The notes under the pieces were generated by a model. That model was not told the origin of the DNA and ran no database searches. It was given only the letters and a program-made list of their open reading frames with translations. Positions 1 through 64,000 of a stretch of 64,000 nt of DNA are shown one piece after another. The stretch is from a virus. Position numbers and translations under genes: made by a program. The stretch is taken from the UHGV virus genome UHGV-1351772; one strand, written 5' to 3'. The first letter of the stretch is position 1. The number at the start of each line of letters is the position of its first letter.

Positions 1-646
1 AAGTAATGTCGTCAAATTCAAAATGAATCATTCGACTGCCTTCCACCCTCGTTCCACCTCCTATTATCATGTAAACGCCCGGTTCATAATAGCGTGACGT
101 TATTGGCTCGATTTTCATTTTCGTGCCGTAGAAACGTAGCCACCGATAGTTGTCAGGCTCATCGTAGCGCTGCACAACAACAACACCCAATGTAAATTCA
201 GTGCGCTCACCTCCAGGGCGCATAGTTGGGGGTTTACTATCTAAGCGTATTGGTGTTGTTGAGAAAGCAAAGCCTAATTGCTTTAGTACAACCAAATCTC
301 CTCGCAGCAACGCGCCAACATCGTTTACTGCATACTCTAACGTTACCTCTCCTTTTTCTTTCAATTGGGCGCAAAAGCGAGAAAATTGTTTTCCCGGCAT
401 CAGTTCAGCAAACCCATTGAGATTCGCGCATCTTCCGTATGATTGATACGTCACGTAAACGATAACCCCATGCTCATCAGCGGGGTTTTTCGAAGCATTT
501 AAAATAAAGCTACCGCCACTGGTTTCAGTGACGTGGATAGGCACGCCAGTGTTATTTTCAAACGTAACAAGTTTCCTCAATCCAGACGTTTGACATAACG
601 AGCGTTCAGAGATACTGGGCACCACATCAATATCAAGACGTTTCAT
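1..646 (-). CDS. hypothetical protein, partial (gene runs off window start); possible virion protein
   Basis: Manual translation from ATG at 646 down to base 1 gives an open frame with no stop (MKRLDIDVVPSISERS...); lies after the terminator of the large structural-like gene. Confidence 0.45.
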   Translation of the reverse strand, partial: MKRLDIDVVPSISERSLCQTSGLRKLVTFENNTGVPIHVTETSGGSFILNASKNPADEHGVIVYVTYQSYGRCANLNGFAELMPGKQFSRFCAQLKEKGEVTLEYAVNDVGALLRGDLVVLKQLGFAFSTTPIRLDSKPPTMRPGGERTEFTLGVVVVQRYDEPDNYRWLRFYGTKMKIEPITSRYYEPGVYMIIGGGTRVEGSRMIHFEFDDIT

Positions 647-743
647 GGGAACCCAAGCTAAATTTTAATGATGACACATATCTTTAGTTTAAACTGTATT
701 TTTTCCATACATACTCCTTTAAAACCAACTGGCCGTCTCCCAT

Positions 744-758
744 TAATAATATCTATCC
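744..758. promoter_or_regulatory. palindromic promoter-like motif TAATAATATCTATCC followed by AT-rich box
   Basis: Variant of recurring AGATAATATCT element; intergenic, next to terminator. Confidence 0.4.
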
Positions 759-780
759 AAAAAATAATAGAAAGAAAAAA

Positions 781-816
781 AATAAAAGGTCTAAGCCCCG
801 AAGGGCTTAGACACTT
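781..816. terminator. rho-independent terminator hairpin (UUCG-type loop) with flanking A/T runs
   Basis: ggtctaagccc-cgaa-gggcttagac stem-loop then T-run; sits just after stop of 828..3122. Confidence 0.6.
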
Positions 817-827
817 TTTATTCGGTA

Positions 828-3122
828 TTATTTACCAGCAGCAGCTTTGCCTTCGCCAGCAACGTTACCTGCTACACCACCTTCGGTTTGTTTCTGACCG
901 TTCTGTTCAACAGAAACATTGTAAGCCAGTTTTTCTTCAACCAGTTTGGTGATGCCTTTAACCCAGATCAGACCAGTGATCGGGCAGTGGCAGATGTGCG
1001 CGTTACGTGGCTGTACGGCCAGCTCTTTAGAGGTAGAACCGTTACGCTGAATGTTGATGTTGGTAACCATGATCGGAGACCAGAAGTGGTTACCCCAGTT
1101 CAGCACGTTGTAGGAACCATCGTCCGCAGTCGGAACTTTCAGGAACCATTGCAGACGACGAGTCCAGGAACCGTCAGCTGCGTTGTAGATACGCCAGCGG
1201 TCATCGTTGGTGGTGATCACTTCGTATTCGTAGCGATCGCCCAGCAGACGTTGGTCGCCCTGTACCAGCAGCAGCATAGATGCAGTCGGTTCGTCAGTTG
1301 CAATAACAACTTTCGGCAGAATGTCCGGATCGGCAGTGTACAGACGCAGCGCAGGAATGAAGCGAGATTCCTGGATAGCCTGAGTTACCTGATTACCGAT
1401 ACGCTGTACCAGGCCCTGACGAGCGTTGATCAGTGCATCTTTGGTATCCAGGGACTGTACAACTTCATCAACGTTGTAGTCAGACTCTTTGAACCACGGA
1501 GCAACCCAGTGACGTCCCAGACCACGAATGGCCGGTTTGTCCCACGGAGTGATCATGCTTGCAGCAGCGTTACGTACCGCTTCGGTGTAAGACAGCGTCT
1601 GAGTGATAGCCAGCTGTTCGTTACGGATGTTAACTGCGGAAATCAGGTCGTCCAGACGTTCGGTATCGTCGTATTCAACTCCAACCGGAGACTTGGTCAG
1701 GATCGGAGAACCGTATTGCAGTTTGTAGTTTTCTTGTTCCCAGATTGGGTCAAGCAGCAGACCCTGGGTACGACGGTTTTCGTTGGTACGAGTACCATCG
1801 AAGCGCCAGCCCATCAGTTCAAGTTTCAGACCGTCCAGGATAACTTTGCCGGTACCAGATTTGGTATCAACTTTGTTACCGGTAGCGTCGTACAGACCTT
1901 CGATTTCCAGTTTGTGACCAGCGATGTCAACTTTACCACCGAACTGACCGGTAGTGAACAGAGACATGTTGATGGTGATCACATAACGCAGGGTGTAGGA
2001 GTTCTGACCAAGCGCTTGCAGTGCCGGAATAGCCGCACCAGTCCAGTCGGTAGTTTTCGCGTTCAGAGAGAACGCAGTACGACGGAATTGCAGTACCAGC
2101 TCACGGCCATCACCTTCAGCAGGACGCTGGAAGGTTGCGAACTGCATGTCACGAACGTGCAGTTTGATGAATTTACCTGCTTTTGCTTCTTCGGTCGGTT
2201 TACGTACGGAAATCAGCAGGCTGCCCAGAGCACAACCCGGTGCGATTTCATCAGTTTCGTCGTAACCTTCCTGAACGATACCCGGATGCGCAGACAGCTG
2301 GAACAGGTTCAGAGTGTCTTTAGCAAAGCTCAGGTAGTTAGTCGGGTACGGAGGTACACGACCCAGGCGAACAGATTCGTTCGGTACCAGTTCTTCGCTT
2401 ACGAAGTATTCAGCGTTTTCACCGGTTTCCATTACGTAAGGAACGATGTTGATCGCTTCGTCCTGAAGAACGGTGTGGTCAGTCAGCGCTTCGTGCAGGT
2501 TACGACGATGATCTTCAACAACGTCTTTGGTCAGTAACGCGTGCATGACACCACGAGAAACGGTGGTCACTTTGGTACGTACGGTAATACCAACGTCATT
2601 GGTGTCAACGGTGATGGTCGGGAACAGAGTCTCAGCGAAACGAGACTGAGTTTCCAGAGCACGTACGTTCAGCGTCCAGGTCAGACCCAGGTTTTTGTCG
2701 TAATCTTTGTTGGTGTAGTATTCCTGAGCAACAACCATACGCTCTTTGCCCCAGTCGCCGTTACCAGCTTGGGAACCAGGAATCGCAACGTCCAGGTTAA
2801 AACGGCTATGGAATTCTGGCTTAGCGTATTCTTGCGCTACTTTTTCTTGCAGGTCCATACCGTGACCAGCAGCACCCAGAATCATTGCAGAAGCAACTTC
2901 CGCAGCGTGGGACATTTTCTTGCCGCCAGCAAACGCGTTTGCGTAGTGCTGTGCAGCATCGTCACGCAGGGTACCAAAAACTTTCGTGTTGCTACGTACA
3001 GACTCACCAGCAACGATGGTGTTCCACATTTCGCCAGCACTGTTGTTACTAATGACGCTTTGTACCAGCGAGTTACCAGCTTGTACGAGTTTCTCCAGAT
3101 TAGAGATTCGGGTATCTTTCAT
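828..3122 (-). CDS. major virion structural protein, putative (major capsid or tail sheath)
   Basis: 764-aa ORF with strongly biased, highly-expressed-like codon usage; natural-looking composition; own terminator; size typical of jumbo-phage capsid/sheath proteins; product is inference. Confidence 0.55.
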   Translation of the reverse strand: MKDTRISNLEKLVQAGNSLVQSVISNNSAGEMWNTIVAGESVRSNTKVFGTLRDDAAQHYANAFAGGKKMSHAAEVASAMILGAAGHGMDLQEKVAQEYAKPEFHSRFNLDVAIPGSQAGNGDWGKERMVVAQEYYTNKDYDKNLGLTWTLNVRALETQSRFAETLFPTITVDTNDVGITVRTKVTTVSRGVMHALLTKDVVEDHRRNLHEALTDHTVLQDEAINIVPYVMETGENAEYFVSEELVPNESVRLGRVPPYPTNYLSFAKDTLNLFQLSAHPGIVQEGYDETDEIAPGCALGSLLISVRKPTEEAKAGKFIKLHVRDMQFATFQRPAEGDGRELVLQFRRTAFSLNAKTTDWTGAAIPALQALGQNSYTLRYVITINMSLFTTGQFGGKVDIAGHKLEIEGLYDATGNKVDTKSGTGKVILDGLKLELMGWRFDGTRTNENRRTQGLLLDPIWEQENYKLQYGSPILTKSPVGVEYDDTERLDDLISAVNIRNEQLAITQTLSYTEAVRNAAASMITPWDKPAIRGLGRHWVAPWFKESDYNVDEVVQSLDTKDALINARQGLVQRIGNQVTQAIQESRFIPALRLYTADPDILPKVVIATDEPTASMLLLVQGDQRLLGDRYEYEVITTNDDRWRIYNAADGSWTRRLQWFLKVPTADDGSYNVLNWGNHFWSPIMVTNINIQRNGSTSKELAVQPRNAHICHCPITGLIWVKGITKLVEEKLAYNVSVEQNGQKQTEGGVAGNVAGEGKAAAGK

Positions 3123-3134
3123 TTGTTTAATACC

Positions 3135-3659
3135 TTAATGAGATAAATGACATGCGTATAATTGCGTCAGCACTTCGTTAGCGGCAAACTGCGTTGAGGT
3201 ACTGAAGCAGTCATCCACGACGCGAGTCTTGGTACGCATATATTTAAAAAGTTCTGCGCAGAACATCTTTTTCGCAGCGTGGTCTTCACCCGAAGAAAAA
3301 CCCGAACCGGACTTCGCTTCTGCAAATGACGCCACAATCGTATCACCACGTTGAGTAAACACCCAACGTACGCGACAAGGAATTGTTTCCCCATATAAAT
3401 CGTCAAGGGAAACCTTTTCGCCTGATTCGACCAGACGTAACACCTGATCATAATATTTACCTGGAAGCACAGGCGGAGCCATTAACGCTTTATAAATAGC
3501 AGAACGACTTACTTCAGGTAAGATAATAGAACTGAAACCATTCGGACAGTCATATAACCAGTTAAAGAACCCTGCCTGGAGCAATTCTATACTTTTAACG
3601 GCAGCGCCTTTATCTATGTTAGGTTGAACTTCCCACGGTGGACTAAAACGAATTTGCAT
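3135..3659 (-). CDS. hypothetical protein
   Basis: 174-aa ORF, same strand as and tightly spaced with neighbours. Confidence 0.5.
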   Translation of the reverse strand: MQIRFSPPWEVQPNIDKGAAVKSIELLQAGFFNWLYDCPNGFSSIILPEVSRSAIYKALMAPPVLPGKYYDQVLRLVESGEKVSLDDLYGETIPCRVRWVFTQRGDTIVASFAEAKSGSGFSSGEDHAAKKMFCAELFKYMRTKTRVVDDCFSTSTQFAANEVLTQLYACHLSH

Positions 3660-3672
3660 TTAAGGATGCTCC

Positions 3673-5235
3673 ATGAATAACAAAATGATGTTGATAACCG
3701 CCTTAGCCACATTATACGCTGAAAGTCTTCTGACCGATCCTGAAAAGGACCACGACATCATAAGAAAAGTGCTGTTAGAGGCTAAGCTTCCTGATTACGC
3801 AGAAGAAGGTGACGAACGTGCCGCCCTCGTCGAAATCAAGGATATCATCACATCCATCATAGACGGCGGTATGCCTTACGACCACACAAACGTCATGAAA
3901 CGTTTGAAACTGGCCACTACGCAAATACGTCCTCTATACGATACGATTACCAAATTCCTGGAAGATGATATTCCAGAAGAACCAGAAGCACGCATCGAGC
4001 ATCTTAATCGCCAAGTAGCACAATACTACTTTCAGTTACGTCAAGCTATTCAAGGCGTACAACTGAAACAAAAATTGGGTCGTACGTTAGGCGCACTGAA
4101 CGGCACTGAAACGCGTGTTGATTTACAAACGGCGCTCAACGACCTTAAGGATACCTTATCCACGTTCAGTGAACGCTCTCATAATAAGATTCCTTCTCTG
4201 GTAGGGGAATTGATTACTGATAATAAAGCACCTTTCGTGCATGTATTCGACTCTATCAGTAAGAAAGCGGCAGGGAACGGGTTGCGTACGGGGTGGAAAG
4301 CAATTAACCAAATGCTCGGTTGTAACAAAGGGATCACCGAAGAACTCTGGCTGATGCCTGCTCTTCCCTTTAACTGTAAATCATTATTCAGTTTATTGCT
4401 CTCTATTAGCATTCCTGTATTCAACACTCCAGAAAAGGTGATGGCGAATGTTAAAGGTGACCTACAACCGGTTATTCTGGATTTAAGTTTAGAAAACGAA
4501 TTGGATGTTAACTTGGCTTACGCGTATCAAGCACTTTACGGACACTTTGAAGGTACAGCTCCGGTAATGGTTGCACCTGAAACGGCAACTGACGAAGAAA
4601 AAGCGCTACACAATGCACAAATGTCAGATTACCTCTGTAGTAAAATGCGGGCAAACGGTTGGGAGTATATTTTCCAAAAACACACAAACTCCGATTTTAA
4701 AATTCACTATTTGAATGATTTGATTTTAGATTTAAAACGTCGAGGTTATCATGTAGCTGGAATACGCGGAGACTATTTCGGTACTATCAGCAAAGCAGGA
4801 CACGGTAACGGCATTGCGGGTAGTGACATTAAAGAAATTTATCGTATCGCGCGAAACATCCAAGTGGTACGTAATCGTGGTTTCCTCTTAGCACCACACC
4901 AAATCTCACCTGAAGGCAAAAAATTAAAAGCACTCGACCCAGCAAGTTTCTGTAAGAGCTTACCTGGTCGTGGTCTTTACGACAACTGCTCTAGCTTAGA
5001 CAACGAAGCTGACGGTGAGATGTATTTTAACAAACGTGTCGTCAGCGGACACAGCTATTTAGAAGTACAACGCGGTAAACACCGTACCATTATTGATACC
5101 AAAGAAGCTTATCATTATACTGTAATACCTTTCCGTGATGTTGGCATTTTGCCATGGGATTGTGATAAAGAAGAAACTGTAACAGCCTCGTCGATTAACG
5201 TATTTACCGGCGGCATGGGTGACGAACTCTTTTGA
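3673..5235 (+). CDS. hypothetical protein
   Basis: 520-aa ORF divergent from 3659; followed by hairpin terminator at 5236..5262. Confidence 0.6.
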   Translation: MNNKMMLITALATLYAESLLTDPEKDHDIIRKVLLEAKLPDYAEEGDERAALVEIKDIITSIIDGGMPYDHTNVMKRLKLATTQIRPLYDTITKFLEDDIPEEPEARIEHLNRQVAQYYFQLRQAIQGVQLKQKLGRTLGALNGTETRVDLQTALNDLKDTLSTFSERSHNKIPSLVGELITDNKAPFVHVFDSISKKAAGNGLRTGWKAINQMLGCNKGITEELWLMPALPFNCKSLFSLLLSISIPVFNTPEKVMANVKGDLQPVILDLSLENELDVNLAYAYQALYGHFEGTAPVMVAPETATDEEKALHNAQMSDYLCSKMRANGWEYIFQKHTNSDFKIHYLNDLILDLKRRGYHVAGIRGDYFGTISKAGHGNGIAGSDIKEIYRIARNIQVVRNRGFLLAPHQISPEGKKLKALDPASFCKSLPGRGLYDNCSSLDNEADGEMYFNKRVVSGHSYLEVQRGKHRTIIDTKEAYHYTVIPFRDVGILPWDCDKEETVTASSINVFTGGMGDELF

Positions 5236-5262
5236 GTCTGGGGAGCTTCGGCTCCCCCTTAT
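5236..5262 (+). terminator. rho-independent terminator
   Basis: ggggagc-ttcg-gctcccc hairpin directly after stop of 3673..5235. Confidence 0.5.
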
Positions 5263-5378
5263 GACCCCTTATGCGTCTCGAAAAACAAAAAAAAACAGAA
5301 GGCTATTAATTATGAACGGGAAACAACTACTGAACTAAGTAGGGGGTGGTGACAACACCCCCTTTATTAGTTAGTAAC

Positions 5379-5540
5379 TTATCTCCTTACAGGTGGTTGG
5401 TGAACATTGTGGTTGTTAACCGTTTTCGGTGCCGCAACGAGGCCGAGACGAACATATTCGTCCATGCGTTGGTTAAACTGAATTTGTTTTTCACGATTTC
5501 GCATCGCGGTATTGGACATCTGTATTTGATATTCGTTCAT
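5379..5540 (-). CDS. small protein, paralog 1 of 3 (about 53 aa)
   Basis: Below ORF-track size cutoff; manual translation MNEYQIQMSNTAMRNREKQIQFNQRMDEYVRLGLVAAPK...; shares xFNxRxxExxxLGL core with 5695..5865; RBS-like aaagg upstream. Confidence 0.4.
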   Translation of the reverse strand: MNEYQIQMSNTAMRNREKQIQFNQRMDEYVRLGLVAAPKTVNNHNVHQPPVRR

Positions 5541-5600
5541 TTTTCATTACCTTTCGTAATGTTGTAAAAACGTCAACAACTTTATGTGTTGACACCGTAC

Positions 5601-5690
5601 AGCAGAGACTGTTCCGCCAGTCTCTGCTGCTTTAACTTCTCTTTCGAAAAGTTAAAGCTATGAAAAGGGGTGCTTCACCACCCCTTTATT
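5601..5690 (-). repeat. three-hairpin RNA module, copy 1
   Basis: Tandem stem-loops: cagcagagactg/cagtctctgctg, gctttaac...gttaaagc (loop ttctctttcgaaaa), ggggtg/cacccc + T-run. Confidence 0.55.
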
Positions 5691-5694
5691 TTAT

Positions 5695-5865
5695 TTAGTA
5701 GTTACTTCTCCTTTCGGTGAAGATTTGTACTCGAGGATTATTAGAAGGTTTAAGCCTTTTATTTAATCCTAGCTGTTGAACTTCTCTTAATCGTTCATTA
5801 AACCTCGCTTGTTCTGCATAGCTGTTTGAGATAGAAGTAAAGATACGTGTATTGTTGTTAGTCAT
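5695..5865 (-). CDS. small protein, paralog 2 of 3 (about 56 aa)
   Basis: Manual translation MTNNNTRIFTSISNSYAEQARFNERLREVQQLGLNKRL...; similar core to paralog 1. Confidence 0.4.
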   Translation of the reverse strand: MTNNNTRIFTSISNSYAEQARFNERLREVQQLGLNKRLKPSNNPRVQIFTERRSNY

Positions 5866-5922
5866 GTTAAAACCTCACACGAGTTGGGGATTAAGCTATT
5901 ACGCGGGTGTAATAGCAACAAG

Positions 5923-6005
5923 TAGGGACTGTACCGGCAGTCCCTACTGCTTTATCTTCTCTTTCGAAAAGATAAAGCGCCTATGGGGAGTGTTGGCGCA
6001 CTCCC
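5923..6005 (-). repeat. three-hairpin RNA module, copy 2
   Basis: Same architecture as copy 1; middle hairpin gctttatc...gataaagc has the identical loop with compensatory stem change (aac/gtt to atc/gat). Confidence 0.55.
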
Positions 6006-6015
6006 CTTTAGGTTG

Positions 6016-6168
6016 TTACCTCCTCTCAACTGCCAACTGGGTGTTTCTTGAATATGCAACTTTGGGCTGTGTTAACGTTGGTTGCGCTATTTCACTAACC
6101 CTTCGCTGAAACTCAAGTTGTTTTGTTGACAACTCGTTTAACCGTCGAAACAGCAGTTCATGTTTCAT
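6016..6168 (-). CDS. small protein, paralog 3 of 3 (about 50 aa)
   Basis: Manual translation MKHELLFRRLNELSTKQLEFQRRVSEIAQ...; weaker similarity to paralogs 1 and 2. Confidence 0.3.
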   Translation of the reverse strand: MKHELLFRRLNELSTKQLEFQRRVSEIAQPTLTQPKVAYSRNTQLAVERR

Positions 6169-6244
6169 GAACTCATCACCTATGTCGATTTTGCGAAAAT
6201 AAATAAAGTGTACCCCTAATCCTTTTCGGGATTAGGGGTTGCTT

Positions 6245-7060
6245 TTATTTAGTCGCTACGTATTGAACATGGCCACATTCCTTACATTCCACGTTGGCTT
6301 TCGGGATTGTCAGGCCGGTTAAAGGAACACGTATTTGGTACTGTGCTCCACATTCTTCACAAACAAAATCGTGTTCTGGATAAACACGACCTTCTAATTT
6401 CTCTTCTTTCCTTAGTGTGCCTGCTAAGAACAGCATCGCACCTAACGCTTCATTAATCTGCTGTTCCCATTCTCCGTCTAACGGGTAAGCGAACGCACGA
6501 GTCAACGTTTCCACCATCTCTGGAGTATTACTTACATAAACGTGTTTCAGTTCAAACTCAACACGCTGTAAGCCAAACAATACGCGTGCTGTTACAGTAA
6601 CATTATCCAACGTTTGTGCAAATACAACGGGATTATCGTCGCCGTACATCGCGAATAACGCAGCACGTTCGTATTCGATATCACTCCACTCGATTAGTTC
6701 TACAGATTTAATCTCTTCCGCAATCGTAGCATTACCGAACGTTTCATGTTCCAATAATCCGACGATAACTTCATTCAACGATTTCAATTGCTGTAAACGA
6801 ATCACAGGATCGGTGTTCACGATAAGCAAACGATGCATTCTGGATTTCAACCAATTAATCGTTCCTTCTACACCGCCCCCAAACGAGCAGATGCTTATCA
6901 CTTCAGGTTCGCGAAGGATAAGAGTGGATTTTCCTGCTGCCGTACTCAAGTAGAGTTTAAAAGACTTATCGCTGGACTCTGCAACGATGGCAATGTCTTC
7001 AGTTGGAACAAAGTTTTCATTGCTCAGTCCACGCGGAAAATAATCTTTAATGGTAATCAT
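6245..7060 (-). CDS. hypothetical protein with C-terminal CxxC...CxxC zinc-ribbon; possible P-loop-like segment
   Basis: 271 aa; CEECG...CKECG near C-terminus; STAAGKST segment resembles a deviant Walker A but is not canonical. Confidence 0.5.
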   Translation of the reverse strand: MITIKDYFPRGLSNENFVPTEDIAIVAESSDKSFKLYLSTAAGKSTLILREPEVISICSFGGGVEGTINWLKSRMHRLLIVNTDPVIRLQQLKSLNEVIVGLLEHETFGNATIAEEIKSVELIEWSDIEYERAALFAMYGDDNPVVFAQTLDNVTVTARVLFGLQRVEFELKHVYVSNTPEMVETLTRAFAYPLDGEWEQQINEALGAMLFLAGTLRKEEKLEGRVYPEHDFVCEECGAQYQIRVPLTGLTIPKANVECKECGHVQYVATK

Positions 7061-7113
7061 CTTTTATGCTCCAATTAATAAAAAATTAAGGGCACCCGAA
7101 GGTGCCTTATACA

Positions 7114-7257
7114 TTAACCACGACCAGTGCACTGTGCAACGGAGTTACCGTTGTCGATGCAAGTGTCGTAGCCTTTGTCGATGTCCAGATACAGGCAACC
7201 CAGAACAACAGCGATAACAACAGCGAAAATAGCTTTTTTGTGTTTTACAGAAATCAT
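7114..7257 (-). CDS. small putative lipoprotein (47 aa)
   Basis: Manual translation MISVKHKKAIFAVVIAVVLGCLYLDIDKGYDTCIDNGNSVAQCTGRG; hydrophobic signal-like segment ending in lipobox-like VLGC; followed by hairpin terminator 7089..7105. Confidence 0.45.
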   Translation of the reverse strand: MISVKHKKAIFAVVIAVVLGCLYLDIDKGYDTCIDNGNSVAQCTGRG

Positions 7258-7460
7258 GATATAACTCCTAATTAGGTATTCGATAAATGAGTATTACGTA
7301 AACTCTCACCTAGGTAATATATATCTGAAATCTTTTTGAATCCATATACCCTCTAGAACGCTCTAAAACGCATTCTGACGCAATTTTCTTTTTAAAGGGT
7401 AATTAGTCGTCTTAGCGGTTAAATGACTTCTGCGTGTCGTTTAGGAATAAATAAAAGGTA

Positions 7461-7494
7461 TTCCCGTTACCCATAGAGGTAACGGGAAGTTTTT
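7461..7494. terminator. rho-independent terminator
   Basis: ttcccgttacc-catagag-gtaacgggaa hairpin plus T-run just after stop of 7493..8299. Confidence 0.55.
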
Positions 7495-8299
7495 ACAGAC
7501 CTTGCATCTTATCCATTACAGCGATTTCAGGATCGTTAATGCCCGTCTTCGAAGAAATCATAAAGCGCTTATCGCTAATAGCTTCTACAGATTCGCGAAT
7601 AAACAATGACTTTTCTTCCGCAACAGGGAGAATAGAATCGTTATCCTGCGGACCCACAAGCTGACAACTGAATGGCACATAGCTGTTGAAAGTCACATAA
7701 GGACCTAACTGCAAGACCGGATACACTTCATTAAAGTTATTTGATGTACCGCTGTCTGTAGAAATAACAGAATAGCGCACCACCGCACGAACCGCTGTTG
7801 TGTATTCAGGATCGCGGGCTTCACCCACCACGGTAAAACGAAACGCATTGAAGTCGTAGTCTTCCGACTCACTAAAGTGTGAAGGGAGAATACGTTCAAT
7901 ATACTGAGGATAGGTTTCTTGTTGCCCTGGAATAACCGCTGCAGCTAATTTCTGAGCATAGAAGTAACAATAAGCAAAGCCGTATTGCGCTTCTAAAGCA
8001 CCAGACACCACGGCAGTTGTGATCGCGTGCAGGAACAACAAATGGCCTAACGTCCCTTTTTCTTCGATTGGTAATAAGCGACAATTCTGTACACCGTCTA
8101 CGGTATAAATAACAGAAATCGTTTTGTCAGCACTGGACGCCATGATGTAGTCCAACTGGCGTTGTTCGCCACCAGGAATAACATTAAGGCAACGTTCTAA
8201 CAACTTCGACGGTTTCGAAAAATTCTCTTCTTCGAACTTGTCGATTTGAATTAACGTTTGGCCAGACATTCTGAAAGTAAGTAGATTACTCATTAACAA
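7493..8299 (-). CDS. hypothetical protein
   Basis: 268-aa ORF. Confidence 0.55.
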   Translation of the reverse strand: MLMSNLLTFRMSGQTLIQIDKFEEENFSKPSKLLERCLNVIPGGEQRQLDYIMASSADKTISVIYTVDGVQNCRLLPIEEKGTLGHLLFLHAITTAVVSGALEAQYGFAYCYFYAQKLAAAVIPGQQETYPQYIERILPSHFSESEDYDFNAFRFTVVGEARDPEYTTAVRAVVRYSVISTDSGTSNNFNEVYPVLQLGPYVTFNSYVPFSCQLVGPQDNDSILPVAEEKSLFIRESVEAISDKRFMISSKTGINDPEIAVMDKMQGL

Positions 8300-8325
8300 A
8301 TCCTTTAGGTTACGGACGACATAAT

Positions 8326-9645
8326 TTACGTAGCGGTTGTAAATTTTTCATTAGTCAACCACAACGTCAATTGACTAATGGTATTAAATTGTGGGGACGC
8401 CATCGAACCACCGTCAACGGCAGCTTGGAAAACTTCACCAACCAACGTCCCATAACGAGTGTATACACCGTAATTATTCGCATACAGATATTTTACTGCC
8501 ATACCCGGCTGCAATAAACCGTACGCTGAACGGTTCCAGGTCGTTGCGGTCAGTGTCCCTCTGGCGGCAGCCAACTTAGAACGACGAGGCTTATCTGTGT
8601 CGCTGAAGTGCTCATTTGGATCAATAGGCGCATTAACAACACCACCGGGGTACTGTGTAGGGTCTGCTGCCGAAACAAACGAATCTGACGTCGTTGCTGA
8701 AACGTCGCCTGGAGAGAAAGAACTTGCACGACCATCTAAGGCACGGATTGAACCCACGCGGTAACCCGTTCCCTGGTTTAACGCAAGAGCGTCTTTGTCT
8801 TCGAAGGTGTGAACATCACCACCACAAATCAGATAAATGACGTCACCTGCAATGTGACACGTTTTATCTAAATAGGCAACTTTCTCTCTTGGAAGGTTAA
8901 TTACCACCAGTTTCTTTTTTGCCGTAGAGAATTTCTTAGAATCCCACGGTTGAAAGATATGCCAACGGTGTTTATACAAAAAGACACCTAATCCTTGGCT
9001 ATACACACCGTAGCGGTTTTGAATGAAATCGAAAACCGAAAGAAAACTTTGCGAATCGGGAATCAAAATGTCGCGATAAGGCTGTTGTTCTTCTTCCTCG
9101 TATTCCACACCAACCAACTGACCTTCTGGTGCATCCCCAGTAGGTAACGTATCAGCAAGTAATGCACGAACGACACTTAATCCGTCGGTTTCGTGATAAA
9201 TCCCTCCTACCTGACGGCAACGAAGGAACCACATCGATTCGTCCATCAACTCCAACGTCACCACACCCAACCCTTTTTGGTCAGATTCACCCAAGAACAT
9301 CGTGGGCGATTCCATATCAGGATCGTGATTGTTAACTACGATTCCTCGGTAGTTCAGTTGCGCAATGGTTTTCTTGTTCATTGTCCGCATCAGGATTTTA
9401 ACTGATAAATCCCCTTCTGCCGACGACGTAAGAATACGTTGCTGGCTCAGTGGAATCACCACACTGAGGTGCGTGATGGTCGTTAAATCCTGAGCGAAAT
9501 TACTGGCATGGATTATCGACATGGTTTTGTAAACGTCAATCGTCACCCCACGAACCGTGATAAGGGGTACGTAGTCGATGGCCGGTAATCCCGCCGCTTG
9601 TGCAATGTGCACGTTTGCTATGTTCTGTAACCGACCAAACGACAT
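8326..9645 (-). CDS. hypothetical protein
   Basis: 439-aa ORF. Confidence 0.55.
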   Translation of the reverse strand: MSFGRLQNIANVHIAQAAGLPAIDYVPLITVRGVTIDVYKTMSIIHASNFAQDLTTITHLSVVIPLSQQRILTSSAEGDLSVKILMRTMNKKTIAQLNYRGIVVNNHDPDMESPTMFLGESDQKGLGVVTLELMDESMWFLRCRQVGGIYHETDGLSVVRALLADTLPTGDAPEGQLVGVEYEEEEQQPYRDILIPDSQSFLSVFDFIQNRYGVYSQGLGVFLYKHRWHIFQPWDSKKFSTAKKKLVVINLPREKVAYLDKTCHIAGDVIYLICGGDVHTFEDKDALALNQGTGYRVGSIRALDGRASSFSPGDVSATTSDSFVSAADPTQYPGGVVNAPIDPNEHFSDTDKPRRSKLAAARGTLTATTWNRSAYGLLQPGMAVKYLYANNYGVYTRYGTLVGEVFQAAVDGGSMASPQFNTISQLTLWLTNEKFTTAT

Positions 9646-10286
9646 TACAGAATTCCTCCACGTCTACGGTATATCTGTTCAATACGGTGCATAATCGTAT
9701 CGTTGAACTGATGCCGCTCTGTTTCCAATCGGACTTCGCCAAATAACGCTTGTACGGAAACCGCCATTGTTACTTCAGGTTTCTTAAAGTAACCGTAACG
9801 GTTCGCTACCGGGAACAGTTTACGCGCTAACGCATTAAACTGACGCAAGCCCTCCATAGGGACTTTACGTGTTGTCAGGTGTGGGGTCTGCATGTAATTT
9901 AGCCAATCGGCTAAGTGTTCCATGATATACCCGTACACGATAATCCCGTCATGTGGGTCGTGGACGTCTAACGCCGCGCCAGATTCTGCATAAACCGCAA
10001 CTTCGAAAGGTCGCATGTATACGGTCTTTTTATTGAGCAGTATCGCGCGTGCTTTTTTCTCGTCTTCCGGTAAGAACAACCCATGTTCCTGAGACATGTA
10101 CGTTGAAATCGTCGTCCATTCAGGGACACGCCACCCCACCCACTTGTGAAACAGCATAAATGCTGCGCTACGTTTTTCAGCCACGTTAATCCCTCGCATA
10201 CCGTAACAACAAATACACCATCGGAATATAGTAGAACTGCGCATCCTTCGGCAAACGGTAAACTTCTTCAAACAACCGTAATGCAA
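9645..10286 (-). CDS. hypothetical protein (true start possibly internal Met near 10199)
   Basis: 213-aa ORF; longest-ORF start overlaps upstream gene by about 100 nt. Confidence 0.45.
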   Translation of the reverse strand: MHYGCLKKFTVCRRMRSSTIFRWCICCYGMRGINVAEKRSAAFMLFHKWVGWRVPEWTTISTYMSQEHGLFLPEDEKKARAILLNKKTVYMRPFEVAVYAESGAALDVHDPHDGIIVYGYIMEHLADWLNYMQTPHLTTRKVPMEGLRQFNALARKLFPVANRYGYFKKPEVTMAVSVQALFGEVRLETERHQFNDTIMHRIEQIYRRRGGIL

Positions 10287-11556
10287 TTACCGTTGACAGT
10301 GGGCGTTTATTCAGATAGAGATATAAACCGTATTCTAATAACGAACTGTACGAACCCTCGTAGAACGTTGGGCTTAACAAATACGGTTCGTAAGTCAGTG
10401 GTAGAAATGCAGGGATTGATTCACCTTCATTACCCCGATAATTCTCCACTTCAACCGGTTCAAACTCCGTCCACTTCGGCCACTGTCCAGGGAAACGTTG
10501 CGCCATCCCATAGCCCGGTTTTAATTCATCGGTAAAGAATCGGGTATCCGAAATTAATGACCAGGTCACAGAATTCCGATGCTGCATCGTACGGAAGGTT
10601 TTTACCTGCCAGACACTAGAATCACGTTTGTAATCCGCTAAGAACGTTGGCGATTGATTTAACAACGCAGTCCAGACCGTTTCAATATCTTCCACACGCA
10701 TTGGTGGATGCGGATAAATTTGAATATCTTTACCAACGGTGCGTAAGCCTACAGAGCGTACGAACTGTGCCAAGAACACATCGTAGTACGCACGACTACG
10801 CAACCCATCGCTGTGTCGATCGTGCGGGAAAAGCAACGTTGCCGTTTCCCCATCGTAAAACCGTTTTACGTAAGTCTGTTCAATGTCTGCAATCGCATCA
10901 ACGACCTTCAAAAACGCACGATATTCTTTCGGTGTCAGTAACGTATCACCGCCCGTCCAGGCACGCTCAGAAACGTAATAATACTCACGGACCGTACACC
11001 GGCGAATGGTTTCTGCAACTTCTGGATCAACTTCAAACAACAGCGTATATTCAATGTTATACGTTGCAATTTTGTTATTGGACATCCGTATGACGTTCGT
11101 GACATTGAACAACGCGAACCGTCCGTCTCCAATCGGTGCAACGAAAAAACACCCTTCGTTGGGAATCACCGAGTTCGCCATTGTTGCGGCACCGGACATG
11201 GTAAACGTTTTGTTTGTTGTGTCCTGAGAACGATCTAACGGTGTGGTAACCCGCAATTCTAACCCGATGATTTTCTCTACTTGCTGGTCAGGCGTAAGTA
11301 CCTTCGAATCGAAGAATTTCTTCGCGTCGTTACGCCCTTTCAGGAAATTAAAGAAATCCACTGTCCAGGAAGACCCTTCCAGGTATTTCATCAGGTACTG
11401 TTTCGGTATACGCTCTAAATCCGTCACCGTTGTACGTGTCGGTTGTGTCACCACGTTCGTGGTTTCCTTCACACCGTCTTGTGGTTTATTCAACTCAGGG
11501 ATCGGGCGTTCCACCGGTTCGAAAGAAGACGGTTTATCACGCTTCGCTTTGAGCAT
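10186..11556 (-). CDS. hypothetical protein
   Basis: 456-aa ORF. Confidence 0.55.
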   Translation of the reverse strand: MLKAKRDKPSSFEPVERPIPELNKPQDGVKETTNVVTQPTRTTVTDLERIPKQYLMKYLEGSSWTVDFFNFLKGRNDAKKFFDSKVLTPDQQVEKIIGLELRVTTPLDRSQDTTNKTFTMSGAATMANSVIPNEGCFFVAPIGDGRFALFNVTNVIRMSNNKIATYNIEYTLLFEVDPEVAETIRRCTVREYYYVSERAWTGGDTLLTPKEYRAFLKVVDAIADIEQTYVKRFYDGETATLLFPHDRHSDGLRSRAYYDVFLAQFVRSVGLRTVGKDIQIYPHPPMRVEDIETVWTALLNQSPTFLADYKRDSSVWQVKTFRTMQHRNSVTWSLISDTRFFTDELKPGYGMAQRFPGQWPKWTEFEPVEVENYRGNEGESIPAFLPLTYEPYLLSPTFYEGSYSSLLEYGLYLYLNKRPLSTVIALRLFEEVYRLPKDAQFYYIPMVYLLLRYARD

Positions 11557-13045
11557 TCTCTGTTCCTCGCATGGTAATAATGGTCGAGTTCAGCACCGTC
11601 AATAACACACGGGCTTCTACGTTCGGAATCAGTTTATTAATGTCATCGATAACACTCGGCGGTAACACCGGCTTATCCCACCACCAATCAGGAACGTCCC
11701 ATTTCGGGAATAACCACTCAATTAATACTTTCGCTGCCTTCGGATATAACTGTAATGGCCAGAGGTTCATTCCACGCCAGTCAAACATGACCGATTCGGT
11801 TAAGTAATAACCCTTATTTACTTTCAGGTCACGACCTTTAAGCGAAAACGTATTTCCTTCCCAATGGTAGAAACGCGGTTCGATAATCTGTCCCTCTTCG
11901 AACAGCTCGATACGGAAAACACCCGTCTGTCCTGTCGGGTCGATCGCACGACAATGTTCGATATACGGTAGCAACGCTTCGTTCCACTCGTAAGGTAAAT
12001 CTTCCGTAGACATCACCTTCGGCGATAACATGTTGTCCGGTTCAAAAACAACATCTGTACCGAAAATCGGTAGGAGTTTATCTTTCAACGGGGAATGTGT
12101 ACGGTGGAACTGTTCTGTCGGTGACAGTAAATACGGTAAACGAATATACTGACGGGTTTCGTTAATCCACCAGGTTGAATCGAGATTCTTCTGTTGTGGA
12201 TGACGATACACCAGTTCTTCGTTAGACACCCACGGTGGGTCTATCTCTGGCCAATATTCATCAGGCAGCGGTGTCTGATTGATGATATACGGATACGAAA
12301 CCACAATCTCTTCAGGGCGCTGATAAGAGAAACGGATAACGAACGTTGCTTCCCAGTGGTTTTCATCTTTATCCCAAGCCGGTGTTTGAACATCGTATAC
12401 CGTTTCTAAACGCGTAGGTGCGTAACGTACCGCAATGGTTTCCTGACCGCCAGCAACATTAGCTGCGCGAAATACATCGGGCGTAAAATACGCTTTCAAA
12501 TAGGCTTTAAAATCGTCAAACGTTGATACTCGCGTTCCCGCAGCAACGTAGCAGGCATTCAACAATTTTAAAGCAGGTTTAGGGATATAATAGAACGCTT
12601 CTGACTCCGTCATAGTCGAATAACGACCCATGTCCACTAACGAGTCTAAACGGTTCGTCCAGCGCAATAACTCGTCACGTGAGGCACTGGTACGTCGTAA
12701 CGTTACTGTTACGTTATACATCGTTCTAACGGGCCAGGCGCGTACCTGATCGACGGAGTTTTCAAAGAAGTACGGTTCAGCCTGCTGACCAACCTGACGA
12801 TTGATTCTGGCCCACTCATCGCGTTCTTCTTCTACTTCAACGTAAACCTTTTCAGGTGAACTGTACTCTACTTCAGTACCGTCACCTAAAGTAGAATCCG
12901 GTTGATGGGCGCTATTGAATTCATCGAGGAAAACAACCGCTGCTGTATCAATACCAGACTCATTAAGTACACGTTGTATAACACCATCGATTATTGGTTT
13001 GCGAATGGTCGCGTCTAACGACGGAATTTCAAAATACTGTTGCAT
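11537..13045 (-). CDS. hypothetical protein
   Basis: 502-aa ORF. Confidence 0.55.
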   Translation of the reverse strand: MQQYFEIPSLDATIRKPIIDGVIQRVLNESGIDTAAVVFLDEFNSAHQPDSTLGDGTEVEYSSPEKVYVEVEEERDEWARINRQVGQQAEPYFFENSVDQVRAWPVRTMYNVTVTLRRTSASRDELLRWTNRLDSLVDMGRYSTMTESEAFYYIPKPALKLLNACYVAAGTRVSTFDDFKAYLKAYFTPDVFRAANVAGGQETIAVRYAPTRLETVYDVQTPAWDKDENHWEATFVIRFSYQRPEEIVVSYPYIINQTPLPDEYWPEIDPPWVSNEELVYRHPQQKNLDSTWWINETRQYIRLPYLLSPTEQFHRTHSPLKDKLLPIFGTDVVFEPDNMLSPKVMSTEDLPYEWNEALLPYIEHCRAIDPTGQTGVFRIELFEEGQIIEPRFYHWEGNTFSLKGRDLKVNKGYYLTESVMFDWRGMNLWPLQLYPKAAKVLIEWLFPKWDVPDWWWDKPVLPPSVIDDINKLIPNVEARVLLTVLNSTIITMRGTENAQSEA

Positions 13046-13133
13046 TGGCTTGTTCCTTCGTTATAGTCATATCACAGGCGCGAAATGAAAAAAAATAAAA
13101 GGGAACCGAAGTCCCCTTTTACGTTTATCCTAC

Positions 13134-13466
13134 CTATAACAGATAAGGTATACCTTCAAAGATAATCTCGTCGTTAGCGAAGCCAACAGACGCTTCCTCA
13201 CCCCCAGAGGTGGTTGCCCAAATCTCTGCCGCAAAACGCTGATTGTTAATCAACAGCCCACGGTTGTTTTCGAACAACACTATCAAGACCAACCTGACGC
13301 TTTTATCTTGATGTAAACGGCGTATAAAGGCGTGCTTTACAGAGGAAGGATACCAGGTGAAGCGTGCTATTTTCCCTTTCGCAACTCTACCTAAAAAGAG
13401 CTTTTCTAAGGTTACAAACTCAGTGCCCATCTCTTTTCCAAATCTGATAATGCCAACGTGGGACAT
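13134..13466 (-). CDS. hypothetical small protein (start uncertain)
   Basis: 110-aa ORF overlapping 3-prime end of DHFR gene; internal Met at about 13430 would remove most of the overlap. Confidence 0.3.
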   Translation of the reverse strand: MSHVGIIRFGKEMGTEFVTLEKLFLGRVAKGKIARFTWYPSSVKHAFIRRLHQDKSVRLVLIVLFENNRGLLINNQRFAAEIWATTSGGEEASVGFANDEIIFEGIPYLL

Positions 13467-13956
13467 CGCTATCCGGTTTGGAAGCGTGCGTTAAGTTATA
13501 AACCAGTCTAAACTTGTTACGATCGATTTCAGGAAAGAACGCATCTGCACCATCGACTTTAACTTCTACGCGTGACAAGTAAATCTTATCCACATAAGGT
13601 AACGCCTGATGGTAAATTTCTGCGCCGCCGATAATAAAGATTTCCTTAGGATAACCCTTTTTCTCAACCTCGGTTTTGAGGAATTCAATAATCGAACCCA
13701 TTTCACCCTTAAGGTTAAGCACCCCATCGATATCGGGCACACCACCAGGTCTTCTCGTTAACACGACATGGTGGCGATTTGGTAGGGGTTTATACCCTAA
13801 CGATTCCCATGTCTTGCTTCCCATCACAATAACTTTACCTGACGTAAGAGCCTTAAAATTCTTTAAGTCATCGGGAATACGCCACGGCAGTTTATTGTCT
13901 TTCCCAATTTCGTTATTCAACCCAGCAGCAGCTATCATCGAAACTGTAATTGTCAT
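13420..13956 (-). CDS. folA: dihydrofolate reductase
   Basis: Classic DHFR sequence: MTITVSMIAAAGLNNEIGKDNKLPWRIPDDLKNF...VIVMGSKTWESLG...PLPNRHHVVLTR...IFIIGGAEIYHQALPYVDKIYLSRVEV; start moved from ORF-track 14145 to ATG at 13954..13956, which has a GGAG RBS. Confidence 0.85.
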   Translation of the reverse strand: MTITVSMIAAAGLNNEIGKDNKLPWRIPDDLKNFKALTSGKVIVMGSKTWESLGYKPLPNRHHVVLTRRPGGVPDIDGVLNLKGEMGSIIEFLKTEVEKKGYPKEIFIIGGAEIYHQALPYVDKIYLSRVEVKVDGADAFFPEIDRNKFRLVYNLTHASKPDSDVPRWHYQIWKRDGH

Positions 13957-14258
13957 TTCTTTATCTCCAGTGAGCCTCTTAAATGGCGTATAAAATCTTT
14001 TCGGGTATACCGACTCGTTTTGTACTGATCGGCTAAATGGTAAACGGTAACGTACCGCCCTTTGGCTTCCATATGCAAATGCGTTATATTGCCATCGTTC
14101 GTAGGGAGTGGTCTGATCAGAGGAATCATCAAATCCCCATTCCAACCAGGTTCATTAAGTCTCGGTATCAGTAATCGAATGTCTAGCCGTTTTACGCAGT
14201 ACACCACATTACTTTCCGGCAACTTAACAACACATATCGCATCGGCTTTGAGTTTCAT
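13953..14258 (-). CDS. hypothetical protein
   Basis: 101-aa ORF; stop overlaps DHFR start (coupled ATGA-type junction). Confidence 0.5.
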   Translation of the reverse strand: MKLKADAICVVKLPESNVVYCVKRLDIRLLIPRLNEPGWNGDLMIPLIRPLPTNDGNITHLHMEAKGRYVTVYHLADQYKTSRYTRKDFIRHLRGSLEIKK

Positions 14259-14260
14259 TT

Positions 14261-14812
14261 TTAACCTTCCTGGTATTGTCTAATTCCGTAATCAGGTAGA
14301 ATGTTTTCTACTGTGGTTTTCGGTACAACTGAAAGCTGGTTGTATAAATTCAACAAATCCTCGCGCAGTAACTTCTGCTCGATATCAAGTTTATAACAAG
14401 CCAGTTCTTTTTCTAGCGGTTTAAGTAATACAACGCGTGTTTGAAAACCGTCAATAGGCTCAGGAACACGATAACCGCGACGACGATAGAACGTTTCCAG
14501 CTTCGAATAATCACGAATGTATGTTTTCGTCAGTGTAGAATAACCTGCGTCTAACATAAACTTGTAGAACGGACGTAAAGCGATGAAACGATTATATTCC
14601 AGGTGCACCGGAATATAGAATTCGTAATTGCCGTAAGTGAGCGTGGAGAGTTGGGAACCATTACAATGCACACAGTTAATAAAAATAGCCAGTCCAATCA
14701 TTACCGGGCGTGGGACGATAAGAGTTTTATCGCCAAACTGAATGCGGAAAATTTCCTGCTGCAGGCTGGTTTCAGATACGACTTCAGCGTCTAAGATATT
14801 AAATTTGTTCAT
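14261..14812 (-). CDS. hypothetical protein
   Basis: 183-aa ORF upstream of DHFR operon. Confidence 0.5.
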   Translation of the reverse strand: MNKFNILDAEVVSETSLQQEIFRIQFGDKTLIVPRPVMIGLAIFINCVHCNGSQLSTLTYGNYEFYIPVHLEYNRFIALRPFYKFMLDAGYSTLTKTYIRDYSKLETFYRRRGYRVPEPIDGFQTRVVLLKPLEKELACYKLDIEQKLLREDLLNLYNQLSVVPKTTVENILPDYGIRQYQEG

Positions 14813-14870
14813 TTCTATTCTCCTAAAGGTAATAAACTGGTCGTTAAAAGATTACAATGTAATCTCACTA

Positions 14871-14886
14871 AGATAATATCTATCTG
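14871..14886. promoter_or_regulatory. palindromic promoter-like motif AGATAATATCTATCTG with AT-rich box
   Basis: Consensus copy in intergenic region between minus-strand genes. Confidence 0.45.
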
Positions 14887-14919
14887 TGATTATTTTTAAT
14901 AGAAAAAAAAAAGAAAAGG

Positions 14920-14952
14920 GAGAACCACCCCATTACAAGGTGGTTCTCTTAC
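14920..14952. terminator. rho-independent terminator
   Basis: gagaaccacc-ccattacaa-ggtggttctc hairpin flanked by A-run and T-run; just after stop of 14967..16229. Confidence 0.6.
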
Positions 14953-14966
14953 TAAACAATCAGGGA

Positions 14967-16229
14967 TTATTTAGATTTTTCGTAAGCAGCGATACCTGCG
15001 GAGATATAGCCGTTCAGACCGCTGGCCAGGTGTTTCTGGGTAGAAGCAATAATTTTCTCATTAAAAGAGAGACTACGTTGAACACTGGTAATGTGGCGAC
15101 GTAACTTACGCACATTGTCGGTCAGTTCTGGTTTTTCATCGATCTTGACTTTATCGATTTCTTTCAACAGATTACCGATTTTATCTTCAAAGGACTTACG
15201 TGCGCTTTCGACTTTACGATAAGCCTGAACGTTTTTCTCGATCTGTTTACCCACTTCGTTGAAGAAGGCATTGATCTTAGCCAGTTCGCCAACAGACGGA
15301 GTTTTCACGCTGGTTTCAACGCTTTTCTCAGCTTCGACAAAGGTATAACTAAAGCCACCTTCTTCATCGTACTCGACTTTCGCAGAGACGTTGCCGAGAT
15401 GATATTCGATAACTTCTTTTTTGGCGATCGCTTCGAAAACTTTCTTCAGTTCTCCATCAAAAGAAGCATCGCCTTTAAGGGCTTTATCAACCATGCCAGC
15501 AGCATCAGTGGCTAAAGAAGGGACTTCATTACTATAGAAATTAGAAACTCTGTGCAGATCGTCTTTCAGTGACGGGATATCGTTGCCAACGAACTTGCCA
15601 TCGATAGACAGAGACTTGATAAAGCCACCAGAGATTTCATCTTTCTTCTGTTTGCCCAGCTTACGAATAACTTCATCGTATTTCTTAGCACGCGCCTGGA
15701 TAGATTTACCCTGGTTGTGGAATTTCAGCCAGCGATCTTTGATCTTACGACCCTGTTCTTTCAGCCAATCCCAGATACGACCAATGAAGGCTTTAATGTC
15801 TTCCCACAGGGATTCACGAGCAACCTGACGACGGTTACGAGAACCGTAGGATTCGTGAGCAACAGAAGAACGGTGTTCGAAGTTCCAACGAGAACGGATA
15901 GATTCCTGAGCAACGTCCAGCGCAGTCGCAGCGTCGTCCGGCATATCTTCTTCGGCGTCCATCGGTTCTTCACCGTCTTCGCCAGCACCTTCACCGTCAG
16001 CAGCAGCCTGAGCTTCATCCAGAACATCCAGCTGAGCGTCAGTTTCGTCGCCGTCTTCTGCCAGCAGTTCAGCGTCAGCGTCCAGAGCTTCGATCGGTTT
16101 GGTGTCATGCTCGATATCGGCCAGAGTGCCTTCTACGGATTCTGCTGGCAGTTCGATGCCGTCTGGAACTACAGTAGAAGTAGACTCCATAGACTCACGA
16201 GCAATTTTGTTTTTGTAGAAATTCGCCAT
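14967..16229 (-). CDS. acidic protein, tandem paralog A (possible scaffold or internal virion protein)
   Basis: 420 aa; MANFYKNKIARESMEST N-terminus, acidic D/E-rich region, shared LRKLGKQKKDEISGGFI motif and ...NGYISAGIAAYEKSK C-terminus with 16312..17583; biased codon usage; GAGGA RBS. Confidence 0.6.
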   Translation of the reverse strand: MANFYKNKIARESMESTSTVVPDGIELPAESVEGTLADIEHDTKPIEALDADAELLAEDGDETDAQLDVLDEAQAAADGEGAGEDGEEPMDAEEDMPDDAATALDVAQESIRSRWNFEHRSSVAHESYGSRNRRQVARESLWEDIKAFIGRIWDWLKEQGRKIKDRWLKFHNQGKSIQARAKKYDEVIRKLGKQKKDEISGGFIKSLSIDGKFVGNDIPSLKDDLHRVSNFYSNEVPSLATDAAGMVDKALKGDASFDGELKKVFEAIAKKEVIEYHLGNVSAKVEYDEEGGFSYTFVEAEKSVETSVKTPSVGELAKINAFFNEVGKQIEKNVQAYRKVESARKSFEDKIGNLLKEIDKVKIDEKPELTDNVRKLRRHITSVQRSLSFNEKIIASTQKHLASGLNGYISAGIAAYEKSK

Positions 16230-16247
16230 TTTAAGCTTTTCCTCTAA

Positions 16248-16270
16248 GGGGAACGTATTGTTCCCCTGAT
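16248..16270. terminator. terminator hairpin between the tandem paralogs
   Basis: ggggaac-gtatt-gttcccc. Confidence 0.45.
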
Positions 16271-16311
16271 GATTTATTTCAAGAACTGTACGGAACTACG
16301 AATCTAAATGA

Positions 16312-17583
16312 TTATTTAGATTTTTCGTAAGCACCGATACCAGCACCCAGGTAGCCATTCAGACCGCTAATAACGGTGTTAGCAACATAGCTAACTGCGC
16401 GGTTCAGGGTCTGGTAGTTCTTAACAGACCAATCGGCAGCTTGACGTGCGTTACGCAGGCCATCCCACTTGCTATCGTCTTTTTCGTTGTTCAGCGCCTT
16501 AGCAGCATTCTCAGCAGCCTGTTGCAGCTTCACGATTTCAGAATCGTAAGCACGGAAATCTTTCAGTACGGCTTCGAAGCCTTTACCGATCGCTTCCAGA
16601 GCAGAAGCAGCGCCAGCCATTTCAGAAACAGACGGAGTTTTCACGTCTTTATCGTCAGAAGCGTCGCCGGTGCTCATGAATGCGATTGCAGTGAACTTGT
16701 GGCCGCCAGCCAGTTCTTTAGTACCAGCCTGAATGTAAGCGTTGCCCGGCAGTGCCAGCAGTTTAGACGCATCACCTTTTTCAAAGTTCGGCAGAGTGTG
16801 TAGTTTAGAAGCAGCTTTACCAAACAGTTCTACCGGCTGATCACCACGCATTGCCTTGAATGCGTCATCGTCACCTTTGGTAACGGCAGTCACAGCTTCA
16901 CCAGCTTGTTTTTCCAGAGCACCGATGGAACCTTTAGCTTTACCAGCGGTAACTTCTTTCGCAATAGCGATAGAGCCAGCAGCATCGAATTTACCTTCGA
17001 TAGACAGCTTGGTGATAAAGCCACCAGAGATTTCATCTTTCTTCTGTTTGCCCAGCTTACGCAGCATTTCCTGATATTTCTTCGCACGTTTCTGTGCGGT
17101 CTTACCGACGTTGAAATATTTCAGTTTCAGGTCTTTGATCTTCGCAATCACTTCTTTACAGAACTGAATGAAACGATCGTAAAGATCTTTCAGGGTTTCT
17201 TTCCAACCTTCCTGTGCAGCAGCAGTCATACCACGACCACGGCGATAGGATTCGCGAGCCAGTTTAGTACGTTCCAGGCACCAACGACGTGCGATGGATT
17301 CCTGTGCCACTTCGTGCAGGGCAACCGCTTCTTCCGGCATTTCTTCACCGTTAGCAACGGCTTCTTCCGCCTGTTCGATAGCGTCTTCAGTACGCTCGGT
17401 ATCGGCAGCCAGGGTTTCACCGTCGGTTTCCAGCTGATCGAGCTGACCGTCGATAGATGCTACGTCCGCAAGTTGGACGTCCAGGTTCTCTTCTGCCGGT
17501 TCAACGTTGCTGATACCGTCGATTACTTCATCGGCCGCTTCCATCGATTCACGAGCGGCGCGAGTTTTTGCGAAATTTGCCAT
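16312..17583 (-). CDS. acidic protein, tandem paralog B
   Basis: 423 aa; MANFAKTRAARESMEAAD..., same shared motifs and C-terminus ...NGYLGAGIGAYEKSK. Confidence 0.6.
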   Translation of the reverse strand: MANFAKTRAARESMEAADEVIDGISNVEPAEENLDVQLADVASIDGQLDQLETDGETLAADTERTEDAIEQAEEAVANGEEMPEEAVALHEVAQESIARRWCLERTKLARESYRRGRGMTAAAQEGWKETLKDLYDRFIQFCKEVIAKIKDLKLKYFNVGKTAQKRAKKYQEMLRKLGKQKKDEISGGFITKLSIEGKFDAAGSIAIAKEVTAGKAKGSIGALEKQAGEAVTAVTKGDDDAFKAMRGDQPVELFGKAASKLHTLPNFEKGDASKLLALPGNAYIQAGTKELAGGHKFTAIAFMSTGDASDDKDVKTPSVSEMAGAASALEAIGKGFEAVLKDFRAYDSEIVKLQQAAENAAKALNNEKDDSKWDGLRNARQAADWSVKNYQTLNRAVSYVANTVISGLNGYLGAGIGAYEKSK

Positions 17584-17642
17584 TTCGTTTATTTCCTTTG
17601 GTTATATAACCCAATTACACGCCCCTAGAATGAGGGGCCCCC

Positions 17643-18203
17643 TTAGGGACGTGCGATTTTCAAAAACACTGCTAACGACGAGATCATGTCGGACAACCCG
17701 TTCGGGCGCGTCATCCAGCGTGCCAGCAGTTCATGGTCTGCATAAGATAAAAGACGTTTGCTACACTCAACGGATTGGTGAGCAGAGCCCATATTACGTA
17801 CAGTACCTCGGCGACCAAACGCAGCAGCTAATAGACGCGAGCCTAATGCACCCGTCTGTTCAACATTCTTCGTGTTACGAACATCGTTCATATACGACGA
17901 CAGCAAAGTCGACCACTGCCCTAACGTCACATTACGTCGCTTACCATCCAGCAAGAAATCTACACTTTCGTTATAAAACGTATTAAAGGTAAATCCGACC
18001 TGCGGATATTCGTCATATAATACTTGCTGCAAAGAATCAGCAGCCATCAGACGAAAGTACGGTAAAATAACGGCGGCGGCTTCCAGTGTTTTGTGAATAA
18101 CCTCGTCATCGTGTGTGTCGATTGGGTTTTTCGATAAAATCGACATGTAGGATTTAATGCGCTCTACAGCAACATTAAATTCAGGACTATCGTGCTCAAA
18201 CAT
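17643..18203 (-). CDS. hypothetical protein
   Basis: 186-aa ORF. Confidence 0.5.
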   Translation of the reverse strand: MFEHDSPEFNVAVERIKSYMSILSKNPIDTHDDEVIHKTLEAAAVILPYFRLMAADSLQQVLYDEYPQVGFTFNTFYNESVDFLLDGKRRNVTLGQWSTLLSSYMNDVRNTKNVEQTGALGSRLLAAAFGRRGTVRNMGSAHQSVECSKRLLSYADHELLARWMTRPNGLSDMISSLAVFLKIARP

Positions 18204-18220
18204 TCGCCTCTCCTAACGGT

Positions 18221-19156
18221 TTACGCTAAACCGTATTTCTTTTCAAGACGCTCACGCTTGTGCTTGAGTTCCATCAGATGCTTTTCACTGATTTCAATCA
18301 GTTTCTCAATGTAGGCATCACCCTTACCTTCTGCGACTTGCTTTTTGTAAAGTAAGATACGCAGTTCCGCCGCTTTCGCCGCTTCTACACACTCGTCGTA
18401 CTTATCCATCTGCCGTTCAGCGATATTCAAACGTACGCGCAATATCAGCGAGATTGGGAACGGTACACTGCTCATTCCCAGTGGGTCAACGGAGCTCGAA
18501 CCGAACTGTTGCGCCAACTCACCGTAAGTTTCGTCGTTAAAGATCGCTTCAGGAATTTCCGCATAATCCGCTTTCAGTTTATTCAGCGGCGTTGCCAGCA
18601 CACGGACAGCAATGCAGTAAGAAATAGAACGAGTATTGAGGTATTGAAGGTCATTCGGACCGACGCCTTTTACTTCAATATTCGAGCCTTCTACGGCGGC
18701 TATTTCTTCCGCGGTTACGTAGTTAAGTAAGGTGGCACTGTAACCTGTAAAGAAGTCAATCAGGTCAAGCAGTCTGAGCACCGTTAATTTATTAAACGTC
18801 ATTGAAGACGTGACTAACGCTTTACCAATGTCACGCGTAATACATTGGTCTAAGAAAGAACGCAATTGTAGCGTGTTTTCCATCGAGGCAACGATGTATT
18901 CCAGCATCGAAGGATTACGGAGACCTTTGGCTTCCAGACCGGAATTCCGCAGGTATTTAACCAAATCATCCGACATGTCCTGCACCGTTTTCGATTTAAA
19001 CGGCTTGCCTTCTTTCGACGCTACCAGCTCTTGCAGAGACTGGAAACGCGGTAAAAGTTGTTCACCAATCGCATCGCAGTTTGATGAGAGTTGGTTTTTC
19101 AAGTTTGTTGCTTCAAAGCTCGGCAACAACATAGCGAGCATATTCGGGATTGCCAT
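18221..19156 (-). CDS. hypothetical protein
   Basis: 311-aa ORF. Confidence 0.55.
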   Translation of the reverse strand: MAIPNMLAMLLPSFEATNLKNQLSSNCDAIGEQLLPRFQSLQELVASKEGKPFKSKTVQDMSDDLVKYLRNSGLEAKGLRNPSMLEYIVASMENTLQLRSFLDQCITRDIGKALVTSSMTFNKLTVLRLLDLIDFFTGYSATLLNYVTAEEIAAVEGSNIEVKGVGPNDLQYLNTRSISYCIAVRVLATPLNKLKADYAEIPEAIFNDETYGELAQQFGSSSVDPLGMSSVPFPISLILRVRLNIAERQMDKYDECVEAAKAAELRILLYKKQVAEGKGDAYIEKLIEISEKHLMELKHKRERLEKKYGLA

Positions 19157-19166
19157 GCCTTACCCC

Positions 19167-20273
19167 TTAAAGAACTGGCTGAGCGCCAGAGCGATACGCT
19201 TCGATGATTTTATTTACATCGGCGCTACCAGACTTCGATTTACTAAAGTCAGATTTATCGAGTTCCTGAGAGCCGTTCTGACCACGGGTATAAATAGTGA
19301 CGCGATTCCAGGTGGTGTCCACAACAACGTAGTAGACGGTCAAGGTGTCTTTGAACACACGCTGACGGATATTGAAATCGTCAAATTCGCCACCTAGCTG
19401 TGCGGTCAAACCGTCGATGGTGTCTTGAGAAACCACCATAACGGAAGAAGCGTTATTGATAGACGGTGCCAGAGACAGCAAACCAGATAACCAGTTACCG
19501 TTCTTCTTCTCCACCATCTTACGGTAATAACCGGACTTATCGCGATAACGGTTCTTACGATATTCTTCTACCAGGTCGTTACAGAACGCAATGTCTTTTA
19601 CGTAACTCAACGCGCCAACGCGTGCACGCAGCCAACGTTCCCAGAATGTTTTCGTCTGGTCACTGAACGCAATCAGTGTTTCAATTTGTTCGGTCGGTAA
19701 GGATTTCACATCCAAACGTAAACGCATTGGGAGTTCGACTTTATTACCGTCACGTTCGAATGTTACTGAGAACATCTTCCCGTTGGACAACCCTTCTTGA
19801 TCGAAAAGCTGTTTAATCGGATCACCTTTCCCACCACTGACTGAACCTTTTGATTCTTGGGCAACCCGTCGGGAAGATTCACCGACCGCAATGCCGATTT
19901 TATCGTATGACGGTAAACCATAACGGGCAGATTCGCCGACCGCAAGCGCTGCTAAGCGGGAACCGCTGCGGACTGCATTATCGAGCGCACTACGACGTGT
20001 GCTGACCTGATCCAGTGTGCCGATAATATCGACATCCGGTACACCAGTTAACAGGGAGATAGCCGTTAGTTGGTTTCCTGCCAGCAAAATTTGGATTTTC
20101 TCCAGAATTCCCGGAAGGTAATCTAAACCCAGCAGGCTTTGTTCGACTAAGGTAATGTGCTCGTTATAGAGCACTGAGTTAAATTCCTCCATCGACTCCG
20201 CACGTGAACGAAACAGCATGGGAAGTCTGGAGAGGAAAGAGACAACGCTTGTCTCAAACGTTTTTTCTAACAT
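19167..20273 (-). CDS. hypothetical protein
   Basis: 368-aa ORF. Confidence 0.55.
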   Translation of the reverse strand: MLEKTFETSVVSFLSRLPMLFRSRAESMEEFNSVLYNEHITLVEQSLLGLDYLPGILEKIQILLAGNQLTAISLLTGVPDVDIIGTLDQVSTRRSALDNAVRSGSRLAALAVGESARYGLPSYDKIGIAVGESSRRVAQESKGSVSGGKGDPIKQLFDQEGLSNGKMFSVTFERDGNKVELPMRLRLDVKSLPTEQIETLIAFSDQTKTFWERWLRARVGALSYVKDIAFCNDLVEEYRKNRYRDKSGYYRKMVEKKNGNWLSGLLSLAPSINNASSVMVVSQDTIDGLTAQLGGEFDDFNIRQRVFKDTLTVYYVVVDTTWNRVTIYTRGQNGSQELDKSDFSKSKSGSADVNKIIEAYRSGAQPVL

Positions 20274-20299
20274 TTTCCTAATGAACTCCGGAGTTAAAG

Positions 20300-21598
20300 A
20301 TGAGTGACGAGACAGATAAGAACGATCCGGGGTATGACCCGAATACTGATTACGACGATTCTCTCCACAATCCGAATAATGCGGACGCAGTGCCTTCGGT
20401 CGCAGGGTATTTCGACGGACGGATTAGTAATGCTAACCCCCCGACGCCTTACGACGCTAATACTGAACTTACGGCATGGAACGATCGTATCCGTCTTACT
20501 GTAGGTTTGGGTCTTGCTGCGCAGCGTTTGACCAACCCCTACATGGGGTTCAACCATATGATGGCGTCTAACCCCACGCCAATCAACCGAGAATACGGTG
20601 GACTAACTTTTATTACCCGGCCCGATTTTAACCTGTGCTACGACAACATTGCTAAGTCTCGTAAAATGTCGAACATGGCAATGCAGCCAAAGGACTCCAT
20701 AGATTATTCGATTTTAGCTGCGCTTGACCCCGATTTTGAACTCGGATTTACGGACGCACCTATGGAAAACGGTAGGCGGAAGAATCGCTTAGGTACGCCG
20801 TTTATGCCTCAAGTAAAATTCGATAATCTACAAGCGTTCATACCAATACTCAGTACGCAGCTGATTAGCCTTAGTGGTGCACCCGATCAATCTATTGATA
20901 ACTGGATGGCAAGTGAAGGTTTAATGCGTGAACAGTGGGGGATGGTTGACTCTACCCACGAAGTTAACAACAGCTTTTCCATCAGCATGTCATTAAACAA
21001 CCCCTATGGCGACCCATTGATGAAAATGATGGGTGTGTGGCTGGAGTATATGTCTGGTGTGAAAATGGGTAAATTCCGTCCGAAAATGCGTAACTCCATT
21101 CAACGCAGAATCGATTATCAGTCGCGAATCTACGGGATGCGTTACGATGCCTTAGGGAACATCACCCGTTTCTGGACGATTTGCGTCGCTTGGCCGATGA
21201 ACGATAACGCGGGACAAATGGCGAACGTTGATAACTCCAAACCGCAGTTAAACGACGACGTTACGATTACTATTAACTGGCAAGCTATCGGTGCGCGGTT
21301 TAACGATCCATTATACATGGAAATGTTTAACCGCACCGTTTCCATTTTTAATCCGGATATGCTCCCGCAGCCAGGCTCTATTCAATCGGGCAACTTCATC
21401 CCGATTGCTAGTGACCAATTAGTACCCATCGCGCCACAATTGCTGCCGTTGTTTAACTATTACGGTTATCCACACATCGATTCCGTGCGACGCAAACTTA
21501 CCTGGTATGTTTACCAGGCAGACTACCAACATATTCTCAAGAAAGCGGGATTACTGGATAACGCTAATGCCGCTTCACTACCGACAGGTAATAACTGA
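20300..21598 (+). CDS. hypothetical protein (possible virion protein)
   Basis: 432-aa ORF; divergent from 20273; stop overlaps start of next gene. Confidence 0.6.
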   Translation: MSDETDKNDPGYDPNTDYDDSLHNPNNADAVPSVAGYFDGRISNANPPTPYDANTELTAWNDRIRLTVGLGLAAQRLTNPYMGFNHMMASNPTPINREYGGLTFITRPDFNLCYDNIAKSRKMSNMAMQPKDSIDYSILAALDPDFELGFTDAPMENGRRKNRLGTPFMPQVKFDNLQAFIPILSTQLISLSGAPDQSIDNWMASEGLMREQWGMVDSTHEVNNSFSISMSLNNPYGDPLMKMMGVWLEYMSGVKMGKFRPKMRNSIQRRIDYQSRIYGMRYDALGNITRFWTICVAWPMNDNAGQMANVDNSKPQLNDDVTITINWQAIGARFNDPLYMEMFNRTVSIFNPDMLPQPGSIQSGNFIPIASDQLVPIAPQLLPLFNYYGYPHIDSVRRKLTWYVYQADYQHILKKAGLLDNANAASLPTGNN

Positions 21599-24552
21599 TG
21601 AGTTCTACGACTTACGATACTTTGGCAAAGAACATATTGTTGTTTGCCCACCATCCGGCAGCGATGCAAACACTGCTCTTGAATCAGCTTCTGGATGTAG
21701 AAGACGCCGAAGGCCAAATAGTGTTACGTGACCCAACAGACCCTGTTGTTTATTTGGCGGAAATGGGGACAATGTTGGGCCATGCAACGCTTATGGGGTT
21801 GCAGGAATCAGTGCCAAAGACATTTCCATCGATGGCGCAAACGTACGATGACCTGTTCCGACATATGTCCGATGTGGACTACGTTGATGTGTTCGCCCAA
21901 CCTTCAACCACCGAGCTGTTGTTATTAATCGATGTTGATAGTTTAATCTCCAAGGCGTACCCTTTACAGATTGCGGGTGTGCGTAAAGTTGTTATCCCAC
22001 GAGACACAGTTTTCACGGTGTCAGGTTACACCTTTGCCATCCAGTACCCGATTGAAATCAGGGTACTTCCTTACGGTACCAATGAAAACCCGGCGTTTCA
22101 GGTTCTTTGGATTACCGAAACACAGTCACCTATTTCTCCTGTGTCGACGAATGCGCTGGATTGGGAGTTGACGTCGTCTAACACCACGGCCTCGCAACTA
22201 CTGGCAATCCATATCCCGGTCATGCAGTATGCGGTGAAAAACGAAAGTGACACCGTTGCTGGGAAAAATACCTTTGTCATGACCCGTCATTACACTAACA
22301 AATTTTTCTACGTAAGGGTATGGATGAAATCAACCAACGATAACAAGTGGGTTGAAATTCAGCATACGCACAGTCGTGACGTTTACGACCCCAACACCCC
22401 AACCGCGTTAATCCAGGTCGGTGACGGTGTTATACGGTGTACTATCCCCTCGATCTACATGGCGAAGAACTTGGTCAGCGGCGAAATTCGTATGGATATC
22501 TACACGACCTTAGGGCCTTTAAGTGTCGATATCTCGGCTTATCCGTCTGACGAATACACGTTCACGTTGCGTGATTTAAACGGCGAATATGACGAAAACT
22601 ACGTTAACCCGATTAAGAGTTTTTCCATCAAACAGATGGCTGCAAAAGCAGGTAAAATGTTGTCAGGTGGTCGTAGCCAGCTCACCTTCGAAGATTTACG
22701 TACACGTGTAGTCAATAACGCTGTAGGTGCACGAAAACTCCCTGTAACGGAGAAACAATTAGAAGCAACGGTTTCTGACTACGGTCTAACGTTGTCGAAA
22801 CCAAACGACTATGTTACTAGCCGTACATACTTCTTAACGGCACCGATGCTCGAATCGACAATTCCCAATGTCAGTTCTCCCATCGGGACAATCACGGCAC
22901 CGTTCTATTTCTCCTGGAATGAATTGGTTAATCTACCAACGGTAAAGGTTAACGGTAATCGCCTGACGATTCTTCCTGACACACTTTATCGGTTCACCGA
23001 CACCAGCTTGACGGTTGATGCGGAGATGACGGTCTTGGCAAAAACCATGCGTAAAGAAGATTTGATTAATGCGGCCAACGCTAATCGTTATCTCTTTACA
23101 CCATTCCATTACGTTGTGGATATCAACAACAAAGCCATTGACGTTCGTATTTATCAATTAGATAAACCGACGTTAAACTCCAAACGCTTTATCGCCACTA
23201 ACGTAAGCACGGAACTCAGTGTGGTAACAGCCGACTACACTATCGAAAAGACCGAAGCCGGTTATGTATTGCGTACCGTAACGAAGTCAGAGGCACCTTA
23301 TCAAGCACTGACCGACGATCAAGTTTTTGCACAGCTATCGTTCCGTCCACGTAACGCAGACAACACTTTAGCGTACATCAACGGTACGTTAGTCGGTAAA
23401 CAGGGTAGTGAGCGCGTATGGGAATTCCTGCTGGAAACCAACCTAGACGTTGACCGTAACGACGAATTAATGCTAACGAATACACGCATTAGTAGTAGCA
23501 CACCCACGGAAACGCCTGTACCGCTGATGACGGACTTCAACCTGTTCTACGGCTGCACCGGTTATTATCCTGGTAATTACGAACGTGCGGAAATGGATGC
23601 GTTAATCACTGCCCCGTCACGCGATGCTATTGGTATTACTCACGAGATTTTCAAAATCGAATTGGGTAAAGCAATGACGTACTACTGGCGTAAAGCGCGT
23701 GCTGTTACTGACAGCATTAACTACCAGTATTACGAAAAAGACGTGATGGCAACGTGGGAAATCGATGTGGTTAAACGCGATGAGAACGGTGTACCAATCT
23801 ACACCTACGACGCAGGTCGCACGCCACCACTTCAGATTACGTACGAGCATCGTAAAGGTGATCCTAAACTTGACGAGGCTGGACAACAGATCGTCCTACA
23901 TCGTGAAGGAGACTTAGTTAAAGACGAATTCGGCAATCCGAAAATTGCGAAATCGCGTTCTATCAAATTCCGTAGTGAGATGGCGGTATTCGATGCGCGA
24001 TATAAATTCGCGACGACGCCTTCTGCAAAATCGTATCTGAACGAGGTTATCGAAAACATCGTTAACTACGTTACGGTAATACTGCCAACTTTGAAGCCTA
24101 TGTTGTTAGAACGTACCGAAGGTTACTTTGTGCCGATTACAACAATGGGGTATATCGACGCCCGTACCGAGGACGGGGTAGTAACGCCTGTCCCTGCGGA
24201 AAACCAGTTCACCGTGCGTTATTACCTAACAGCTGCTAACCGTAATAACACCGAGCTCTTAACGCAGATTCGTAAGAAAACGTCTCAGGTTATCAATGAT
24301 TACTTGGGTAGTCATCTAACAATCTCTGCAACAGAAATCGGTAATGCATTGAGTGAAACCCTCGATGCGTCTATTATCGGTGTTGAACTCGATGCTATGG
24401 GACCAGATAAAGACATGCGTCTCTTTACCGTTGTTTCGGAAGCATCAAGAGCAACTATAGGTAAAAAGCTGGACATTGAGGCCAGCGGCGACATCGGACT
24501 TAAAGACGATATCGTTATTGTCTATAACCGTCACGATACTACCGCCGATTAA
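21598..24552 (+). CDS. hypothetical large protein (possible virion structural protein)
   Basis: 984-aa ORF translationally coupled to 20300..21598; followed by strong terminator. Confidence 0.6.
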   Translation: MSSTTYDTLAKNILLFAHHPAAMQTLLLNQLLDVEDAEGQIVLRDPTDPVVYLAEMGTMLGHATLMGLQESVPKTFPSMAQTYDDLFRHMSDVDYVDVFAQPSTTELLLLIDVDSLISKAYPLQIAGVRKVVIPRDTVFTVSGYTFAIQYPIEIRVLPYGTNENPAFQVLWITETQSPISPVSTNALDWELTSSNTTASQLLAIHIPVMQYAVKNESDTVAGKNTFVMTRHYTNKFFYVRVWMKSTNDNKWVEIQHTHSRDVYDPNTPTALIQVGDGVIRCTIPSIYMAKNLVSGEIRMDIYTTLGPLSVDISAYPSDEYTFTLRDLNGEYDENYVNPIKSFSIKQMAAKAGKMLSGGRSQLTFEDLRTRVVNNAVGARKLPVTEKQLEATVSDYGLTLSKPNDYVTSRTYFLTAPMLESTIPNVSSPIGTITAPFYFSWNELVNLPTVKVNGNRLTILPDTLYRFTDTSLTVDAEMTVLAKTMRKEDLINAANANRYLFTPFHYVVDINNKAIDVRIYQLDKPTLNSKRFIATNVSTELSVVTADYTIEKTEAGYVLRTVTKSEAPYQALTDDQVFAQLSFRPRNADNTLAYINGTLVGKQGSERVWEFLLETNLDVDRNDELMLTNTRISSSTPTETPVPLMTDFNLFYGCTGYYPGNYERAEMDALITAPSRDAIGITHEIFKIELGKAMTYYWRKARAVTDSINYQYYEKDVMATWEIDVVKRDENGVPIYTYDAGRTPPLQITYEHRKGDPKLDEAGQQIVLHREGDLVKDEFGNPKIAKSRSIKFRSEMAVFDARYKFATTPSAKSYLNEVIENIVNYVTVILPTLKPMLLERTEGYFVPITTMGYIDARTEDGVVTPVPAENQFTVRYYLTAANRNNTELLTQIRKKTSQVINDYLGSHLTISATEIGNALSETLDASIIGVELDAMGPDKDMRLFTVVSEASRATIGKKLDIEASGDIGLKDDIVIVYNRHDTTAD

Positions 24553-24568
24553 GAAAAAAATAATAAAA

Positions 24569-24606
24569 GTTACCCTACTCCTTCGGGAGTAGGGTAATCT
24601 TTTTTA
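24569..24606. terminator. bidirectional terminator, repeated element copy 1
   Basis: gttaccctactcc-ttcg-ggagtagggtaat, UUCG loop, T-run; between convergent genes; identical 30-nt copy at 29929. Confidence 0.65.
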
Positions 24607-26337
24607 ATCAATCAATTTATTGAACTTCCCACCTTTCACAAGTGGGTTGGACTTGGCACGCTTCAACACCGTTGCCATAGACCCTGCGGCCTTGCACCAC
24701 ATGTTAATCATGTTTGCACTGTGCGCAACAGAATCCCAGACATTGCGGTCAGGGTTTAACACCATCATCGTGGTCAGCTCACGACCGTGAAGGTTAAAGT
24801 TTTCCCCTCGCGTCACTTGGTCTTTAAACGCCTGTTCCATCGCCTGCCATTTCTGACTGTCGACGCCAGAACGTGATTGGCGTGCCATCTCTTTCAAGGT
24901 TTTTACAACCTGATCGACACGTTTCTCCAACACCTTATACTTGTCTAGCGCAGTATTCGCTACGCCATCAGAGATACCACTACGTGCCAGTGTAATCAGA
25001 CATGCCAACAGCTCACGGTAATCCCCGTTACTTAAGCTCAACTCCTGGCGCATCATCTCCAGGTTTGTTGTGGAGCCAAAGAAAGAGTTAGCACCGATTG
25101 ATGCAATCATCCAACCGTTGTCTAATTCACGTGTGGTATAACCGAGAAGCTCAACCTTGTCTTTTACACGCAAAATTGGACCAGGACTACCTTTCTGTCG
25201 TCCAAATTCCGTGGCAGTATATTCAATTCGGCCATTGATCTCGCCTAACGCACGAACCAGATGCACAGCGGCGACTTGGTTCTCTTGCGATGTGCCTACC
25301 TTCGGATTATTCGACAGGTAATACGTTTTGATGTCTTTCAGCGACTGGTCTAAGTCCTGAAGCGCACCGGCAAAACTGTCAAGAATCGTGCTCATTAAGT
25401 TGAACTGAATATCTGACGGAATGTTCACCCCAGCACGTTTCACATCAGGCGGCAAACCGTTATAGACTTCCTCAGCAACCCCGAAGTCAAATACACCGTA
25501 ACCGATGTTCGTCCGAAGCAGCGTATCGAGCAGATCCTGAATAACCTGCAGCTCATTCTGCCGACGTTTAAGATGGTTCTTAAACGTATCGATAAACGGT
25601 GATTTACCTAACGCAGCGGCGAGTTTATTTAGAAACTCTTCAGCTTCCATGTTCACGAAAACGTCGTCAGCCAGCGAAAGAGATAACTCCAGGTTGCTTA
25701 ACTCGCTGTCTTTCAAACCTTTTGACAGTACCAGATAAACTTCTTTCAGTACGGTTGTTTTCAGGCGCTCTGTGAAAGGAACATCGGCCAACTTCTCTTC
25801 CAGTTTCTCGCGATAGTCGTTCCCGTCAATGTTCGCAGCACCTGCAAAAGGAACGGCGTTGCTGATAATCCAACTGAGGATTTTCATTATCCCCATCATC
25901 ACCATCACGATGAGGCTAATCTTACCAAAATTAGCGTAAGACTCTAATGCCACCACCGTTTCTTTCTGGTGTGTTTTGGAATAATTCGACGTCAGGACAC
26001 TTTGTACAGCCTTTGGGATCGTACCAGGACGCAACGATTCAGTCGCTACAGCAACATCACGGTTCAACCCTGCTTTACGTATTTCCCGTAAGATCGCTTC
26101 AATCTGCGCGATAAGGCGAGAGCCGTAAATCAGGTCTGCTTCATTACGTTGCATGTAGAGATTGAGTTGGCTAACAGAATCGATGCGTTCTTCCATGCGC
26201 TGTTCTAACAGTGCAGGAAGTTCATCGAGTTTCCATTGCGGTTGCGCAATGTTTGCTGTCATCTCCATACTCATACCAGCTCGCCTCGCGTTTCTTCCAT
26301 ATAGAATTTCACCGTTTCCATGAAACGTTCCAGCCAC
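24604..26337 (-). CDS. hypothetical protein with one predicted hydrophobic (membrane-like) segment
   Basis: 577 aa; hydrophobic stretch ISLIVMVMMGIMKILSWIISNAV. Confidence 0.55.
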   Translation of the reverse strand: MAGTFHGNGEILYGRNARRAGMSMEMTANIAQPQWKLDELPALLEQRMEERIDSVSQLNLYMQRNEADLIYGSRLIAQIEAILREIRKAGLNRDVAVATESLRPGTIPKAVQSVLTSNYSKTHQKETVVALESYANFGKISLIVMVMMGIMKILSWIISNAVPFAGAANIDGNDYREKLEEKLADVPFTERLKTTVLKEVYLVLSKGLKDSELSNLELSLSLADDVFVNMEAEEFLNKLAAALGKSPFIDTFKNHLKRRQNELQVIQDLLDTLLRTNIGYGVFDFGVAEEVYNGLPPDVKRAGVNIPSDIQFNLMSTILDSFAGALQDLDQSLKDIKTYYLSNNPKVGTSQENQVAAVHLVRALGEINGRIEYTATEFGRQKGSPGPILRVKDKVELLGYTTRELDNGWMIASIGANSFFGSTTNLEMMRQELSLSNGDYRELLACLITLARSGISDGVANTALDKYKVLEKRVDQVVKTLKEMARQSRSGVDSQKWQAMEQAFKDQVTRGENFNLHGRELTTMMVLNPDRNVWDSVAHSANMINMWCKAAGSMATVLKRAKSNPLVKGGKFNKLID

Positions 26338-26714
26338 AGATTAACGGTATCCCATACATCGTCGCCCAAGGCTTCATTGAAAATCTCACGGACAGAGAAG
26401 TTTTCAATAGCGCGACGGCCGCCCCAAGCGCTATCGTAGCGGTTACAAAACAGTGCCACTGTCAAATCTTCAATACTGCCCAGATCGACACAATAAAGCT
26501 CGTTTACGTCCGAAACAACATTTTTCATCAGCGGGCGAAGCTTTAGCTGCGACACTTCATTCGACCCAAACGGGCCATTATCGGGCATATCGGTATTATA
26601 AGCCAAAGCGAATGCGACCAGGCCAGTCAGCGCGCGTTGTGCCTGTACACCTTTACCCTCGTTCGTACGTTTAAAGTCCAGAACCAGGGAATTTAAAGAA
26701 ACTTTATGCGTCAT
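26271..26714 (-). CDS. hypothetical protein
   Basis: 147-aa ORF. Confidence 0.45.
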   Translation of the reverse strand: MTHKVSLNSLVLDFKRTNEGKGVQAQRALTGLVAFALAYNTDMPDNGPFGSNEVSQLKLRPLMKNVVSDVNELYCVDLGSIEDLTVALFCNRYDSAWGGRRAIENFSVREIFNEALGDDVWDTVNLWLERFMETVKFYMEETRGELV

Positions 26715-26728
26715 GATTTTACCTTTAC

Positions 26729-28096
26729 TTATTCGACATTAAACATGGCTGAAGCAATACGAAGATCGTTCGACATATACTTCCCAATCGCACGCTGGTA
26801 ATCAACTGCAGCACGTGAGCGACGACCCTTCGGCGTTAAAGTATTCCAGATAAACTGATACAAGTTATCTTTATCTTTTACGGTTTCTAATAACTTGTCG
26901 ATAACCGCAATACCATCTAAAATACGTTTACGTTGCTCGTTAGCCGCCTTCGTATTTTTGTCTTTAATCGTATTGAGTTCTTCAACGAGTGTACGTCGCA
27001 TTGCCTCAAAACGCTGCTGCGGCGGATCGTAAATGGTGTTATCCGGGTCATTTAAGATCATTCCGAACGTCACGGAAATCACTGGAATAATTGGAATCGT
27101 AGAAGAGACTATTAACGCGGTCACGCGGAAAAGTTCTACTGTCAAATGGACACCCATGTTCATATACGCTGAGTTCCGCAGCAAATAGAACGAACTGGTT
27201 TCCATTTTATACAGTGCAGAGGCCAGATAAGGAGCGCCTCCGAAACGGGAAGCAAAATCATCCGCAGCACGTTCCCACGTCCTGTTAGCAAAGCCTTGAC
27301 TACCGCTAATGAACGGACGATCTAATAACAGCTGTGTGACCAAGTGCATGTAGACGTTTTCTTTTTTGTACTCAGTACAAATCGTTTCTGGCTGATTCAC
27401 TTTCGTGTTCAGCATCTTCTCTACGTCTTTAACAATGCGCAAGCGGACAGTTTGGTCTTCTGTTTCCATGATGCGGTTAGCCGCAGCATCTGCCAGCAAA
27501 TCAGTCACCACGGTACGCATTAGCGTACGGAAATAATAATAGATGTGGCCGACTTCATGAAGAATCACCGAGGCGATTTCCAGATCGGTCAGATTTAATT
27601 TTTCCAGCAGCACCGGGGTAAGATAAAGCGGAGAACCCACTTTGCTTAAATCGCCACTGATTTTTGCGCTGCTGTCATCGATTGATGTGTTCAGTTCGTT
27701 TTCTTTGATGAACTTACTGTACATATCCAGGTCTTTGTTACCTGCGTACAGTGCGCGAGTCATCGATGCAATGATTGGACTGTTTGCATCCAATTTCGGT
27801 GGTTCTACGCCTGCAAAAGCAACGTCAACAAGACCCAGTTCGCTACCGTTCTTAAAGTGAATCGTAATGCCGATATTCTTAAATACCCAATCCGAAACCC
27901 CGGCACTTTCGTAGCCAGCAGGACTGAAATCGCCTGCTCCACGAAACTTAGCAATAATATCAGCCAATTCTGCCAGCTTCTTTTTGTCTTGGAATTTAAT
28001 CGATTCTGCGGCTACAACCTTTGCATCCGCAACTGATGCAATGTGATTTTGCCAATATCCCATTTGTGTTTCCTTTTGAGAAATTACATTACCCAC
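26729..28096 (-). CDS. hypothetical protein
   Basis: 455-aa ORF. Confidence 0.55.
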   Translation of the reverse strand: MGNVISQKETQMGYWQNHIASVADAKVVAAESIKFQDKKKLAELADIIAKFRGAGDFSPAGYESAGVSDWVFKNIGITIHFKNGSELGLVDVAFAGVEPPKLDANSPIIASMTRALYAGNKDLDMYSKFIKENELNTSIDDSSAKISGDLSKVGSPLYLTPVLLEKLNLTDLEIASVILHEVGHIYYYFRTLMRTVVTDLLADAAANRIMETEDQTVRLRIVKDVEKMLNTKVNQPETICTEYKKENVYMHLVTQLLLDRPFISGSQGFANRTWERAADDFASRFGGAPYLASALYKMETSSFYLLRNSAYMNMGVHLTVELFRVTALIVSSTIPIIPVISVTFGMILNDPDNTIYDPPQQRFEAMRRTLVEELNTIKDKNTKAANEQRKRILDGIAVIDKLLETVKDKDNLYQFIWNTLTPKGRRSRAAVDYQRAIGKYMSNDLRIASAMFNVE

Positions 28097-28134
28097 AAAT
28101 CAGTATAGCAGCCGCTAGATTTGAGAGTGAAATC

Positions 28135-29916
28135 ATGAATAACTATTACGCACCGGAAGACGTTATTGCCAAGGAGTGCAAGTTTGTTTCTTACGCAACC
28201 GATCAGCAGAAAGAAAACGACTTCGTGCTCATAAAGGAGGTCGTCCATACTAAAGATGGCAGATATATCCCACGAATTGTCATGCGTGAAAATCTGAAAC
28301 GGCCCATCTACATTACTTTACCACAACATCGTAACCACAAGGAAAAGAAAGAATACGAAGAACGTAGTAAGTGCCAGGAATATTTAACAACGGACGTAAT
28401 GATGTCCTCAACCATACAGATGGGTCTGGGGATTCGTTTTCCCGATAAAAAGAAACCACTCCGTCAGGTTTGTACTTCACCGTATGTTTACTGGGCTGAT
28501 TTGCCCATTACTAGCTGGATTAAAGAAAAGTACATACGTAAATGGCCTAATGCTGTTTCACCTAACCGCATCTGTGTATACGACGTGGAAACTCGAGAAG
28601 AAGACAAGTCTCGAGACCCCTGGATTATGAGTTTTGTTTTAGACGACGAAATTCATTTCTTTGCTACGAAAGACTACGTCACCCGTTGCGGACGTGAAAA
28701 CTTTGAAGCGCGACTCGTCAAACGTGCTCAAGAATTGCTTTCTAAAATCGCTTTTCGTGGAAAAGACGAGAACGACAACCCTATCGTTAAATACAAAAAC
28801 GTTATCGACGGTTACAAAATCTTCGTTTACGAATGTCTCAATTCGGGTTGTTGTATTCAACGGATGTTTGAGGAAATTCACCCTCGTCTCCCTGACTTAC
28901 TCGTCGCATGGAACCACGAGTTCGATATTTCACGTATGTTAGAAGCTTTAGAAGCAGCGGGCATTCCACCGGAAGACGTCTTCTGTCATCCAGACGTGCC
29001 GAAACAGTACCGTCGTGTCTACTTTAAGAAAGACGAAGCATCGAAGAAAACGGAATCAAAGTCATTAACAAAAGCGCCTTCGCAACAGTGGCACATTCTT
29101 TATTGTACGGCGTCATTCTACTGTGTAGATGCAATGTGTCTATTCCGTTCATTGCGTGTACACGAGGGACAACGCCCCTCTTACAAACTTAACGCGATAC
29201 TGGAAACCGAGTTGGGTTTAAACAAGTTGGACTTACCAGAACTACCCTACGAGGAAAAGTTGGAATGGCACTTAAAGGCGCAGAAAGATTTCCCGTTAGA
29301 ATACTGCGTTTATAACATCTTCGATAACTTGATGATTGTTCTGCTGGATAAAAAGACGAACGATCTGTCTTCTGCTATTTCAGTTTTGGCGGGTTATTCG
29401 ATGTATGATATTTTCCCTTCTCTACCGAAGCGAATCTGTATTGCATACACGTATTACCTCTATGAACAGGGTCTGGTTATCGGTTGTGTGGGTAGCGCGA
29501 TGCGTAACGATTTCGACAATGAAGTCATTGGGACGGATGGTTGGATTGTTACATTGACTGCGTGTATGAACGCAGAGAATGGGCTACGAAACATCATCAA
29601 GGAAGTTGATGATTTCTACACGGCTTTCCGTGGGCAAACTGCGGATGCTGACTTAACCCAGGCATACCCATCTGCAACGAACATGATGAACCAGTCTCGT
29701 GAAACAACGTTAATCGAGCTATTGAGCATTCACGGTGTTCCTGAAGAGGTGCGGCGTCGTGTCGGTATTAACCTTACTGCGGGGCGTGTCAATGCAATGG
29801 AAATCGCGACAGATTTCTTCCTGTTGCCCGATAAAAACGACGTCTTAGAAGCTTTTCTACGTAGACAAGGAGAAACGATTACCGATCCTTTTGAATATAT
29901 CAAAGCTGCAAAGTAA
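28135..29916 (+). CDS. family-B DNA polymerase, N-terminal part (3-5 exonuclease domain plus motif A)
   Basis: Exo I VYDVETRE, Exo II WNHEFDI, YKLNAILETELGLNKLDL block, Exo III YCVYNIFDNL, motif A DLTQAYPS; start moved to ATG 28135 to avoid overlap with convergent gene. Confidence 0.7.
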   Translation: MNNYYAPEDVIAKECKFVSYATDQQKENDFVLIKEVVHTKDGRYIPRIVMRENLKRPIYITLPQHRNHKEKKEYEERSKCQEYLTTDVMMSSTIQMGLGIRFPDKKKPLRQVCTSPYVYWADLPITSWIKEKYIRKWPNAVSPNRICVYDVETREEDKSRDPWIMSFVLDDEIHFFATKDYVTRCGRENFEARLVKRAQELLSKIAFRGKDENDNPIVKYKNVIDGYKIFVYECLNSGCCIQRMFEEIHPRLPDLLVAWNHEFDISRMLEALEAAGIPPEDVFCHPDVPKQYRRVYFKKDEASKKTESKSLTKAPSQQWHILYCTASFYCVDAMCLFRSLRVHEGQRPSYKLNAILETELGLNKLDLPELPYEEKLEWHLKAQKDFPLEYCVYNIFDNLMIVLLDKKTNDLSSAISVLAGYSMYDIFPSLPKRICIAYTYYLYEQGLVIGCVGSAMRNDFDNEVIGTDGWIVTLTACMNAENGLRNIIKEVDDFYTAFRGQTADADLTQAYPSATNMMNQSRETTLIELLSIHGVPEEVRRRVGINLTAGRVNAMEIATDFFLLPDKNDVLEAFLRRQGETITDPFEYIKAAK

Positions 29917-29928
29917 AAAAAAATAAAC

Positions 29929-29966
29929 GTTACCCTACTCCTTCGGGAGTAGGGTAATACTTTTAT
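29929..29966. terminator. bidirectional terminator, repeated element copy 2
   Basis: Identical gttaccctactccttcgggagtagggtaat; between convergent genes. Confidence 0.65.
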
Positions 29967-30472
29967 GCCGCGTTGAAGCAGTAAGCCAGTAAGTGTTGCA
30001 GCTCTGGATCGGTCACACGTTGTACCAAACGTCCAACGTTGTCACGCTGAGCAAAGTTTGCTTTATCCTGAGAATTTGCGAAACGTACTAACATGTTGAT
30101 AAACACGACGTATGTTTCACGTTCAGCGGAATCGTAAAACCAATCTAAATGGTAGTTCACATTCGGATAGTAGAAGATACCACGTTTGTGTTTAATTGCA
30201 GCTTCAACGAACACGTTGAACGCATCAATGAATGCTTGGCCACGCAGTTCAAATAACGTACGGAACGATTGATGCAGCTTACGGAAAGCGTCGTCAGCTT
30301 CTGGGGTATCTTTCGGTTTATTTTGGCTAATTGCCCCGCCAGCCTCATCGAGCTGAGTAGCAATAAGTCGCACCTGGTACGCATCATCCTGACTGTAAGT
30401 TACCGCATTTTCCTCAGCGCGTCTTACCGCTGATGGGCGTTCATCTTGTGTCGAAATATCTTTAGTTGCCAT
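29963..30472 (-). CDS. hypothetical protein
   Basis: 169-aa ORF. Confidence 0.5.
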   Translation of the reverse strand: MATKDISTQDERPSAVRRAEENAVTYSQDDAYQVRLIATQLDEAGGAISQNKPKDTPEADDAFRKLHQSFRTLFELRGQAFIDAFNVFVEAAIKHKRGIFYYPNVNYHLDWFYDSAERETYVVFINMLVRFANSQDKANFAQRDNVGRLVQRVTDPELQHLLAYCFNAA

Positions 30473-30485
30473 TGGCTAATAATCC

Positions 30486-31805
30486 TTACGTAATGTGGAT
30501 CGATGGATTAAATTCGTGTACCACTGTCTCTTTACCGTGCATCGCGGCCATTGCCACGGACATAACGTTAGAGAACGCCGAGGATATATCCGCAGCGATT
30601 GCGCGAGGTTCTTCCCCTTTATTCGCAGACGAACACGCTGTGCAGGTGTCGATGTGGCCATACTGACATAAGATGGGTCGGCGTAACCGCACCACTTTAC
30701 CTAACTGCTGTTTTAAATATTCCTCAGTCAGTGGTGTCAGTTTACCATTAACCATCGCATTCATCCCAACGTAACGTTTTACGTTATCATCGGTAATCAC
30801 AACCGGATACGTTAGTTTCGTTCCACAGTCACCAGGGACGATTCGGTGGTTCTGGAAAATCATCTGGATAATACGTACCTGCTCACCCCCTTTCGCTGTT
30901 TCCGCACCACGAGAGAACGAACCTTCACGGATAGAGTTGAATTTCGCGACCAGGTTTTCCATCCCCGCCTTATCAACTTCAACTAATGCGTTCGGAATGA
31001 GCGTGTAATGGCCCCCTTCCTGAAAAGACGATTCAATACCGTACATCAGCATTAATTTACGTCGACGCATCCGCGATTTCGGCGAGTTATAAAACTCAAT
31101 AGATTGGTCACCCGACAACCACTCTTTATCTAACTCATCCAGCGCTTTTTCAATCTTAACGATAACGGCAGGATCGTCTAACTCGTCTTTGTGCTTCAAC
31201 AGTAACGCATCGCGGATTTTATACGCATCAGGATGCACCGTGAGGCTTCGTAACGTACCTGTTGGTGCAATACCTGACGTGAGCGGTGCGAGCTCGTGTA
31301 AGCCGCTTACAAAGCGCTCAATCATACTCGGTCGAATTGCACCTTCGTTTTCTGGCTCATCGGTTTCATGGTCTAAACAACGACGATGCATCTCTTTGCG
31401 ATATTCCAACGGGTTTTGTGAAATCGCCAGATAAGGTAAGCGTGTACCAAATGCATACCAGATAACAATCCAGTTAAAAACGTATCGTCCTACTGTCGTG
31501 GGAATAGGACCGTCTAAACCGGGATAATCGTCAGGGCGTAGCTCGAACTGTTCTTCAGGGACAAACAGCTCCTGGTCCTTTACACCGTCAGTAATCGGTT
31601 CCCAACTGCCCTTACCGTCTTCTACAGCGTAATAATGCGGTAAGCCGTCGATATACGTTATATCAAACACTTCGGGTTCTTCGCGCCCTGTTGGAAACAC
31701 CGACATGTTAAAAATAGCAATACGCCAAACCAATCGACGCCAAGCTTCTGCTTTACATGCCGCTACTAAGAACTCAAACCTCGTCATCGTGCTCTGCCTC
31801 CTCAA
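30486..31805 (-). CDS. hypothetical protein
   Basis: 439-aa ORF. Confidence 0.55.
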   Translation of the reverse strand: MRRQSTMTRFEFLVAACKAEAWRRLVWRIAIFNMSVFPTGREEPEVFDITYIDGLPHYYAVEDGKGSWEPITDGVKDQELFVPEEQFELRPDDYPGLDGPIPTTVGRYVFNWIVIWYAFGTRLPYLAISQNPLEYRKEMHRRCLDHETDEPENEGAIRPSMIERFVSGLHELAPLTSGIAPTGTLRSLTVHPDAYKIRDALLLKHKDELDDPAVIVKIEKALDELDKEWLSGDQSIEFYNSPKSRMRRRKLMLMYGIESSFQEGGHYTLIPNALVEVDKAGMENLVAKFNSIREGSFSRGAETAKGGEQVRIIQMIFQNHRIVPGDCGTKLTYPVVITDDNVKRYVGMNAMVNGKLTPLTEEYLKQQLGKVVRLRRPILCQYGHIDTCTACSSANKGEEPRAIAADISSAFSNVMSVAMAAMHGKETVVHEFNPSIHIT

Positions 31806-32640
31806 CCTGATAAATCAGCCGTAGGCTTTTTAATGCAGGTTGTAAAACAGTAATGGGTTGTAACCCATCATTATTAAGTTTCTCTAAGTTCGTCGAAAGA
31901 TCGGCATAGGCGTCATCGAAGTCATCGTTATCGATAATCGAAAGCCCTACCGTGTACATCTCGAGCAATTCTGTTTCGCTATAATCCTCGACGTCAAACA
32001 CTAACGATTGTTGAACAACCGTCAAATCGGGATCTTCAGGTAAGTTTAGGAATACGAACGCAGAGGGGTTTTGCGGATAAAGGCGCAAGTATTCTGCAAT
32101 ACGTGACAGACGTGCATCGTTACCTACTGCGAGTTGTTCATCCACAACCATAGCTGAGAGATAGTTACGCATCACTGTCATTACACGGGGTGAAACACGA
32201 ATGACCAAATCTTCAAAATGGATATTGTCATCGCCGTATACGTAACGGCAGATACTTTCCAGGATAAACTCTGGCGTCTCTCCAGACATCACGAGACCGT
32301 ATAGCGTATCGGTGTCTTCGAACTCTTCGAATTTAGACGTAATGCCATCCAGAATACGCACGGTCTCTTTCGGTTTACGGAAAACTTCTTGTGGGTTTAA
32401 AGCGACGCCTAAACGGTTGCCTAACGCCACGGCACATTTTACAATAATCCCTTCCAGTCTTACGGTTTCGTCGGCAGGATCAGACGACGGTTGCCAATAC
32501 ACATCGCTTAGCGCAACATCGTAACCGTAATCCATGCACAGCGTTACTAAGTCCAGGAAAGGCGCAGCACGTTCTTCCGCACGATTGACGGTAAGAACGG
32601 CGGCGTAATCGGTATAAATGTCAATCATAGCCTTTTCCAA
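31774..32640 (-). CDS. hypothetical protein
   Basis: 288-aa ORF. Confidence 0.5.
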   Translation of the reverse strand: MEKAMIDIYTDYAAVLTVNRAEERAAPFLDLVTLCMDYGYDVALSDVYWQPSSDPADETVRLEGIIVKCAVALGNRLGVALNPQEVFRKPKETVRILDGITSKFEEFEDTDTLYGLVMSGETPEFILESICRYVYGDDNIHFEDLVIRVSPRVMTVMRNYLSAMVVDEQLAVGNDARLSRIAEYLRLYPQNPSAFVFLNLPEDPDLTVVQQSLVFDVEDYSETELLEMYTVGLSIIDNDDFDDAYADLSTNLEKLNNDGLQPITVLQPALKSLRLIYQVEEAEHDDEV

Positions 32641-32707
32641 TACAAGGGGTTCATACCAAAGCGAAAAAAAAGAAAAAGCTAAGGGAGTCGTAAAGACTCC
32701 CTTACAT

Positions 32708-33013
32708 TTAATTTTTCAGCTTAAGTTCTTTCTCCAAACCTTGTAGCTCTGGGTCACCGGCAGTAACGTCACTCATGACTTTCTTAATCGCGGCTTTACG
32801 ACGATTAAGCACACGGAGCATCATCATAATCTCCCACCGTGGCCGATCTAACCACTCGTCGAAGGTCATTCTGAAATGCTCGCCTATCTGCTCACGCAGA
32901 TACACTTCCATCCAGATTTCATACAGACTCCCGTATTCGGGGTTTTCAAAATCTGATAAGCCAACGTGTCTCGTCCCGGTGTCTAGGCCGACCGATAAGT
33001 CGTACGCACCCAA
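32708..33013 (-). CDS. hypothetical protein
   Basis: 101-aa ORF. Confidence 0.45.
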   Translation of the reverse strand: MGAYDLSVGLDTGTRHVGLSDFENPEYGSLYEIWMEVYLREQIGEHFRMTFDEWLDRPRWEIMMMLRVLNRRKAAIKKVMSDVTAGDPELQGLEKELKLKN

Positions 33014-33129
33014 AAGCTCATCGTGAGCTTCCTGATAAGTTATCGGGCGCGTGCTACGTTGTTTGAACAGAGAGGTGGTATCAAGCTTAAGCGTATTAAT
33101 GACGTGATCCGAAGGAATCTCGTTCGGGT

Positions 33130-35088
33130 CTAGCCAATAACGGCGTATTGATCCCTCAGATACCGCTGAATCTCGGACACCACTCGAGATAGCTCGAAAA
33201 AAACGCGGTCCGGTGAGATCGTCACGATACCACGGTAAGTTCCTTCTTTTTCGCCCTCATGGGTTTTACCGCAAGACGGACATTTCTGACCCATATATCC
33301 GAACACCGCCAAACGACTACGTTCGTTATAGTTCGCCGCAGCCGCCTCAAACTCGTACACATAGTGACGATCGGAAGACAGCTCCTCCAGAATCTGGATA
33401 ATCTTATCGGTATCCGTTTCTGTGGTGCTTACCTCACGAATTTCATCGTCCTGCATAACTTCTTCAGTTACCGTAATGGATTCCACCATATACGCATAAC
33501 GTGTTAAGCGACGTGCTTCGGTAATGAGGCGAAGGTGATCTTCACGCTCCCGCTCGGTGCCTTTCTCAGCCAACGCAGATGTAGACGCGGTGTTGTTCTC
33601 TTCCACCCAACGTTCTGTATTATCAAAGAACTTACCTAACGTCGAACGACCGAATTTAACGGTAATACCGTCGCTTACGAATGTCGCAGACGGATCTTTC
33701 AGGTGTTCTTCAACAAACTTACGTTGTTCCAAACGACTGATCGTAACGTCTTCTTTACCACGCTGTTGGGCCCACAGGCTACGCTGCATATCGGTGTAAA
33801 GCGACGTACCCATGCGGATACAACGGGCCAGGTTCAGACGAATATCTTCTTGATAACCACATCCCTCATGACCACAGATTAACGTCCATGGCAAACCGCC
33901 GGGATATTTCGCTTGCATCACACCAATCAGCAACAGCCAATAATCCGCAAGATCGATAGTATCCAGCAACACGGTCTTCATGTCGTTCCCTTCGCAATCC
34001 AACGTGCAGTCGGTAACGAAGCGTAACGCAAATTCAACCATATGGCTTAAATAGATACCCGAAGATGCGGATAACATCAGACCGTAGGTCTGCATACCGA
34101 TTTTTGCAGTTTCCAGGGTCAGCTGAATATCAAAATCACAGATTTCGCGTTCTAACGGTGCACGGAAGCCTACAAAGATACCCGTTGCGGGTAACCATAC
34201 CCAGTTAGGGATACCTGACTTACGACGACGACGAAGTGCCGCAATAGCACCAGTGTGCTGACTGTTACGTGGTGTAATGAAGCCAACCGGCTTAGACATT
34301 CCCGGCAACTGTACACGCTGTTCCCAGGCGGTATCTTCACGAGACAATGCACCATCGAATGCTTGCTGTTGGTTTTGTAAACGCGGTGGCATCATGTTCA
34401 GGGCGCGATACAAACGCTCGTACAGGTCACGCTGTTCTTCCGATTTAAACAGGAGCCGACCGTCACTACCGCGCGGAACACTGGAAAAGAATTTCTTCAG
34501 TTCACTACCGATGAGATTCGGGTCTTCACGCAAACCAATCAGTGTATTGAACTCCGTCAGAACTCGACCTGGATCGTCTTCGGGCAATTCACTGATTTCC
34601 TCGTGTGGTGCTTGCGTACCAAAATTCACATGGTGCTCAGCTGGTTGTTCTTTCACTGCCGGGGATGCTTCAGGTTCGTGATCAGCGGCAATCTGTGAAC
34701 CTTCGATCGCTTGAGGAACGTAAGGTTCTTCGGCTTTCTTCTCTACCACCGGCGCAGGTTTGTCTGCGACAGGGGCAGGATCAGGTTGCTGAATAACCGG
34801 CTCAACGACAACGGGTTCTGGCTCAGCAATCGTTACTACCGGAGCAGGCTCTTCTTCATAAACCGGTTTAGGTAGAACGGGTTCTTCAGCAGGTTTCACT
34901 TTTACGAGATTGTGATACATCTCTTCTGCTTGGGCAAATGAAAAATGGGGATTACTGCGTTTGATTGCCATAATCCCATCGTCGGCGGACATCGTAGACA
35001 AGTCAGCCTCAGGTACGACGACATGAGGTGTGTCTTCCTGAACCCGACGACGCCCATTACCTGGGCGTTGGTCTAAAGTATCTGACAT
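33130..35088 (-). CDS. hypothetical protein with Pro/Glu/Val-rich N-terminal linker and Cys clusters
   Basis: 652 aa; PEPVxxEP repeats in first third; CGHEGCG and CPSCGKTHEG motifs. Confidence 0.55.
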   Translation of the reverse strand: MSDTLDQRPGNGRRRVQEDTPHVVVPEADLSTMSADDGIMAIKRSNPHFSFAQAEEMYHNLVKVKPAEEPVLPKPVYEEEPAPVVTIAEPEPVVVEPVIQQPDPAPVADKPAPVVEKKAEEPYVPQAIEGSQIAADHEPEASPAVKEQPAEHHVNFGTQAPHEEISELPEDDPGRVLTEFNTLIGLREDPNLIGSELKKFFSSVPRGSDGRLLFKSEEQRDLYERLYRALNMMPPRLQNQQQAFDGALSREDTAWEQRVQLPGMSKPVGFITPRNSQHTGAIAALRRRRKSGIPNWVWLPATGIFVGFRAPLEREICDFDIQLTLETAKIGMQTYGLMLSASSGIYLSHMVEFALRFVTDCTLDCEGNDMKTVLLDTIDLADYWLLLIGVMQAKYPGGLPWTLICGHEGCGYQEDIRLNLARCIRMGTSLYTDMQRSLWAQQRGKEDVTISRLEQRKFVEEHLKDPSATFVSDGITVKFGRSTLGKFFDNTERWVEENNTASTSALAEKGTEREREDHLRLITEARRLTRYAYMVESITVTEEVMQDDEIREVSTTETDTDKIIQILEELSSDRHYVYEFEAAAANYNERSRLAVFGYMGQKCPSCGKTHEGEKEGTYRGIVTISPDRVFFELSRVVSEIQRYLRDQYAVIG

Positions 35089-35091
35089 TAA

Positions 35092-35664
35092 TTAACCCTC
35101 TGCTTCAACGACGGTGTCTGGTTGTTTTACAGCCTGCTCAGCCTGCTGTAGAAGTTCGTACGCTTCGGCGAACGTGCTACCTTGCTGCATTGCACGTTTT
35201 ACAAAATCGGCGCGACTATTGTACAATGACAAGATTTCAATCGCGGCACCCTGAATATCTTTGCCCAGGAAGATCGCATCGGTTTCCAGGTTAGTCACCA
35301 GCAGAGTATCCAGCTCGTATTGCTCTTTGACATTGGCCCAATTTGTGCTTTCCAACATCGTTTTGGTTTTGGTTGCCACTTCATCGATCGCAATCAATTT
35401 AGCACCCAGCTTTTCTTTCCCCTCTGCCATCAGTCCCACGAAAGCCGCTTTCGCTTCGTCTAACGCGTTAATGGCAAACTCTTTGTATTCTGGTTCTTGC
35501 AGCGCGTCCAGAATCTCGCGTTCTTTGTCGATACGCTCAGCCAAAATTTTCATTTGGTCTTCGAACAGAATGACCAGTTTATACACGTTCTTCACGCTAT
35601 CACGAAGGGTTTTCTTCGCCAGAGCACGTGGATTATAAGCGGGTTTCTTTTTACGACGTGACAT
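35092..35664 (-). CDS. hypothetical protein
   Basis: 190-aa ORF, charged and helical-looking. Confidence 0.5.
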   Translation of the reverse strand: MSRRKKKPAYNPRALAKKTLRDSVKNVYKLVILFEDQMKILAERIDKEREILDALQEPEYKEFAINALDEAKAAFVGLMAEGKEKLGAKLIAIDEVATKTKTMLESTNWANVKEQYELDTLLVTNLETDAIFLGKDIQGAAIEILSLYNSRADFVKRAMQQGSTFAEAYELLQQAEQAVKQPDTVVEAEG

Positions 35665-35725
35665 TTTTATATTCCTTTAGCAAAAAAAGAAAGGGTGTAC
35701 ACAATATACACCCGTTCTGTTCTTT

Positions 35726-36109
35726 TTAACCGTTATCATGAGGAACGGTTACCCAACTGTGCCATTTCTCGGAGTATAACCGATAGGCCACTTTCGGGTT
35801 TTGGTCTACATTACCTGCGGGGTTTTCAGACCACAGAACCCAACTGTACAATTCATAAGACGAAGTATTACGAATACTGGAGTTACGTGTGATATAATAG
35901 CATTTACCACGTTGGAAAATCTGCATTCCTGCATAGTGTTCATTCACCATGTAATAGTGAAATGCGACACTCATTACAGGATCGGTACAGAGTCTATTTA
36001 CGACGTCTAAAACGTCGGGATACGCCTTTAAAACTTTTTCGAGAAAACTTGCTAAGTTCAGACCGGCATACGGCGCGGTTGGCTCTGTTGGCTGCGGCGG
36101 TAGTAACAT
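35726..36109 (-). CDS. hypothetical protein (start probably internal Met near 35974)
   Basis: 127-aa ORF; longest form overlaps helicase 3-prime end. Confidence 0.4.
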   Translation of the reverse strand: MLLPPQPTEPTAPYAGLNLASFLEKVLKAYPDVLDVVNRLCTDPVMSVAFHYYMVNEHYAGMQIFQRGKCYYITRNSSIRNTSSYELYSWVLWSENPAGNVDQNPKVAYRLYSEKWHSWVTVPHDNG

Positions 36110-37703
36110 CAGCTTTCCTTACAATATACGGTGAGGTGGCTATCTTAAACGACAACACAGAATCACTCAGTGATTTTTGACGCGCATTCAAGTAATTGCA
36201 ATGCTTCGGTATCGAATAAGAATGGAATAACCACACAACGGGATCGAGTTCACCCCAGTCGTTGTGGAGAATCTTACGTGGACGTCCGGCCATCTGGCGG
36301 TTTAACTGCTGGTCTTCCACAGGAGTAGTAATGTACATGTGCACCAGCCCCGGTTTGTCAACCGCAGTACCTGCTTTCCCTGGTGTTGAAATAGAGAAAT
36401 CCGCTTGAATAAAGTCGTCATACGAATCCCCTGCGTTATATTTCGCAACCATCAACGCATGGAACTTATCAGATTGTGCAAGCTTCTCTCGCACGTAATC
36501 CGTAAAGAACTCACACATTGCGACAGTTGCGAACAACACCAACACTTTCTGACCAGGTTGATAACCTGCCAGATACGTCCGTTCTATTACATCCCAGACC
36601 ATATCCGCGTACGACTGATGAAGGTTTTCGCTAATCAGCTTCCCTTCAAACAGTTTGTGGTTATACGGGGTCATCTTCGTTGCCCACCACGCAAACCGTT
36701 TATTCTCAATTCGGTAATACAACGCTTTCACATGTACCGCAGGAATAATCGGAATGGTGATACGTGCCTCTTGTGGGAAACGTTCTTTATACCGTTCTGC
36801 CAAGAACGCTTTCGATTCACCCGGTTGGAGTGTAGCCGACATCTCAACAGAGGGCGGCGGATTCAACATAATTCCAGCCATGTACACCAAGTGGAAATGT
36901 TCGTGCACTTCATCCATCGATAAGAACCCAACACCTAGCGTGTTATAGAAATCATCGATGTTCACTGGGTTAGTCGCAGCGGTGTTGATATATTCTTTCA
37001 AAAACCGCTGTAACGTCACTGTAGAGACGATAATAACTTTGATGCCACGTTTATCCAACTCACCACTTTCACCCATTTCTAGCGCTTCGTAGACCGCTTG
37101 TACGCCCTGTATAACCAAGACGTCCTCTTTCGATTCACGAAGTCCAGTAGGATCTTCCGTTAAGTCGAATAACCATTTAGAGATGTACGTGGGTCGATGA
37201 ATCAATAACGTTCTTACCCCTTTACGAACCATCACTTTCATGTTCGTCTTCGACTTACCCATCCCTGTACCAATCTCAAAGATGGTTTGTAAGCGGTTAG
37301 GCTGGCACGCCGTTTCTACAACGCCATTCTGATAAAAGAAGCGTGACGACTCATCTTCTTCTATCATGTTAAAGCCGTAGTTTTCAAACGTACAGCGGTA
37401 AGGTGTTCCCTGGGTTAAGTGATGCTCGTAGAGTTTAAAGTCAATTGCAAACTCAGCGGCCGTTCGGTTAATAATGATTCGTAAACGTTCGGAAAAATTC
37501 CGGTGGAATATAAAGGTACGGATAGAAGGAATATGTGCGTAATACGGATCGCCACGTTCGGTGATGATTCTTCCGTATTGTTTACCCATTTTCGGGGCGT
37601 GCATATTCTCTTCTGCCCACTTTAGGATTGCCGACTCTATAGGTCGACAAGGGACTTCGACCCTCACACCCATACTCGTAAAGGTCATGTGGAATTCGTA
37701 CAT
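35994..37703 (-). CDS. SF2 (DExH-type) helicase, putative
   Basis: Walker A GTGMGKSKT and DEVH box (FLSMDEVHEHFH) in correct order. Confidence 0.65.
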   Translation of the reverse strand: MYEFHMTFTSMGVRVEVPCRPIESAILKWAEENMHAPKMGKQYGRIITERGDPYYAHIPSIRTFIFHRNFSERLRIIINRTAAEFAIDFKLYEHHLTQGTPYRCTFENYGFNMIEEDESSRFFYQNGVVETACQPNRLQTIFEIGTGMGKSKTNMKVMVRKGVRTLLIHRPTYISKWLFDLTEDPTGLRESKEDVLVIQGVQAVYEALEMGESGELDKRGIKVIIVSTVTLQRFLKEYINTAATNPVNIDDFYNTLGVGFLSMDEVHEHFHLVYMAGIMLNPPPSVEMSATLQPGESKAFLAERYKERFPQEARITIPIIPAVHVKALYYRIENKRFAWWATKMTPYNHKLFEGKLISENLHQSYADMVWDVIERTYLAGYQPGQKVLVLFATVAMCEFFTDYVREKLAQSDKFHALMVAKYNAGDSYDDFIQADFSISTPGKAGTAVDKPGLVHMYITTPVEDQQLNRQMAGRPRKILHNDWGELDPVVWLFHSYSIPKHCNYLNARQKSLSDSVLSFKIATSPYIVRKADVTTAAANRANRAVCRSELSKFSRKSFKGVSRRFRRRK

Positions 37704-37745
37704 GCTCCCCTCTTACAAAAAAAGAGGGGCGCAGGCCCCTCTCGT

Positions 37746-39845
37746 TTACTCAATGATAGTCGCGGCCACCGTATTGTCGTATAACGACGCCGGACGTTTA
37801 CGTGACGTGTAGAAACGCACGTTGTCCAGGTTTTTCTGTTGGCCTTCGAATAACAACATCGGTACAGCTGAACGCATCGCAATCAACGTGTTGTGATCCT
37901 CGAAACGTTTGCCATCCATCACATCAGCATCTTCACTATCAAACCCAACCGCCGGGAAAGGATTGGTCGGTGATTCAACGCGTGATATCGCCAGCATAAT
38001 CGCGATGTGTGTCATCGGAATACCACCGAGCTTACGTTGGATATATTTAAACACATCAAATAACGCGTGCGTACATTGTTTCTCCGTAGCACCGCGCATC
38101 TGAACCAGTGTCGTTGGTTTTACCTTACCTGACTTCTTGCTCAAACGCATTGAGTCATCAGAGAACTGTTCGAAAGTATCCGATTTATCAGACGCAACCG
38201 AACGAAGTTTCAATTCTAACCCTGCTACAAACTCCGCCATAGATTCAGACCGATTCGTATAAATTAGTATCGGCCAACTCGGTTTCCATCCTTTCAGGGG
38301 AATCCGTACCAGCTTCTTCGACGGGAAGGTAATGTTATCGCGCTGTTTCAGGAAGAAATGTAAGAAGGCTTTCGAGAAGTTACCACAAACCCCCATACGG
38401 ACGTCAATGGGATCTTCGGCCAACACATTCCCAGCTTCATCCAACCGCAAAAAGGTCAGTTCGTTAATCTCCGGCAATGCCGTTTCGTCGATCACTTCCA
38501 AATCATCGTGATACGCGATTTGGCTGATTTCAGAATAGACTTCATCGGAAATAACGAGTTGGTATTCATCCCAATTACCGTACTGCGGTTTCTCCCGTAA
38601 ACTCAATCCTTTTACGGAGTTGTGTTTATACTCACCAAGATAATCCCGCATTCTTGGAGTCAGCACCAGATTCAGCAGATAGCGTAAGAAGTCCAGGTGT
38701 TTCGTTGAGAGAATCCCCTGTGTACCCTTTTCAGATATCGAGGTTGAGGCCAAGTGGCCTGGTGACGTTCCCGGCGAAAGGTTATAAATCAAATCACCCA
38801 TGCAGGTTGCACAAATGCTTTGACGCGCCATCCCCTTACAACACATCGCGGTACGAAACTCAATAGGTTTGCCTAAGACTTTCTCAAACTCCCCTTTCTC
38901 GAATCGTAACCACGGGCCACCCACACCTTCAAAACGATAACGCATTCCCACCATCGCATCGTACTTCTTACGCTCCAGTTTACTTTCTGTAAACGTGTGG
39001 CGATGAACGTGATGTGTACCACAATCGTCGTATTCGAAATACATTAACACGTTGGCTGCTAACTGTAGCTTACGTGACGCATATTCCGCATCGGCGATTT
39101 TATCGGTATTATACAGGTGAGTACGTGACGTCGCTCCCGCTTCTTTCAGACGGCTAATTACAGAATGTAGACCCGTAAAGAAACCTTCCCATACCTGGTT
39201 GGAATAAACGCGAGAATCAATCTCTGATGTTTTCCCACGTATATACGCCTGAAGAACCTGGTTCATTTTGATGGTCTTATCCAAGACCGACATCACCACA
39301 GGGTTTAAACGAAGTTGTGGGTCTTTGAAGATATCTTCGATAAGAAGATACGCTTCTTCGATCATATCCCGACCTTCTTCGTCGTACCCAGTAGGATACA
39401 TTTGTGCCCACTGATGAATCTGCGTAAAATTTCGGTGTTGGTAAATTTCCATCATCGTATCGTAGTCAATCGTGACGCAATACGACAACAGATTTTTCAC
39501 CGATAAGTTAAACGCATCCGCATAGACGTGCTGCTGCAATAAATAGCGGGTATCTGCTAAATCCACACCCGCTTTACGTGCTGCCACAGCTGCCAATGAC
39601 ATAAACTTCAGATGTGCGTCATCTGTAGCGGTGTCGCCATGTTTATACGCCATTTGCGAACTGATTGGGATCTGCGGATAAAATCGTGTTAGCCCCCAAT
39701 AAGGCCAACTGATTTTAATGTGGCGTCCTGACATGTTTAAGGTTATCCCGTCATCGAACGTCACTTCATATCTGCCGCGCAATAGCCACACCTGATCCGA
39801 GTTCAGTTTACACAGATCACGCACGTGAACTGGAGTGCCCTTCAT
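37746..39845 (-). CDS. multisubunit RNA polymerase beta-prime-like subunit, C-terminal portion
   Basis: CATCMGDL...ISEKGTQGILSTKHLD resembles bacterial beta-prime CAKCYGRDL...IGEPGTQLTMRTFHIG region; immediately downstream of and coupled to the beta-like gene. Confidence 0.6.
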   Translation of the reverse strand: MKGTPVHVRDLCKLNSDQVWLLRGRYEVTFDDGITLNMSGRHIKISWPYWGLTRFYPQIPISSQMAYKHGDTATDDAHLKFMSLAAVAARKAGVDLADTRYLLQQHVYADAFNLSVKNLLSYCVTIDYDTMMEIYQHRNFTQIHQWAQMYPTGYDEEGRDMIEEAYLLIEDIFKDPQLRLNPVVMSVLDKTIKMNQVLQAYIRGKTSEIDSRVYSNQVWEGFFTGLHSVISRLKEAGATSRTHLYNTDKIADAEYASRKLQLAANVLMYFEYDDCGTHHVHRHTFTESKLERKKYDAMVGMRYRFEGVGGPWLRFEKGEFEKVLGKPIEFRTAMCCKGMARQSICATCMGDLIYNLSPGTSPGHLASTSISEKGTQGILSTKHLDFLRYLLNLVLTPRMRDYLGEYKHNSVKGLSLREKPQYGNWDEYQLVISDEVYSEISQIAYHDDLEVIDETALPEINELTFLRLDEAGNVLAEDPIDVRMGVCGNFSKAFLHFFLKQRDNITFPSKKLVRIPLKGWKPSWPILIYTNRSESMAEFVAGLELKLRSVASDKSDTFEQFSDDSMRLSKKSGKVKPTTLVQMRGATEKQCTHALFDVFKYIQRKLGGIPMTHIAIMLAISRVESPTNPFPAVGFDSEDADVMDGKRFEDHNTLIAMRSAVPMLLFEGQQKNLDNVRFYTSRKRPASLYDNTVAATIIE

Positions 39846-42082
39846 TATTCATCGCCCCTTTTCATTTTCACCAATTCAAACCCTTCACAGCTGTGAATGT
39901 TTTTCATCATCCTGTCAATCTGTGAATCCCCTAACGGGAATTTATTTCGGTCTACCAGTGGACCCGGATTAGACGGGGTTTGAGATCGATAAAGCCCTAC
40001 TAAAATCTCACGATGCACCGCAGGGTTATTTGCCCTGTCGTGAACTTCTTCGTAGTTACCTGGACCATAACCCGCTAACAGTCGTTCTTCCGAAGGACCA
40101 GCCCATTTTAGCGTTTTATAGTTTATCGGATACGAACCGCGGCCTTGGTTAGACGCGTCTATCGTACCCAGATAATTCAGATACATTGACGAGATACTGG
40201 AAAACTCACGACCTGTTTTATCCAGACGTAATGTTTCCACACCACCTACGTAAAACTCATTTTTTGTCCATTCCTGTTTACCATCGAAATTAGTAATCAG
40301 GAGTTTGGATTTACGCGGTTTAAATTCACCCAACCGTTCACTGATATCGACTGGCGTGTCGTCAAGTTCATGTGGTAAGTAAATACGGATTGTAAAATCG
40401 TAAATCTCTTTGAAAAGTTCGCGTTGTAAATCCTCCGTAGGATGCGTTGCCTGTAGTGTATTGGCCCATTCTGGATTATAGCGTGATAGATAATCCATCA
40501 GGATTTCCCAGCTCTCGCTGATACGTCCTTCATCCAGCAATGGTTTGAGACGCATTTTCAACTGTTCAGACGCAGCTGACCAATACATGTGGAATAATGC
40601 TGCATAAGTCGAGCGACGAATTACAGCGTTCATCGAACGTAAAACGTGAACACGTTCACCGAATTCGTTAATCGGCATCTGTTCAACGGGTAATACACGT
40701 CCAACAATCCCTTTCGTACCCGAGCGGTCGGTAATCTTAGACGACACCGTTACCGGGATCGGATAACGAACAGCAATACGAATGGTATACGTGTTGATGG
40801 GATCGCTGAGTCCACGTTGTACTGGCGAGGTCAACTTAGAAAGAATCTGCTGACTGACATTTTCTTTACCGTATTCACCACGACGAATTGCTTCATCAAT
40901 CACCACGCGTATCTCTTCACGAAACTCGTGATAGACCTCGTACGTTTCAGAAGCGAACGCTTTTTCCAACAACACACACGCTTTCGGCGACCAGATAATA
41001 TTTTTGTCACGGGACATCGAGAAATAGAATCGTACGATGGCATTGTAATAGTCTTTCAATGCTAATGCGTATTTATCCAGTTCTCGTTTGTTCTCTTCGG
41101 TACAAGAAATATTGTTAGCACCATTCGCGCAAGACGTTTCATCACGCCACACCTGGATATCGACGATACGTGTACCGCTACGCTCCATCAGTTCTTTGTC
41201 GCCTGCAAGACGTGCTTTATAATGGACGGGATCGGCATCCACATATTCGCAACTATCAAAGAACGGAGAGACGTGTTGAGTTTCCCCAAGCGACGCATCA
41301 ATTGCACCGTAAAGCTCATCGAAACGACGCGATGCAATGACCAACCCATCGTCACGAATAGCCTCTCCTACATCCGGGAAATACCGTGGGACGCGATTAC
41401 CGTTCGGATCGATGTAACCGTAAGTATCCAGTAAAAACTCGTCTTCACGTAGCGTCTTTTCAACGATTTTCAAACCATAACCGTGGAGTTTTTGGGCGGC
41501 GTACTCAGAGATGGTGTAAGAATCCTCGATGATATCAGAATGCGAAATCGTAACGGTTGGTAGCACGACGCTATCGGCGTACTCGCCTTCCACCATACAC
41601 GACATCGTTGTAAGGATTTCATCCTTTTCCAACTGATCGGTTTCGCCACGTAAAATACTACGCAGTTTCATCGACTCACGTTTCTCAGATGAGAAGATGT
41701 TGTCGTGGTTAGTATAGAAGTTAATCTCTAGCACATCTATCATGGTTTTACCGCCCTTCATTTCTGCACGGCGGAAGAAGATAGCATGTTCTAACGCTTT
41801 AGAATCCCCACGACGACCATAACGTGTAAACGTCGCGCGGCGCTGACGACCGTCTTTGGTCATATAGTGGCAGATGCTACCGGGATCTTCTACAACGTCG
41901 TTGAACAGAAAATCGTGGTAGTTTATATCTGCCCCTGTAAAATGCGGCGATGGTTCAGGATTGTCGATAGGGACCGCAGACTTCATATGGTTGCCTACCA
42001 TCGATGCCCTTGCACCTGATACTTCGGTGATATTAATCTCACGGTCAGCCACACTGCTCATTAGCTCTACTGGCGTTTTCAT
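39845..42082 (-). CDS. multisubunit RNA polymerase beta-like subunit, C-terminal portion
   Basis: DRSGTKGIVG...MP matches beta GDK..GRHGNKGV...MP motif; PDVGEAIRDDGLVIA matches PNVGEAALSKLDESGIV. Confidence 0.8.
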   Translation of the reverse strand: MKTPVELMSSVADREINITEVSGARASMVGNHMKSAVPIDNPEPSPHFTGADINYHDFLFNDVVEDPGSICHYMTKDGRQRRATFTRYGRRGDSKALEHAIFFRRAEMKGGKTMIDVLEINFYTNHDNIFSSEKRESMKLRSILRGETDQLEKDEILTTMSCMVEGEYADSVVLPTVTISHSDIIEDSYTISEYAAQKLHGYGLKIVEKTLREDEFLLDTYGYIDPNGNRVPRYFPDVGEAIRDDGLVIASRRFDELYGAIDASLGETQHVSPFFDSCEYVDADPVHYKARLAGDKELMERSGTRIVDIQVWRDETSCANGANNISCTEENKRELDKYALALKDYYNAIVRFYFSMSRDKNIIWSPKACVLLEKAFASETYEVYHEFREEIRVVIDEAIRRGEYGKENVSQQILSKLTSPVQRGLSDPINTYTIRIAVRYPIPVTVSSKITDRSGTKGIVGRVLPVEQMPINEFGERVHVLRSMNAVIRRSTYAALFHMYWSAASEQLKMRLKPLLDEGRISESWEILMDYLSRYNPEWANTLQATHPTEDLQRELFKEIYDFTIRIYLPHELDDTPVDISERLGEFKPRKSKLLITNFDGKQEWTKNEFYVGGVETLRLDKTGREFSSISSMYLNYLGTIDASNQGRGSYPINYKTLKWAGPSEERLLAGYGPGNYEEVHDRANNPAVHREILVGLYRSQTPSNPGPLVDRNKFPLGDSQIDRMMKNIHSCEGFELVKMKRGDE

Positions 42083-42110
42083 TTTAATGCTCCTTTAGGT
42101 TGAATCAGTA

Positions 42111-42126
42111 GGATAATATCTATCTC
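42111..42126. promoter_or_regulatory. palindromic promoter-like motif GGATAATATCTATCTC with AT-rich box
   Basis: In divergent intergenic region, upstream of ATG 42146. Confidence 0.5.
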
Positions 42127-42145
42127 ACTTATTTTAGGAACGATT

Positions 42146-42469
42146 ATGTTAGACAATTTTATTACCCTAGAAGAATTCATACCTGCGCCTTACACCACGA
42201 CGTGGAAAGTGATGCACGATTACACAGACTATCTGCGTAAACACCCGAAAACTAAAATAGAAAATGTTGACCCACGCTACAGTTGGCCTGAGGTCCACAA
42301 TTTCTACGCCTACTGTAAACTCAAAGGTTACGCCGATATCATTATCTATCCGATGATGCTATTAAACGGGCTAGAAGACCCCATGAATTTCACCCCTGAA
42401 ATCACGCAACTAATCGTACCCGACGTCGGAACGGTTAGTGAGATTATTAGCACCATCGGTAATGATTAA
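42146..42469 (+). CDS. hypothetical protein
   Basis: 107-aa ORF preceded by motif, followed by terminator. Confidence 0.5.
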   Translation: MLDNFITLEEFIPAPYTTTWKVMHDYTDYLRKHPKTKIENVDPRYSWPEVHNFYAYCKLKGYADIIIYPMMLLNGLEDPMNFTPEITQLIVPDVGTVSEIISTIGND

Positions 42470-42473
42470 AAAA

Positions 42474-42497
42474 AGAAGGGACCGAGTCCCTTCTTTT
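42474..42497. terminator. bidirectional terminator
   Basis: gaaggga-ccga-gtcccttc with A-run before and T-run after; between convergent genes. Confidence 0.6.
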
Positions 42498-42506
42498 ATA
42501 CTTCAC

Positions 42507-43886
42507 TTAGCGCGTAAATGGCGAAGTTGCAAATCCACCGAAGCTGCTTTGCGGCTGTCCGCCAAAACTGCTATTCGTTGCAAATGCTGAACTCGTGCTA
42601 AACGCGCTAGTCCCTCCTACGTTCCCGCTAAAAGAATTATTCCCTCCGCCAAAGGTACTTGCCAAAGAACCTCCGGTATTCCCTACACCGAAGTTACTCT
42701 GACCACCGAAAGGTGACACCTTGCGCTCTCCACCAAACGCATCCACAACAGAAATTCGACTTACCATACCGTTGGCAGGGTTAGTTGTTCCGTGCTGCTC
42801 GGCGTAACGTTGCATCGCTGGCGTCAAATTCCCATAAGGACTATGCGTGGCCATGTTACGTTCACGTGCGCGGAAGAATTCCATCGGATCGGACTTATCT
42901 GCTTTATCTGCATCCGATGCACGTTTTTGTGGAATCTGCTGTGGTGCCTGTGCACGATCAATACGGAAATCATGCGCCGTGGTATCACGTTCAGGGCTGT
43001 CAGAACGTGGGCCGGTGTTATACGGTAAGGTCTGAATGACGTTATCGTAAATATCCATATTGTCCAGCTGAGAAATCCATTCATCTTCCAACGGACGTAA
43101 AGAAGTGTGGTCGCGCAATCCCTTAACGACGTTGTTATAGTTCACAACGTACTGCGCCCAACCACGCGCTAAGCAACCGAAATACGGACGCGAATCATTA
43201 GACCCCGTTACGCTCGGATACCAACCGAACACGGTGGTCAATAAACGATGGATAATGATTTTGTCTTGTTTACGTTGAAGCTTCGCAGAGAAGTACATTG
43301 CAGTACCATCTAACGATTCTTCTTCGAACATATTCCGATAATTAGCTACACGGTTAAACTTCACGCCGTCGATAACTAAATCAGACGCAATAAAAAGCTG
43401 GGTGATCTTGTGCTTTTTATCTTTTTCCAATTGTGCATAAACGAACGCCTTAACCGCTTCCCAGGATTTTACCAAACGTTCATCGAACGTCGGATCTTTC
43501 ATCCCTTCGCAAATCTGTTCTGTTAAGAATTTCTTGTAGGATGCAGAACGTACTGCTTTACCACTTGCCCCCGTTTCCAGAATCGCGTCGATTAATGCAA
43601 AGGAACGAATGAACAGGTTCGCATTAATGGATTTCTTCAGGAAACGAATTGTACCTGATTCACCTGCCAGTACCGATTCACACAGCGGATGAAATGCCTG
43701 ACATTCACGACCATCGTCGTCTTCCATGCCACGCTTAATCATCGCTGGGGTGGGAAGCGCCAAACGGCGCTTCACTTTGTTATACGTAAACTCTGCCGGT
43801 TCACCACCGTCACGAGTGAGTAAATCGTTTTCAAAATCGAATCCTTGTGATTTAAGAAACGATTTGTAGAATTCAATAATTTTCAT
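42507..43886 (-). CDS. hypothetical protein with C-terminal FG(G)-repeat low-complexity tail
   Basis: 459 aa; C-terminal ~70 aa contain AFGG, PFGG, NFG, TFGG, SFGG, SFGGF repeats in a Gly/Ser/Asn-rich context. Confidence 0.55.
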   Translation of the reverse strand: MKIIEFYKSFLKSQGFDFENDLLTRDGGEPAEFTYNKVKRRLALPTPAMIKRGMEDDDGRECQAFHPLCESVLAGESGTIRFLKKSINANLFIRSFALIDAILETGASGKAVRSASYKKFLTEQICEGMKDPTFDERLVKSWEAVKAFVYAQLEKDKKHKITQLFIASDLVIDGVKFNRVANYRNMFEEESLDGTAMYFSAKLQRKQDKIIIHRLLTTVFGWYPSVTGSNDSRPYFGCLARGWAQYVVNYNNVVKGLRDHTSLRPLEDEWISQLDNMDIYDNVIQTLPYNTGPRSDSPERDTTAHDFRIDRAQAPQQIPQKRASDADKADKSDPMEFFRARERNMATHSPYGNLTPAMQRYAEQHGTTNPANGMVSRISVVDAFGGERKVSPFGGQSNFGVGNTGGSLASTFGGGNNSFSGNVGGTSAFSTSSAFATNSSFGGQPQSSFGGFATSPFTR

Positions 43887-43908
43887 TTAAGAGTCCTTGA
43901 TTAATCTT

Positions 43909-45615
43909 TTACTCGCCGAATGCACCAAAACCAGACACTGGCGCAGGAGTTGACATATCGCTGCCGCCAAAGCTACCGAAGCTACCCAGGCTCGTAGGTG
44001 CAGACACAGGGGCAGTTGGAATATTCGACAGGATATTCGAACGGTTCTGACCACGGTTGAATTCTTGGTACCCTTCTTCCACTTTATTCATCAGCTGCGC
44101 TGTTTCTGCAGCTAACTGGTTCGTGTACTGAAGGTCAGTTGTTGTACCACAATGCAGACGTGCTTTCATGAACGACGCATGAGTATAATACTCAGGCAGC
44201 TCACCATCGATTTCAATTTCAATACGTGAAACCACCCCGACGATACATGTTACGGTCATCTTACAACGAATACGGTTGTGTTTAGTCACTTGCAAGAATA
44301 CGCCTTGTAAGTCACTTAAGAAGCGACGCGCTAACACATCCGGTAATCCGTCTTCAGTTAATGCCCCAACGTTGTGTTTTGACACTTGCAGCAGAGGAGG
44401 TGTTGCAATATCCGCCATACGGTTATCGTAGAAGAAAGTCACTTCACCGATAAGGTTACGAGTGACCACAGGCCCCAGTAACATGGCTAAATCAAATGCC
44501 ACCAACGAACCCTGAGTAGAATAGTTATTACGTCCTACCCAATCATCGGTGCGTTCAATTTCACCAAAACCACGACGAGCCGCGACAGCCAGCGAGTGCG
44601 CAATTGCAGCGTCCACGTCTTCGGGATTAATCACCGCATTACGCAAGTCGCACAGTTTGAATGCTGCACGGTTCGCAACGTTCCAACCGCTAGTCATATC
44701 GGACGTGGCGTTGGATATGGCTGTTCTAAAAGCCTTCACCAACTCGTAACTGTTGAAATTACGCATCACACCGATCTGGCTAAGTTCAGATTCTACCCCA
44801 AGAGAATGATCTCCTGCGAAGAAACTGTCTACTGCGCTCAACTCCGTTTCAATCCCCATGGTATTAATGAAGGAATTGGAGATCGCTGTCACGAAAGATT
44901 CTGGTCGGGTTAATTGACTAGACATCAACTGTGGCGCACGCTGGCAATTAGCGGAGATAACGGTGTTGTTATCCAGCTCAATCTGCTCACCAGCTTTCAC
45001 CACTTTACGTACCATATCAGCTGCTTTCGCGGTAGAAATAACGTCAATGGTGTGCTCTACATAGCTGTCTGCGGTTAATGTCTTGGACAACACATAGTTG
45101 TCTATCAAACGGAAGGAATCCGGGTTGATACGACGTCCACCGAACGCATCAGTGATATACGTACATTGTAACCCGTATATTTCGTTGATATACAGAACCA
45201 TGTCGTCCGGCAGGTGATTAAACATGGATCGCTCTGCCTGGGACGTATACCCGGAAACAACATAACGCGTTTCCTGAGTCCGTGTGTCGTTTAACGAGTT
45301 CGAAACAATAATCGCCACGAAGTTATACACACCAGTATCGCGAGAATTATACGCAAATTGGATTGGTTGCGATTCGTTATCACTCACGTTAATGAATGGA
45401 CGTTCAATGCCTGTTGGGGTATTGTCGAAACCCACAATCTGCCCCAGGGCTTCTTGATAAGCCCGAGAACCTGTTGCTTTATCACCGTGTTCTGCAACCA
45501 CATCCACTAACTCATCCAAAGCGTGCTGCGATTCAAAGAACCCAATACGACGACGAATCTGCTCTGGGATTTCGTACACTGGATACATTTGTAGTTTCAA
45601 AAGTTTCATTGCCAT
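43909..45615 (-). CDS. hypothetical protein with C-terminal FG-repeat tail
   Basis: 568 aa; C-terminus ...SLGSFGSFGGSDMSTPAPVSGFGAFGE. Confidence 0.55.
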   Translation of the reverse strand: MAMKLLKLQMYPVYEIPEQIRRRIGFFESQHALDELVDVVAEHGDKATGSRAYQEALGQIVGFDNTPTGIERPFINVSDNESQPIQFAYNSRDTGVYNFVAIIVSNSLNDTRTQETRYVVSGYTSQAERSMFNHLPDDMVLYINEIYGLQCTYITDAFGGRRINPDSFRLIDNYVLSKTLTADSYVEHTIDVISTAKAADMVRKVVKAGEQIELDNNTVISANCQRAPQLMSSQLTRPESFVTAISNSFINTMGIETELSAVDSFFAGDHSLGVESELSQIGVMRNFNSYELVKAFRTAISNATSDMTSGWNVANRAAFKLCDLRNAVINPEDVDAAIAHSLAVAARRGFGEIERTDDWVGRNNYSTQGSLVAFDLAMLLGPVVTRNLIGEVTFFYDNRMADIATPPLLQVSKHNVGALTEDGLPDVLARRFLSDLQGVFLQVTKHNRIRCKMTVTCIVGVVSRIEIEIDGELPEYYTHASFMKARLHCGTTTDLQYTNQLAAETAQLMNKVEEGYQEFNRGQNRSNILSNIPTAPVSAPTSLGSFGSFGGSDMSTPAPVSGFGAFGE

Positions 45616-45645
45616 TGTAAATGCTCCTTTAGGTCAAGCCGAAAA

Positions 45646-47358
45646 TTATTGATTAAACCATGCTACTTCTTCGCATTTCTTTCTGTTTTGAATTAACAGA
45701 AATTCTGCTAACATGTTCTGAAGTCGCGGATGAGGTGAATAGTCCAACATCACTGTCCCACACCGTAACATTCTGGCTGCTTCCGGTGTTGCCCTGAGAT
45801 TGAAGTTGAACGGTGCAATATGTTCACGAACCAACAAGCTGAGAGAATCCTTCAATGTTGATTGTTCGTAAGTATTACGATGCTTACGGTATGCTTGTGG
45901 ATAATATCTATCCGTTTTTATTTTAATCTCATTATCGATTGGCTCGATAGGATACCCGCCATTTAGCGGTGCCCGGATCATTTCACAACTTAACAACTGT
46001 GCAATCTCAGGCATTCCGTAATAGATGTAAACGGCTTGGGATATACCCATCGCGTTCTTAAACGCTTCTGCGTCGATTTCCTTGTATGTACGACGATCTG
46101 CAAATCGGTGCATCACTGCCGCCACCAACCATTCGTAGAGTTCGTAGAAAGGATATTGATGGTTAATGTTGATGGAATCTATCAACACTTTCACATCAGC
46201 GGGAGCAATATCGAGATTCAAAGCACGCACCGCACGACGATAGTCATTAAAGAATTCTTGAGTACGAACGAATTCCTTCATTGGTGCTTTAGTCCGAGCT
46301 TGAACCAGGTCAATCGACGAAGTTTTCCCCTTCTCGCCGTTGAACATGATTTTCTCAGGATTCGCTTTTAGCATCACGTTTTGACCGGAAATTTTTCCCG
46401 CGAAGCCCGTTTCAATTTCTTGCCGAATATTGAAATACATCCCCGCCACGATGTTGTTTTCAACCATCGTACCTGGTGGTAGTTCGGCACCGATTAACTT
46501 CATCGCAATTAAACGGATAACGGCGAACGCTATGATGTATTCCTCTACCATATCCGTACCGTAGCCGCAGATAGATGCCAGGACGGTAAGGTTTGCAGTA
46601 TTAGGTCCTTTACTCCCCCCGTCCTGAACTTTCGAAATCACCGACACTAAAAACTCACGCAACTTTGTAATGGCTGGCAGTGTAGCAATCTCGGTATCAG
46701 ACAACAGTTCCATGCAGTAGGTCAGGTTATAAACACTTTTGCGCTTCGACTCAACAGAAGCACGTGTTGCAGGAAAAGCGTCCAAAATCAAGAATACGGG
46801 AATAAACGGTTTTGTCATCAAAGACAAAATCACCAATTCGTAATAATCTTGTACGATATACGTCATCTCTTTTGGATAATTCGACGACATCTCTTCGTAC
46901 GTTTCGTGGACGTTTTGAGGAATCCACACCGAACCGTGTGGATAAAGCTGGCGGAATCTATCTGCGTGATGAAATTTAGCAATTCTCGCGACGAGCGTGG
47001 GGACGTGTTCACGAATAACTTCTGGGGGTTCATTAGCTAACAACTCTAATTCTTCGTAAACTGAAAACAGTTCGCTTTTCTCTTCAGGTGTTAAAGTTGA
47101 CCAATAACGCTCGATTTCCATGAACATGATTTTATCGTGCGTTACGATCTGTCCGAAACTATCGCGTACGTCTGGCACATTCACGTCTTTACGTCCATTT
47201 CGGAAACCATTAAACGCGACCTCTTTTTCGCCGTACTTTATCACTAAACGGTCACGATTCTTTTCAATGCGCATTTTAAAATCTCCAGGAATAACATAGT
47301 CGTCCACTAAGATAAAATCTATCTCAGATAACTTCGACTGTATTCTACACACATACAC
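45646..47358 (-). CDS. hypothetical protein
   Basis: 570-aa ORF. Confidence 0.55.
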   Translation of the reverse strand: MYVCRIQSKLSEIDFILVDDYVIPGDFKMRIEKNRDRLVIKYGEKEVAFNGFRNGRKDVNVPDVRDSFGQIVTHDKIMFMEIERYWSTLTPEEKSELFSVYEELELLANEPPEVIREHVPTLVARIAKFHHADRFRQLYPHGSVWIPQNVHETYEEMSSNYPKEMTYIVQDYYELVILSLMTKPFIPVFLILDAFPATRASVESKRKSVYNLTYCMELLSDTEIATLPAITKLREFLVSVISKVQDGGSKGPNTANLTVLASICGYGTDMVEEYIIAFAVIRLIAMKLIGAELPPGTMVENNIVAGMYFNIRQEIETGFAGKISGQNVMLKANPEKIMFNGEKGKTSSIDLVQARTKAPMKEFVRTQEFFNDYRRAVRALNLDIAPADVKVLIDSININHQYPFYELYEWLVAAVMHRFADRRTYKEIDAEAFKNAMGISQAVYIYYGMPEIAQLLSCEMIRAPLNGGYPIEPIDNEIKIKTDRYYPQAYRKHRNTYEQSTLKDSLSLLVREHIAPFNFNLRATPEAARMLRCGTVMLDYSPHPRLQNMLAEFLLIQNRKKCEEVAWFNQ

Positions 47359-47407
47359 GATAAAGAGCCCCAGGATATCCTGGGGCTATGTTATAGTTTT
47401 ACATTAT

Positions 47408-48052
47408 TTAGATAATATCGTCAAAATCGTTAGTTGGTGTTGGGGCTTTTGCAGCAGATTGGTTGTTATAACCTCCGCCGTTGCCGCCGTTATTGTAACC
47501 GCCGCGACCGTAACTACCACCACCCGCATTATTAAACTCACGCGGTTTGTAGTTGTCACGGAAATCTTCCAGGAATACATCCGCATTTTTCAGGAACGCG
47601 CGTAGCTGACGCTCTGCCAGTTCCAGATCGGAGACCAGTTGTCCATTACGGAAAACACGATAACCTTTCGGATAAGTGAAATAGAATTTCTTCTGACGCG
47701 CACCAACCCCTGGGATCTCGCCGCTCAGTGCAAAGAACGGTGTCAGATTTTCATCACGACCTACGTGTAAGCTAACCGGTGCCTTCTTACCTTTTGTATC
47801 TTCCCATTTGAAAACAACTTTTTCGGGTTTCTGCATCACCGTACGCAGGGTTTCAAAGATATCAACACAGACAGTATAACCTGCGGTGAAATAAAGACCT
47901 TCGCCTTTACCAAAGGAATAGTGGAATTTCATCAGTTCCACATCACCATTGAACTCGTTCAATTCAATGCCCAGTTTACGAGTACGGCCCTGTTGATCCG
48001 GCTCAGTCTGCGGGTAAAGCCATTTCTCTTTAAGGAAGTTTTTATTGACCAT
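47408..48052 (-). CDS. hypothetical protein; possibly SSB-like (Gly-rich linker plus acidic C-terminal tip)
   Basis: 214 aa; C-terminus GGGSYGRGGYNNGGNGGGYNN...NDFDDII resembles the Gly-rich linker and DFDDDIPF-type tip of bacterial SSB; N-terminal fold not verifiable by eye. Confidence 0.35.
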   Translation of the reverse strand: MVNKNFLKEKWLYPQTEPDQQGRTRKLGIELNEFNGDVELMKFHYSFGKGEGLYFTAGYTVCVDIFETLRTVMQKPEKVVFKWEDTKGKKAPVSLHVGRDENLTPFFALSGEIPGVGARQKKFYFTYPKGYRVFRNGQLVSDLELAERQLRAFLKNADVFLEDFRDNYKPREFNNAGGGSYGRGGYNNGGNGGGYNNQSAAKAPTPTNDFDDII

Positions 48053-48110
48053 TTACTTATCCTATTTTTACATTTTCGGAGTGCTCAAACTAACAAAACG
48101 ATCTGTAAAA

Positions 48111-48947
48111 TTAGCGAGACAATCTACGAAGGAACTCAATGACAAAGGGCTCGTTAACCAACTTCAAGCAACTGTAAATACGATCCATGGTCGTATCTTG
48201 TCGCCAGTGGTATTTCTCGGCGGTATTCAACACCACCTTACGAACCTTTCTGTCAAGTGGGGAGAACATATACCCATCGCCAAATAGCGTTAGAAACGCC
48301 TTGTTAAACGGGATCTGTTCGGGTTTACCGTAAAGCTTCGTGTACCATTCTAACCGACCTTTAATCTTGCCCGTGTGTGATTCTAGCAGATTCAACAGCG
48401 GGAAATCTTTGTAGGCCAGCAGATCGGCGGGGTAATGGGTTAAAATCAATGTGTCATGCTGCCCTTTCGGAAACACATCGAAGCTTTTGAATTGCTCAGG
48501 GTATTTTTCACCGTATAACTTTAACGTATCGTGTTCTAACGCATTAAAGTGGTGCTGGTTAGGTGTCATCTTTTCCTGCCCTCCCGCAATCGTACGGAAC
48601 GCTGCTTCGGGGAAGATTCTGTTCGCACTTTTATACGTACAGATATAGGGGACACATAGCACCGAAGGCGCTACCGCTTTCGCGGTAGCGTTAATAGAAG
48701 CAATATCTTCTTCAATCGATGCCAGCAACACTTCAGGTGTTAATCGTTCACGATTCGTTTCAAACGCGTAAAACGCGTTACGGAACAACGTCCGTAGATT
48801 CAGGTAAATATCCTGATACTTGTGGATAGGGACAGGACCCTTCCAATCGGCATATTCTCCTTCATGGAGAAGCCCTTCAAAAGCCAACGATGTAGCAATT
48901 GACATTTGATAAAACCCAAACGTGCGATCAACACTGATTGGGGTCAT
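48111..48947 (-). CDS. hypothetical protein
   Basis: 278-aa ORF. Confidence 0.5.
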   Translation of the reverse strand: MTPISVDRTFGFYQMSIATSLAFEGLLHEGEYADWKGPVPIHKYQDIYLNLRTLFRNAFYAFETNRERLTPEVLLASIEEDIASINATAKAVAPSVLCVPYICTYKSANRIFPEAAFRTIAGGQEKMTPNQHHFNALEHDTLKLYGEKYPEQFKSFDVFPKGQHDTLILTHYPADLLAYKDFPLLNLLESHTGKIKGRLEWYTKLYGKPEQIPFNKAFLTLFGDGYMFSPLDRKVRKVVLNTAEKYHWRQDTTMDRIYSCLKLVNEPFVIEFLRRLSR

Positions 48948-50092
48948 TTGATGCTCCTGATAATGTCAGTGACAATTTGTGCATCGTATTTAAACGGCAC
49001 TAATGCTTCTAACAAAATCGCTTCCACATTCTCTTCAGAGATGGTTTCCTCGACCTCTGCGTCGATGGCAAAACCGGCTGCGAGAATTTGCTCCTCTTCA
49101 GGCGTACGTATACGCGTACCTGAAATATGGAATGAATATTGTGATTTCCAACGAGTGATGGCTTCCGCCAATGGAGAATCAGGGTAATATTCAATTTCCA
49201 ATCGTCCTATCATTGAGGACGGATGAGTATCGATGTACTCAAGCGCAGAGAGACATTTCGCGTACTGCGATTCATAGTCCTCCTCCGCAGCAATTTTAAT
49301 CTGCGGGCAAGCGCGTTCATTAACCAAGAAATAATCTCTGGCTAAATCAGGAGTGAAATCGACAATAGCAAAGCCTTTGTCCTCTTCTTCACCCATTGCC
49401 AGGCGATCAGGGCTGCCTGGTACACGAATCTTACCCAATTGTTTCCTACGATGATCGTGATGGATGATAATCAAATGCTTGACTAACGGTTCCCAAAAAT
49501 CCGTATGGAAAAAGCGGGTAGACTCAACGGGAACTTGGAACTGAAAGCAGCCATGCATAAAGCAGAAATCCATCTGCTGTATACCACGCGTGGCTAATAA
49601 TTCAGCCATTTCCTGTTCTGTTGCGGTAGCATCAATGGATTCAGAACCCAGGGCTTTATACTCGTCCTGGACCCAACCGACTGTCGCTTCTAACGCCTCG
49701 TCGTAAAACACGCCAATCTTATCCAGATACAAACAATCTGCACCCACCGCCTGATTTAACTCTTCGACGATTTTCGATTGTTTGTGATCGTGGGAGGGTG
49801 TTCCTTCCAAGACACGAATAGCAGTATTCGTCTGTTTGGCCCAGAGCAATAACCAAGTTAAAAACCCTATGGCTTCCTGAGAATCTTCTTGCCGCAAATG
49901 CCGGGAATCATCAAATAAATCACCAGCTATATAAATAGCGTCAATCGTATTATCGAACCGTTCTAAGGTTTCCTTGAGCACGTTAACAATGTGCCACGTC
50001 GGTACACGACGGTGCAGTAAATGTACATCGCCCGTTGAGAAAATGCGCTTAACGCCAACTGGTTTCGGTGGCGGATTAGTAATCCTCTTCAT
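48944..50092 (-). CDS. calcineurin-like metallophosphoesterase, Mre11/SbcD-like nuclease (putative)
   Basis: Phosphoesterase motifs in order: GDVHL, GDLFDD, SHDH, HGCF, HHDH. Confidence 0.55.
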   Translation of the reverse strand: MKRITNPPPKPVGVKRIFSTGDVHLLHRRVPTWHIVNVLKETLERFDNTIDAIYIAGDLFDDSRHLRQEDSQEAIGFLTWLLLWAKQTNTAIRVLEGTPSHDHKQSKIVEELNQAVGADCLYLDKIGVFYDEALEATVGWVQDEYKALGSESIDATATEQEMAELLATRGIQQMDFCFMHGCFQFQVPVESTRFFHTDFWEPLVKHLIIIHHDHRRKQLGKIRVPGSPDRLAMGEEEDKGFAIVDFTPDLARDYFLVNERACPQIKIAAEEDYESQYAKCLSALEYIDTHPSSMIGRLEIEYYPDSPLAEAITRWKSQYSFHISGTRIRTPEEEQILAAGFAIDAEVEETISEENVEAILLEALVPFKYDAQIVTDIIRSIK

Positions 50093-50744
50093 CGATGATT
50101 CTTCTTCCCTTAGCAGGGGAGGACTGTTCAGGTTGTGCCGCCGTTACAGATTTCTTTTGTCCCTGGATACGATTGCACAATTCTTCAAGTCCTTCAGGAT
50201 AAGGTAATTGTCCTGACACGTTATAACGACGGAAGATCCAGTTTAACAGGTCGATAGTCTGTTTCGCACGAAGTGCATTTTCTTCGTACGACAACTGCTC
50301 GATACCGTCCAACGTATAGTCGATCATCTGATACATCTGCCGTTCACCGACCTCGGAAATGATATCGGCTTGTTGGCGAATCATCTCTGTTTCTTCAGTG
50401 AGCGACGGTTGACCGTCGACGTGTTGGAGTGACCGACCAGTATTAAGCAGAGGCGGGATCGTAAAGAGTAGTTTTGAATTATCCGAATCCGAAACAATCT
50501 GTAACGGAACGAAAGCACTACCTACATAATCCGTCCAGGTATCTTCGTTAAACGTACCGTCCAACATCCCCGACAACAACGGCAAACCTTGTCGACGGAA
50601 CATCGATTCAGTAAACACGCTGCACACACCCTGGCCCTGTTTAAGCATCTCTTCCATTTCAAGAAGTTTCTCAAACTCAAACTTAGCACGGCCAGAAAGT
50701 TCTTCAATGGGTACACCATTAAATTTTCCCGGTTCTTGATCCAT
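50076..50744 (-). CDS. hypothetical protein
   Basis: 222-aa ORF. Confidence 0.5.
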   Translation of the reverse strand: MDQEPGKFNGVPIEELSGRAKFEFEKLLEMEEMLKQGQGVCSVFTESMFRRQGLPLLSGMLDGTFNEDTWTDYVGSAFVPLQIVSDSDNSKLLFTIPPLLNTGRSLQHVDGQPSLTEETEMIRQQADIISEVGERQMYQMIDYTLDGIEQLSYEENALRAKQTIDLLNWIFRRYNVSGQLPYPEGLEELCNRIQGQKKSVTAAQPEQSSPAKGRRIIDEEDY

Positions 50745-50746
50745 CC

Positions 50747-51130
50747 TTACTCATCCTCAATGACTGATGATTCAGTTTCAACGTATCGTTCCACATCATA
50801 CCACACCCCGCCCGACATAACGCGAGCTTGGATGATGATACGGTAACGTACATCGGTATCCGGCAAATATTCCCAGGTTGTCTCTACTTCAACCCCCTCA
50901 GGAAAAATATGTTCGTAAAGCGTGGTTAAGTCTGTTTTCACCCGATTGGCTAAACCGTCGGGATCTTGAGCAAACATTTGCTTTGCTTTCGCAAGTGACC
51001 GGACATTGCCTTGATAAATTTGCGATTGGCTGTACCCTGCTTCCGTGTAATGATTCATCATCTCACGAATACGTTCACGGGGAGTTTTTGCCCAGCCGCG
51101 TGTAGAAACCGTGCCTACTGCAATCGCCAT
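50747..51130 (-). CDS. hypothetical protein
   Basis: 127-aa ORF. Confidence 0.5.
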   Translation of the reverse strand: MAIAVGTVSTRGWAKTPRERIREMMNHYTEAGYSQSQIYQGNVRSLAKAKQMFAQDPDGLANRVKTDLTTLYEHIFPEGVEVETTWEYLPDTDVRYRIIIQARVMSGGVWYDVERYVETESSVIEDE

Positions 51131-51177
51131 TCTCTACTCCTATCACATTGATAGCTGCTGCTGTAAATAAGAAAAAA

Positions 51178-51204
51178 GAAGGGGGTGCCCAATCCCCTTC
51201 TTTT
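51178..51204. terminator. bidirectional terminator
   Basis: gaagggg-tgcccaat-ccccttc with A-run and T-run. Confidence 0.5.
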
Positions 51205-51207
51205 CGA

Positions 51208-51795
51208 TTAACACGAAGCGCCGAGTTCAGAACACGGATCTTCGTCTTCCCAATCAAAACTCCGCATACGTGCCCAGTTGATTTGCATGTCAACTTGCTC
51301 TACACGCGTGAGTTTGTTGGATCGATCTTCGTTGGATACCCAGTTCCAAATACGATCTTCATCGTACTCGTTGGACATACCCGACGTTACTTCGCGGAAG
51401 TTATCGTCCGTATGCATATACGCCGAACCACGGAAGTTATCGATTTTCGAATACCCGTTCTCGTAACCGGTCGCCATGTTGTTATTGTACAATTGTCGAT
51501 ATTCCGGCAACGCCATTAGCAACGGCTGTAAGGTTGCGTTTGCAAACTGGAATTGTCCTATCTTCTCCAATTGTCGTACAACGTCAGTCGCATCGCTGTG
51601 CTGTACTTTGCGTGCGGCTGCATACATCTCGCGGAAACGCTCTAATGAAATTAACTCATTACATTTTCGTTTAACGCTTTCGATCATGTCAGGAGCAAAG
51701 GCGTTAATATCGAAATTGTCTCTGAAATAGCGATACATCCCGCTATTTTCAGTTTGTCGCGTCCAGATGGTTCCGCCTAAGTTCCACATGCCCAT
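51208..51795 (-). CDS. hypothetical protein
   Basis: 195-aa ORF immediately downstream of beta-prime exon 2, in a different frame. Confidence 0.5.
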   Translation of the reverse strand: MGMWNLGGTIWTRQTENSGMYRYFRDNFDINAFAPDMIESVKRKCNELISLERFREMYAAARKVQHSDATDVVRQLEKIGQFQFANATLQPLLMALPEYRQLYNNNMATGYENGYSKIDNFRGSAYMHTDDNFREVTSGMSNEYDEDRIWNWVSNEDRSNKLTRVEQVDMQINWARMRSFDWEDEDPCSELGASC

Positions 51796-51801
51796 GTTTC
51801 A

Positions 51802-53759
51802 TTACCCCGCCAATTTTAATAATTCCGAGTCAAGCGCGATACCGGCTTCCAAGTCCTCTTCAGTATCCTGGAAGAAACTGTTTATGTTGCTGATATTCTC
51901 GTTATGGAGAATCATGCAACTCGAAACCTCGTCCACATTCGTGCTTGACATAAACCCGTTGTCTGGGCGATAAGCCATGCCCAGTTCCATTTCAATCTGG
52001 TCGATTGCCAATCTACATTGTAACTGGTCGCCATCGAAATCCTGTTTGTCCACTCCATTCCTTTTGGAGCAGGTGTGCAATGACACCCTCCCATGCTTTC
52101 ACATGGGCACAGACTATATCATAACCGTAGGTATTGCTACCCGTAGGTCTCCCCCACTTCGCCGCTAAACTAAGCAGCTACTCTACTCGGTTTTACCCTT
52201 TCGATAGTCGTTGAACGATTTTCATCGCTGCTGGTTATCCATTATCACAACCCTTAGCATTATTGGTTAGCATAGGTTATCTTACGAATTGTTTCTGACT
52301 TTCGCCACCCTGTCGGGATCGTAAGCTTTAGGGGTTTCCAGCAATTCGAGGGATACGCACTAGAGGTTTCCCGTCTAGTGGGCCAGTGTTTAGCATTAGG
52401 TGCTTTGATGACGCGATCAGAAATACGCAGAGAACATTGTGTTACATCTGTCAGTACCGCTGAGATGAACAATGTCTGAATAGAAAGTTGAACCAATGTT
52501 GGGTTACGCAGAACTTCCAACATTAAGCCGAATCCGCCGGGGGATTCTTTAATCAACTCATTAATAATTTCATGTACCAACGGTACATACTGCATTGCCG
52601 CAAATGCAATGATGCGCTCACATTGTCGAGGTGTATAATCACGTCGACCTAACTTGTTCTCAATGTGAACACTCGCCAACGGAACCAACCAACGCCAAGG
52701 CGCAATAACTTTCAACGCATCATGAGGTTCAGAGATAGGAGAGATAGTCACACGTCCGCCCCACGGTACGTGTGTTGACCCGAGTTTTGCCCGATAGAAC
52801 CCAGGTTTACCTTCCATCACTTCCTGACGATGGTCAATATAGAAATACGCAAGCTGTCGATTCGCTTTGATCGCACGACGAATAATAAATCGTGGTTCGA
52901 TACGGCGTGCATTCGTGTACAACAACGCCACATTTTTTACTGCGTCGATAGCGCTGGTATAAACCGGATCGATAAAAATACCTTGTCGGCGCTCCTCCGT
53001 AACGATCAGTTTTGATGAAATAATCGGAAGGTGTCTTGGAAAGAATGAGAACGATTGTTCCTGAAAGAACTCACGCCATTCTAAGCGCACGCGCTCACTC
53101 TCATAACGGTTATTTTTCGTTGGTGGATAAATCTCCTTCCAAGCTTCCGGAGACGTAAGGATATTAAAGACGGTTCGATGGTGGTCGATAAAGTTTCGAA
53201 TTCCCCGTTCGAAGCCATGTTCGCCGAGTATTCTTTTCACCACGCGAGCACGTGTTCCCTCGTCCTTTTCTGGATGGTAGTACGGATCGATTAGCCACAG
53301 CAGTAAATCAGACCCGCGTTCTACCGTCACTTTGTTACGATTAAATTTTTTCAGCTTAGAGCCAAAGAAGGCATTAAAGAGAGACCAAAAACGTGGATTG
53401 ATAAAGTTACCCATCTCATCGGGAGCGCGTAACCAGACATCAGACGTAATCCGATGTTCAGAAACAACATGTCCGCAATGTGGGCAACGAAGCCCAAGAT
53501 TATAACGATGGGTAATAGGTGATTCGCAGGTCAGACTGCAAATAGGAGCCGAGTTGAGTGTTTCATCAACGATTCGGTTTTGGAGTATTTGGTTAATCAT
53601 CTCCGACGCTTCGATGGTATCCATCGTTGCAGCAACGTCATTGATAATAATCGGTGGTTTGTAGCCTTTTTCCTCCGCTTCTTGTATACAGTCACGTAAC
53701 ATCTTGTCGTGACTAATTAGTCGCCCCGAAATCCCGTAATATTCTAGTTTATGTTCCAC
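51802..53759 (-). CDS. multisubunit RNA polymerase beta-prime-like subunit, N-terminal portion with catalytic DFDGD; interrupted by a group I intron (exon 1 about 52446..53759, exon 2 about 51802..52087)
   Basis: Exon 1 has zinc ribbon CSLTCESPITHRYNLGLRCPHCG, GKPGFYRAKLG...GGRVTISP (cf. [20 protein letters not shown]) and LRNPTLVQLSIQ (cf. [12 protein letters not shown]); exon 2 has LHTCSKRNGVDKQDFDGDQL (cf. [18 protein letters not shown]); ORF-track splits this into two ORFs and reads through the intron. Confidence 0.75.
52088..52446 (-). other. group I self-splicing intron (ORF-less), boundaries approximate within about 10 nt
   Basis: On the gene strand, in order: P-like gaattgctggaaac (52331..52350), Q-like aaccagcagcg (52226..52236), R-like gttcaacgactat (52204..52216), S-like gatatagtctg (52110..52120), then a P9-like hairpin cccatg-tgaaag-catggg; P3 (ctgg/ccag) and P7 (gacta/tagtc) pairings possible. 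Confidence 0.7.
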
Positions 53760-53789
53760 GCCGAATCCTCAACAAAAAAAGAGAGGGAA

Positions 53790-53814
53790 GGGACAGGGGG
53801 TTTTCCCCTGTCCC
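53790..53814 (-). terminator. rho-independent terminator after 53844..55691
   Basis: gggacagggg-gtttt-cccctgtccc hairpin followed by T-run on minus strand. Confidence 0.6.
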
Positions 53815-53843
53815 TCAACTACTGCTTACTACTTACCAACTTA

Positions 53844-55691
53844 TTAGAAAGTCGGACGCCAGTCAGTTGCAGCGAAGGACATACCGAAATCGCTACCAAA
53901 TGCGTTAGGACCGCTACCAGACAGCGCGAAGTTCTCATTACCCGTGTTAACAAACACAGAGTGAGTGAGGCTGTTCGCTGCGGTAACACCATTCACCTGG
54001 AAGTTGCAGTTTTCAGTAATGTATTCCACCAGTGCTTTACCAAACAGCGGATTGATCGCCAGGTCAGACGCTTCACCCGTTACCTGCGGCTGTTTGCTAC
54101 CGAACATGGACGCAGCCATTTTCAGCAGGTACAGACGCTGGTCACGCGCATTCAGATAGCGGTGAGAGTAGGACTGTGCACTGATGTAGTCGATCGCATC
54201 GCGTTGGTTATCACCCACTTTAGTCAGAGCGGAAACCAAGTCCATATCCTGGAAGCTGCGTTTCTGGCTGTTGCTGAAATACTGACCAGAGATGGTCGGG
54301 CAACCGGCAATAACAACGTGTTTGCACTCGAAGTTGGTGACATTGCCCAGCAGTGCTTTGAAGCGAGTGCTGAACTTAGTCGCGCCGTTGCTGGCCATGT
54401 TATCCAGGATATTGAACAGGGTGTACAGTGCGTTGGTGTTACCCATCCCGATTTCGCTCAGGAGAGTAGACAGGCCACCGATACCGTTACCTGCACGATG
54501 GTTCACCACCAGGGCCGCAGTCGGGTTAGCGAAGGTGTCCAGGCATTTCTCGATAACTTCACGGTTACCGTCGATTTTGCTCAGGTCAGGTTTTTCGCTG
54601 CCCCATTCTACATACTCCAGAACGCGGGAGAAGCGGCGATCGGTTTTGTTCAGCGACTGCATGAAACGTTCACGCCAGCCACCAATAGTGGCGATTTGTG
54701 CGAACGCGGCCAGTTCAATCAGCTGACGCTCGATAGGTGCCATTGCCCCAGAGGACTGAGAATCCATCAGGGAAACAACCACTTCGGCTTCCAGCTGACG
54801 CAGGTCCTGAGTACCGTTAGTCAGGGTTTGAGGTTTACCTTTATGGCGGAGGTTGATGTAACCAACACCTGCAACGCTCGGATAATTCTGGAGGCGTTCA
54901 GAAGAGAACAGCGTCGGGTTATTATCGTTGTTGCCAGTGCGAGTGTGGTCAACCACAACCATCAGGTCAGCACGTTGTGCAGAACCGTTAACGTCAGTTA
55001 CAGAACCTTCTTCAACTACGCTGACTTGCGCGGTGAAGCGATCAGAACGGGTCATTTTCAGGTAGCCCAGGTAGCCGGAATGACGACCGAAGATACCCAA
55101 TGCAATCTGGCCCATGAGCTGGTTAGCCCATTCTTCGTTCATGGTTTTACCCAGTTCCGGTACGCAGTTCATTACCATGAACTGTACGCTTGGCAGATTG
55201 TGCTGAGTTGCAATCTGGTTAGTGATGTTGTTCATCACACCTTCTTGACTGAACAGCTGCGCCAGGGTGTAGTAGTTTTCTTTACCGTTGATTTCGTAGA
55301 AACGGATGGACTGGCCATGTTCAAAGAACAGGATACCATAGAGCCATTCGTTATGGTTATCGCCGGACGGACCAGCCACGTATGCAGCAGAACCCATTTC
55401 AGAGTTGATGCCGTCAATAACACCCCAACGGAAGTTACGCAGGTATGTGTTCTTCTCCGCCATCTTCTCAATCAGGCTAGTGAACTGAGAAGCAGTGGAC
55501 ACGAAAGACATGTATCCGAAAGCTTTATCGAAAGTAGAGATGTTTTTAGACATCCCACCAAAAGCGTTGGCCGCATTGGTATTATCCACAGTAGCAGCTC
55601 CCGCGCCACCGAAAGACGGAATTGGATCTGCAGCGGAACCAGCAGCACCAGTCACAACGTCGTTTTGATTGTCAATAAACTCTTTAGCCAT
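53844..55691 (-). CDS. abundant 615-aa protein; candidate phage nuclear-shell protein (chimallin), alternatively a virion structural protein
   Basis: Strong codon bias; AAGGA RBS; two tandem consensus promoter motifs upstream; own terminator; size and extended N/C tails are compatible with chimallin, but no direct sequence verification is possible here. Confidence 0.4.
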   Translation of the reverse strand: MAKEFIDNQNDVVTGAAGSAADPIPSFGGAGAATVDNTNAANAFGGMSKNISTFDKAFGYMSFVSTASQFTSLIEKMAEKNTYLRNFRWGVIDGINSEMGSAAYVAGPSGDNHNEWLYGILFFEHGQSIRFYEINGKENYYTLAQLFSQEGVMNNITNQIATQHNLPSVQFMVMNCVPELGKTMNEEWANQLMGQIALGIFGRHSGYLGYLKMTRSDRFTAQVSVVEEGSVTDVNGSAQRADLMVVVDHTRTGNNDNNPTLFSSERLQNYPSVAGVGYINLRHKGKPQTLTNGTQDLRQLEAEVVVSLMDSQSSGAMAPIERQLIELAAFAQIATIGGWRERFMQSLNKTDRRFSRVLEYVEWGSEKPDLSKIDGNREVIEKCLDTFANPTAALVVNHRAGNGIGGLSTLLSEIGMGNTNALYTLFNILDNMASNGATKFSTRFKALLGNVTNFECKHVVIAGCPTISGQYFSNSQKRSFQDMDLVSALTKVGDNQRDAIDYISAQSYSHRYLNARDQRLYLLKMAASMFGSKQPQVTGEASDLAINPLFGKALVEYITENCNFQVNGVTAANSLTHSVFVNTGNENFALSGSGPNAFGSDFGMSFAATDWRPTF

Positions 55692-55740
55692 TTTACTTAA
55701 TCCTTATAAGGTTTAATACAATTGTAGTGTTGGTTCACGT

Positions 55741-55754
55741 AGATAATATCTAGC
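55741..55754. promoter_or_regulatory. palindromic promoter-like motif AGATAATATCTAGC with downstream GATATTTT
   Basis: First of two tandem copies in the divergent region between 55691 and 55900. Confidence 0.55.
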
Positions 55755-55820
55755 TAAGATATTTTAGAATACACGTAAAACACACATAGCTTAAAATGAT
55801 TAACTACCGAACCATCACAT

Positions 55821-55834
55821 AGATAATATCTTTC
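55821..55834. promoter_or_regulatory. palindromic promoter-like motif AGATAATATCTTTC with downstream GATATTTT
   Basis: Second tandem copy, 80 nt from the first. Confidence 0.55.
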
Positions 55835-55899
55835 TCAGATATTTTTCAATGTGAGTGAGACTGTGACCGTTTCCTATGTGTAACCCCAAGGAGTAAGTC

Positions 55900-56961
55900 A
55901 TGTTCAGTCAAGCCGAGTTAAACCAAGCAGCCATAAAGGGTAAATTCGAAGACCCTTCCGCTATACAATTGGTCAGTGCCGTAAAAAATAATAATCAGCG
56001 CATTCGCAACTATTTAGAGTCCATTCAAACCCGTGTTGTTTCAGGCCATCTGGTACTCAAAATCTTAGCGGCTATCGGATATGCGGGTGAACCCAGCTAC
56101 GAAGAGATCGAGTGGGCATGTCGACGCAAGCTTTCCGATATCGGTAATGCGCTACACCTAACTTCTGTGGGGGAGTATGGTCAAGTTTTCAACGGGATCT
56201 TTATCGAGGGGCAAGATGAGATTATTTCACTCGTCGCACGTCCTATTGATCCTGAACTGTCTTTTCGTGACTACACACCTGCAGTTTATCTTTATCACGA
56301 GTACACGAATCTTAACTGGAGTCTCGGGAACGGCAAACCCCGTGGCATCAGTATTATTGAAATTAATCTGGTTGCACTGCTATGGCAATACGTTCTTGCA
56401 GAACAATACTACCGAACGCAATCCGAACCGATTAACCGTGTAGTTTACGCGCAACGACACATCATTTACCGTATGTTACCCAGCTACATGAATATTGCTT
56501 TTTTAAATATTCATCGCGCTGTCGCAACGGGTAAAGAAGTCGAACCCGAAACGCCACTTCGTGTTATCCCTACACCACCTTTGCGTGAACTTTCAATTAA
56601 ACACGCAACGCAAGTTTGTAAAGCACTTCGTGCAGGTAAACCTTTACCTGGTGTGGTCATGGCACACATTCCACAGTTCTTTGATGATCCGACACACCCT
56701 ACCACTGCGGTAGACCGCATCCTTTTTAAAGACCCAGGCTCAACCATTCAAGGTAGTTGGCATCGAAACATCGTGAACTGGTATTGGGCGTTGTTCTGCT
56801 TACAGTTCGACAATTCGAGTATGAGCAAATACAAATCCAATTTAATGGTGCGTATAGCCAGATTCGAAGATGCGAAGATATTGGAAAAACTTACACGGTC
56901 GGCTAGAAATTACTATCGACACGAGTTAATTTTACCATTATATCACGCATTAGAAAATTAA
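55900..56961 (+). CDS. hypothetical protein
   Basis: 353-aa ORF downstream of the tandem motifs; terminator hairpin at 57014..57040. Confidence 0.6.
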   Translation: MFSQAELNQAAIKGKFEDPSAIQLVSAVKNNNQRIRNYLESIQTRVVSGHLVLKILAAIGYAGEPSYEEIEWACRRKLSDIGNALHLTSVGEYGQVFNGIFIEGQDEIISLVARPIDPELSFRDYTPAVYLYHEYTNLNWSLGNGKPRGISIIEINLVALLWQYVLAEQYYRTQSEPINRVVYAQRHIIYRMLPSYMNIAFLNIHRAVATGKEVEPETPLRVIPTPPLRELSIKHATQVCKALRAGKPLPGVVMAHIPQFFDDPTHPTTAVDRILFKDPGSTIQGSWHRNIVNWYWALFCLQFDNSSMSKYKSNLMVRIARFEDAKILEKLTRSARNYYRHELILPLYHALEN

Positions 56962-57013
56962 GACTTACTCTCCCCCGCTGAGGATTCTTTCGAATCCCCA
57001 TATAATAGAGTTA

Positions 57014-57045
57014 AAACGTTGCACCAAAGTGCAACGTTTACTTTC
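57014..57045. terminator. bidirectional terminator
   Basis: aaacgttgcac-caaa-gtgcaacgttt plus T-run; between convergent genes. Confidence 0.55.
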
Positions 57046-57193
57046 TTTTTACCGTAATTCGTATCCCATGACAAAAACATTCTGTCCGGTTACGTGAGCT
57101 AACCACCCGTTTAACTGATCGTCATAGTAGATTTCGAAACTGACAACGGGCTTCAGTCGGAACCAACGTTCGTTACACGGGATCGAATTAATC

Positions 57194-59506
57194 TCATTCG
57201 TCGTCAAAAACCTCTTCTTCGTCTTCATCTTCTTCGTCATCCCCTGCCCTCTCCGATTTCTTAACGTATTGTACTTCCGCCAATTCCTTGTACAATTCGT
57301 CTTTCTCCTCGGCCTTGTCGTAGAAATCTGACAACAACCTCATCCTGTTTTTATCCATCATGAACACACCTAAGCATTCGAGAATGTGATAGTACGGTTC
57401 AACCGTAGAGAAAGCAGTACGACGGATATCTGCAATATCGATCAGTTCTTTAGGGATACCATAGTTTTCCACCAAATGTTCTGGCAGAATCAGTGTTTTA
57501 TATTTACGGAAGTTTGTCTCCTCAAACCACGCCGATGCACCGTTCTTGATAATCGGATCTTCGATACTGTCAATCCACTCTTTAATCTTCGTTTTGTTTT
57601 CCAATGTTACCGGAAGCTTCACTGCATCATACGGCGGTTCTTCCAAATAACCAAACTTCGGACCAAAGATAGCATTATACATTCGGTGGTAATGGTAGTT
57701 CTTCTCATCCTTCTCGTTATAAGCGCTACGTTCCTTGATGTTCGTCGTTTTCAAATACCCTGGATTCCCAGAACGAATAGAATCCATAATCGTGTGTTCG
57801 ATTTGGGCAACCTTTTCCAGCAACGGAATGATTTCGATCTGATCGCCACGGGCAACAACTTCACATAACCCTTTGATGGTGTTCTTAAACTCCTTCATGA
57901 TAATCGGAGGAATGTTAGACGTACGTAAAGACACACCTTTTACTTCCAGCTCGGGATCTTTTTTCAGCTGGCCTTCCTGTCCAGTAATCAATGAGAAGTA
58001 ATGTTTTGCTTTAGTGGTTAATGCAAACGAATCAAACTTAAATTCATTCTTCATTGCATACAGGAACAAACGCTCCTTCGCCACACCGATGTTTGCTGAC
58101 ATACTCGCCATCAAGTGCCGTAAGTGCTGTGTCGCAATATAGATCATCGCATTGGAAACACGGGTAGCTACCTCACCGTAATGTTTACCGGTGTACCAGA
58201 TTGCCCACCATTGCGCAGTCATCATTGTAGAGTCAGTATCAGATACTACCCCTACACGACGAACCACATCCGGCATTCGAGCAATATTGATTGGTAAGTT
58301 TTTCGTGGTAAGAATATTGCGAATCAGTAGCGCGTATTTACCGATCGTTTTCTGTAAGAACACTGCGGAACGAATTAATTCTTTATACCCATCCTGCTGT
58401 TCCCACGGCAACGGTTTTTTATTACCATCAAGTTTCTTAACGTCACTGAACGCTTTACCCATCGGTACTACGTCGGTACGGAACTGCGAGATAATAATCT
58501 GCATATCACCATCGATGGTCTTCTCAGCAGCAACCCAGTCCGTATCAGTCCAGCCTTCGGTATCAACACGCACATCTGGGGTAATTAATGCGCCAATAAA
58601 GTCGCGCATGAATTTATCGTTGTATTTAGCCAGGTGGAAAAAATCACCCATGTAAACAAACGCCGCTCGCGTCAACGCTGATACATTACTAACGTAATGC
58701 TCAACGAACTCCATCCCCTCTTCGTTCTTAAAGTAGAAATCGGCAGAATAATGAATAACCTCCATCACCTCTTCTACCGACGGATAATGAAGCTCATACG
58801 TCTCCATACATTTCTTAAAGCTATTCCAATCGGTTAAAGTACCGATAGATAAGAAATGATCGATAATGCGTGACGGGGTTTCGTAATGTCTATTACCTCC
58901 TAATAAACGCTCATTTCCAGCATTGCCGAACGAAGTTGCAGTACGACAAGTGGACGTCAGTGTGGAGTGTGAGGACTGATTAAAAAGGATCGTGAACGGG
59001 GAGGAAAATGCGCCCGACATACCGTTGTTCAGCGTCTTGACCGCATTCTGTTCGTTCTTTTTGTTGATATTTAATACTACATTGCCCGCTGCTGCTGCTG
59101 CAAACATTTCCTTTTTTACCGCATCACGTTTCGCTACGTTAGCTGCTGTGAATTCAGACAACTTAGAACGTTTGACATGTTCGGGCAAATAAAAAGTTAA
59201 CGAAGGTGCGGAGATAATCTGTTTGTCAATGACGGTTTTAAATAACTTATCGACGGTAGTGTATTTTTCCTCACGATCGCCCGTTTTCTGATTACGCACC
59301 CACATCTTACACACGGGTGATTCGGTTGCTAACTCACCGCCAGGTGCAATAAGAGCATCAACTTCCTGACGACAAAACTCTAAAGGGTATTTTTGTGCGG
59401 TCACGTTATGAATGTATAACGCGACTTGTTCGCGGTAGGCATCGTTGACATCGATATCACGATGGTATTCATCTACCGTTAAACGAAAAGGAGAAATGTA
59501 TTCCAC
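57194..59506 (-). CDS. family-B DNA polymerase, C-terminal (polymerase) part, putative
   Basis: Motif C-like VVSDTDS, downstream KxY-like TKAKHYF, possible motif B-like KTLNNGMSGAF; highly acidic C-terminal tail; complements the exonuclease/motif A gene at 28135..29916. Confidence 0.5.
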   Translation of the reverse strand: MEYISPFRLTVDEYHRDIDVNDAYREQVALYIHNVTAQKYPLEFCRQEVDALIAPGGELATESPVCKMWVRNQKTGDREEKYTTVDKLFKTVIDKQIISAPSLTFYLPEHVKRSKLSEFTAANVAKRDAVKKEMFAAAAAGNVVLNINKKNEQNAVKTLNNGMSGAFSSPFTILFNQSSHSTLTSTCRTATSFGNAGNERLLGGNRHYETPSRIIDHFLSIGTLTDWNSFKKCMETYELHYPSVEEVMEVIHYSADFYFKNEEGMEFVEHYVSNVSALTRAAFVYMGDFFHLAKYNDKFMRDFIGALITPDVRVDTEGWTDTDWVAAEKTIDGDMQIIISQFRTDVVPMGKAFSDVKKLDGNKKPLPWEQQDGYKELIRSAVFLQKTIGKYALLIRNILTTKNLPINIARMPDVVRRVGVVSDTDSTMMTAQWWAIWYTGKHYGEVATRVSNAMIYIATQHLRHLMASMSANIGVAKERLFLYAMKNEFKFDSFALTTKAKHYFSLITGQEGQLKKDPELEVKGVSLRTSNIPPIIMKEFKNTIKGLCEVVARGDQIEIIPLLEKVAQIEHTIMDSIRSGNPGYLKTTNIKERSAYNEKDEKNYHYHRMYNAIFGPKFGYLEEPPYDAVKLPVTLENKTKIKEWIDSIEDPIIKNGASAWFEETNFRKYKTLILPEHLVENYGIPKELIDIADIRRTAFSTVEPYYHILECLGVFMMDKNRMRLLSDFYDKAEEKDELYKELAEVQYVKKSERAGDDEEDEDEEEVFDDE

Positions 59507-59580
59507 GGCTGACCTCTAAAAAGGCAGTTTAACTCGGCTATAAGGAGGGTGGGTAACGTGAAAAAAAAAGAAAGAAGTAT

Positions 59581-59604
59581 GTCCTCTCCGAAGAGAGGAC
59601 ATTT
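59581..59604. terminator. bidirectional terminator
   Basis: gtcctctc-cgaa-gagaggac flanked by A-run and T-run. Confidence 0.55.
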
Positions 59605-59608
59605 TCGA

Positions 59609-60028
59609 TTAACCCGCAGCGTTTTCAATGATCTCGATTTCCACATCATTAAACCCGCGTGCTGCCAACGCAGCTTCCAGGTCTTCTTTCTCTTGCTTGT
59701 TATCGAGCTGTACAACAAAACGTGCTGTCAAACTGGTAATTACCCTTACTTCGCGTACCCACGCATCAGCCGCAACGCCTACCTTACCTGTAGAATCGCG
59801 GAACAGCATATAGTTATACGCAGTGAGGTCATTTGAAGGTTGTGCTACTAACGACGAATAAATATTCTTCTGGATAGCAGCCAGATCTTCGCCTGCGGTT
59901 TTTGCAAACTCATAGCCGACTTTAGACGCGAGTACACGCACTCGCGTTTCATTACCTTTTAACGGAGTATCGTAAACAATATTTACGATAGACCCTGGTT
60001 CAATGTTACTAAAATCAAACATTATCAC
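59609..60028 (-). CDS. hypothetical small protein
   Basis: 139-aa ORF; first of a same-strand array of short genes. Confidence 0.45.
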   Translation of the reverse strand: MIMFDFSNIEPGSIVNIVYDTPLKGNETRVRVLASKVGYEFAKTAGEDLAAIQKNIYSSLVAQPSNDLTAYNYMLFRDSTGKVGVAADAWVREVRVITSLTARFVVQLDNKQEKEDLEAALAARGFNDVEIEIIENAAG

Positions 60029-60629
60029 TCCTCAACATTGTGATGTCCAGATGGAACGTAGCGTAAACACCTGAAACGGTACCTAAGTCATCATGTAACG
60101 ATAAGTTTAAACACAGGCTCTCAATACCACATTTGTGTGCGGTACGAAAGAGCTGGATAGCGGGTTCGCAATCATTCTCGTAAATCTGGAGAATATTATC
60201 GCGAAGAATTTCTATCGCGTGTTCACGCAACACGTCCCAAGAAGACCCGCCTTGTATTTTACATAACTCATAGATTTCCAGGAGTGGTCGCATATCCTCA
60301 ATCATGTCTTCCGTATAACTGGTTTCCATCATTGAGTTAAATTCCCACTGCCGGTATTCGTCGTTTAACCGTTTCAGGTAACTGTCTAACTCTTTCAGTT
60401 CCCTTTTATTGCCAGGAAAGTTACACGCTTTCGATAACTCGCTAATCGCGGTATTGATATATCGCGTTGCTTCATCCGTCGTCTCTATCGTTGTAGGAAA
60501 AGACACTCGCATACAGCGAAAGCGCATTAGGGTTCTTACTAACTTATCTTTATAGAAATCGCCATCTGTGGCGTATTCCAGTAACCCTAAGTTCGGACGG
60601 ATGAAATGATCACCCCGTACTTTGTACAT
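60015..60629 (-). CDS. hypothetical protein
   Basis: 204-aa ORF. Confidence 0.45.
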   Translation of the reverse strand: MYKVRGDHFIRPNLGLLEYATDGDFYKDKLVRTLMRFRCMRVSFPTTIETTDEATRYINTAISELSKACNFPGNKRELKELDSYLKRLNDEYRQWEFNSMMETSYTEDMIEDMRPLLEIYELCKIQGGSSWDVLREHAIEILRDNILQIYENDCEPAIQLFRTAHKCGIESLCLNLSLHDDLGTVSGVYATFHLDITMLRSDNV

Positions 60630-61097
60630 TCAAACCTCTATGCAAATAAAACCACTCCCAATCTCATTCATAAACAAAGATACTTTGGTTTTCTTCGATC
60701 CTTCTTCCGGCGTTAACCCAGACTGTTGCCAGAGCGTTTCGACCAGATTACGGATACGAAAATAGTCCACATCCTTTTCTATTTCAAACTGCAACAAAGA
60801 ATGGGAGAATATACGCACTTCATCGACTGAGAACAGTTGTGCTAGTTGTGTGAAAATAAATTGGTGATTGGGTGGGATGAACGTCAGAAACGTTTCACCC
60901 TCACCCAAACGACGCACCACCGAACGTACAGATTCCTCTGCATACTTCGCCAGGAACCAGTACGCCATATACGGTGCTACCGAACCAATATCCGCATTCT
61001 CAACCCGCGAATGTAGGCGTTCCGGGAGATACACTTCCGAAATTTCCATAAACAGTTTCATAGCAGACCAACACCAGATCGCTGAATGTTTCCCCAA
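60630..61097 (-). CDS. hypothetical protein
   Basis: 155-aa ORF. Confidence 0.45.
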   Translation of the reverse strand: MGKHSAIWCWSAMKLFMEISEVYLPERLHSRVENADIGSVAPYMAYWFLAKYAEESVRSVVRRLGEGETFLTFIPPNHQFIFTQLAQLFSVDEVRIFSHSLLQFEIEKDVDYFRIRNLVETLWQQSGLTPEEGSKKTKVSLFMNEIGSGFICIEV

Positions 61098-61506
61098 TCC
61101 AACGTGTCAATGAACCAGGAAACATCGAATTAATTAACGCAGCCAATCCTGTCTGCGACAGAAGTTCACGCTGTAGAATATCCGCCGCGTGACAAATTGC
61201 CGCCAGATGACTGTCTTCATCACCTATCGTAGAAAGGAAGGTGATACTTTCTACAGTTTCGCCTGGAATAGCATTTTCGTCGTATGCAGTGACAGTAAGC
61301 AGTTCTTTTAACAACTCAGGATTATGGGACTTCGCCGCGATAATGTATGCGGTACCGAAGTCTTCATAGAGTCGCCGAATATCGTGCTCGAAAACGTCTA
61401 AACGATTCGTTTCTAAAACGTCCACCAACACGTCACGTACTGCTTCGTAAAAACGGGTTCTACCGTAACTTTGTACCTCTTGCGCGACGTAATAAACATA
61501 CTGCAT
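61000..61506 (-). CDS. hypothetical protein
   Basis: 168-aa ORF; overlaps next gene start by 98 nt. Confidence 0.4.
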   Translation of the reverse strand: MQYVYYVAQEVQSYGRTRFYEAVRDVLVDVLETNRLDVFEHDIRRLYEDFGTAYIIAAKSHNPELLKELLTVTAYDENAIPGETVESITFLSTIGDEDSHLAAICHAADILQRELLSQTGLAALINSMFPGSLTRWIGETFSDLVLVCYETVYGNFGSVSPGTPTFAG

Positions 61507-62015
61507 TATAAAACCTTCCCAGCCAGATTACCCAGCAACATTTCTGTAAGCGTTTGTATTTTTGGGGTGATTTGTTGTAACAAAGCGGGTTCCTCGTATT
61601 CAGGATACTTCACCTCCTCGTACCTTACAAGGAACTCTACCGCGCCAGGCTTTTGTGCACAATAACGTGCACCTATCCACTGGCCGTATCGTGTAAACCA
61701 GTACGGCTCTGTCGACACCGCTGTCACAAAAGCCTTCGCCACTTCCTGCGTCGCCTTTACATACTCCAACGCACGCTCACCCTCCAACAAGACGCCATGG
61801 CTGTTAAGTTCCCGTCCAATAAAATCAAACGTTTCTTGTAACGCGTAACGATCTAACCGCGGGAAGTACCCCGTTAACGCGTACTCCCAGACATAATTCA
61901 GTACCGTATTTAAATCGGTACAGACTTCGCGCAATATCGCATTCGGATCAAACTCCGTCAGCGGTCCGCAAATAAATTGATAGTCAGGTATGATAAAATA
62001 ACTCTCACGCACCAT
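61506..62015 (-). CDS. hypothetical protein
   Basis: 169-aa ORF. Confidence 0.45.
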   Translation of the reverse strand: MVRESYFIIPDYQFICGPLTEFDPNAILREVCTDLNTVLNYVWEYALTGYFPRLDRYALQETFDFIGRELNSHGVLLEGERALEYVKATQEVAKAFVTAVSTEPYWFTRYGQWIGARYCAQKPGAVEFLVRYEEVKYPEYEEPALLQQITPKIQTLTEMLLGNLAGKVL

Positions 62016-62412
62016 ACGCTACCCCTCCTGTTGTAAACATTCGCCAAACGCCAGAACCTGTGTGGAACAGAAGAAAACCTTCATTCGGTAAAACGACCAC
62101 TTCTTCTTCAAGTCGCGCCCATAACGACACTGAATTCAGAAGCTCAACTTCAATAACATGATTAATACAGTAACTGTTCGGACTCTCCGATTCTACAATC
62201 GGATACCGCCGAATAATGTCCGCAAACAGCTCACGTACTGTAAGTTCGTCGATGCAATACTTTCGACGTAACACCTCCAGCCTAACGAGCTGTTCTACGT
62301 AATAATCTACTGTATCCGAAACATCCAGGTATTGAAGATACGCGGCGCGTTTTATTACCTTCAGAATTTCTGCAGTTGTCCACGGAAACTCAATAAAGAT
62401 CGTCATAAACAT
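62005..62412 (-). CDS. hypothetical protein
   Basis: 135-aa ORF. Confidence 0.45.
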   Translation of the reverse strand: MFMTIFIEFPWTTAEILKVIKRAAYLQYLDVSDTVDYYVEQLVRLEVLRRKYCIDELTVRELFADIIRRYPIVESESPNSYCINHVIEVELLNSVSLWARLEEEVVVLPNEGFLLFHTGSGVWRMFTTGGVAYGA

Positions 62413-62821
62413 CCGTTACCTTCTTTGGAATAAAACGAAGAAAATGTCCGTCTATCCGATAATAAAAACGCCACCCTTTGGGAGGAATGCCCATTTCCTC
62501 ACATAGAGCACCACGGACGTAAGATGTTATCAGACGAACATCTTCCTCTGTAGACCGAGGTCGATAAGACCGTACTATCGTTGCAGCACAGTTAGCATCC
62601 CACATTCCCGATTCCGTAAAATTAGGAATGAGATACTCCAGTAGGGACAGTATGACATATTTTAACTGTTCAGCATCTGTCCCTGAATACGATGACAACC
62701 TTTCGTCCGCGAGTATACGCTGGTACGCCTTATACGTCACGTGATCGAGTAAGGTAATCCGGATCGTATCTTTTATCCGGGAAACAGTTCCGGTAGTGGA
62801 TAAATCGGATATCTTCTCCAA
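62390..62821 (-). CDS. hypothetical protein
   Basis: 143-aa ORF. Confidence 0.45.
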   Translation of the reverse strand: MEKISDLSTTGTVSRIKDTIRITLLDHVTYKAYQRILADERLSSYSGTDAEQLKYVILSLLEYLIPNFTESGMWDANCAATIVRSYRPRSTEEDVRLITSYVRGALCEEMGIPPKGWRFYYRIDGHFLRFIPKKVTDVYDDLY

Positions 62822-63356
62822 GACGAAGCTCCATCATCGCAATTTGACCTCTCGGTGTAAGGTGTGGTTCAATCTCAACCGTTAAATAAGGATTGAAAAC
62901 TTCCCCGACAGCCTCAAACCCTTCCCTAACTAAAGATTCGACCTCACACAACAAACCGTCGTAACAGTCATCAAACGCCAACCCCAGGAGATATGTCTTC
63001 GAACGTAGGACACAAACCTCACGTTCCTGTTCTGTTGCAACTTCACCAAACGCTGAACGATGGACAAGAACCTGACGACACTTCATGGTTTTAGGTGGTT
63101 TTACACGACCATCTGCAACCAGTAAATTCGTTAGGGTGTAAGCATCCGTGAACTGGTCTAAAAAATCCGGCAGCCGACTATTCGGCATTCTGGGAATTGA
63201 GTGAAAAATATCCTCTAATGCTGTGTGTATCAGTTGTACAGTAACGGCCTGTTTTTCTTTTACTGTCATCCGCAAAGCGGAAGCGTAGGATGTTTTTTCC
63301 ATCGCTGCCCAGAAGTTATGATAAACTGTAGCTGGATTGAAGTGTATTTTGACCAC
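62730..63356 (-). CDS. hypothetical protein (start possibly internal)
   Basis: 208-aa ORF; overlaps next gene start by 92 nt. Confidence 0.4.
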   Translation of the reverse strand: MVKIHFNPATVYHNFWAAMEKTSYASALRMTVKEKQAVTVQLIHTALEDIFHSIPRMPNSRLPDFLDQFTDAYTLTNLLVADGRVKPPKTMKCRQVLVHRSAFGEVATEQEREVCVLRSKTYLLGLAFDDCYDGLLCEVESLVREGFEAVGEVFNPYLTVEIEPHLTPRGQIAMMELRLGEDIRFIHYRNCFPDKRYDPDYLTRSRDV

Positions 63357-63589
63357 GTTTGCACAACTCCATTTTTATAAGAGAAAGGACTACTGTGGTC
63401 ACGACCCAACGCACTGATCATAAACCACGCATCCGAACCAAAATATCTTTCTGCCACCTTCAACCGATCTCCAGGTAAATTGTGAACACCCGGAAAAATC
63501 AGTTCTTGTATCGCTTCTAAAATCTCCTCAGGACGATAGCGAACTGAATGGCTAGAGTCTAGCAGAAAACCAAATAGCACGCGCGTCAT
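63266..63589 (-). CDS. hypothetical protein
   Basis: 107-aa ORF. Confidence 0.4.
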   Translation of the reverse strand: MTRVLFGFLLDSSHSVRYRPEEILEAIQELIFPGVHNLPGDRLKVAERYFGSDAWFMISALGRDHSSPFSYKNGVVQTWSKYTSIQLQFIITSGQRWKKHPTLPLCG

Positions 63590-63622
63590 TAACGTTAATA
63601 CTCCTTTAAGGGAACATCATTA

Positions 63623-63637
63623 AGATAATATCTATAC
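63623..63637. promoter_or_regulatory. palindromic promoter-like motif AGATAATATCTATAC with downstream AAATATT
   Basis: Consensus copy in divergent region upstream of ATG 63756. Confidence 0.5.
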
Positions 63638-63755
63638 AAAAAATATTCGAGTATAGTGCGCACAGGAAGGGCACAGAGTGTATTTTTTAGTAAGGCAGGG
63701 TTGGACTATTACCCGATCCTATGAACCGTTTTACAGAGCCTATTAGGAGCACGCA

Positions 63756-64000
63756 ATGAGCGTCATCGACTACTGTCTACGGAGAATACGTCGCGAAATT
63801 CCCGAACCGATTCTTCGTGCGGCTTTTGTACCTCAAAATCTTCGCAACTTTGGTGTTGCCAGTTCGCTGGACAATGAAATCACTCAAAAGGTTTTTCGAG
63901 AATACTTAATTCCTGAAGTCTCTCGTTTAGGTCAGTACACAGAGATCGATTTACAGGGTCTCCCTTTTGAAAATGACACACAGGATTACTATTCACGCAT
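63756..64000 (+). CDS. hypothetical protein, partial (runs off window end)
   Basis: ATG at 63756 with AGGAG RBS about 7 nt upstream; open to end of window (MSVIDYCLRRIRREIPEPILRAAF...). Confidence 0.5.
   Translation, partial: MSVIDYCLRRIRREIPEPILRAAFVPQNLRNFGVASSLDNEITQKVFREYLIPEVSRLGQYTEIDLQGLPFENDTQDYYSR

What the first reader, a model, noticed from the sequence alone, without database searches (positions are those of the whole stretch)
55741..55834. Recurring palindromic intergenic motif AGATA-N-TATCT with a downstream AT-rich box: candidate phage promoter consensus
Near-identical copies occur only in intergenic DNA: 744..758, 14871..14886, 42111..42126, 55741..55754, 55821..55834 and 63623..63637, with weaker variants near 7300 and 47408. 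Each has an AT-rich element about 6-8 nt downstream (gatatttt, aatatt, ttatttt). The core is an inverted repeat, so it could act in either orientation or bind a dimeric factor. Two tandem copies sit in front of the codon-biased 615-aa gene. In phiKZ-like phages a virion-packaged RNA polymerase recognises conserved AT-rich early promoters, so this may be the equivalent signal here.
Basis: partly seen in the sequence, partly recalled or inferred. Interest (0 to 1): 0.65.

Follow-up and report, generated by a model that had tools for sequence, protein, structure and literature searches.

The report
Jumbo-phage early promoter motif
The recurring AGATA-N-TATCT motif is real and is most likely the set of early promoters, read on the minus strand by the RNA polymerase packaged in the virion, of an uncultivated SPN3US-like jumbo phage; this type of signal is already known in phiKZ-like phages, so it is a clean example and not a new mechanism.

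Summary
The motif is real. Exact AGATANTATCT occurs 4 times against 0.03 expected. A 36-nt matrix finds 9 strong sites, all on the minus strand, 8 of them in the ~7.6% of the window that is intergenic.

Read on the minus strand the consensus is -32 Tc.AAaa.atttcAGATAgATATTAtcTa.gtG(+1), followed 24-54 nt later by a ribosome-binding site and ATG.

The window is colinear with Salmonella phage SPN3US. All 9 sites have positional counterparts there. SPN3US has 23 sites genome-wide, all co-oriented with the gene downstream (0.2 expected by chance).

The sites precede the non-virion RNA polymerase genes and the 615-aa gene. I show by fold that the 615-aa gene is chimallin, the phage-nucleus shell protein. 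No site lies directly upstream of a virion-polymerase gene or in front of the main structural-gene blocks.

The consensus nearly equals the mapped AR9 early promoter, AAATATATATTAT-(6N)-G+1. The palindrome is not required: only 13 of 32 sites are perfect palindromes, and a second, non-palindromic subclass is even better conserved.

Verdict: virion-RNA-polymerase early promoters, a new member of a known kind. Transcription starts and timing are inferred, not measured.

The parts
55731..55766 (-). Proximal promoter of the chimallin gene (class 1). Minus-strand sequence TAAAATATCTTAGCTAGATATTATCTACGTGAACCA. Predicted +1 is G at 55736; the 5' UTR is 45 nt.
   Evidence: Matrix score 44.0 bits. Counterpart in SPN3US at 15696-15731. 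Conserved in 7 phages.
55811..55846 (-). Distal promoter of the chimallin gene (class 1). Minus-strand sequence AAAAATATCTGAGAAAGATATTATCTATGTGATGGT. Predicted +1 is G at 55816, 80 nt upstream of the proximal start.
   Evidence: Matrix score 43.3 bits. Counterpart in SPN3US at 15603-15638. Conserved in 7 phages.
53844..55691 (-). The 615-aa gene under the tandem promoters. It is a chimallin (ChmA/PhuN, phage-nucleus shell) homolog and the ortholog of SPN3US_0022.
   Evidence: The AlphaFold2 model has pLDDT 62 and pTM 0.68. The top 9 Foldseek hits in the PDB are all chimallins (E 8e-20 to 1e-16, TM 0.55-0.68); the next hit has E 0.17. No match by sequence in Pfam or PDB.
51802..53759 (-). Non-virion RNA polymerase subunit gene, ortholog of SPN3US gp23. 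It lies directly downstream of chimallin and is interrupted by a group I intron (about 52054-52405).
   Evidence: tblastn against SPN3US 17719-19287 in two pieces. Rfam RF00028 at 52090-52407(-), 56.9 bits, E 9.4e-14.
42101..42136 (-). Promoter (class 1) of the non-virion RNA polymerase beta and beta' genes (39845..42082 and 37746..39845). Predicted +1 at 42106; 5' UTR 24 nt.
   Evidence: Matrix score 40.7 bits. PHROG 3295 'RNA polymerase beta subunit'. Counterpart in SPN3US at 28958-28993, upstream of gp34.
47300..47335 (-). Promoter (class 1, core AGATTTTATCT) of gene 45646..47274. Predicted +1 at 47305; 5' UTR 31 nt. It is preceded on the minus strand by an intrinsic terminator at 47387-47366.
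   Evidence: Matrix score 39.2 bits. Terminator. Counterpart in SPN3US at 23799-23834, upstream of gp30.
45889..45924 (-). Intragenic promoter inside gene 45646..47274, 279 nt upstream of the next gene (43909..45615). Predicted +1 at 45894.
   Evidence: Matrix score 28.7 bits. Counterpart in SPN3US at 25215-25250, inside gp30. The codons GAT AGA TAT TAT are identical in 6 of 7 phages. CR5 changes the amino acids but keeps ATATATTAT. G at +1 in all 7.
14861..14896 (-). Promoter of gene 14261..14812. Predicted +1 at 14866; 5' UTR 54 nt. The transcript would begin with the hairpin GAGATTAC-att-GTAATCTT.
   Evidence: Matrix score 41.8 bits. Counterpart in SPN3US at 56283-56318, where it is class 2. 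Hairpin energy -5.5 kcal/mol.
7302..7337 (-). Class 2 promoter (AAAAAGATTTCAGATATATATTACCTAGGTGAGAGT) of the small gene 7114..7257. Predicted +1 at 7307; 5' UTR 50 nt.
   Evidence: Matrix score 25.9 bits although it was not in the training set. Counterpart in SPN3US at 65402-65437, upstream of gp66. The exact 22-mer occurs only in this phage clade in IMG/VR.
734..769 (-). Promoter downstream of the major capsid gene, driving gene 2..646 (ortholog of SPN3US gp76, which in SPN3US is followed by the non-virion polymerase beta N-terminal fragment gp77). Predicted +1 at 739.
   Evidence: Matrix score 30.7 bits. Counterparts in SPN3US at 72673-72708 and 72475-72510. gp77 identity from PMC5105663.
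63613..63648 (-). Promoter (class 1) of gene 63266..63589 and the run of small genes that follows it. Predicted +1 at 63618; 5' UTR 29 nt.
   Evidence: Matrix score 37.4 bits. Counterpart in SPN3US at 7379-7414, upstream of gp9.
789..812 (.). Bidirectional intrinsic terminator hairpin between the capsid gene stop (828) and the promoter at 734-769. The order on the minus strand is terminator, then promoter.
   Evidence: 10-bp stem with 6 G-C pairs and T-runs on both strands.

Best explanation
The motif copies are promoters of an uncultivated SPN3US-like (Chimalliviridae-type) jumbo phage. They fire on the minus strand of the window. They are most likely the early promoters recognised by the multisubunit RNA polymerase that is packaged in the virion and injected with the DNA.

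Anatomy on the minus strand:
- an A/T-rich -30 element with an invariant A at -29;
- a -20 element, cAGAT;
- an almost invariant -15 to -7 core, A(G/T)ATATTA(T/C);
- an invariant G taken as +1, 6 nt after the core.
A 24-54-nt leader, a Shine-Dalgarno sequence and the ATG then follow at seven of the nine sites. The distal chimallin copy and the intragenic site have longer leaders (125 and 279 nt).

Proposed sequence of events. The injected polymerase binds this roughly 34-bp asymmetric signal, melts the AT-rich -10 region and starts at or within about 2 nt of the G. This transcribes chimallin, the non-virion polymerase subunits and many small genes. The non-virion polymerase made from these transcripts then takes over the remaining genes.

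Shown here: the motif, its strand specificity, its position relative to genes, its conservation across genera, which genes it precedes, and the absence of a sigma-70 architecture.

Inferred, not shown: the exact start site, early timing, and which enzyme recognises the signal.
For: 1. Not chance. Exact core: 4 copies against 0.03 expected. Matrix: 9 strong sites in the window, while shuffles gave 1.3 hits above the much lower 8-bit threshold. In SPN3US: 23 sites against 0.2 in simulated genomes.

2. Directional. 9 of 9 window sites are on the minus strand and 23 of 23 SPN3US sites on the + strand. Each points the same way as the gene downstream. Seven of the nine window sites lie 24-54 nt upstream of an ATG, and SPN3US sites lie 26-261 nt upstream of an annotated gene.

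3. Transcription-unit layout. Intrinsic terminators lie immediately upstream of sites 734-769 and 47300-47335.

4. Conservation. The window is colinear with SPN3US 7029-73370 at about 50-80% protein identity, and all 9 sites have positional counterparts. The tandem pair before chimallin is conserved in 7 phages of 5 genera while the flanking spacer diverges. A 22-mer of class 2 occurs 19 times in 18 stretches of IMG/VR; all but one (a 7.4-kb fragment) lie on 150-245-kb contigs, four of which match SPN3US, ChrisDB, Huxley and Caitlin in length.

5. The intragenic site keeps identical synonymous codons, GAT AGA TAT TAT, in 6 of 7 phages. In CR5 the motif survives an amino-acid change.

6. Gene logic. 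In SPN3US the sites sit in front of or just upstream of every non-virion polymerase gene (gp22-gp23, gp34/35, gp76-gp77). No virion polymerase gene (gp42, 218, 240, 241, 244) has a site directly upstream, and none lies in the main structural blocks at about 117-160 kb and 202-229 kb. The 615-aa gene is chimallin.

7. Match to mapped early promoters. AR9: AAATATATATTAT-(6N)-G+1. Class 2 here: AGATATATATTAC-(6N)-G, identical in 11 of 13 bases with the same spacing (PMC5312081). Reviews say every RNAP-encoding jumbo phage has such an AT-rich motif centred near -10 upstream of its early operons, and that it was confirmed wherever it was tested (PMC7598289). phiKZ and 201phi2-1 early promoters are conserved at -10, -20 and -30 (PMC11512511).

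8. Independent support for the start site and strand. In class 2, 84% of 25 distinct sites are followed by a hairpin beginning at +1 to +3, against 8% of shuffles. The sense strand folds better than the antisense in 24 of 25, with 19 G-U pairs.

9. No sigma-70-type -35/-10 pair coincides with any site scanned.
Against: - No 5'-end, time-course, rifampicin or in vitro transcription data exist for this phage or for any SPN3US-group phage in the library searched. Start site, class and enzyme therefore rest on analogy.
- In class 1 the hexamer at -12 to -7 is TATTAT, a 5 of 6 match to the sigma-70 -10 box at the canonical position. Some host-polymerase activity cannot be excluded from sequence alone.
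- In 201phi2-1 not all non-virion polymerase genes have an early promoter next to them (PMC11512511). The gene-logic argument is therefore suggestive and not a rule.
- Only 64 kb of the roughly 221-kb source genome was examined directly. The genome-wide statements come from SPN3US.
- The paper said to predict these motifs in every such phage (Lavysh 2016) could not be read.
Confidence: 0.78

Rival explanations
1. Middle-class promoters. They are phage promoters, but are read by the newly made non-virion RNA polymerase (possibly with a phage factor) and not by the injected virion enzyme.
For: Timing was not measured. In phiKZ the chimallin gene has both an early and a middle start site (PMC8244752), so one copy of the tandem pair could belong to a later class. 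In 201phi2-1 some non-virion polymerase genes are driven by middle promoters (PMC11512511).
Against: The non-virion polymerase cannot make the first copies of its own subunits, yet this is the only conserved signal found in front of all its genes. Published middle and late promoters of this phage family are weak or short and are not detectable bioinformatically (AAA-N3-TAC-like, TATG; PMC7598289). This motif is about 34 nt long, strongly conserved, and near-identical to the mapped AR9 early consensus. Both tandem copies carry the same consensus.
Confidence: 0.08
2. Host sigma-70 RNA polymerase promoters that rely on a -10-like TATTAT box, used to start infection with the host enzyme.
For: TATTAT lies at -12 to -7 relative to the conserved G, the canonical -10 position, with A-11 and T-7 present in class 1. 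Host independence has not been shown for the SPN3US group in the library searched.
Against: There is no -35 hexamer at 16-18 bp and no TG extension. The sigma-70 scan finds nothing coinciding with the sites, and the counts do not exceed shuffles. Class 2 has C at -7 (TATTAC) yet is the most conserved subclass. Conservation spans -32 to +2, including positions irrelevant to sigma-70, among them invariant A-29 and G+1. Related phages that have been studied transcribe independently of host polymerase (PMC7598289, PMC13282480).
Confidence: 0.06
3. Operator for a dimeric phage or host DNA-binding protein. The AGATA-N-TATCT palindrome would be bound by a dimer and act in either orientation, on its own or overlapping a promoter (for example to shut off early transcription).
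For: 13 of 32 sites are perfect 5+1+5 palindromes. The chimallin promoters carry an extra inverted repeat, AATATCT-N5-AGATATT. SPN3US encodes a putative transcriptional regulator (gp101) that itself lies behind a class 2 site.
Against: Orientation is strictly tied to gene direction in 32 of 32 sites. The conserved flanks are asymmetric (-30 A-tract, -20 cAGAT, G+1). 19 of 32 sites break the palindrome, and the non-palindromic class 2 is the better conserved. The distant relatives CR5 and Phobos keep (A/T)AT(A/T)TTTAT but not the arms. AT-rich -10-like cores are partly self-complementary by composition.
Confidence: 0.04
4. Hairpin promoters of the N4 type. The inverted repeat would extrude as a DNA hairpin that the virion polymerase recognises.
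For: N4 also injects a virion polymerase, and that enzyme recognises small hairpins (PMC4496689, listed; the details are from my own knowledge). The core is an inverted repeat.
Against: With a 1-nt centre the core can form at most a 4-bp A-T-rich stem. Folded as single-stranded DNA, the class 2 site gives 0 kcal/mol and class 1 sites fold through different, non-conserved pairings. The polymerase here is a multisubunit beta/beta' enzyme, not the N4 single-subunit type.
Confidence: 0.01

Closest known systems
Early (virion RNA polymerase) promoters of Bacillus jumbo phage AR9: AAATATATATTAT-(6N)-G+1 (PMC5312081)
   Same: The core is almost the same: class 2 here, AGATATATATTAC, matches in 11 of 13 bases. 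The 6-nt spacing to a conserved G is identical. Both occur in tens of copies per genome, upstream of operons that include the non-virion polymerase genes, in a phage with two multisubunit RNA polymerases.
   Different: AR9 has uracil-containing DNA and no phage nucleus. Its start sites were mapped by dRNA-seq and primer extension; here nothing is mapped. The motif here has an additional conserved -20 cAGAT and -30 element, and two subclasses.
Early promoters of phiKZ (28-32 copies) and 201phi2-1 (PMC8244752, PMC10914365, PMC11512511)
   Same: An AT-rich extended -10-like box plus upstream T/A-rich elements, conserved at -10, -20 and -30. Leaders are about 30-40 nt. All point the same way as the genes. 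The chimallin gene has two start sites and lies directly upstream of a non-virion polymerase gene.
   Different: The consensus sequence differs from phage to phage. In phiKZ the second chimallin start uses a middle-type motif, whereas here both copies carry the same consensus. The phiKZ data are experimental.
[quoted passage not shown] 2016, as summarised in PMC7598289)
   Same: This is exactly that kind of object: a conserved AT-rich motif upstream of presumed early operons, found by sequence analysis.
   Different: The 2016 paper could not be read, so I cannot say whether its SPN3US-group logo is the same. The phage in this window is an uncultivated relative with at most 75% nucleotide identity to any deposited phage.
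Bacterial sigma-70 -10 element, TATAAT at -12 to -7
   Same: In class 1, TATTAT occupies -12 to -7 relative to the conserved G. The phage polymerase is a distant homolog of bacterial RNA polymerase.
   Different: There is no -35 element and no TG extension. Class 2 has C at -7. Conservation extends over about 34 nt. No sigma homolog is known for these enzymes (PMC13282480).

Membership tests
Jumbo-phage virion-RNA-polymerase early promoter (phiKZ/AR9 type) | The phage encodes two sets of multisubunit beta/beta'-like RNA polymerase genes, one virion and one non-virion. | tested here: met
   Window genes 39845..42082 (PHROG 3295, Pfam Rpb2_6), 37746..39845 and 52260..53759 are orthologs of SPN3US non-virion subunits gp34, gp35 and gp23. 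Gene 30486..31787 is the ortholog of virion subunit gp42.
Jumbo-phage virion-RNA-polymerase early promoter (phiKZ/AR9 type) | A highly conserved AT-rich element of about 10 nt centred near -10, with a conserved start about 6 nt downstream. | tested here: inconclusive
   The sequence part is met: A(G/T)ATATTA(T/C), then 6 nt, then an invariant G in 32 of 32 sites. A 5'-terminal hairpin begins at that G in class 2. That the G is the transcription start is inferred, not measured.
Jumbo-phage virion-RNA-polymerase early promoter (phiKZ/AR9 type) | Tens of copies per genome, each pointing the same way as a downstream gene and lying upstream of it. | tested here: met
   9 sites in the 64-kb window, all minus strand. 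23 sites in the 240-kb SPN3US genome, all on the + strand and 26-261 nt upstream of a + strand gene.
Jumbo-phage virion-RNA-polymerase early promoter (phiKZ/AR9 type) | Drives early genes, including those for the non-virion polymerase. | tested here: inconclusive
   By position, yes: the sites precede chimallin-gp23, gp34/35 and gp76-gp77, and none lies directly upstream of a virion polymerase gene or in the main structural blocks at about 117-160 kb and 202-229 kb. The temporal class was not measured.
Jumbo-phage virion-RNA-polymerase early promoter (phiKZ/AR9 type) | Transcription is independent of host RNA polymerase and of new protein synthesis, and the virion enzyme recognises the promoter directly. 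| not testable with these tools
   This needs infection experiments with rifampicin and chloramphenicol, or in vitro transcription. No such data for the SPN3US group were found.
Sigma-70 promoter | A -35 TTGACA-like hexamer 16-18 bp upstream of a TATAAT-like hexamer. | tested here: not met
   No predicted sigma-70 pair coincides with any site in the three regions scanned, and the counts do not exceed shuffles. Positions -35 to -30 show no TTGACA signal.
Symmetric operator of a dimeric DNA-binding protein | Two-fold symmetric conservation and independence of orientation. | tested here: not met
   Only 13 of 32 sites are perfect palindromes. Class 2 is asymmetric yet more conserved. The flanks are asymmetric. 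32 of 32 sites are oriented with the gene.
N4-type hairpin promoter | A stable 5-7-bp stem with a 3-nt loop as the recognition element (from my own knowledge of N4). | tested here: not met
   DNA folding gives 0 kcal/mol for the class 2 site and no shared hairpin among class 1 sites.
Intrinsic terminator | A G+C-rich stem-loop followed by a T-run. | tested here: not met
   The motif has no G+C-rich stem. True terminators are separate elements next to two of the sites.

The most novel reading that the evidence does not exclude
The class 2 sites may be a distinct regulatory module that has not been described. Each has an almost invariant 29-nt promoter, TTTCAGATATATATTACCTAGGT-G, and its transcript begins exactly with a stem-loop whose structure is conserved while its sequence varies. 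The stem-loop would mark a subset of the earliest mRNAs, for example by protecting their 5' ends from host RNases or by acting in export or handling from the early infection vesicle. The near-identity of this core with the AR9 early promoter would also point to a deeply conserved, sigma-independent promoter code for jumbo-phage virion polymerases across hosts as distant as Bacillus and enterobacteria.
Probability: 0.2. Interest if true: 0.55.

Novelty: new member of a known kind. Interest (0 to 1): 0.33.

Why it matters
- It provides a testable promoter map for the SPN3US/Erskinevirus/Machinavirus group of nucleus-forming jumbo phages: predicted starts to within about 2 nt, 9 sites in this window and 23 in SPN3US. 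I found no start-site data for this group.
- It identifies which genes the injected polymerase probably reads first: chimallin, the non-virion polymerase subunits, and many small genes of unknown function that are candidate host-takeover genes.
- It corrects the polarity and removes the "palindrome/dimer" idea, which matters for anyone designing reporters or engineering these phages.
- The close match to the AR9 early promoter, and the 5' stem-loops on one subclass, are modest leads on how sigma-less multisubunit virion polymerases find promoters and how early mRNAs are handled.
- It does not reveal a new kind of system.

Tried and rejected
- Gapped versions of the palindrome with N4, N5 or N6: 0, 2 and 0 hits. 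The spacer is a single base.
- Reading the motif on the + strand as promoters for the + genes 42146 and 55900. Rejected because the conserved flanks, the G and the RBS/ATG all fit the minus strand, and no site lies before any other + gene.
- Sigma-70 scan: nothing at the sites.
- Sequence searches for the 615-aa protein in Pfam, in PDB with phmmer, and in PDB with a 7-sequence profile: no hits. Only the fold comparison identified chimallin.
- RNAalifold on an ungapped alignment of class 2 leaders found only a trivial helix, because loop lengths differ. I replaced it with per-sequence folding against shuffles and against the antisense strand.
- Literature: Lavysh 2016 and Ceyssens 2014 are not held. 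A text search for GATATTATC found only unrelated primer sequences. There is no SPN3US start-site or rifampicin paper.
- I did not scan IMG/VR with a 14-mer of class 1, because chance matches would swamp the result.
Full report
**1. What is in the sequence**

The two copies named in the finding read TAGATAATATCT on the + strand, at 55740-55751 and 55820-55831. The palindrome has a single central base. AGATANTATCT occurs 4 times (14871, 55741, 55821, 63623) against 0.03 expected from 100 shuffles. Versions with 4-6 central bases give 0, 2 and 0 hits. One-base variants sit at 744 and 42111.

The flanks around the copies are conserved in one orientation only. Read on the minus strand each copy looks like aAAATAt-N4-5-aGAT-AGATATTATCT-taNt-G. 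A Shine-Dalgarno sequence and an ATG of a minus-strand gene follow at most of them.

A 36-nt matrix built from eight copies recovers them and adds a ninth, 7302-7337, that was not used to build it (25.9 bits). All nine strong hits are on the minus strand. Shuffled windows gave on average 1.3 hits above the far lower 8-bit threshold. Two weaker hits pass that threshold: 11.8 bits at 3115-3150(-), and a 14.2-bit + strand hit that is the palindromic shadow of the 14861-14896 site.

Eight of the nine sites lie in intergenic DNA, which is about 7.6% of the window. The ninth, 45889-45924, lies inside gene 45646..47274.

The real site nearby is 47300-47335.

**2. Site table (minus strand; +1 is the conserved G)**

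| Site | Predicted +1 | Downstream gene | Distance to ATG | Note |
|---|---|---|---|---|
| 734-769 | 739 | 2..646 | 26 nt to a 16-codon mini-ORF (713..663) that precedes it; 93 nt to the gene's ATG | follows a terminator |
| 7302-7337 | 7307 | 7114..7257 | 50 nt | class 2 |
| 14861-14896 | 14866 | 14261..14812 | 54 nt | |
| 42101-42136 | 42106 | 39845..42082 | 24 nt | |
| 45889-45924 | 45894 | 43909..45615 | 279 nt | intragenic |
| 47300-47335 | 47305 | 45646..47274 | 31 nt | follows a terminator |
| 55731-55766 | 55736 | 53844..55691 | 45 nt | proximal of tandem pair |
| 55811-55846 | 55816 | 53844..55691 | 125 nt | distal of tandem pair |
| 63613-63648 | 63618 | 63266..63589 | 29 nt | |

Intrinsic terminators lie directly upstream, on the minus strand, of two sites: 812-789 and 47387-47366. 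This gives the classic order of terminator, promoter, RBS and gene. No sigma-70-type -35/-10 pair coincides with any site scanned, and the counts do not exceed shuffles.

**3. Where the window comes from**

The closest deposited phages are Erwinia phages Asesino and phiEaH2 and Salmonella phage SPN3US. Nucleotide identity reaches at most about 75%, over short stretches only. An identical 615-aa protein is encoded on two IMG/VR contigs of 220,786 and 225,000 bp, so the source is an uncultivated jumbo phage.

tblastn of the window's proteins against the complete SPN3US genome (fetched) shows perfect colinearity, reverse-complemented, with SPN3US 7029-73370. The window contains:
- the major capsid gene (828..3122);
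- the non-virion RNA polymerase subunits, orthologs of gp23, gp34 and gp35;
- one virion polymerase subunit, the ortholog of gp42.
Subunit assignments are from PMC5105663.

**4. Comparative test**

The window-derived matrix finds 23 sites in SPN3US. All are on the + strand, and each lies 26-261 nt upstream of an annotated + strand gene. Two further minus-strand hits are palindromic shadows of + sites. Simulated genomes give 0.2 hits.

Every window site has a counterpart at the orthologous position:

| Window site | SPN3US site | SPN3US gene |
|---|---|---|
| 63613 | 7379 | gp9 |
| 55811 and 55731 | 15603 and 15696 | gp22 |
| 47300 | 23799 | gp30 |
| 45889 | 25215 | inside gp30 |
| 42101 | 28958 | gp34 |
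| 14861 | 56283 | gp55 |
| 7302 | 65402 | gp66 |
| 734 | 72673 (plus an extra copy at 72475) | gp76 |

The intergenic region upstream of the 615-aa gene was aligned for seven phages of five genera (Seoulvirus, Erskinevirus, Machinavirus, Derbicusvirus and the window phage). Both copies stand out as conserved islands, with (G/T)AT(A/T)TTAT, then 6 nt, then G invariant or nearly so, while the spacer diverges.

The intragenic site encodes D-R-Y-Y-P. Six of seven phages use exactly GAT AGA TAT TAT, although nearby Arg and Tyr codons vary (CGT/CGC, TAC/TAT). CR5 changes the amino acids to E-I-Y-Y but keeps ATATATTAT. All seven have G at the predicted +1. This is the signature of a DNA signal superimposed on a coding sequence.

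**5. Two subclasses, and the palindrome**

Pooling the 32 sites gives the consensus -32 Tc.AAaa.atttcAGATAgATATTAtcTa.gtG(+1)A. A-29 and G+1 are invariant, and so are several core positions.
- Class 1: cAGATAGATATTATCT-taGT-G.
- Class 2: TTTCAGATATATATTACCTAGGT-GAGAGT.

Class 2 is not palindromic. Even so, its exact 22-mer occurs 19 times in 18 stretches of IMG/VR. All but one of these (a 7.4-kb fragment) lie on 150-245-kb contigs, and four of the contigs match SPN3US, ChrisDB, Huxley and Caitlin in length.

Only 13 of 32 sites carry the perfect AGATATTATCT. The classes interchange at orthologous positions: window 14861 is class 1 and SPN3US 56283 is class 2. They therefore serve the same function. 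Together with the strict orientation, this rules out the reading 'either orientation / dimeric factor'.

Folded as single-stranded DNA, the class 2 site gives 0 kcal/mol and class 1 sites share no common hairpin. An N4-like hairpin promoter is also excluded.

**6. Which genes lie behind the motif**

In SPN3US the sites precede gp22-gp23, gp34/gp35 and gp76-gp77. That covers every non-virion polymerase gene. No virion polymerase gene (gp42, 218, 240, 241, 244) has a site directly upstream, and none lies in the main structural blocks at about 117-160 kb and 202-229 kb.

The 615-aa gene has no match by sequence in Pfam or PDB. An AlphaFold2 model built from 14 homologs (pLDDT 62, pTM 0.68) hits only chimallins in the PDB. 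The top nine are 7sqq, 7sqv, 7sqt, 7sqr, 7squ, 7sqs, 8igg (two chains) and 8fne, with E 8e-20 to 1e-16 and full-length alignments. The next hit has E 0.17.

So the tandem promoters drive the phage-nucleus shell protein, and a non-virion polymerase subunit gene follows directly. phiKZ has the same arrangement: gene 54 is followed by gene 55, and gene 54 likewise has two start sites (PMC8244752). Chimallin and the non-virion polymerase must be made before the non-virion polymerase exists. That points to the injected virion enzyme.

**7. Comparison with mapped promoters**

- AR9 early promoters are AAATATATATTAT-(6N)-G+1. phiKZ and phiR1-37 also start 6 nt downstream of their AT-rich element (PMC5312081). 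Class 2 here is AGATATATATTAC-(6N)-G: 11 of 13 bases identical, with the same spacing.
- The review PMC7598289 states that such a motif can be found bioinformatically upstream of early operons in every RNAP-encoding jumbo phage. It adds that the motif was confirmed as the early promoter wherever transcripts were profiled, whereas middle and late promoters cannot be predicted from sequence.
- phiKZ and 201phi2-1 early promoters are conserved at -10, -20 and -30 (PMC11512511). The span here, -32 to +2, has the same layout.

**8. An independent hint on the start site**

In 25 distinct class 2 sites from all fetched genomes, the 28 nt starting at the predicted +1 fold into a hairpin that begins at +1 to +3 in 84% of cases, against 8% of shuffles. 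Mean energy is -5.9 kcal/mol against -1.74 ± 0.32.

The stems differ in sequence between sites (GAGATT/AATCTC, GAGAGTT/AACTCTC, GATAGA/TCTATC, GAGCGTTA/TAACGCTT). The sense strand folds better than the antisense in 24 of 25, with 19 G-U pairs. This fits an RNA 5'-terminal stem-loop and supports both the strand and, to within about 2 nt, the start. Class 1 leaders do not show it (21%). The 25 sites include orthologs, so they are not fully independent.

**9. Conclusion and limits**

The best explanation is that these are early promoters for the virion RNA polymerase, read on the minus strand (confidence about 0.78).

| Rival | Confidence |
|---|---|
| Middle-class promoters read by the non-virion polymerase | 0.08 |
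| Host sigma-70 promoters using the -10-like TATTAT | 0.06 |
| Operator for a dimeric protein | 0.04 |
| N4-type hairpin promoter | 0.01 |

No start-site, timing, rifampicin or in vitro data exist for this phage group in the library searched. The paper said to contain the original predictions (Lavysh 2016) could not be read.

This kind of signal is established, so the finding is a new member of a known kind.

Noticed in passing
window 52054-52407 (-), within the gene 51802..53759: A group I intron (Rfam RF00028, 56.9 bits against a gathering score of 50, E 9.4e-14) interrupts the non-virion RNA polymerase subunit gene, the ortholog of SPN3US gp23. SPN3US has no intron there; the two exons align to SPN3US 17719-19071 and 19072-19287.
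   Followed up: partly
window 7307 and 14866 (minus strand, predicted +1); L010-L027; SPN3US 56313, 94258, 114005, 165706, 223296: Transcripts from class 2 promoters would begin with a stem-loop starting at +1 to +3 (84% of 25 distinct sites against 8% of shuffles). The structure is conserved while the sequence varies, G-U pairs are frequent, and the sense strand is more stable than the antisense in 24 of 25. Possibly a 5'-end protection or handling signal. Class 1 leaders lack it.
   Followed up: partly
window 53844-55691 (-): The 'codon-biased 615-aa gene' is a chimallin (phage-nucleus shell) homolog, recognisable only by fold (Foldseek E 8e-20 to 7sqq). Its SPN3US ortholog is locus tag SPN3US_0022, whereas PMC9365700 names 'gp244' as the SPN3US chimallin and PMC5105663 uses gp244 for a 240-aa virion polymerase fragment. 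This looks like a numbering discrepancy in the literature; I did not resolve it.
   Followed up: partly
window 55873-55882 (+), about 25 nt upstream of the ATG at 55900: The block TTCCTATGTG is conserved in the divergent intergenic region, and its TATG is invariant in all 7 phages aligned. It resembles the phiKZ late-promoter element T(-3)ATG(+1), so it may be the non-virion-polymerase promoter of the + strand gene 55900..56961. A TATG also lies 25-36 nt upstream of the ATGs of 11537..13045(-), 31774..32628(-) and 63756(+). Enrichment was not tested.
   Followed up: partly
window 45889-45924 (-): A promoter copy is embedded in a coding region (D-R-Y-Y-P). Synonymous positions are frozen across five genera, and the Arg codon AGA is kept where neighbouring Arg codons are CGT/CGC.
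   Followed up: yes
window 663-713 (-): A 16-codon mini-ORF (MEKIQFKLKICVIIKI*) with a strong AGGAG ribosome-binding site lies between the promoter at 734-769 and gene 2..646, whose own ATG lacks a good RBS. The same arrangement is seen in the related contigs L016 and L017. It could be a leader peptide or involve translational coupling.
   Followed up: no
window 55731-55766 and 55811-55846 (-): At the two chimallin promoters only, the -30 box and the core form an additional 7-bp inverted repeat, AATATCT-N5-AGATATT (DNA fold -3.4 and -3.8 kcal/mol, z -3.3 and -4.5). It is partly present at SPN3US 15603 and absent from most other sites.
   Followed up: partly
window 789-812: A perfect 10-bp bidirectional terminator hairpin (GTCTAAGCCC-CGAA-GGGCTTAGAC) with T-runs on both strands lies directly after the major capsid gene.
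   Followed up: no
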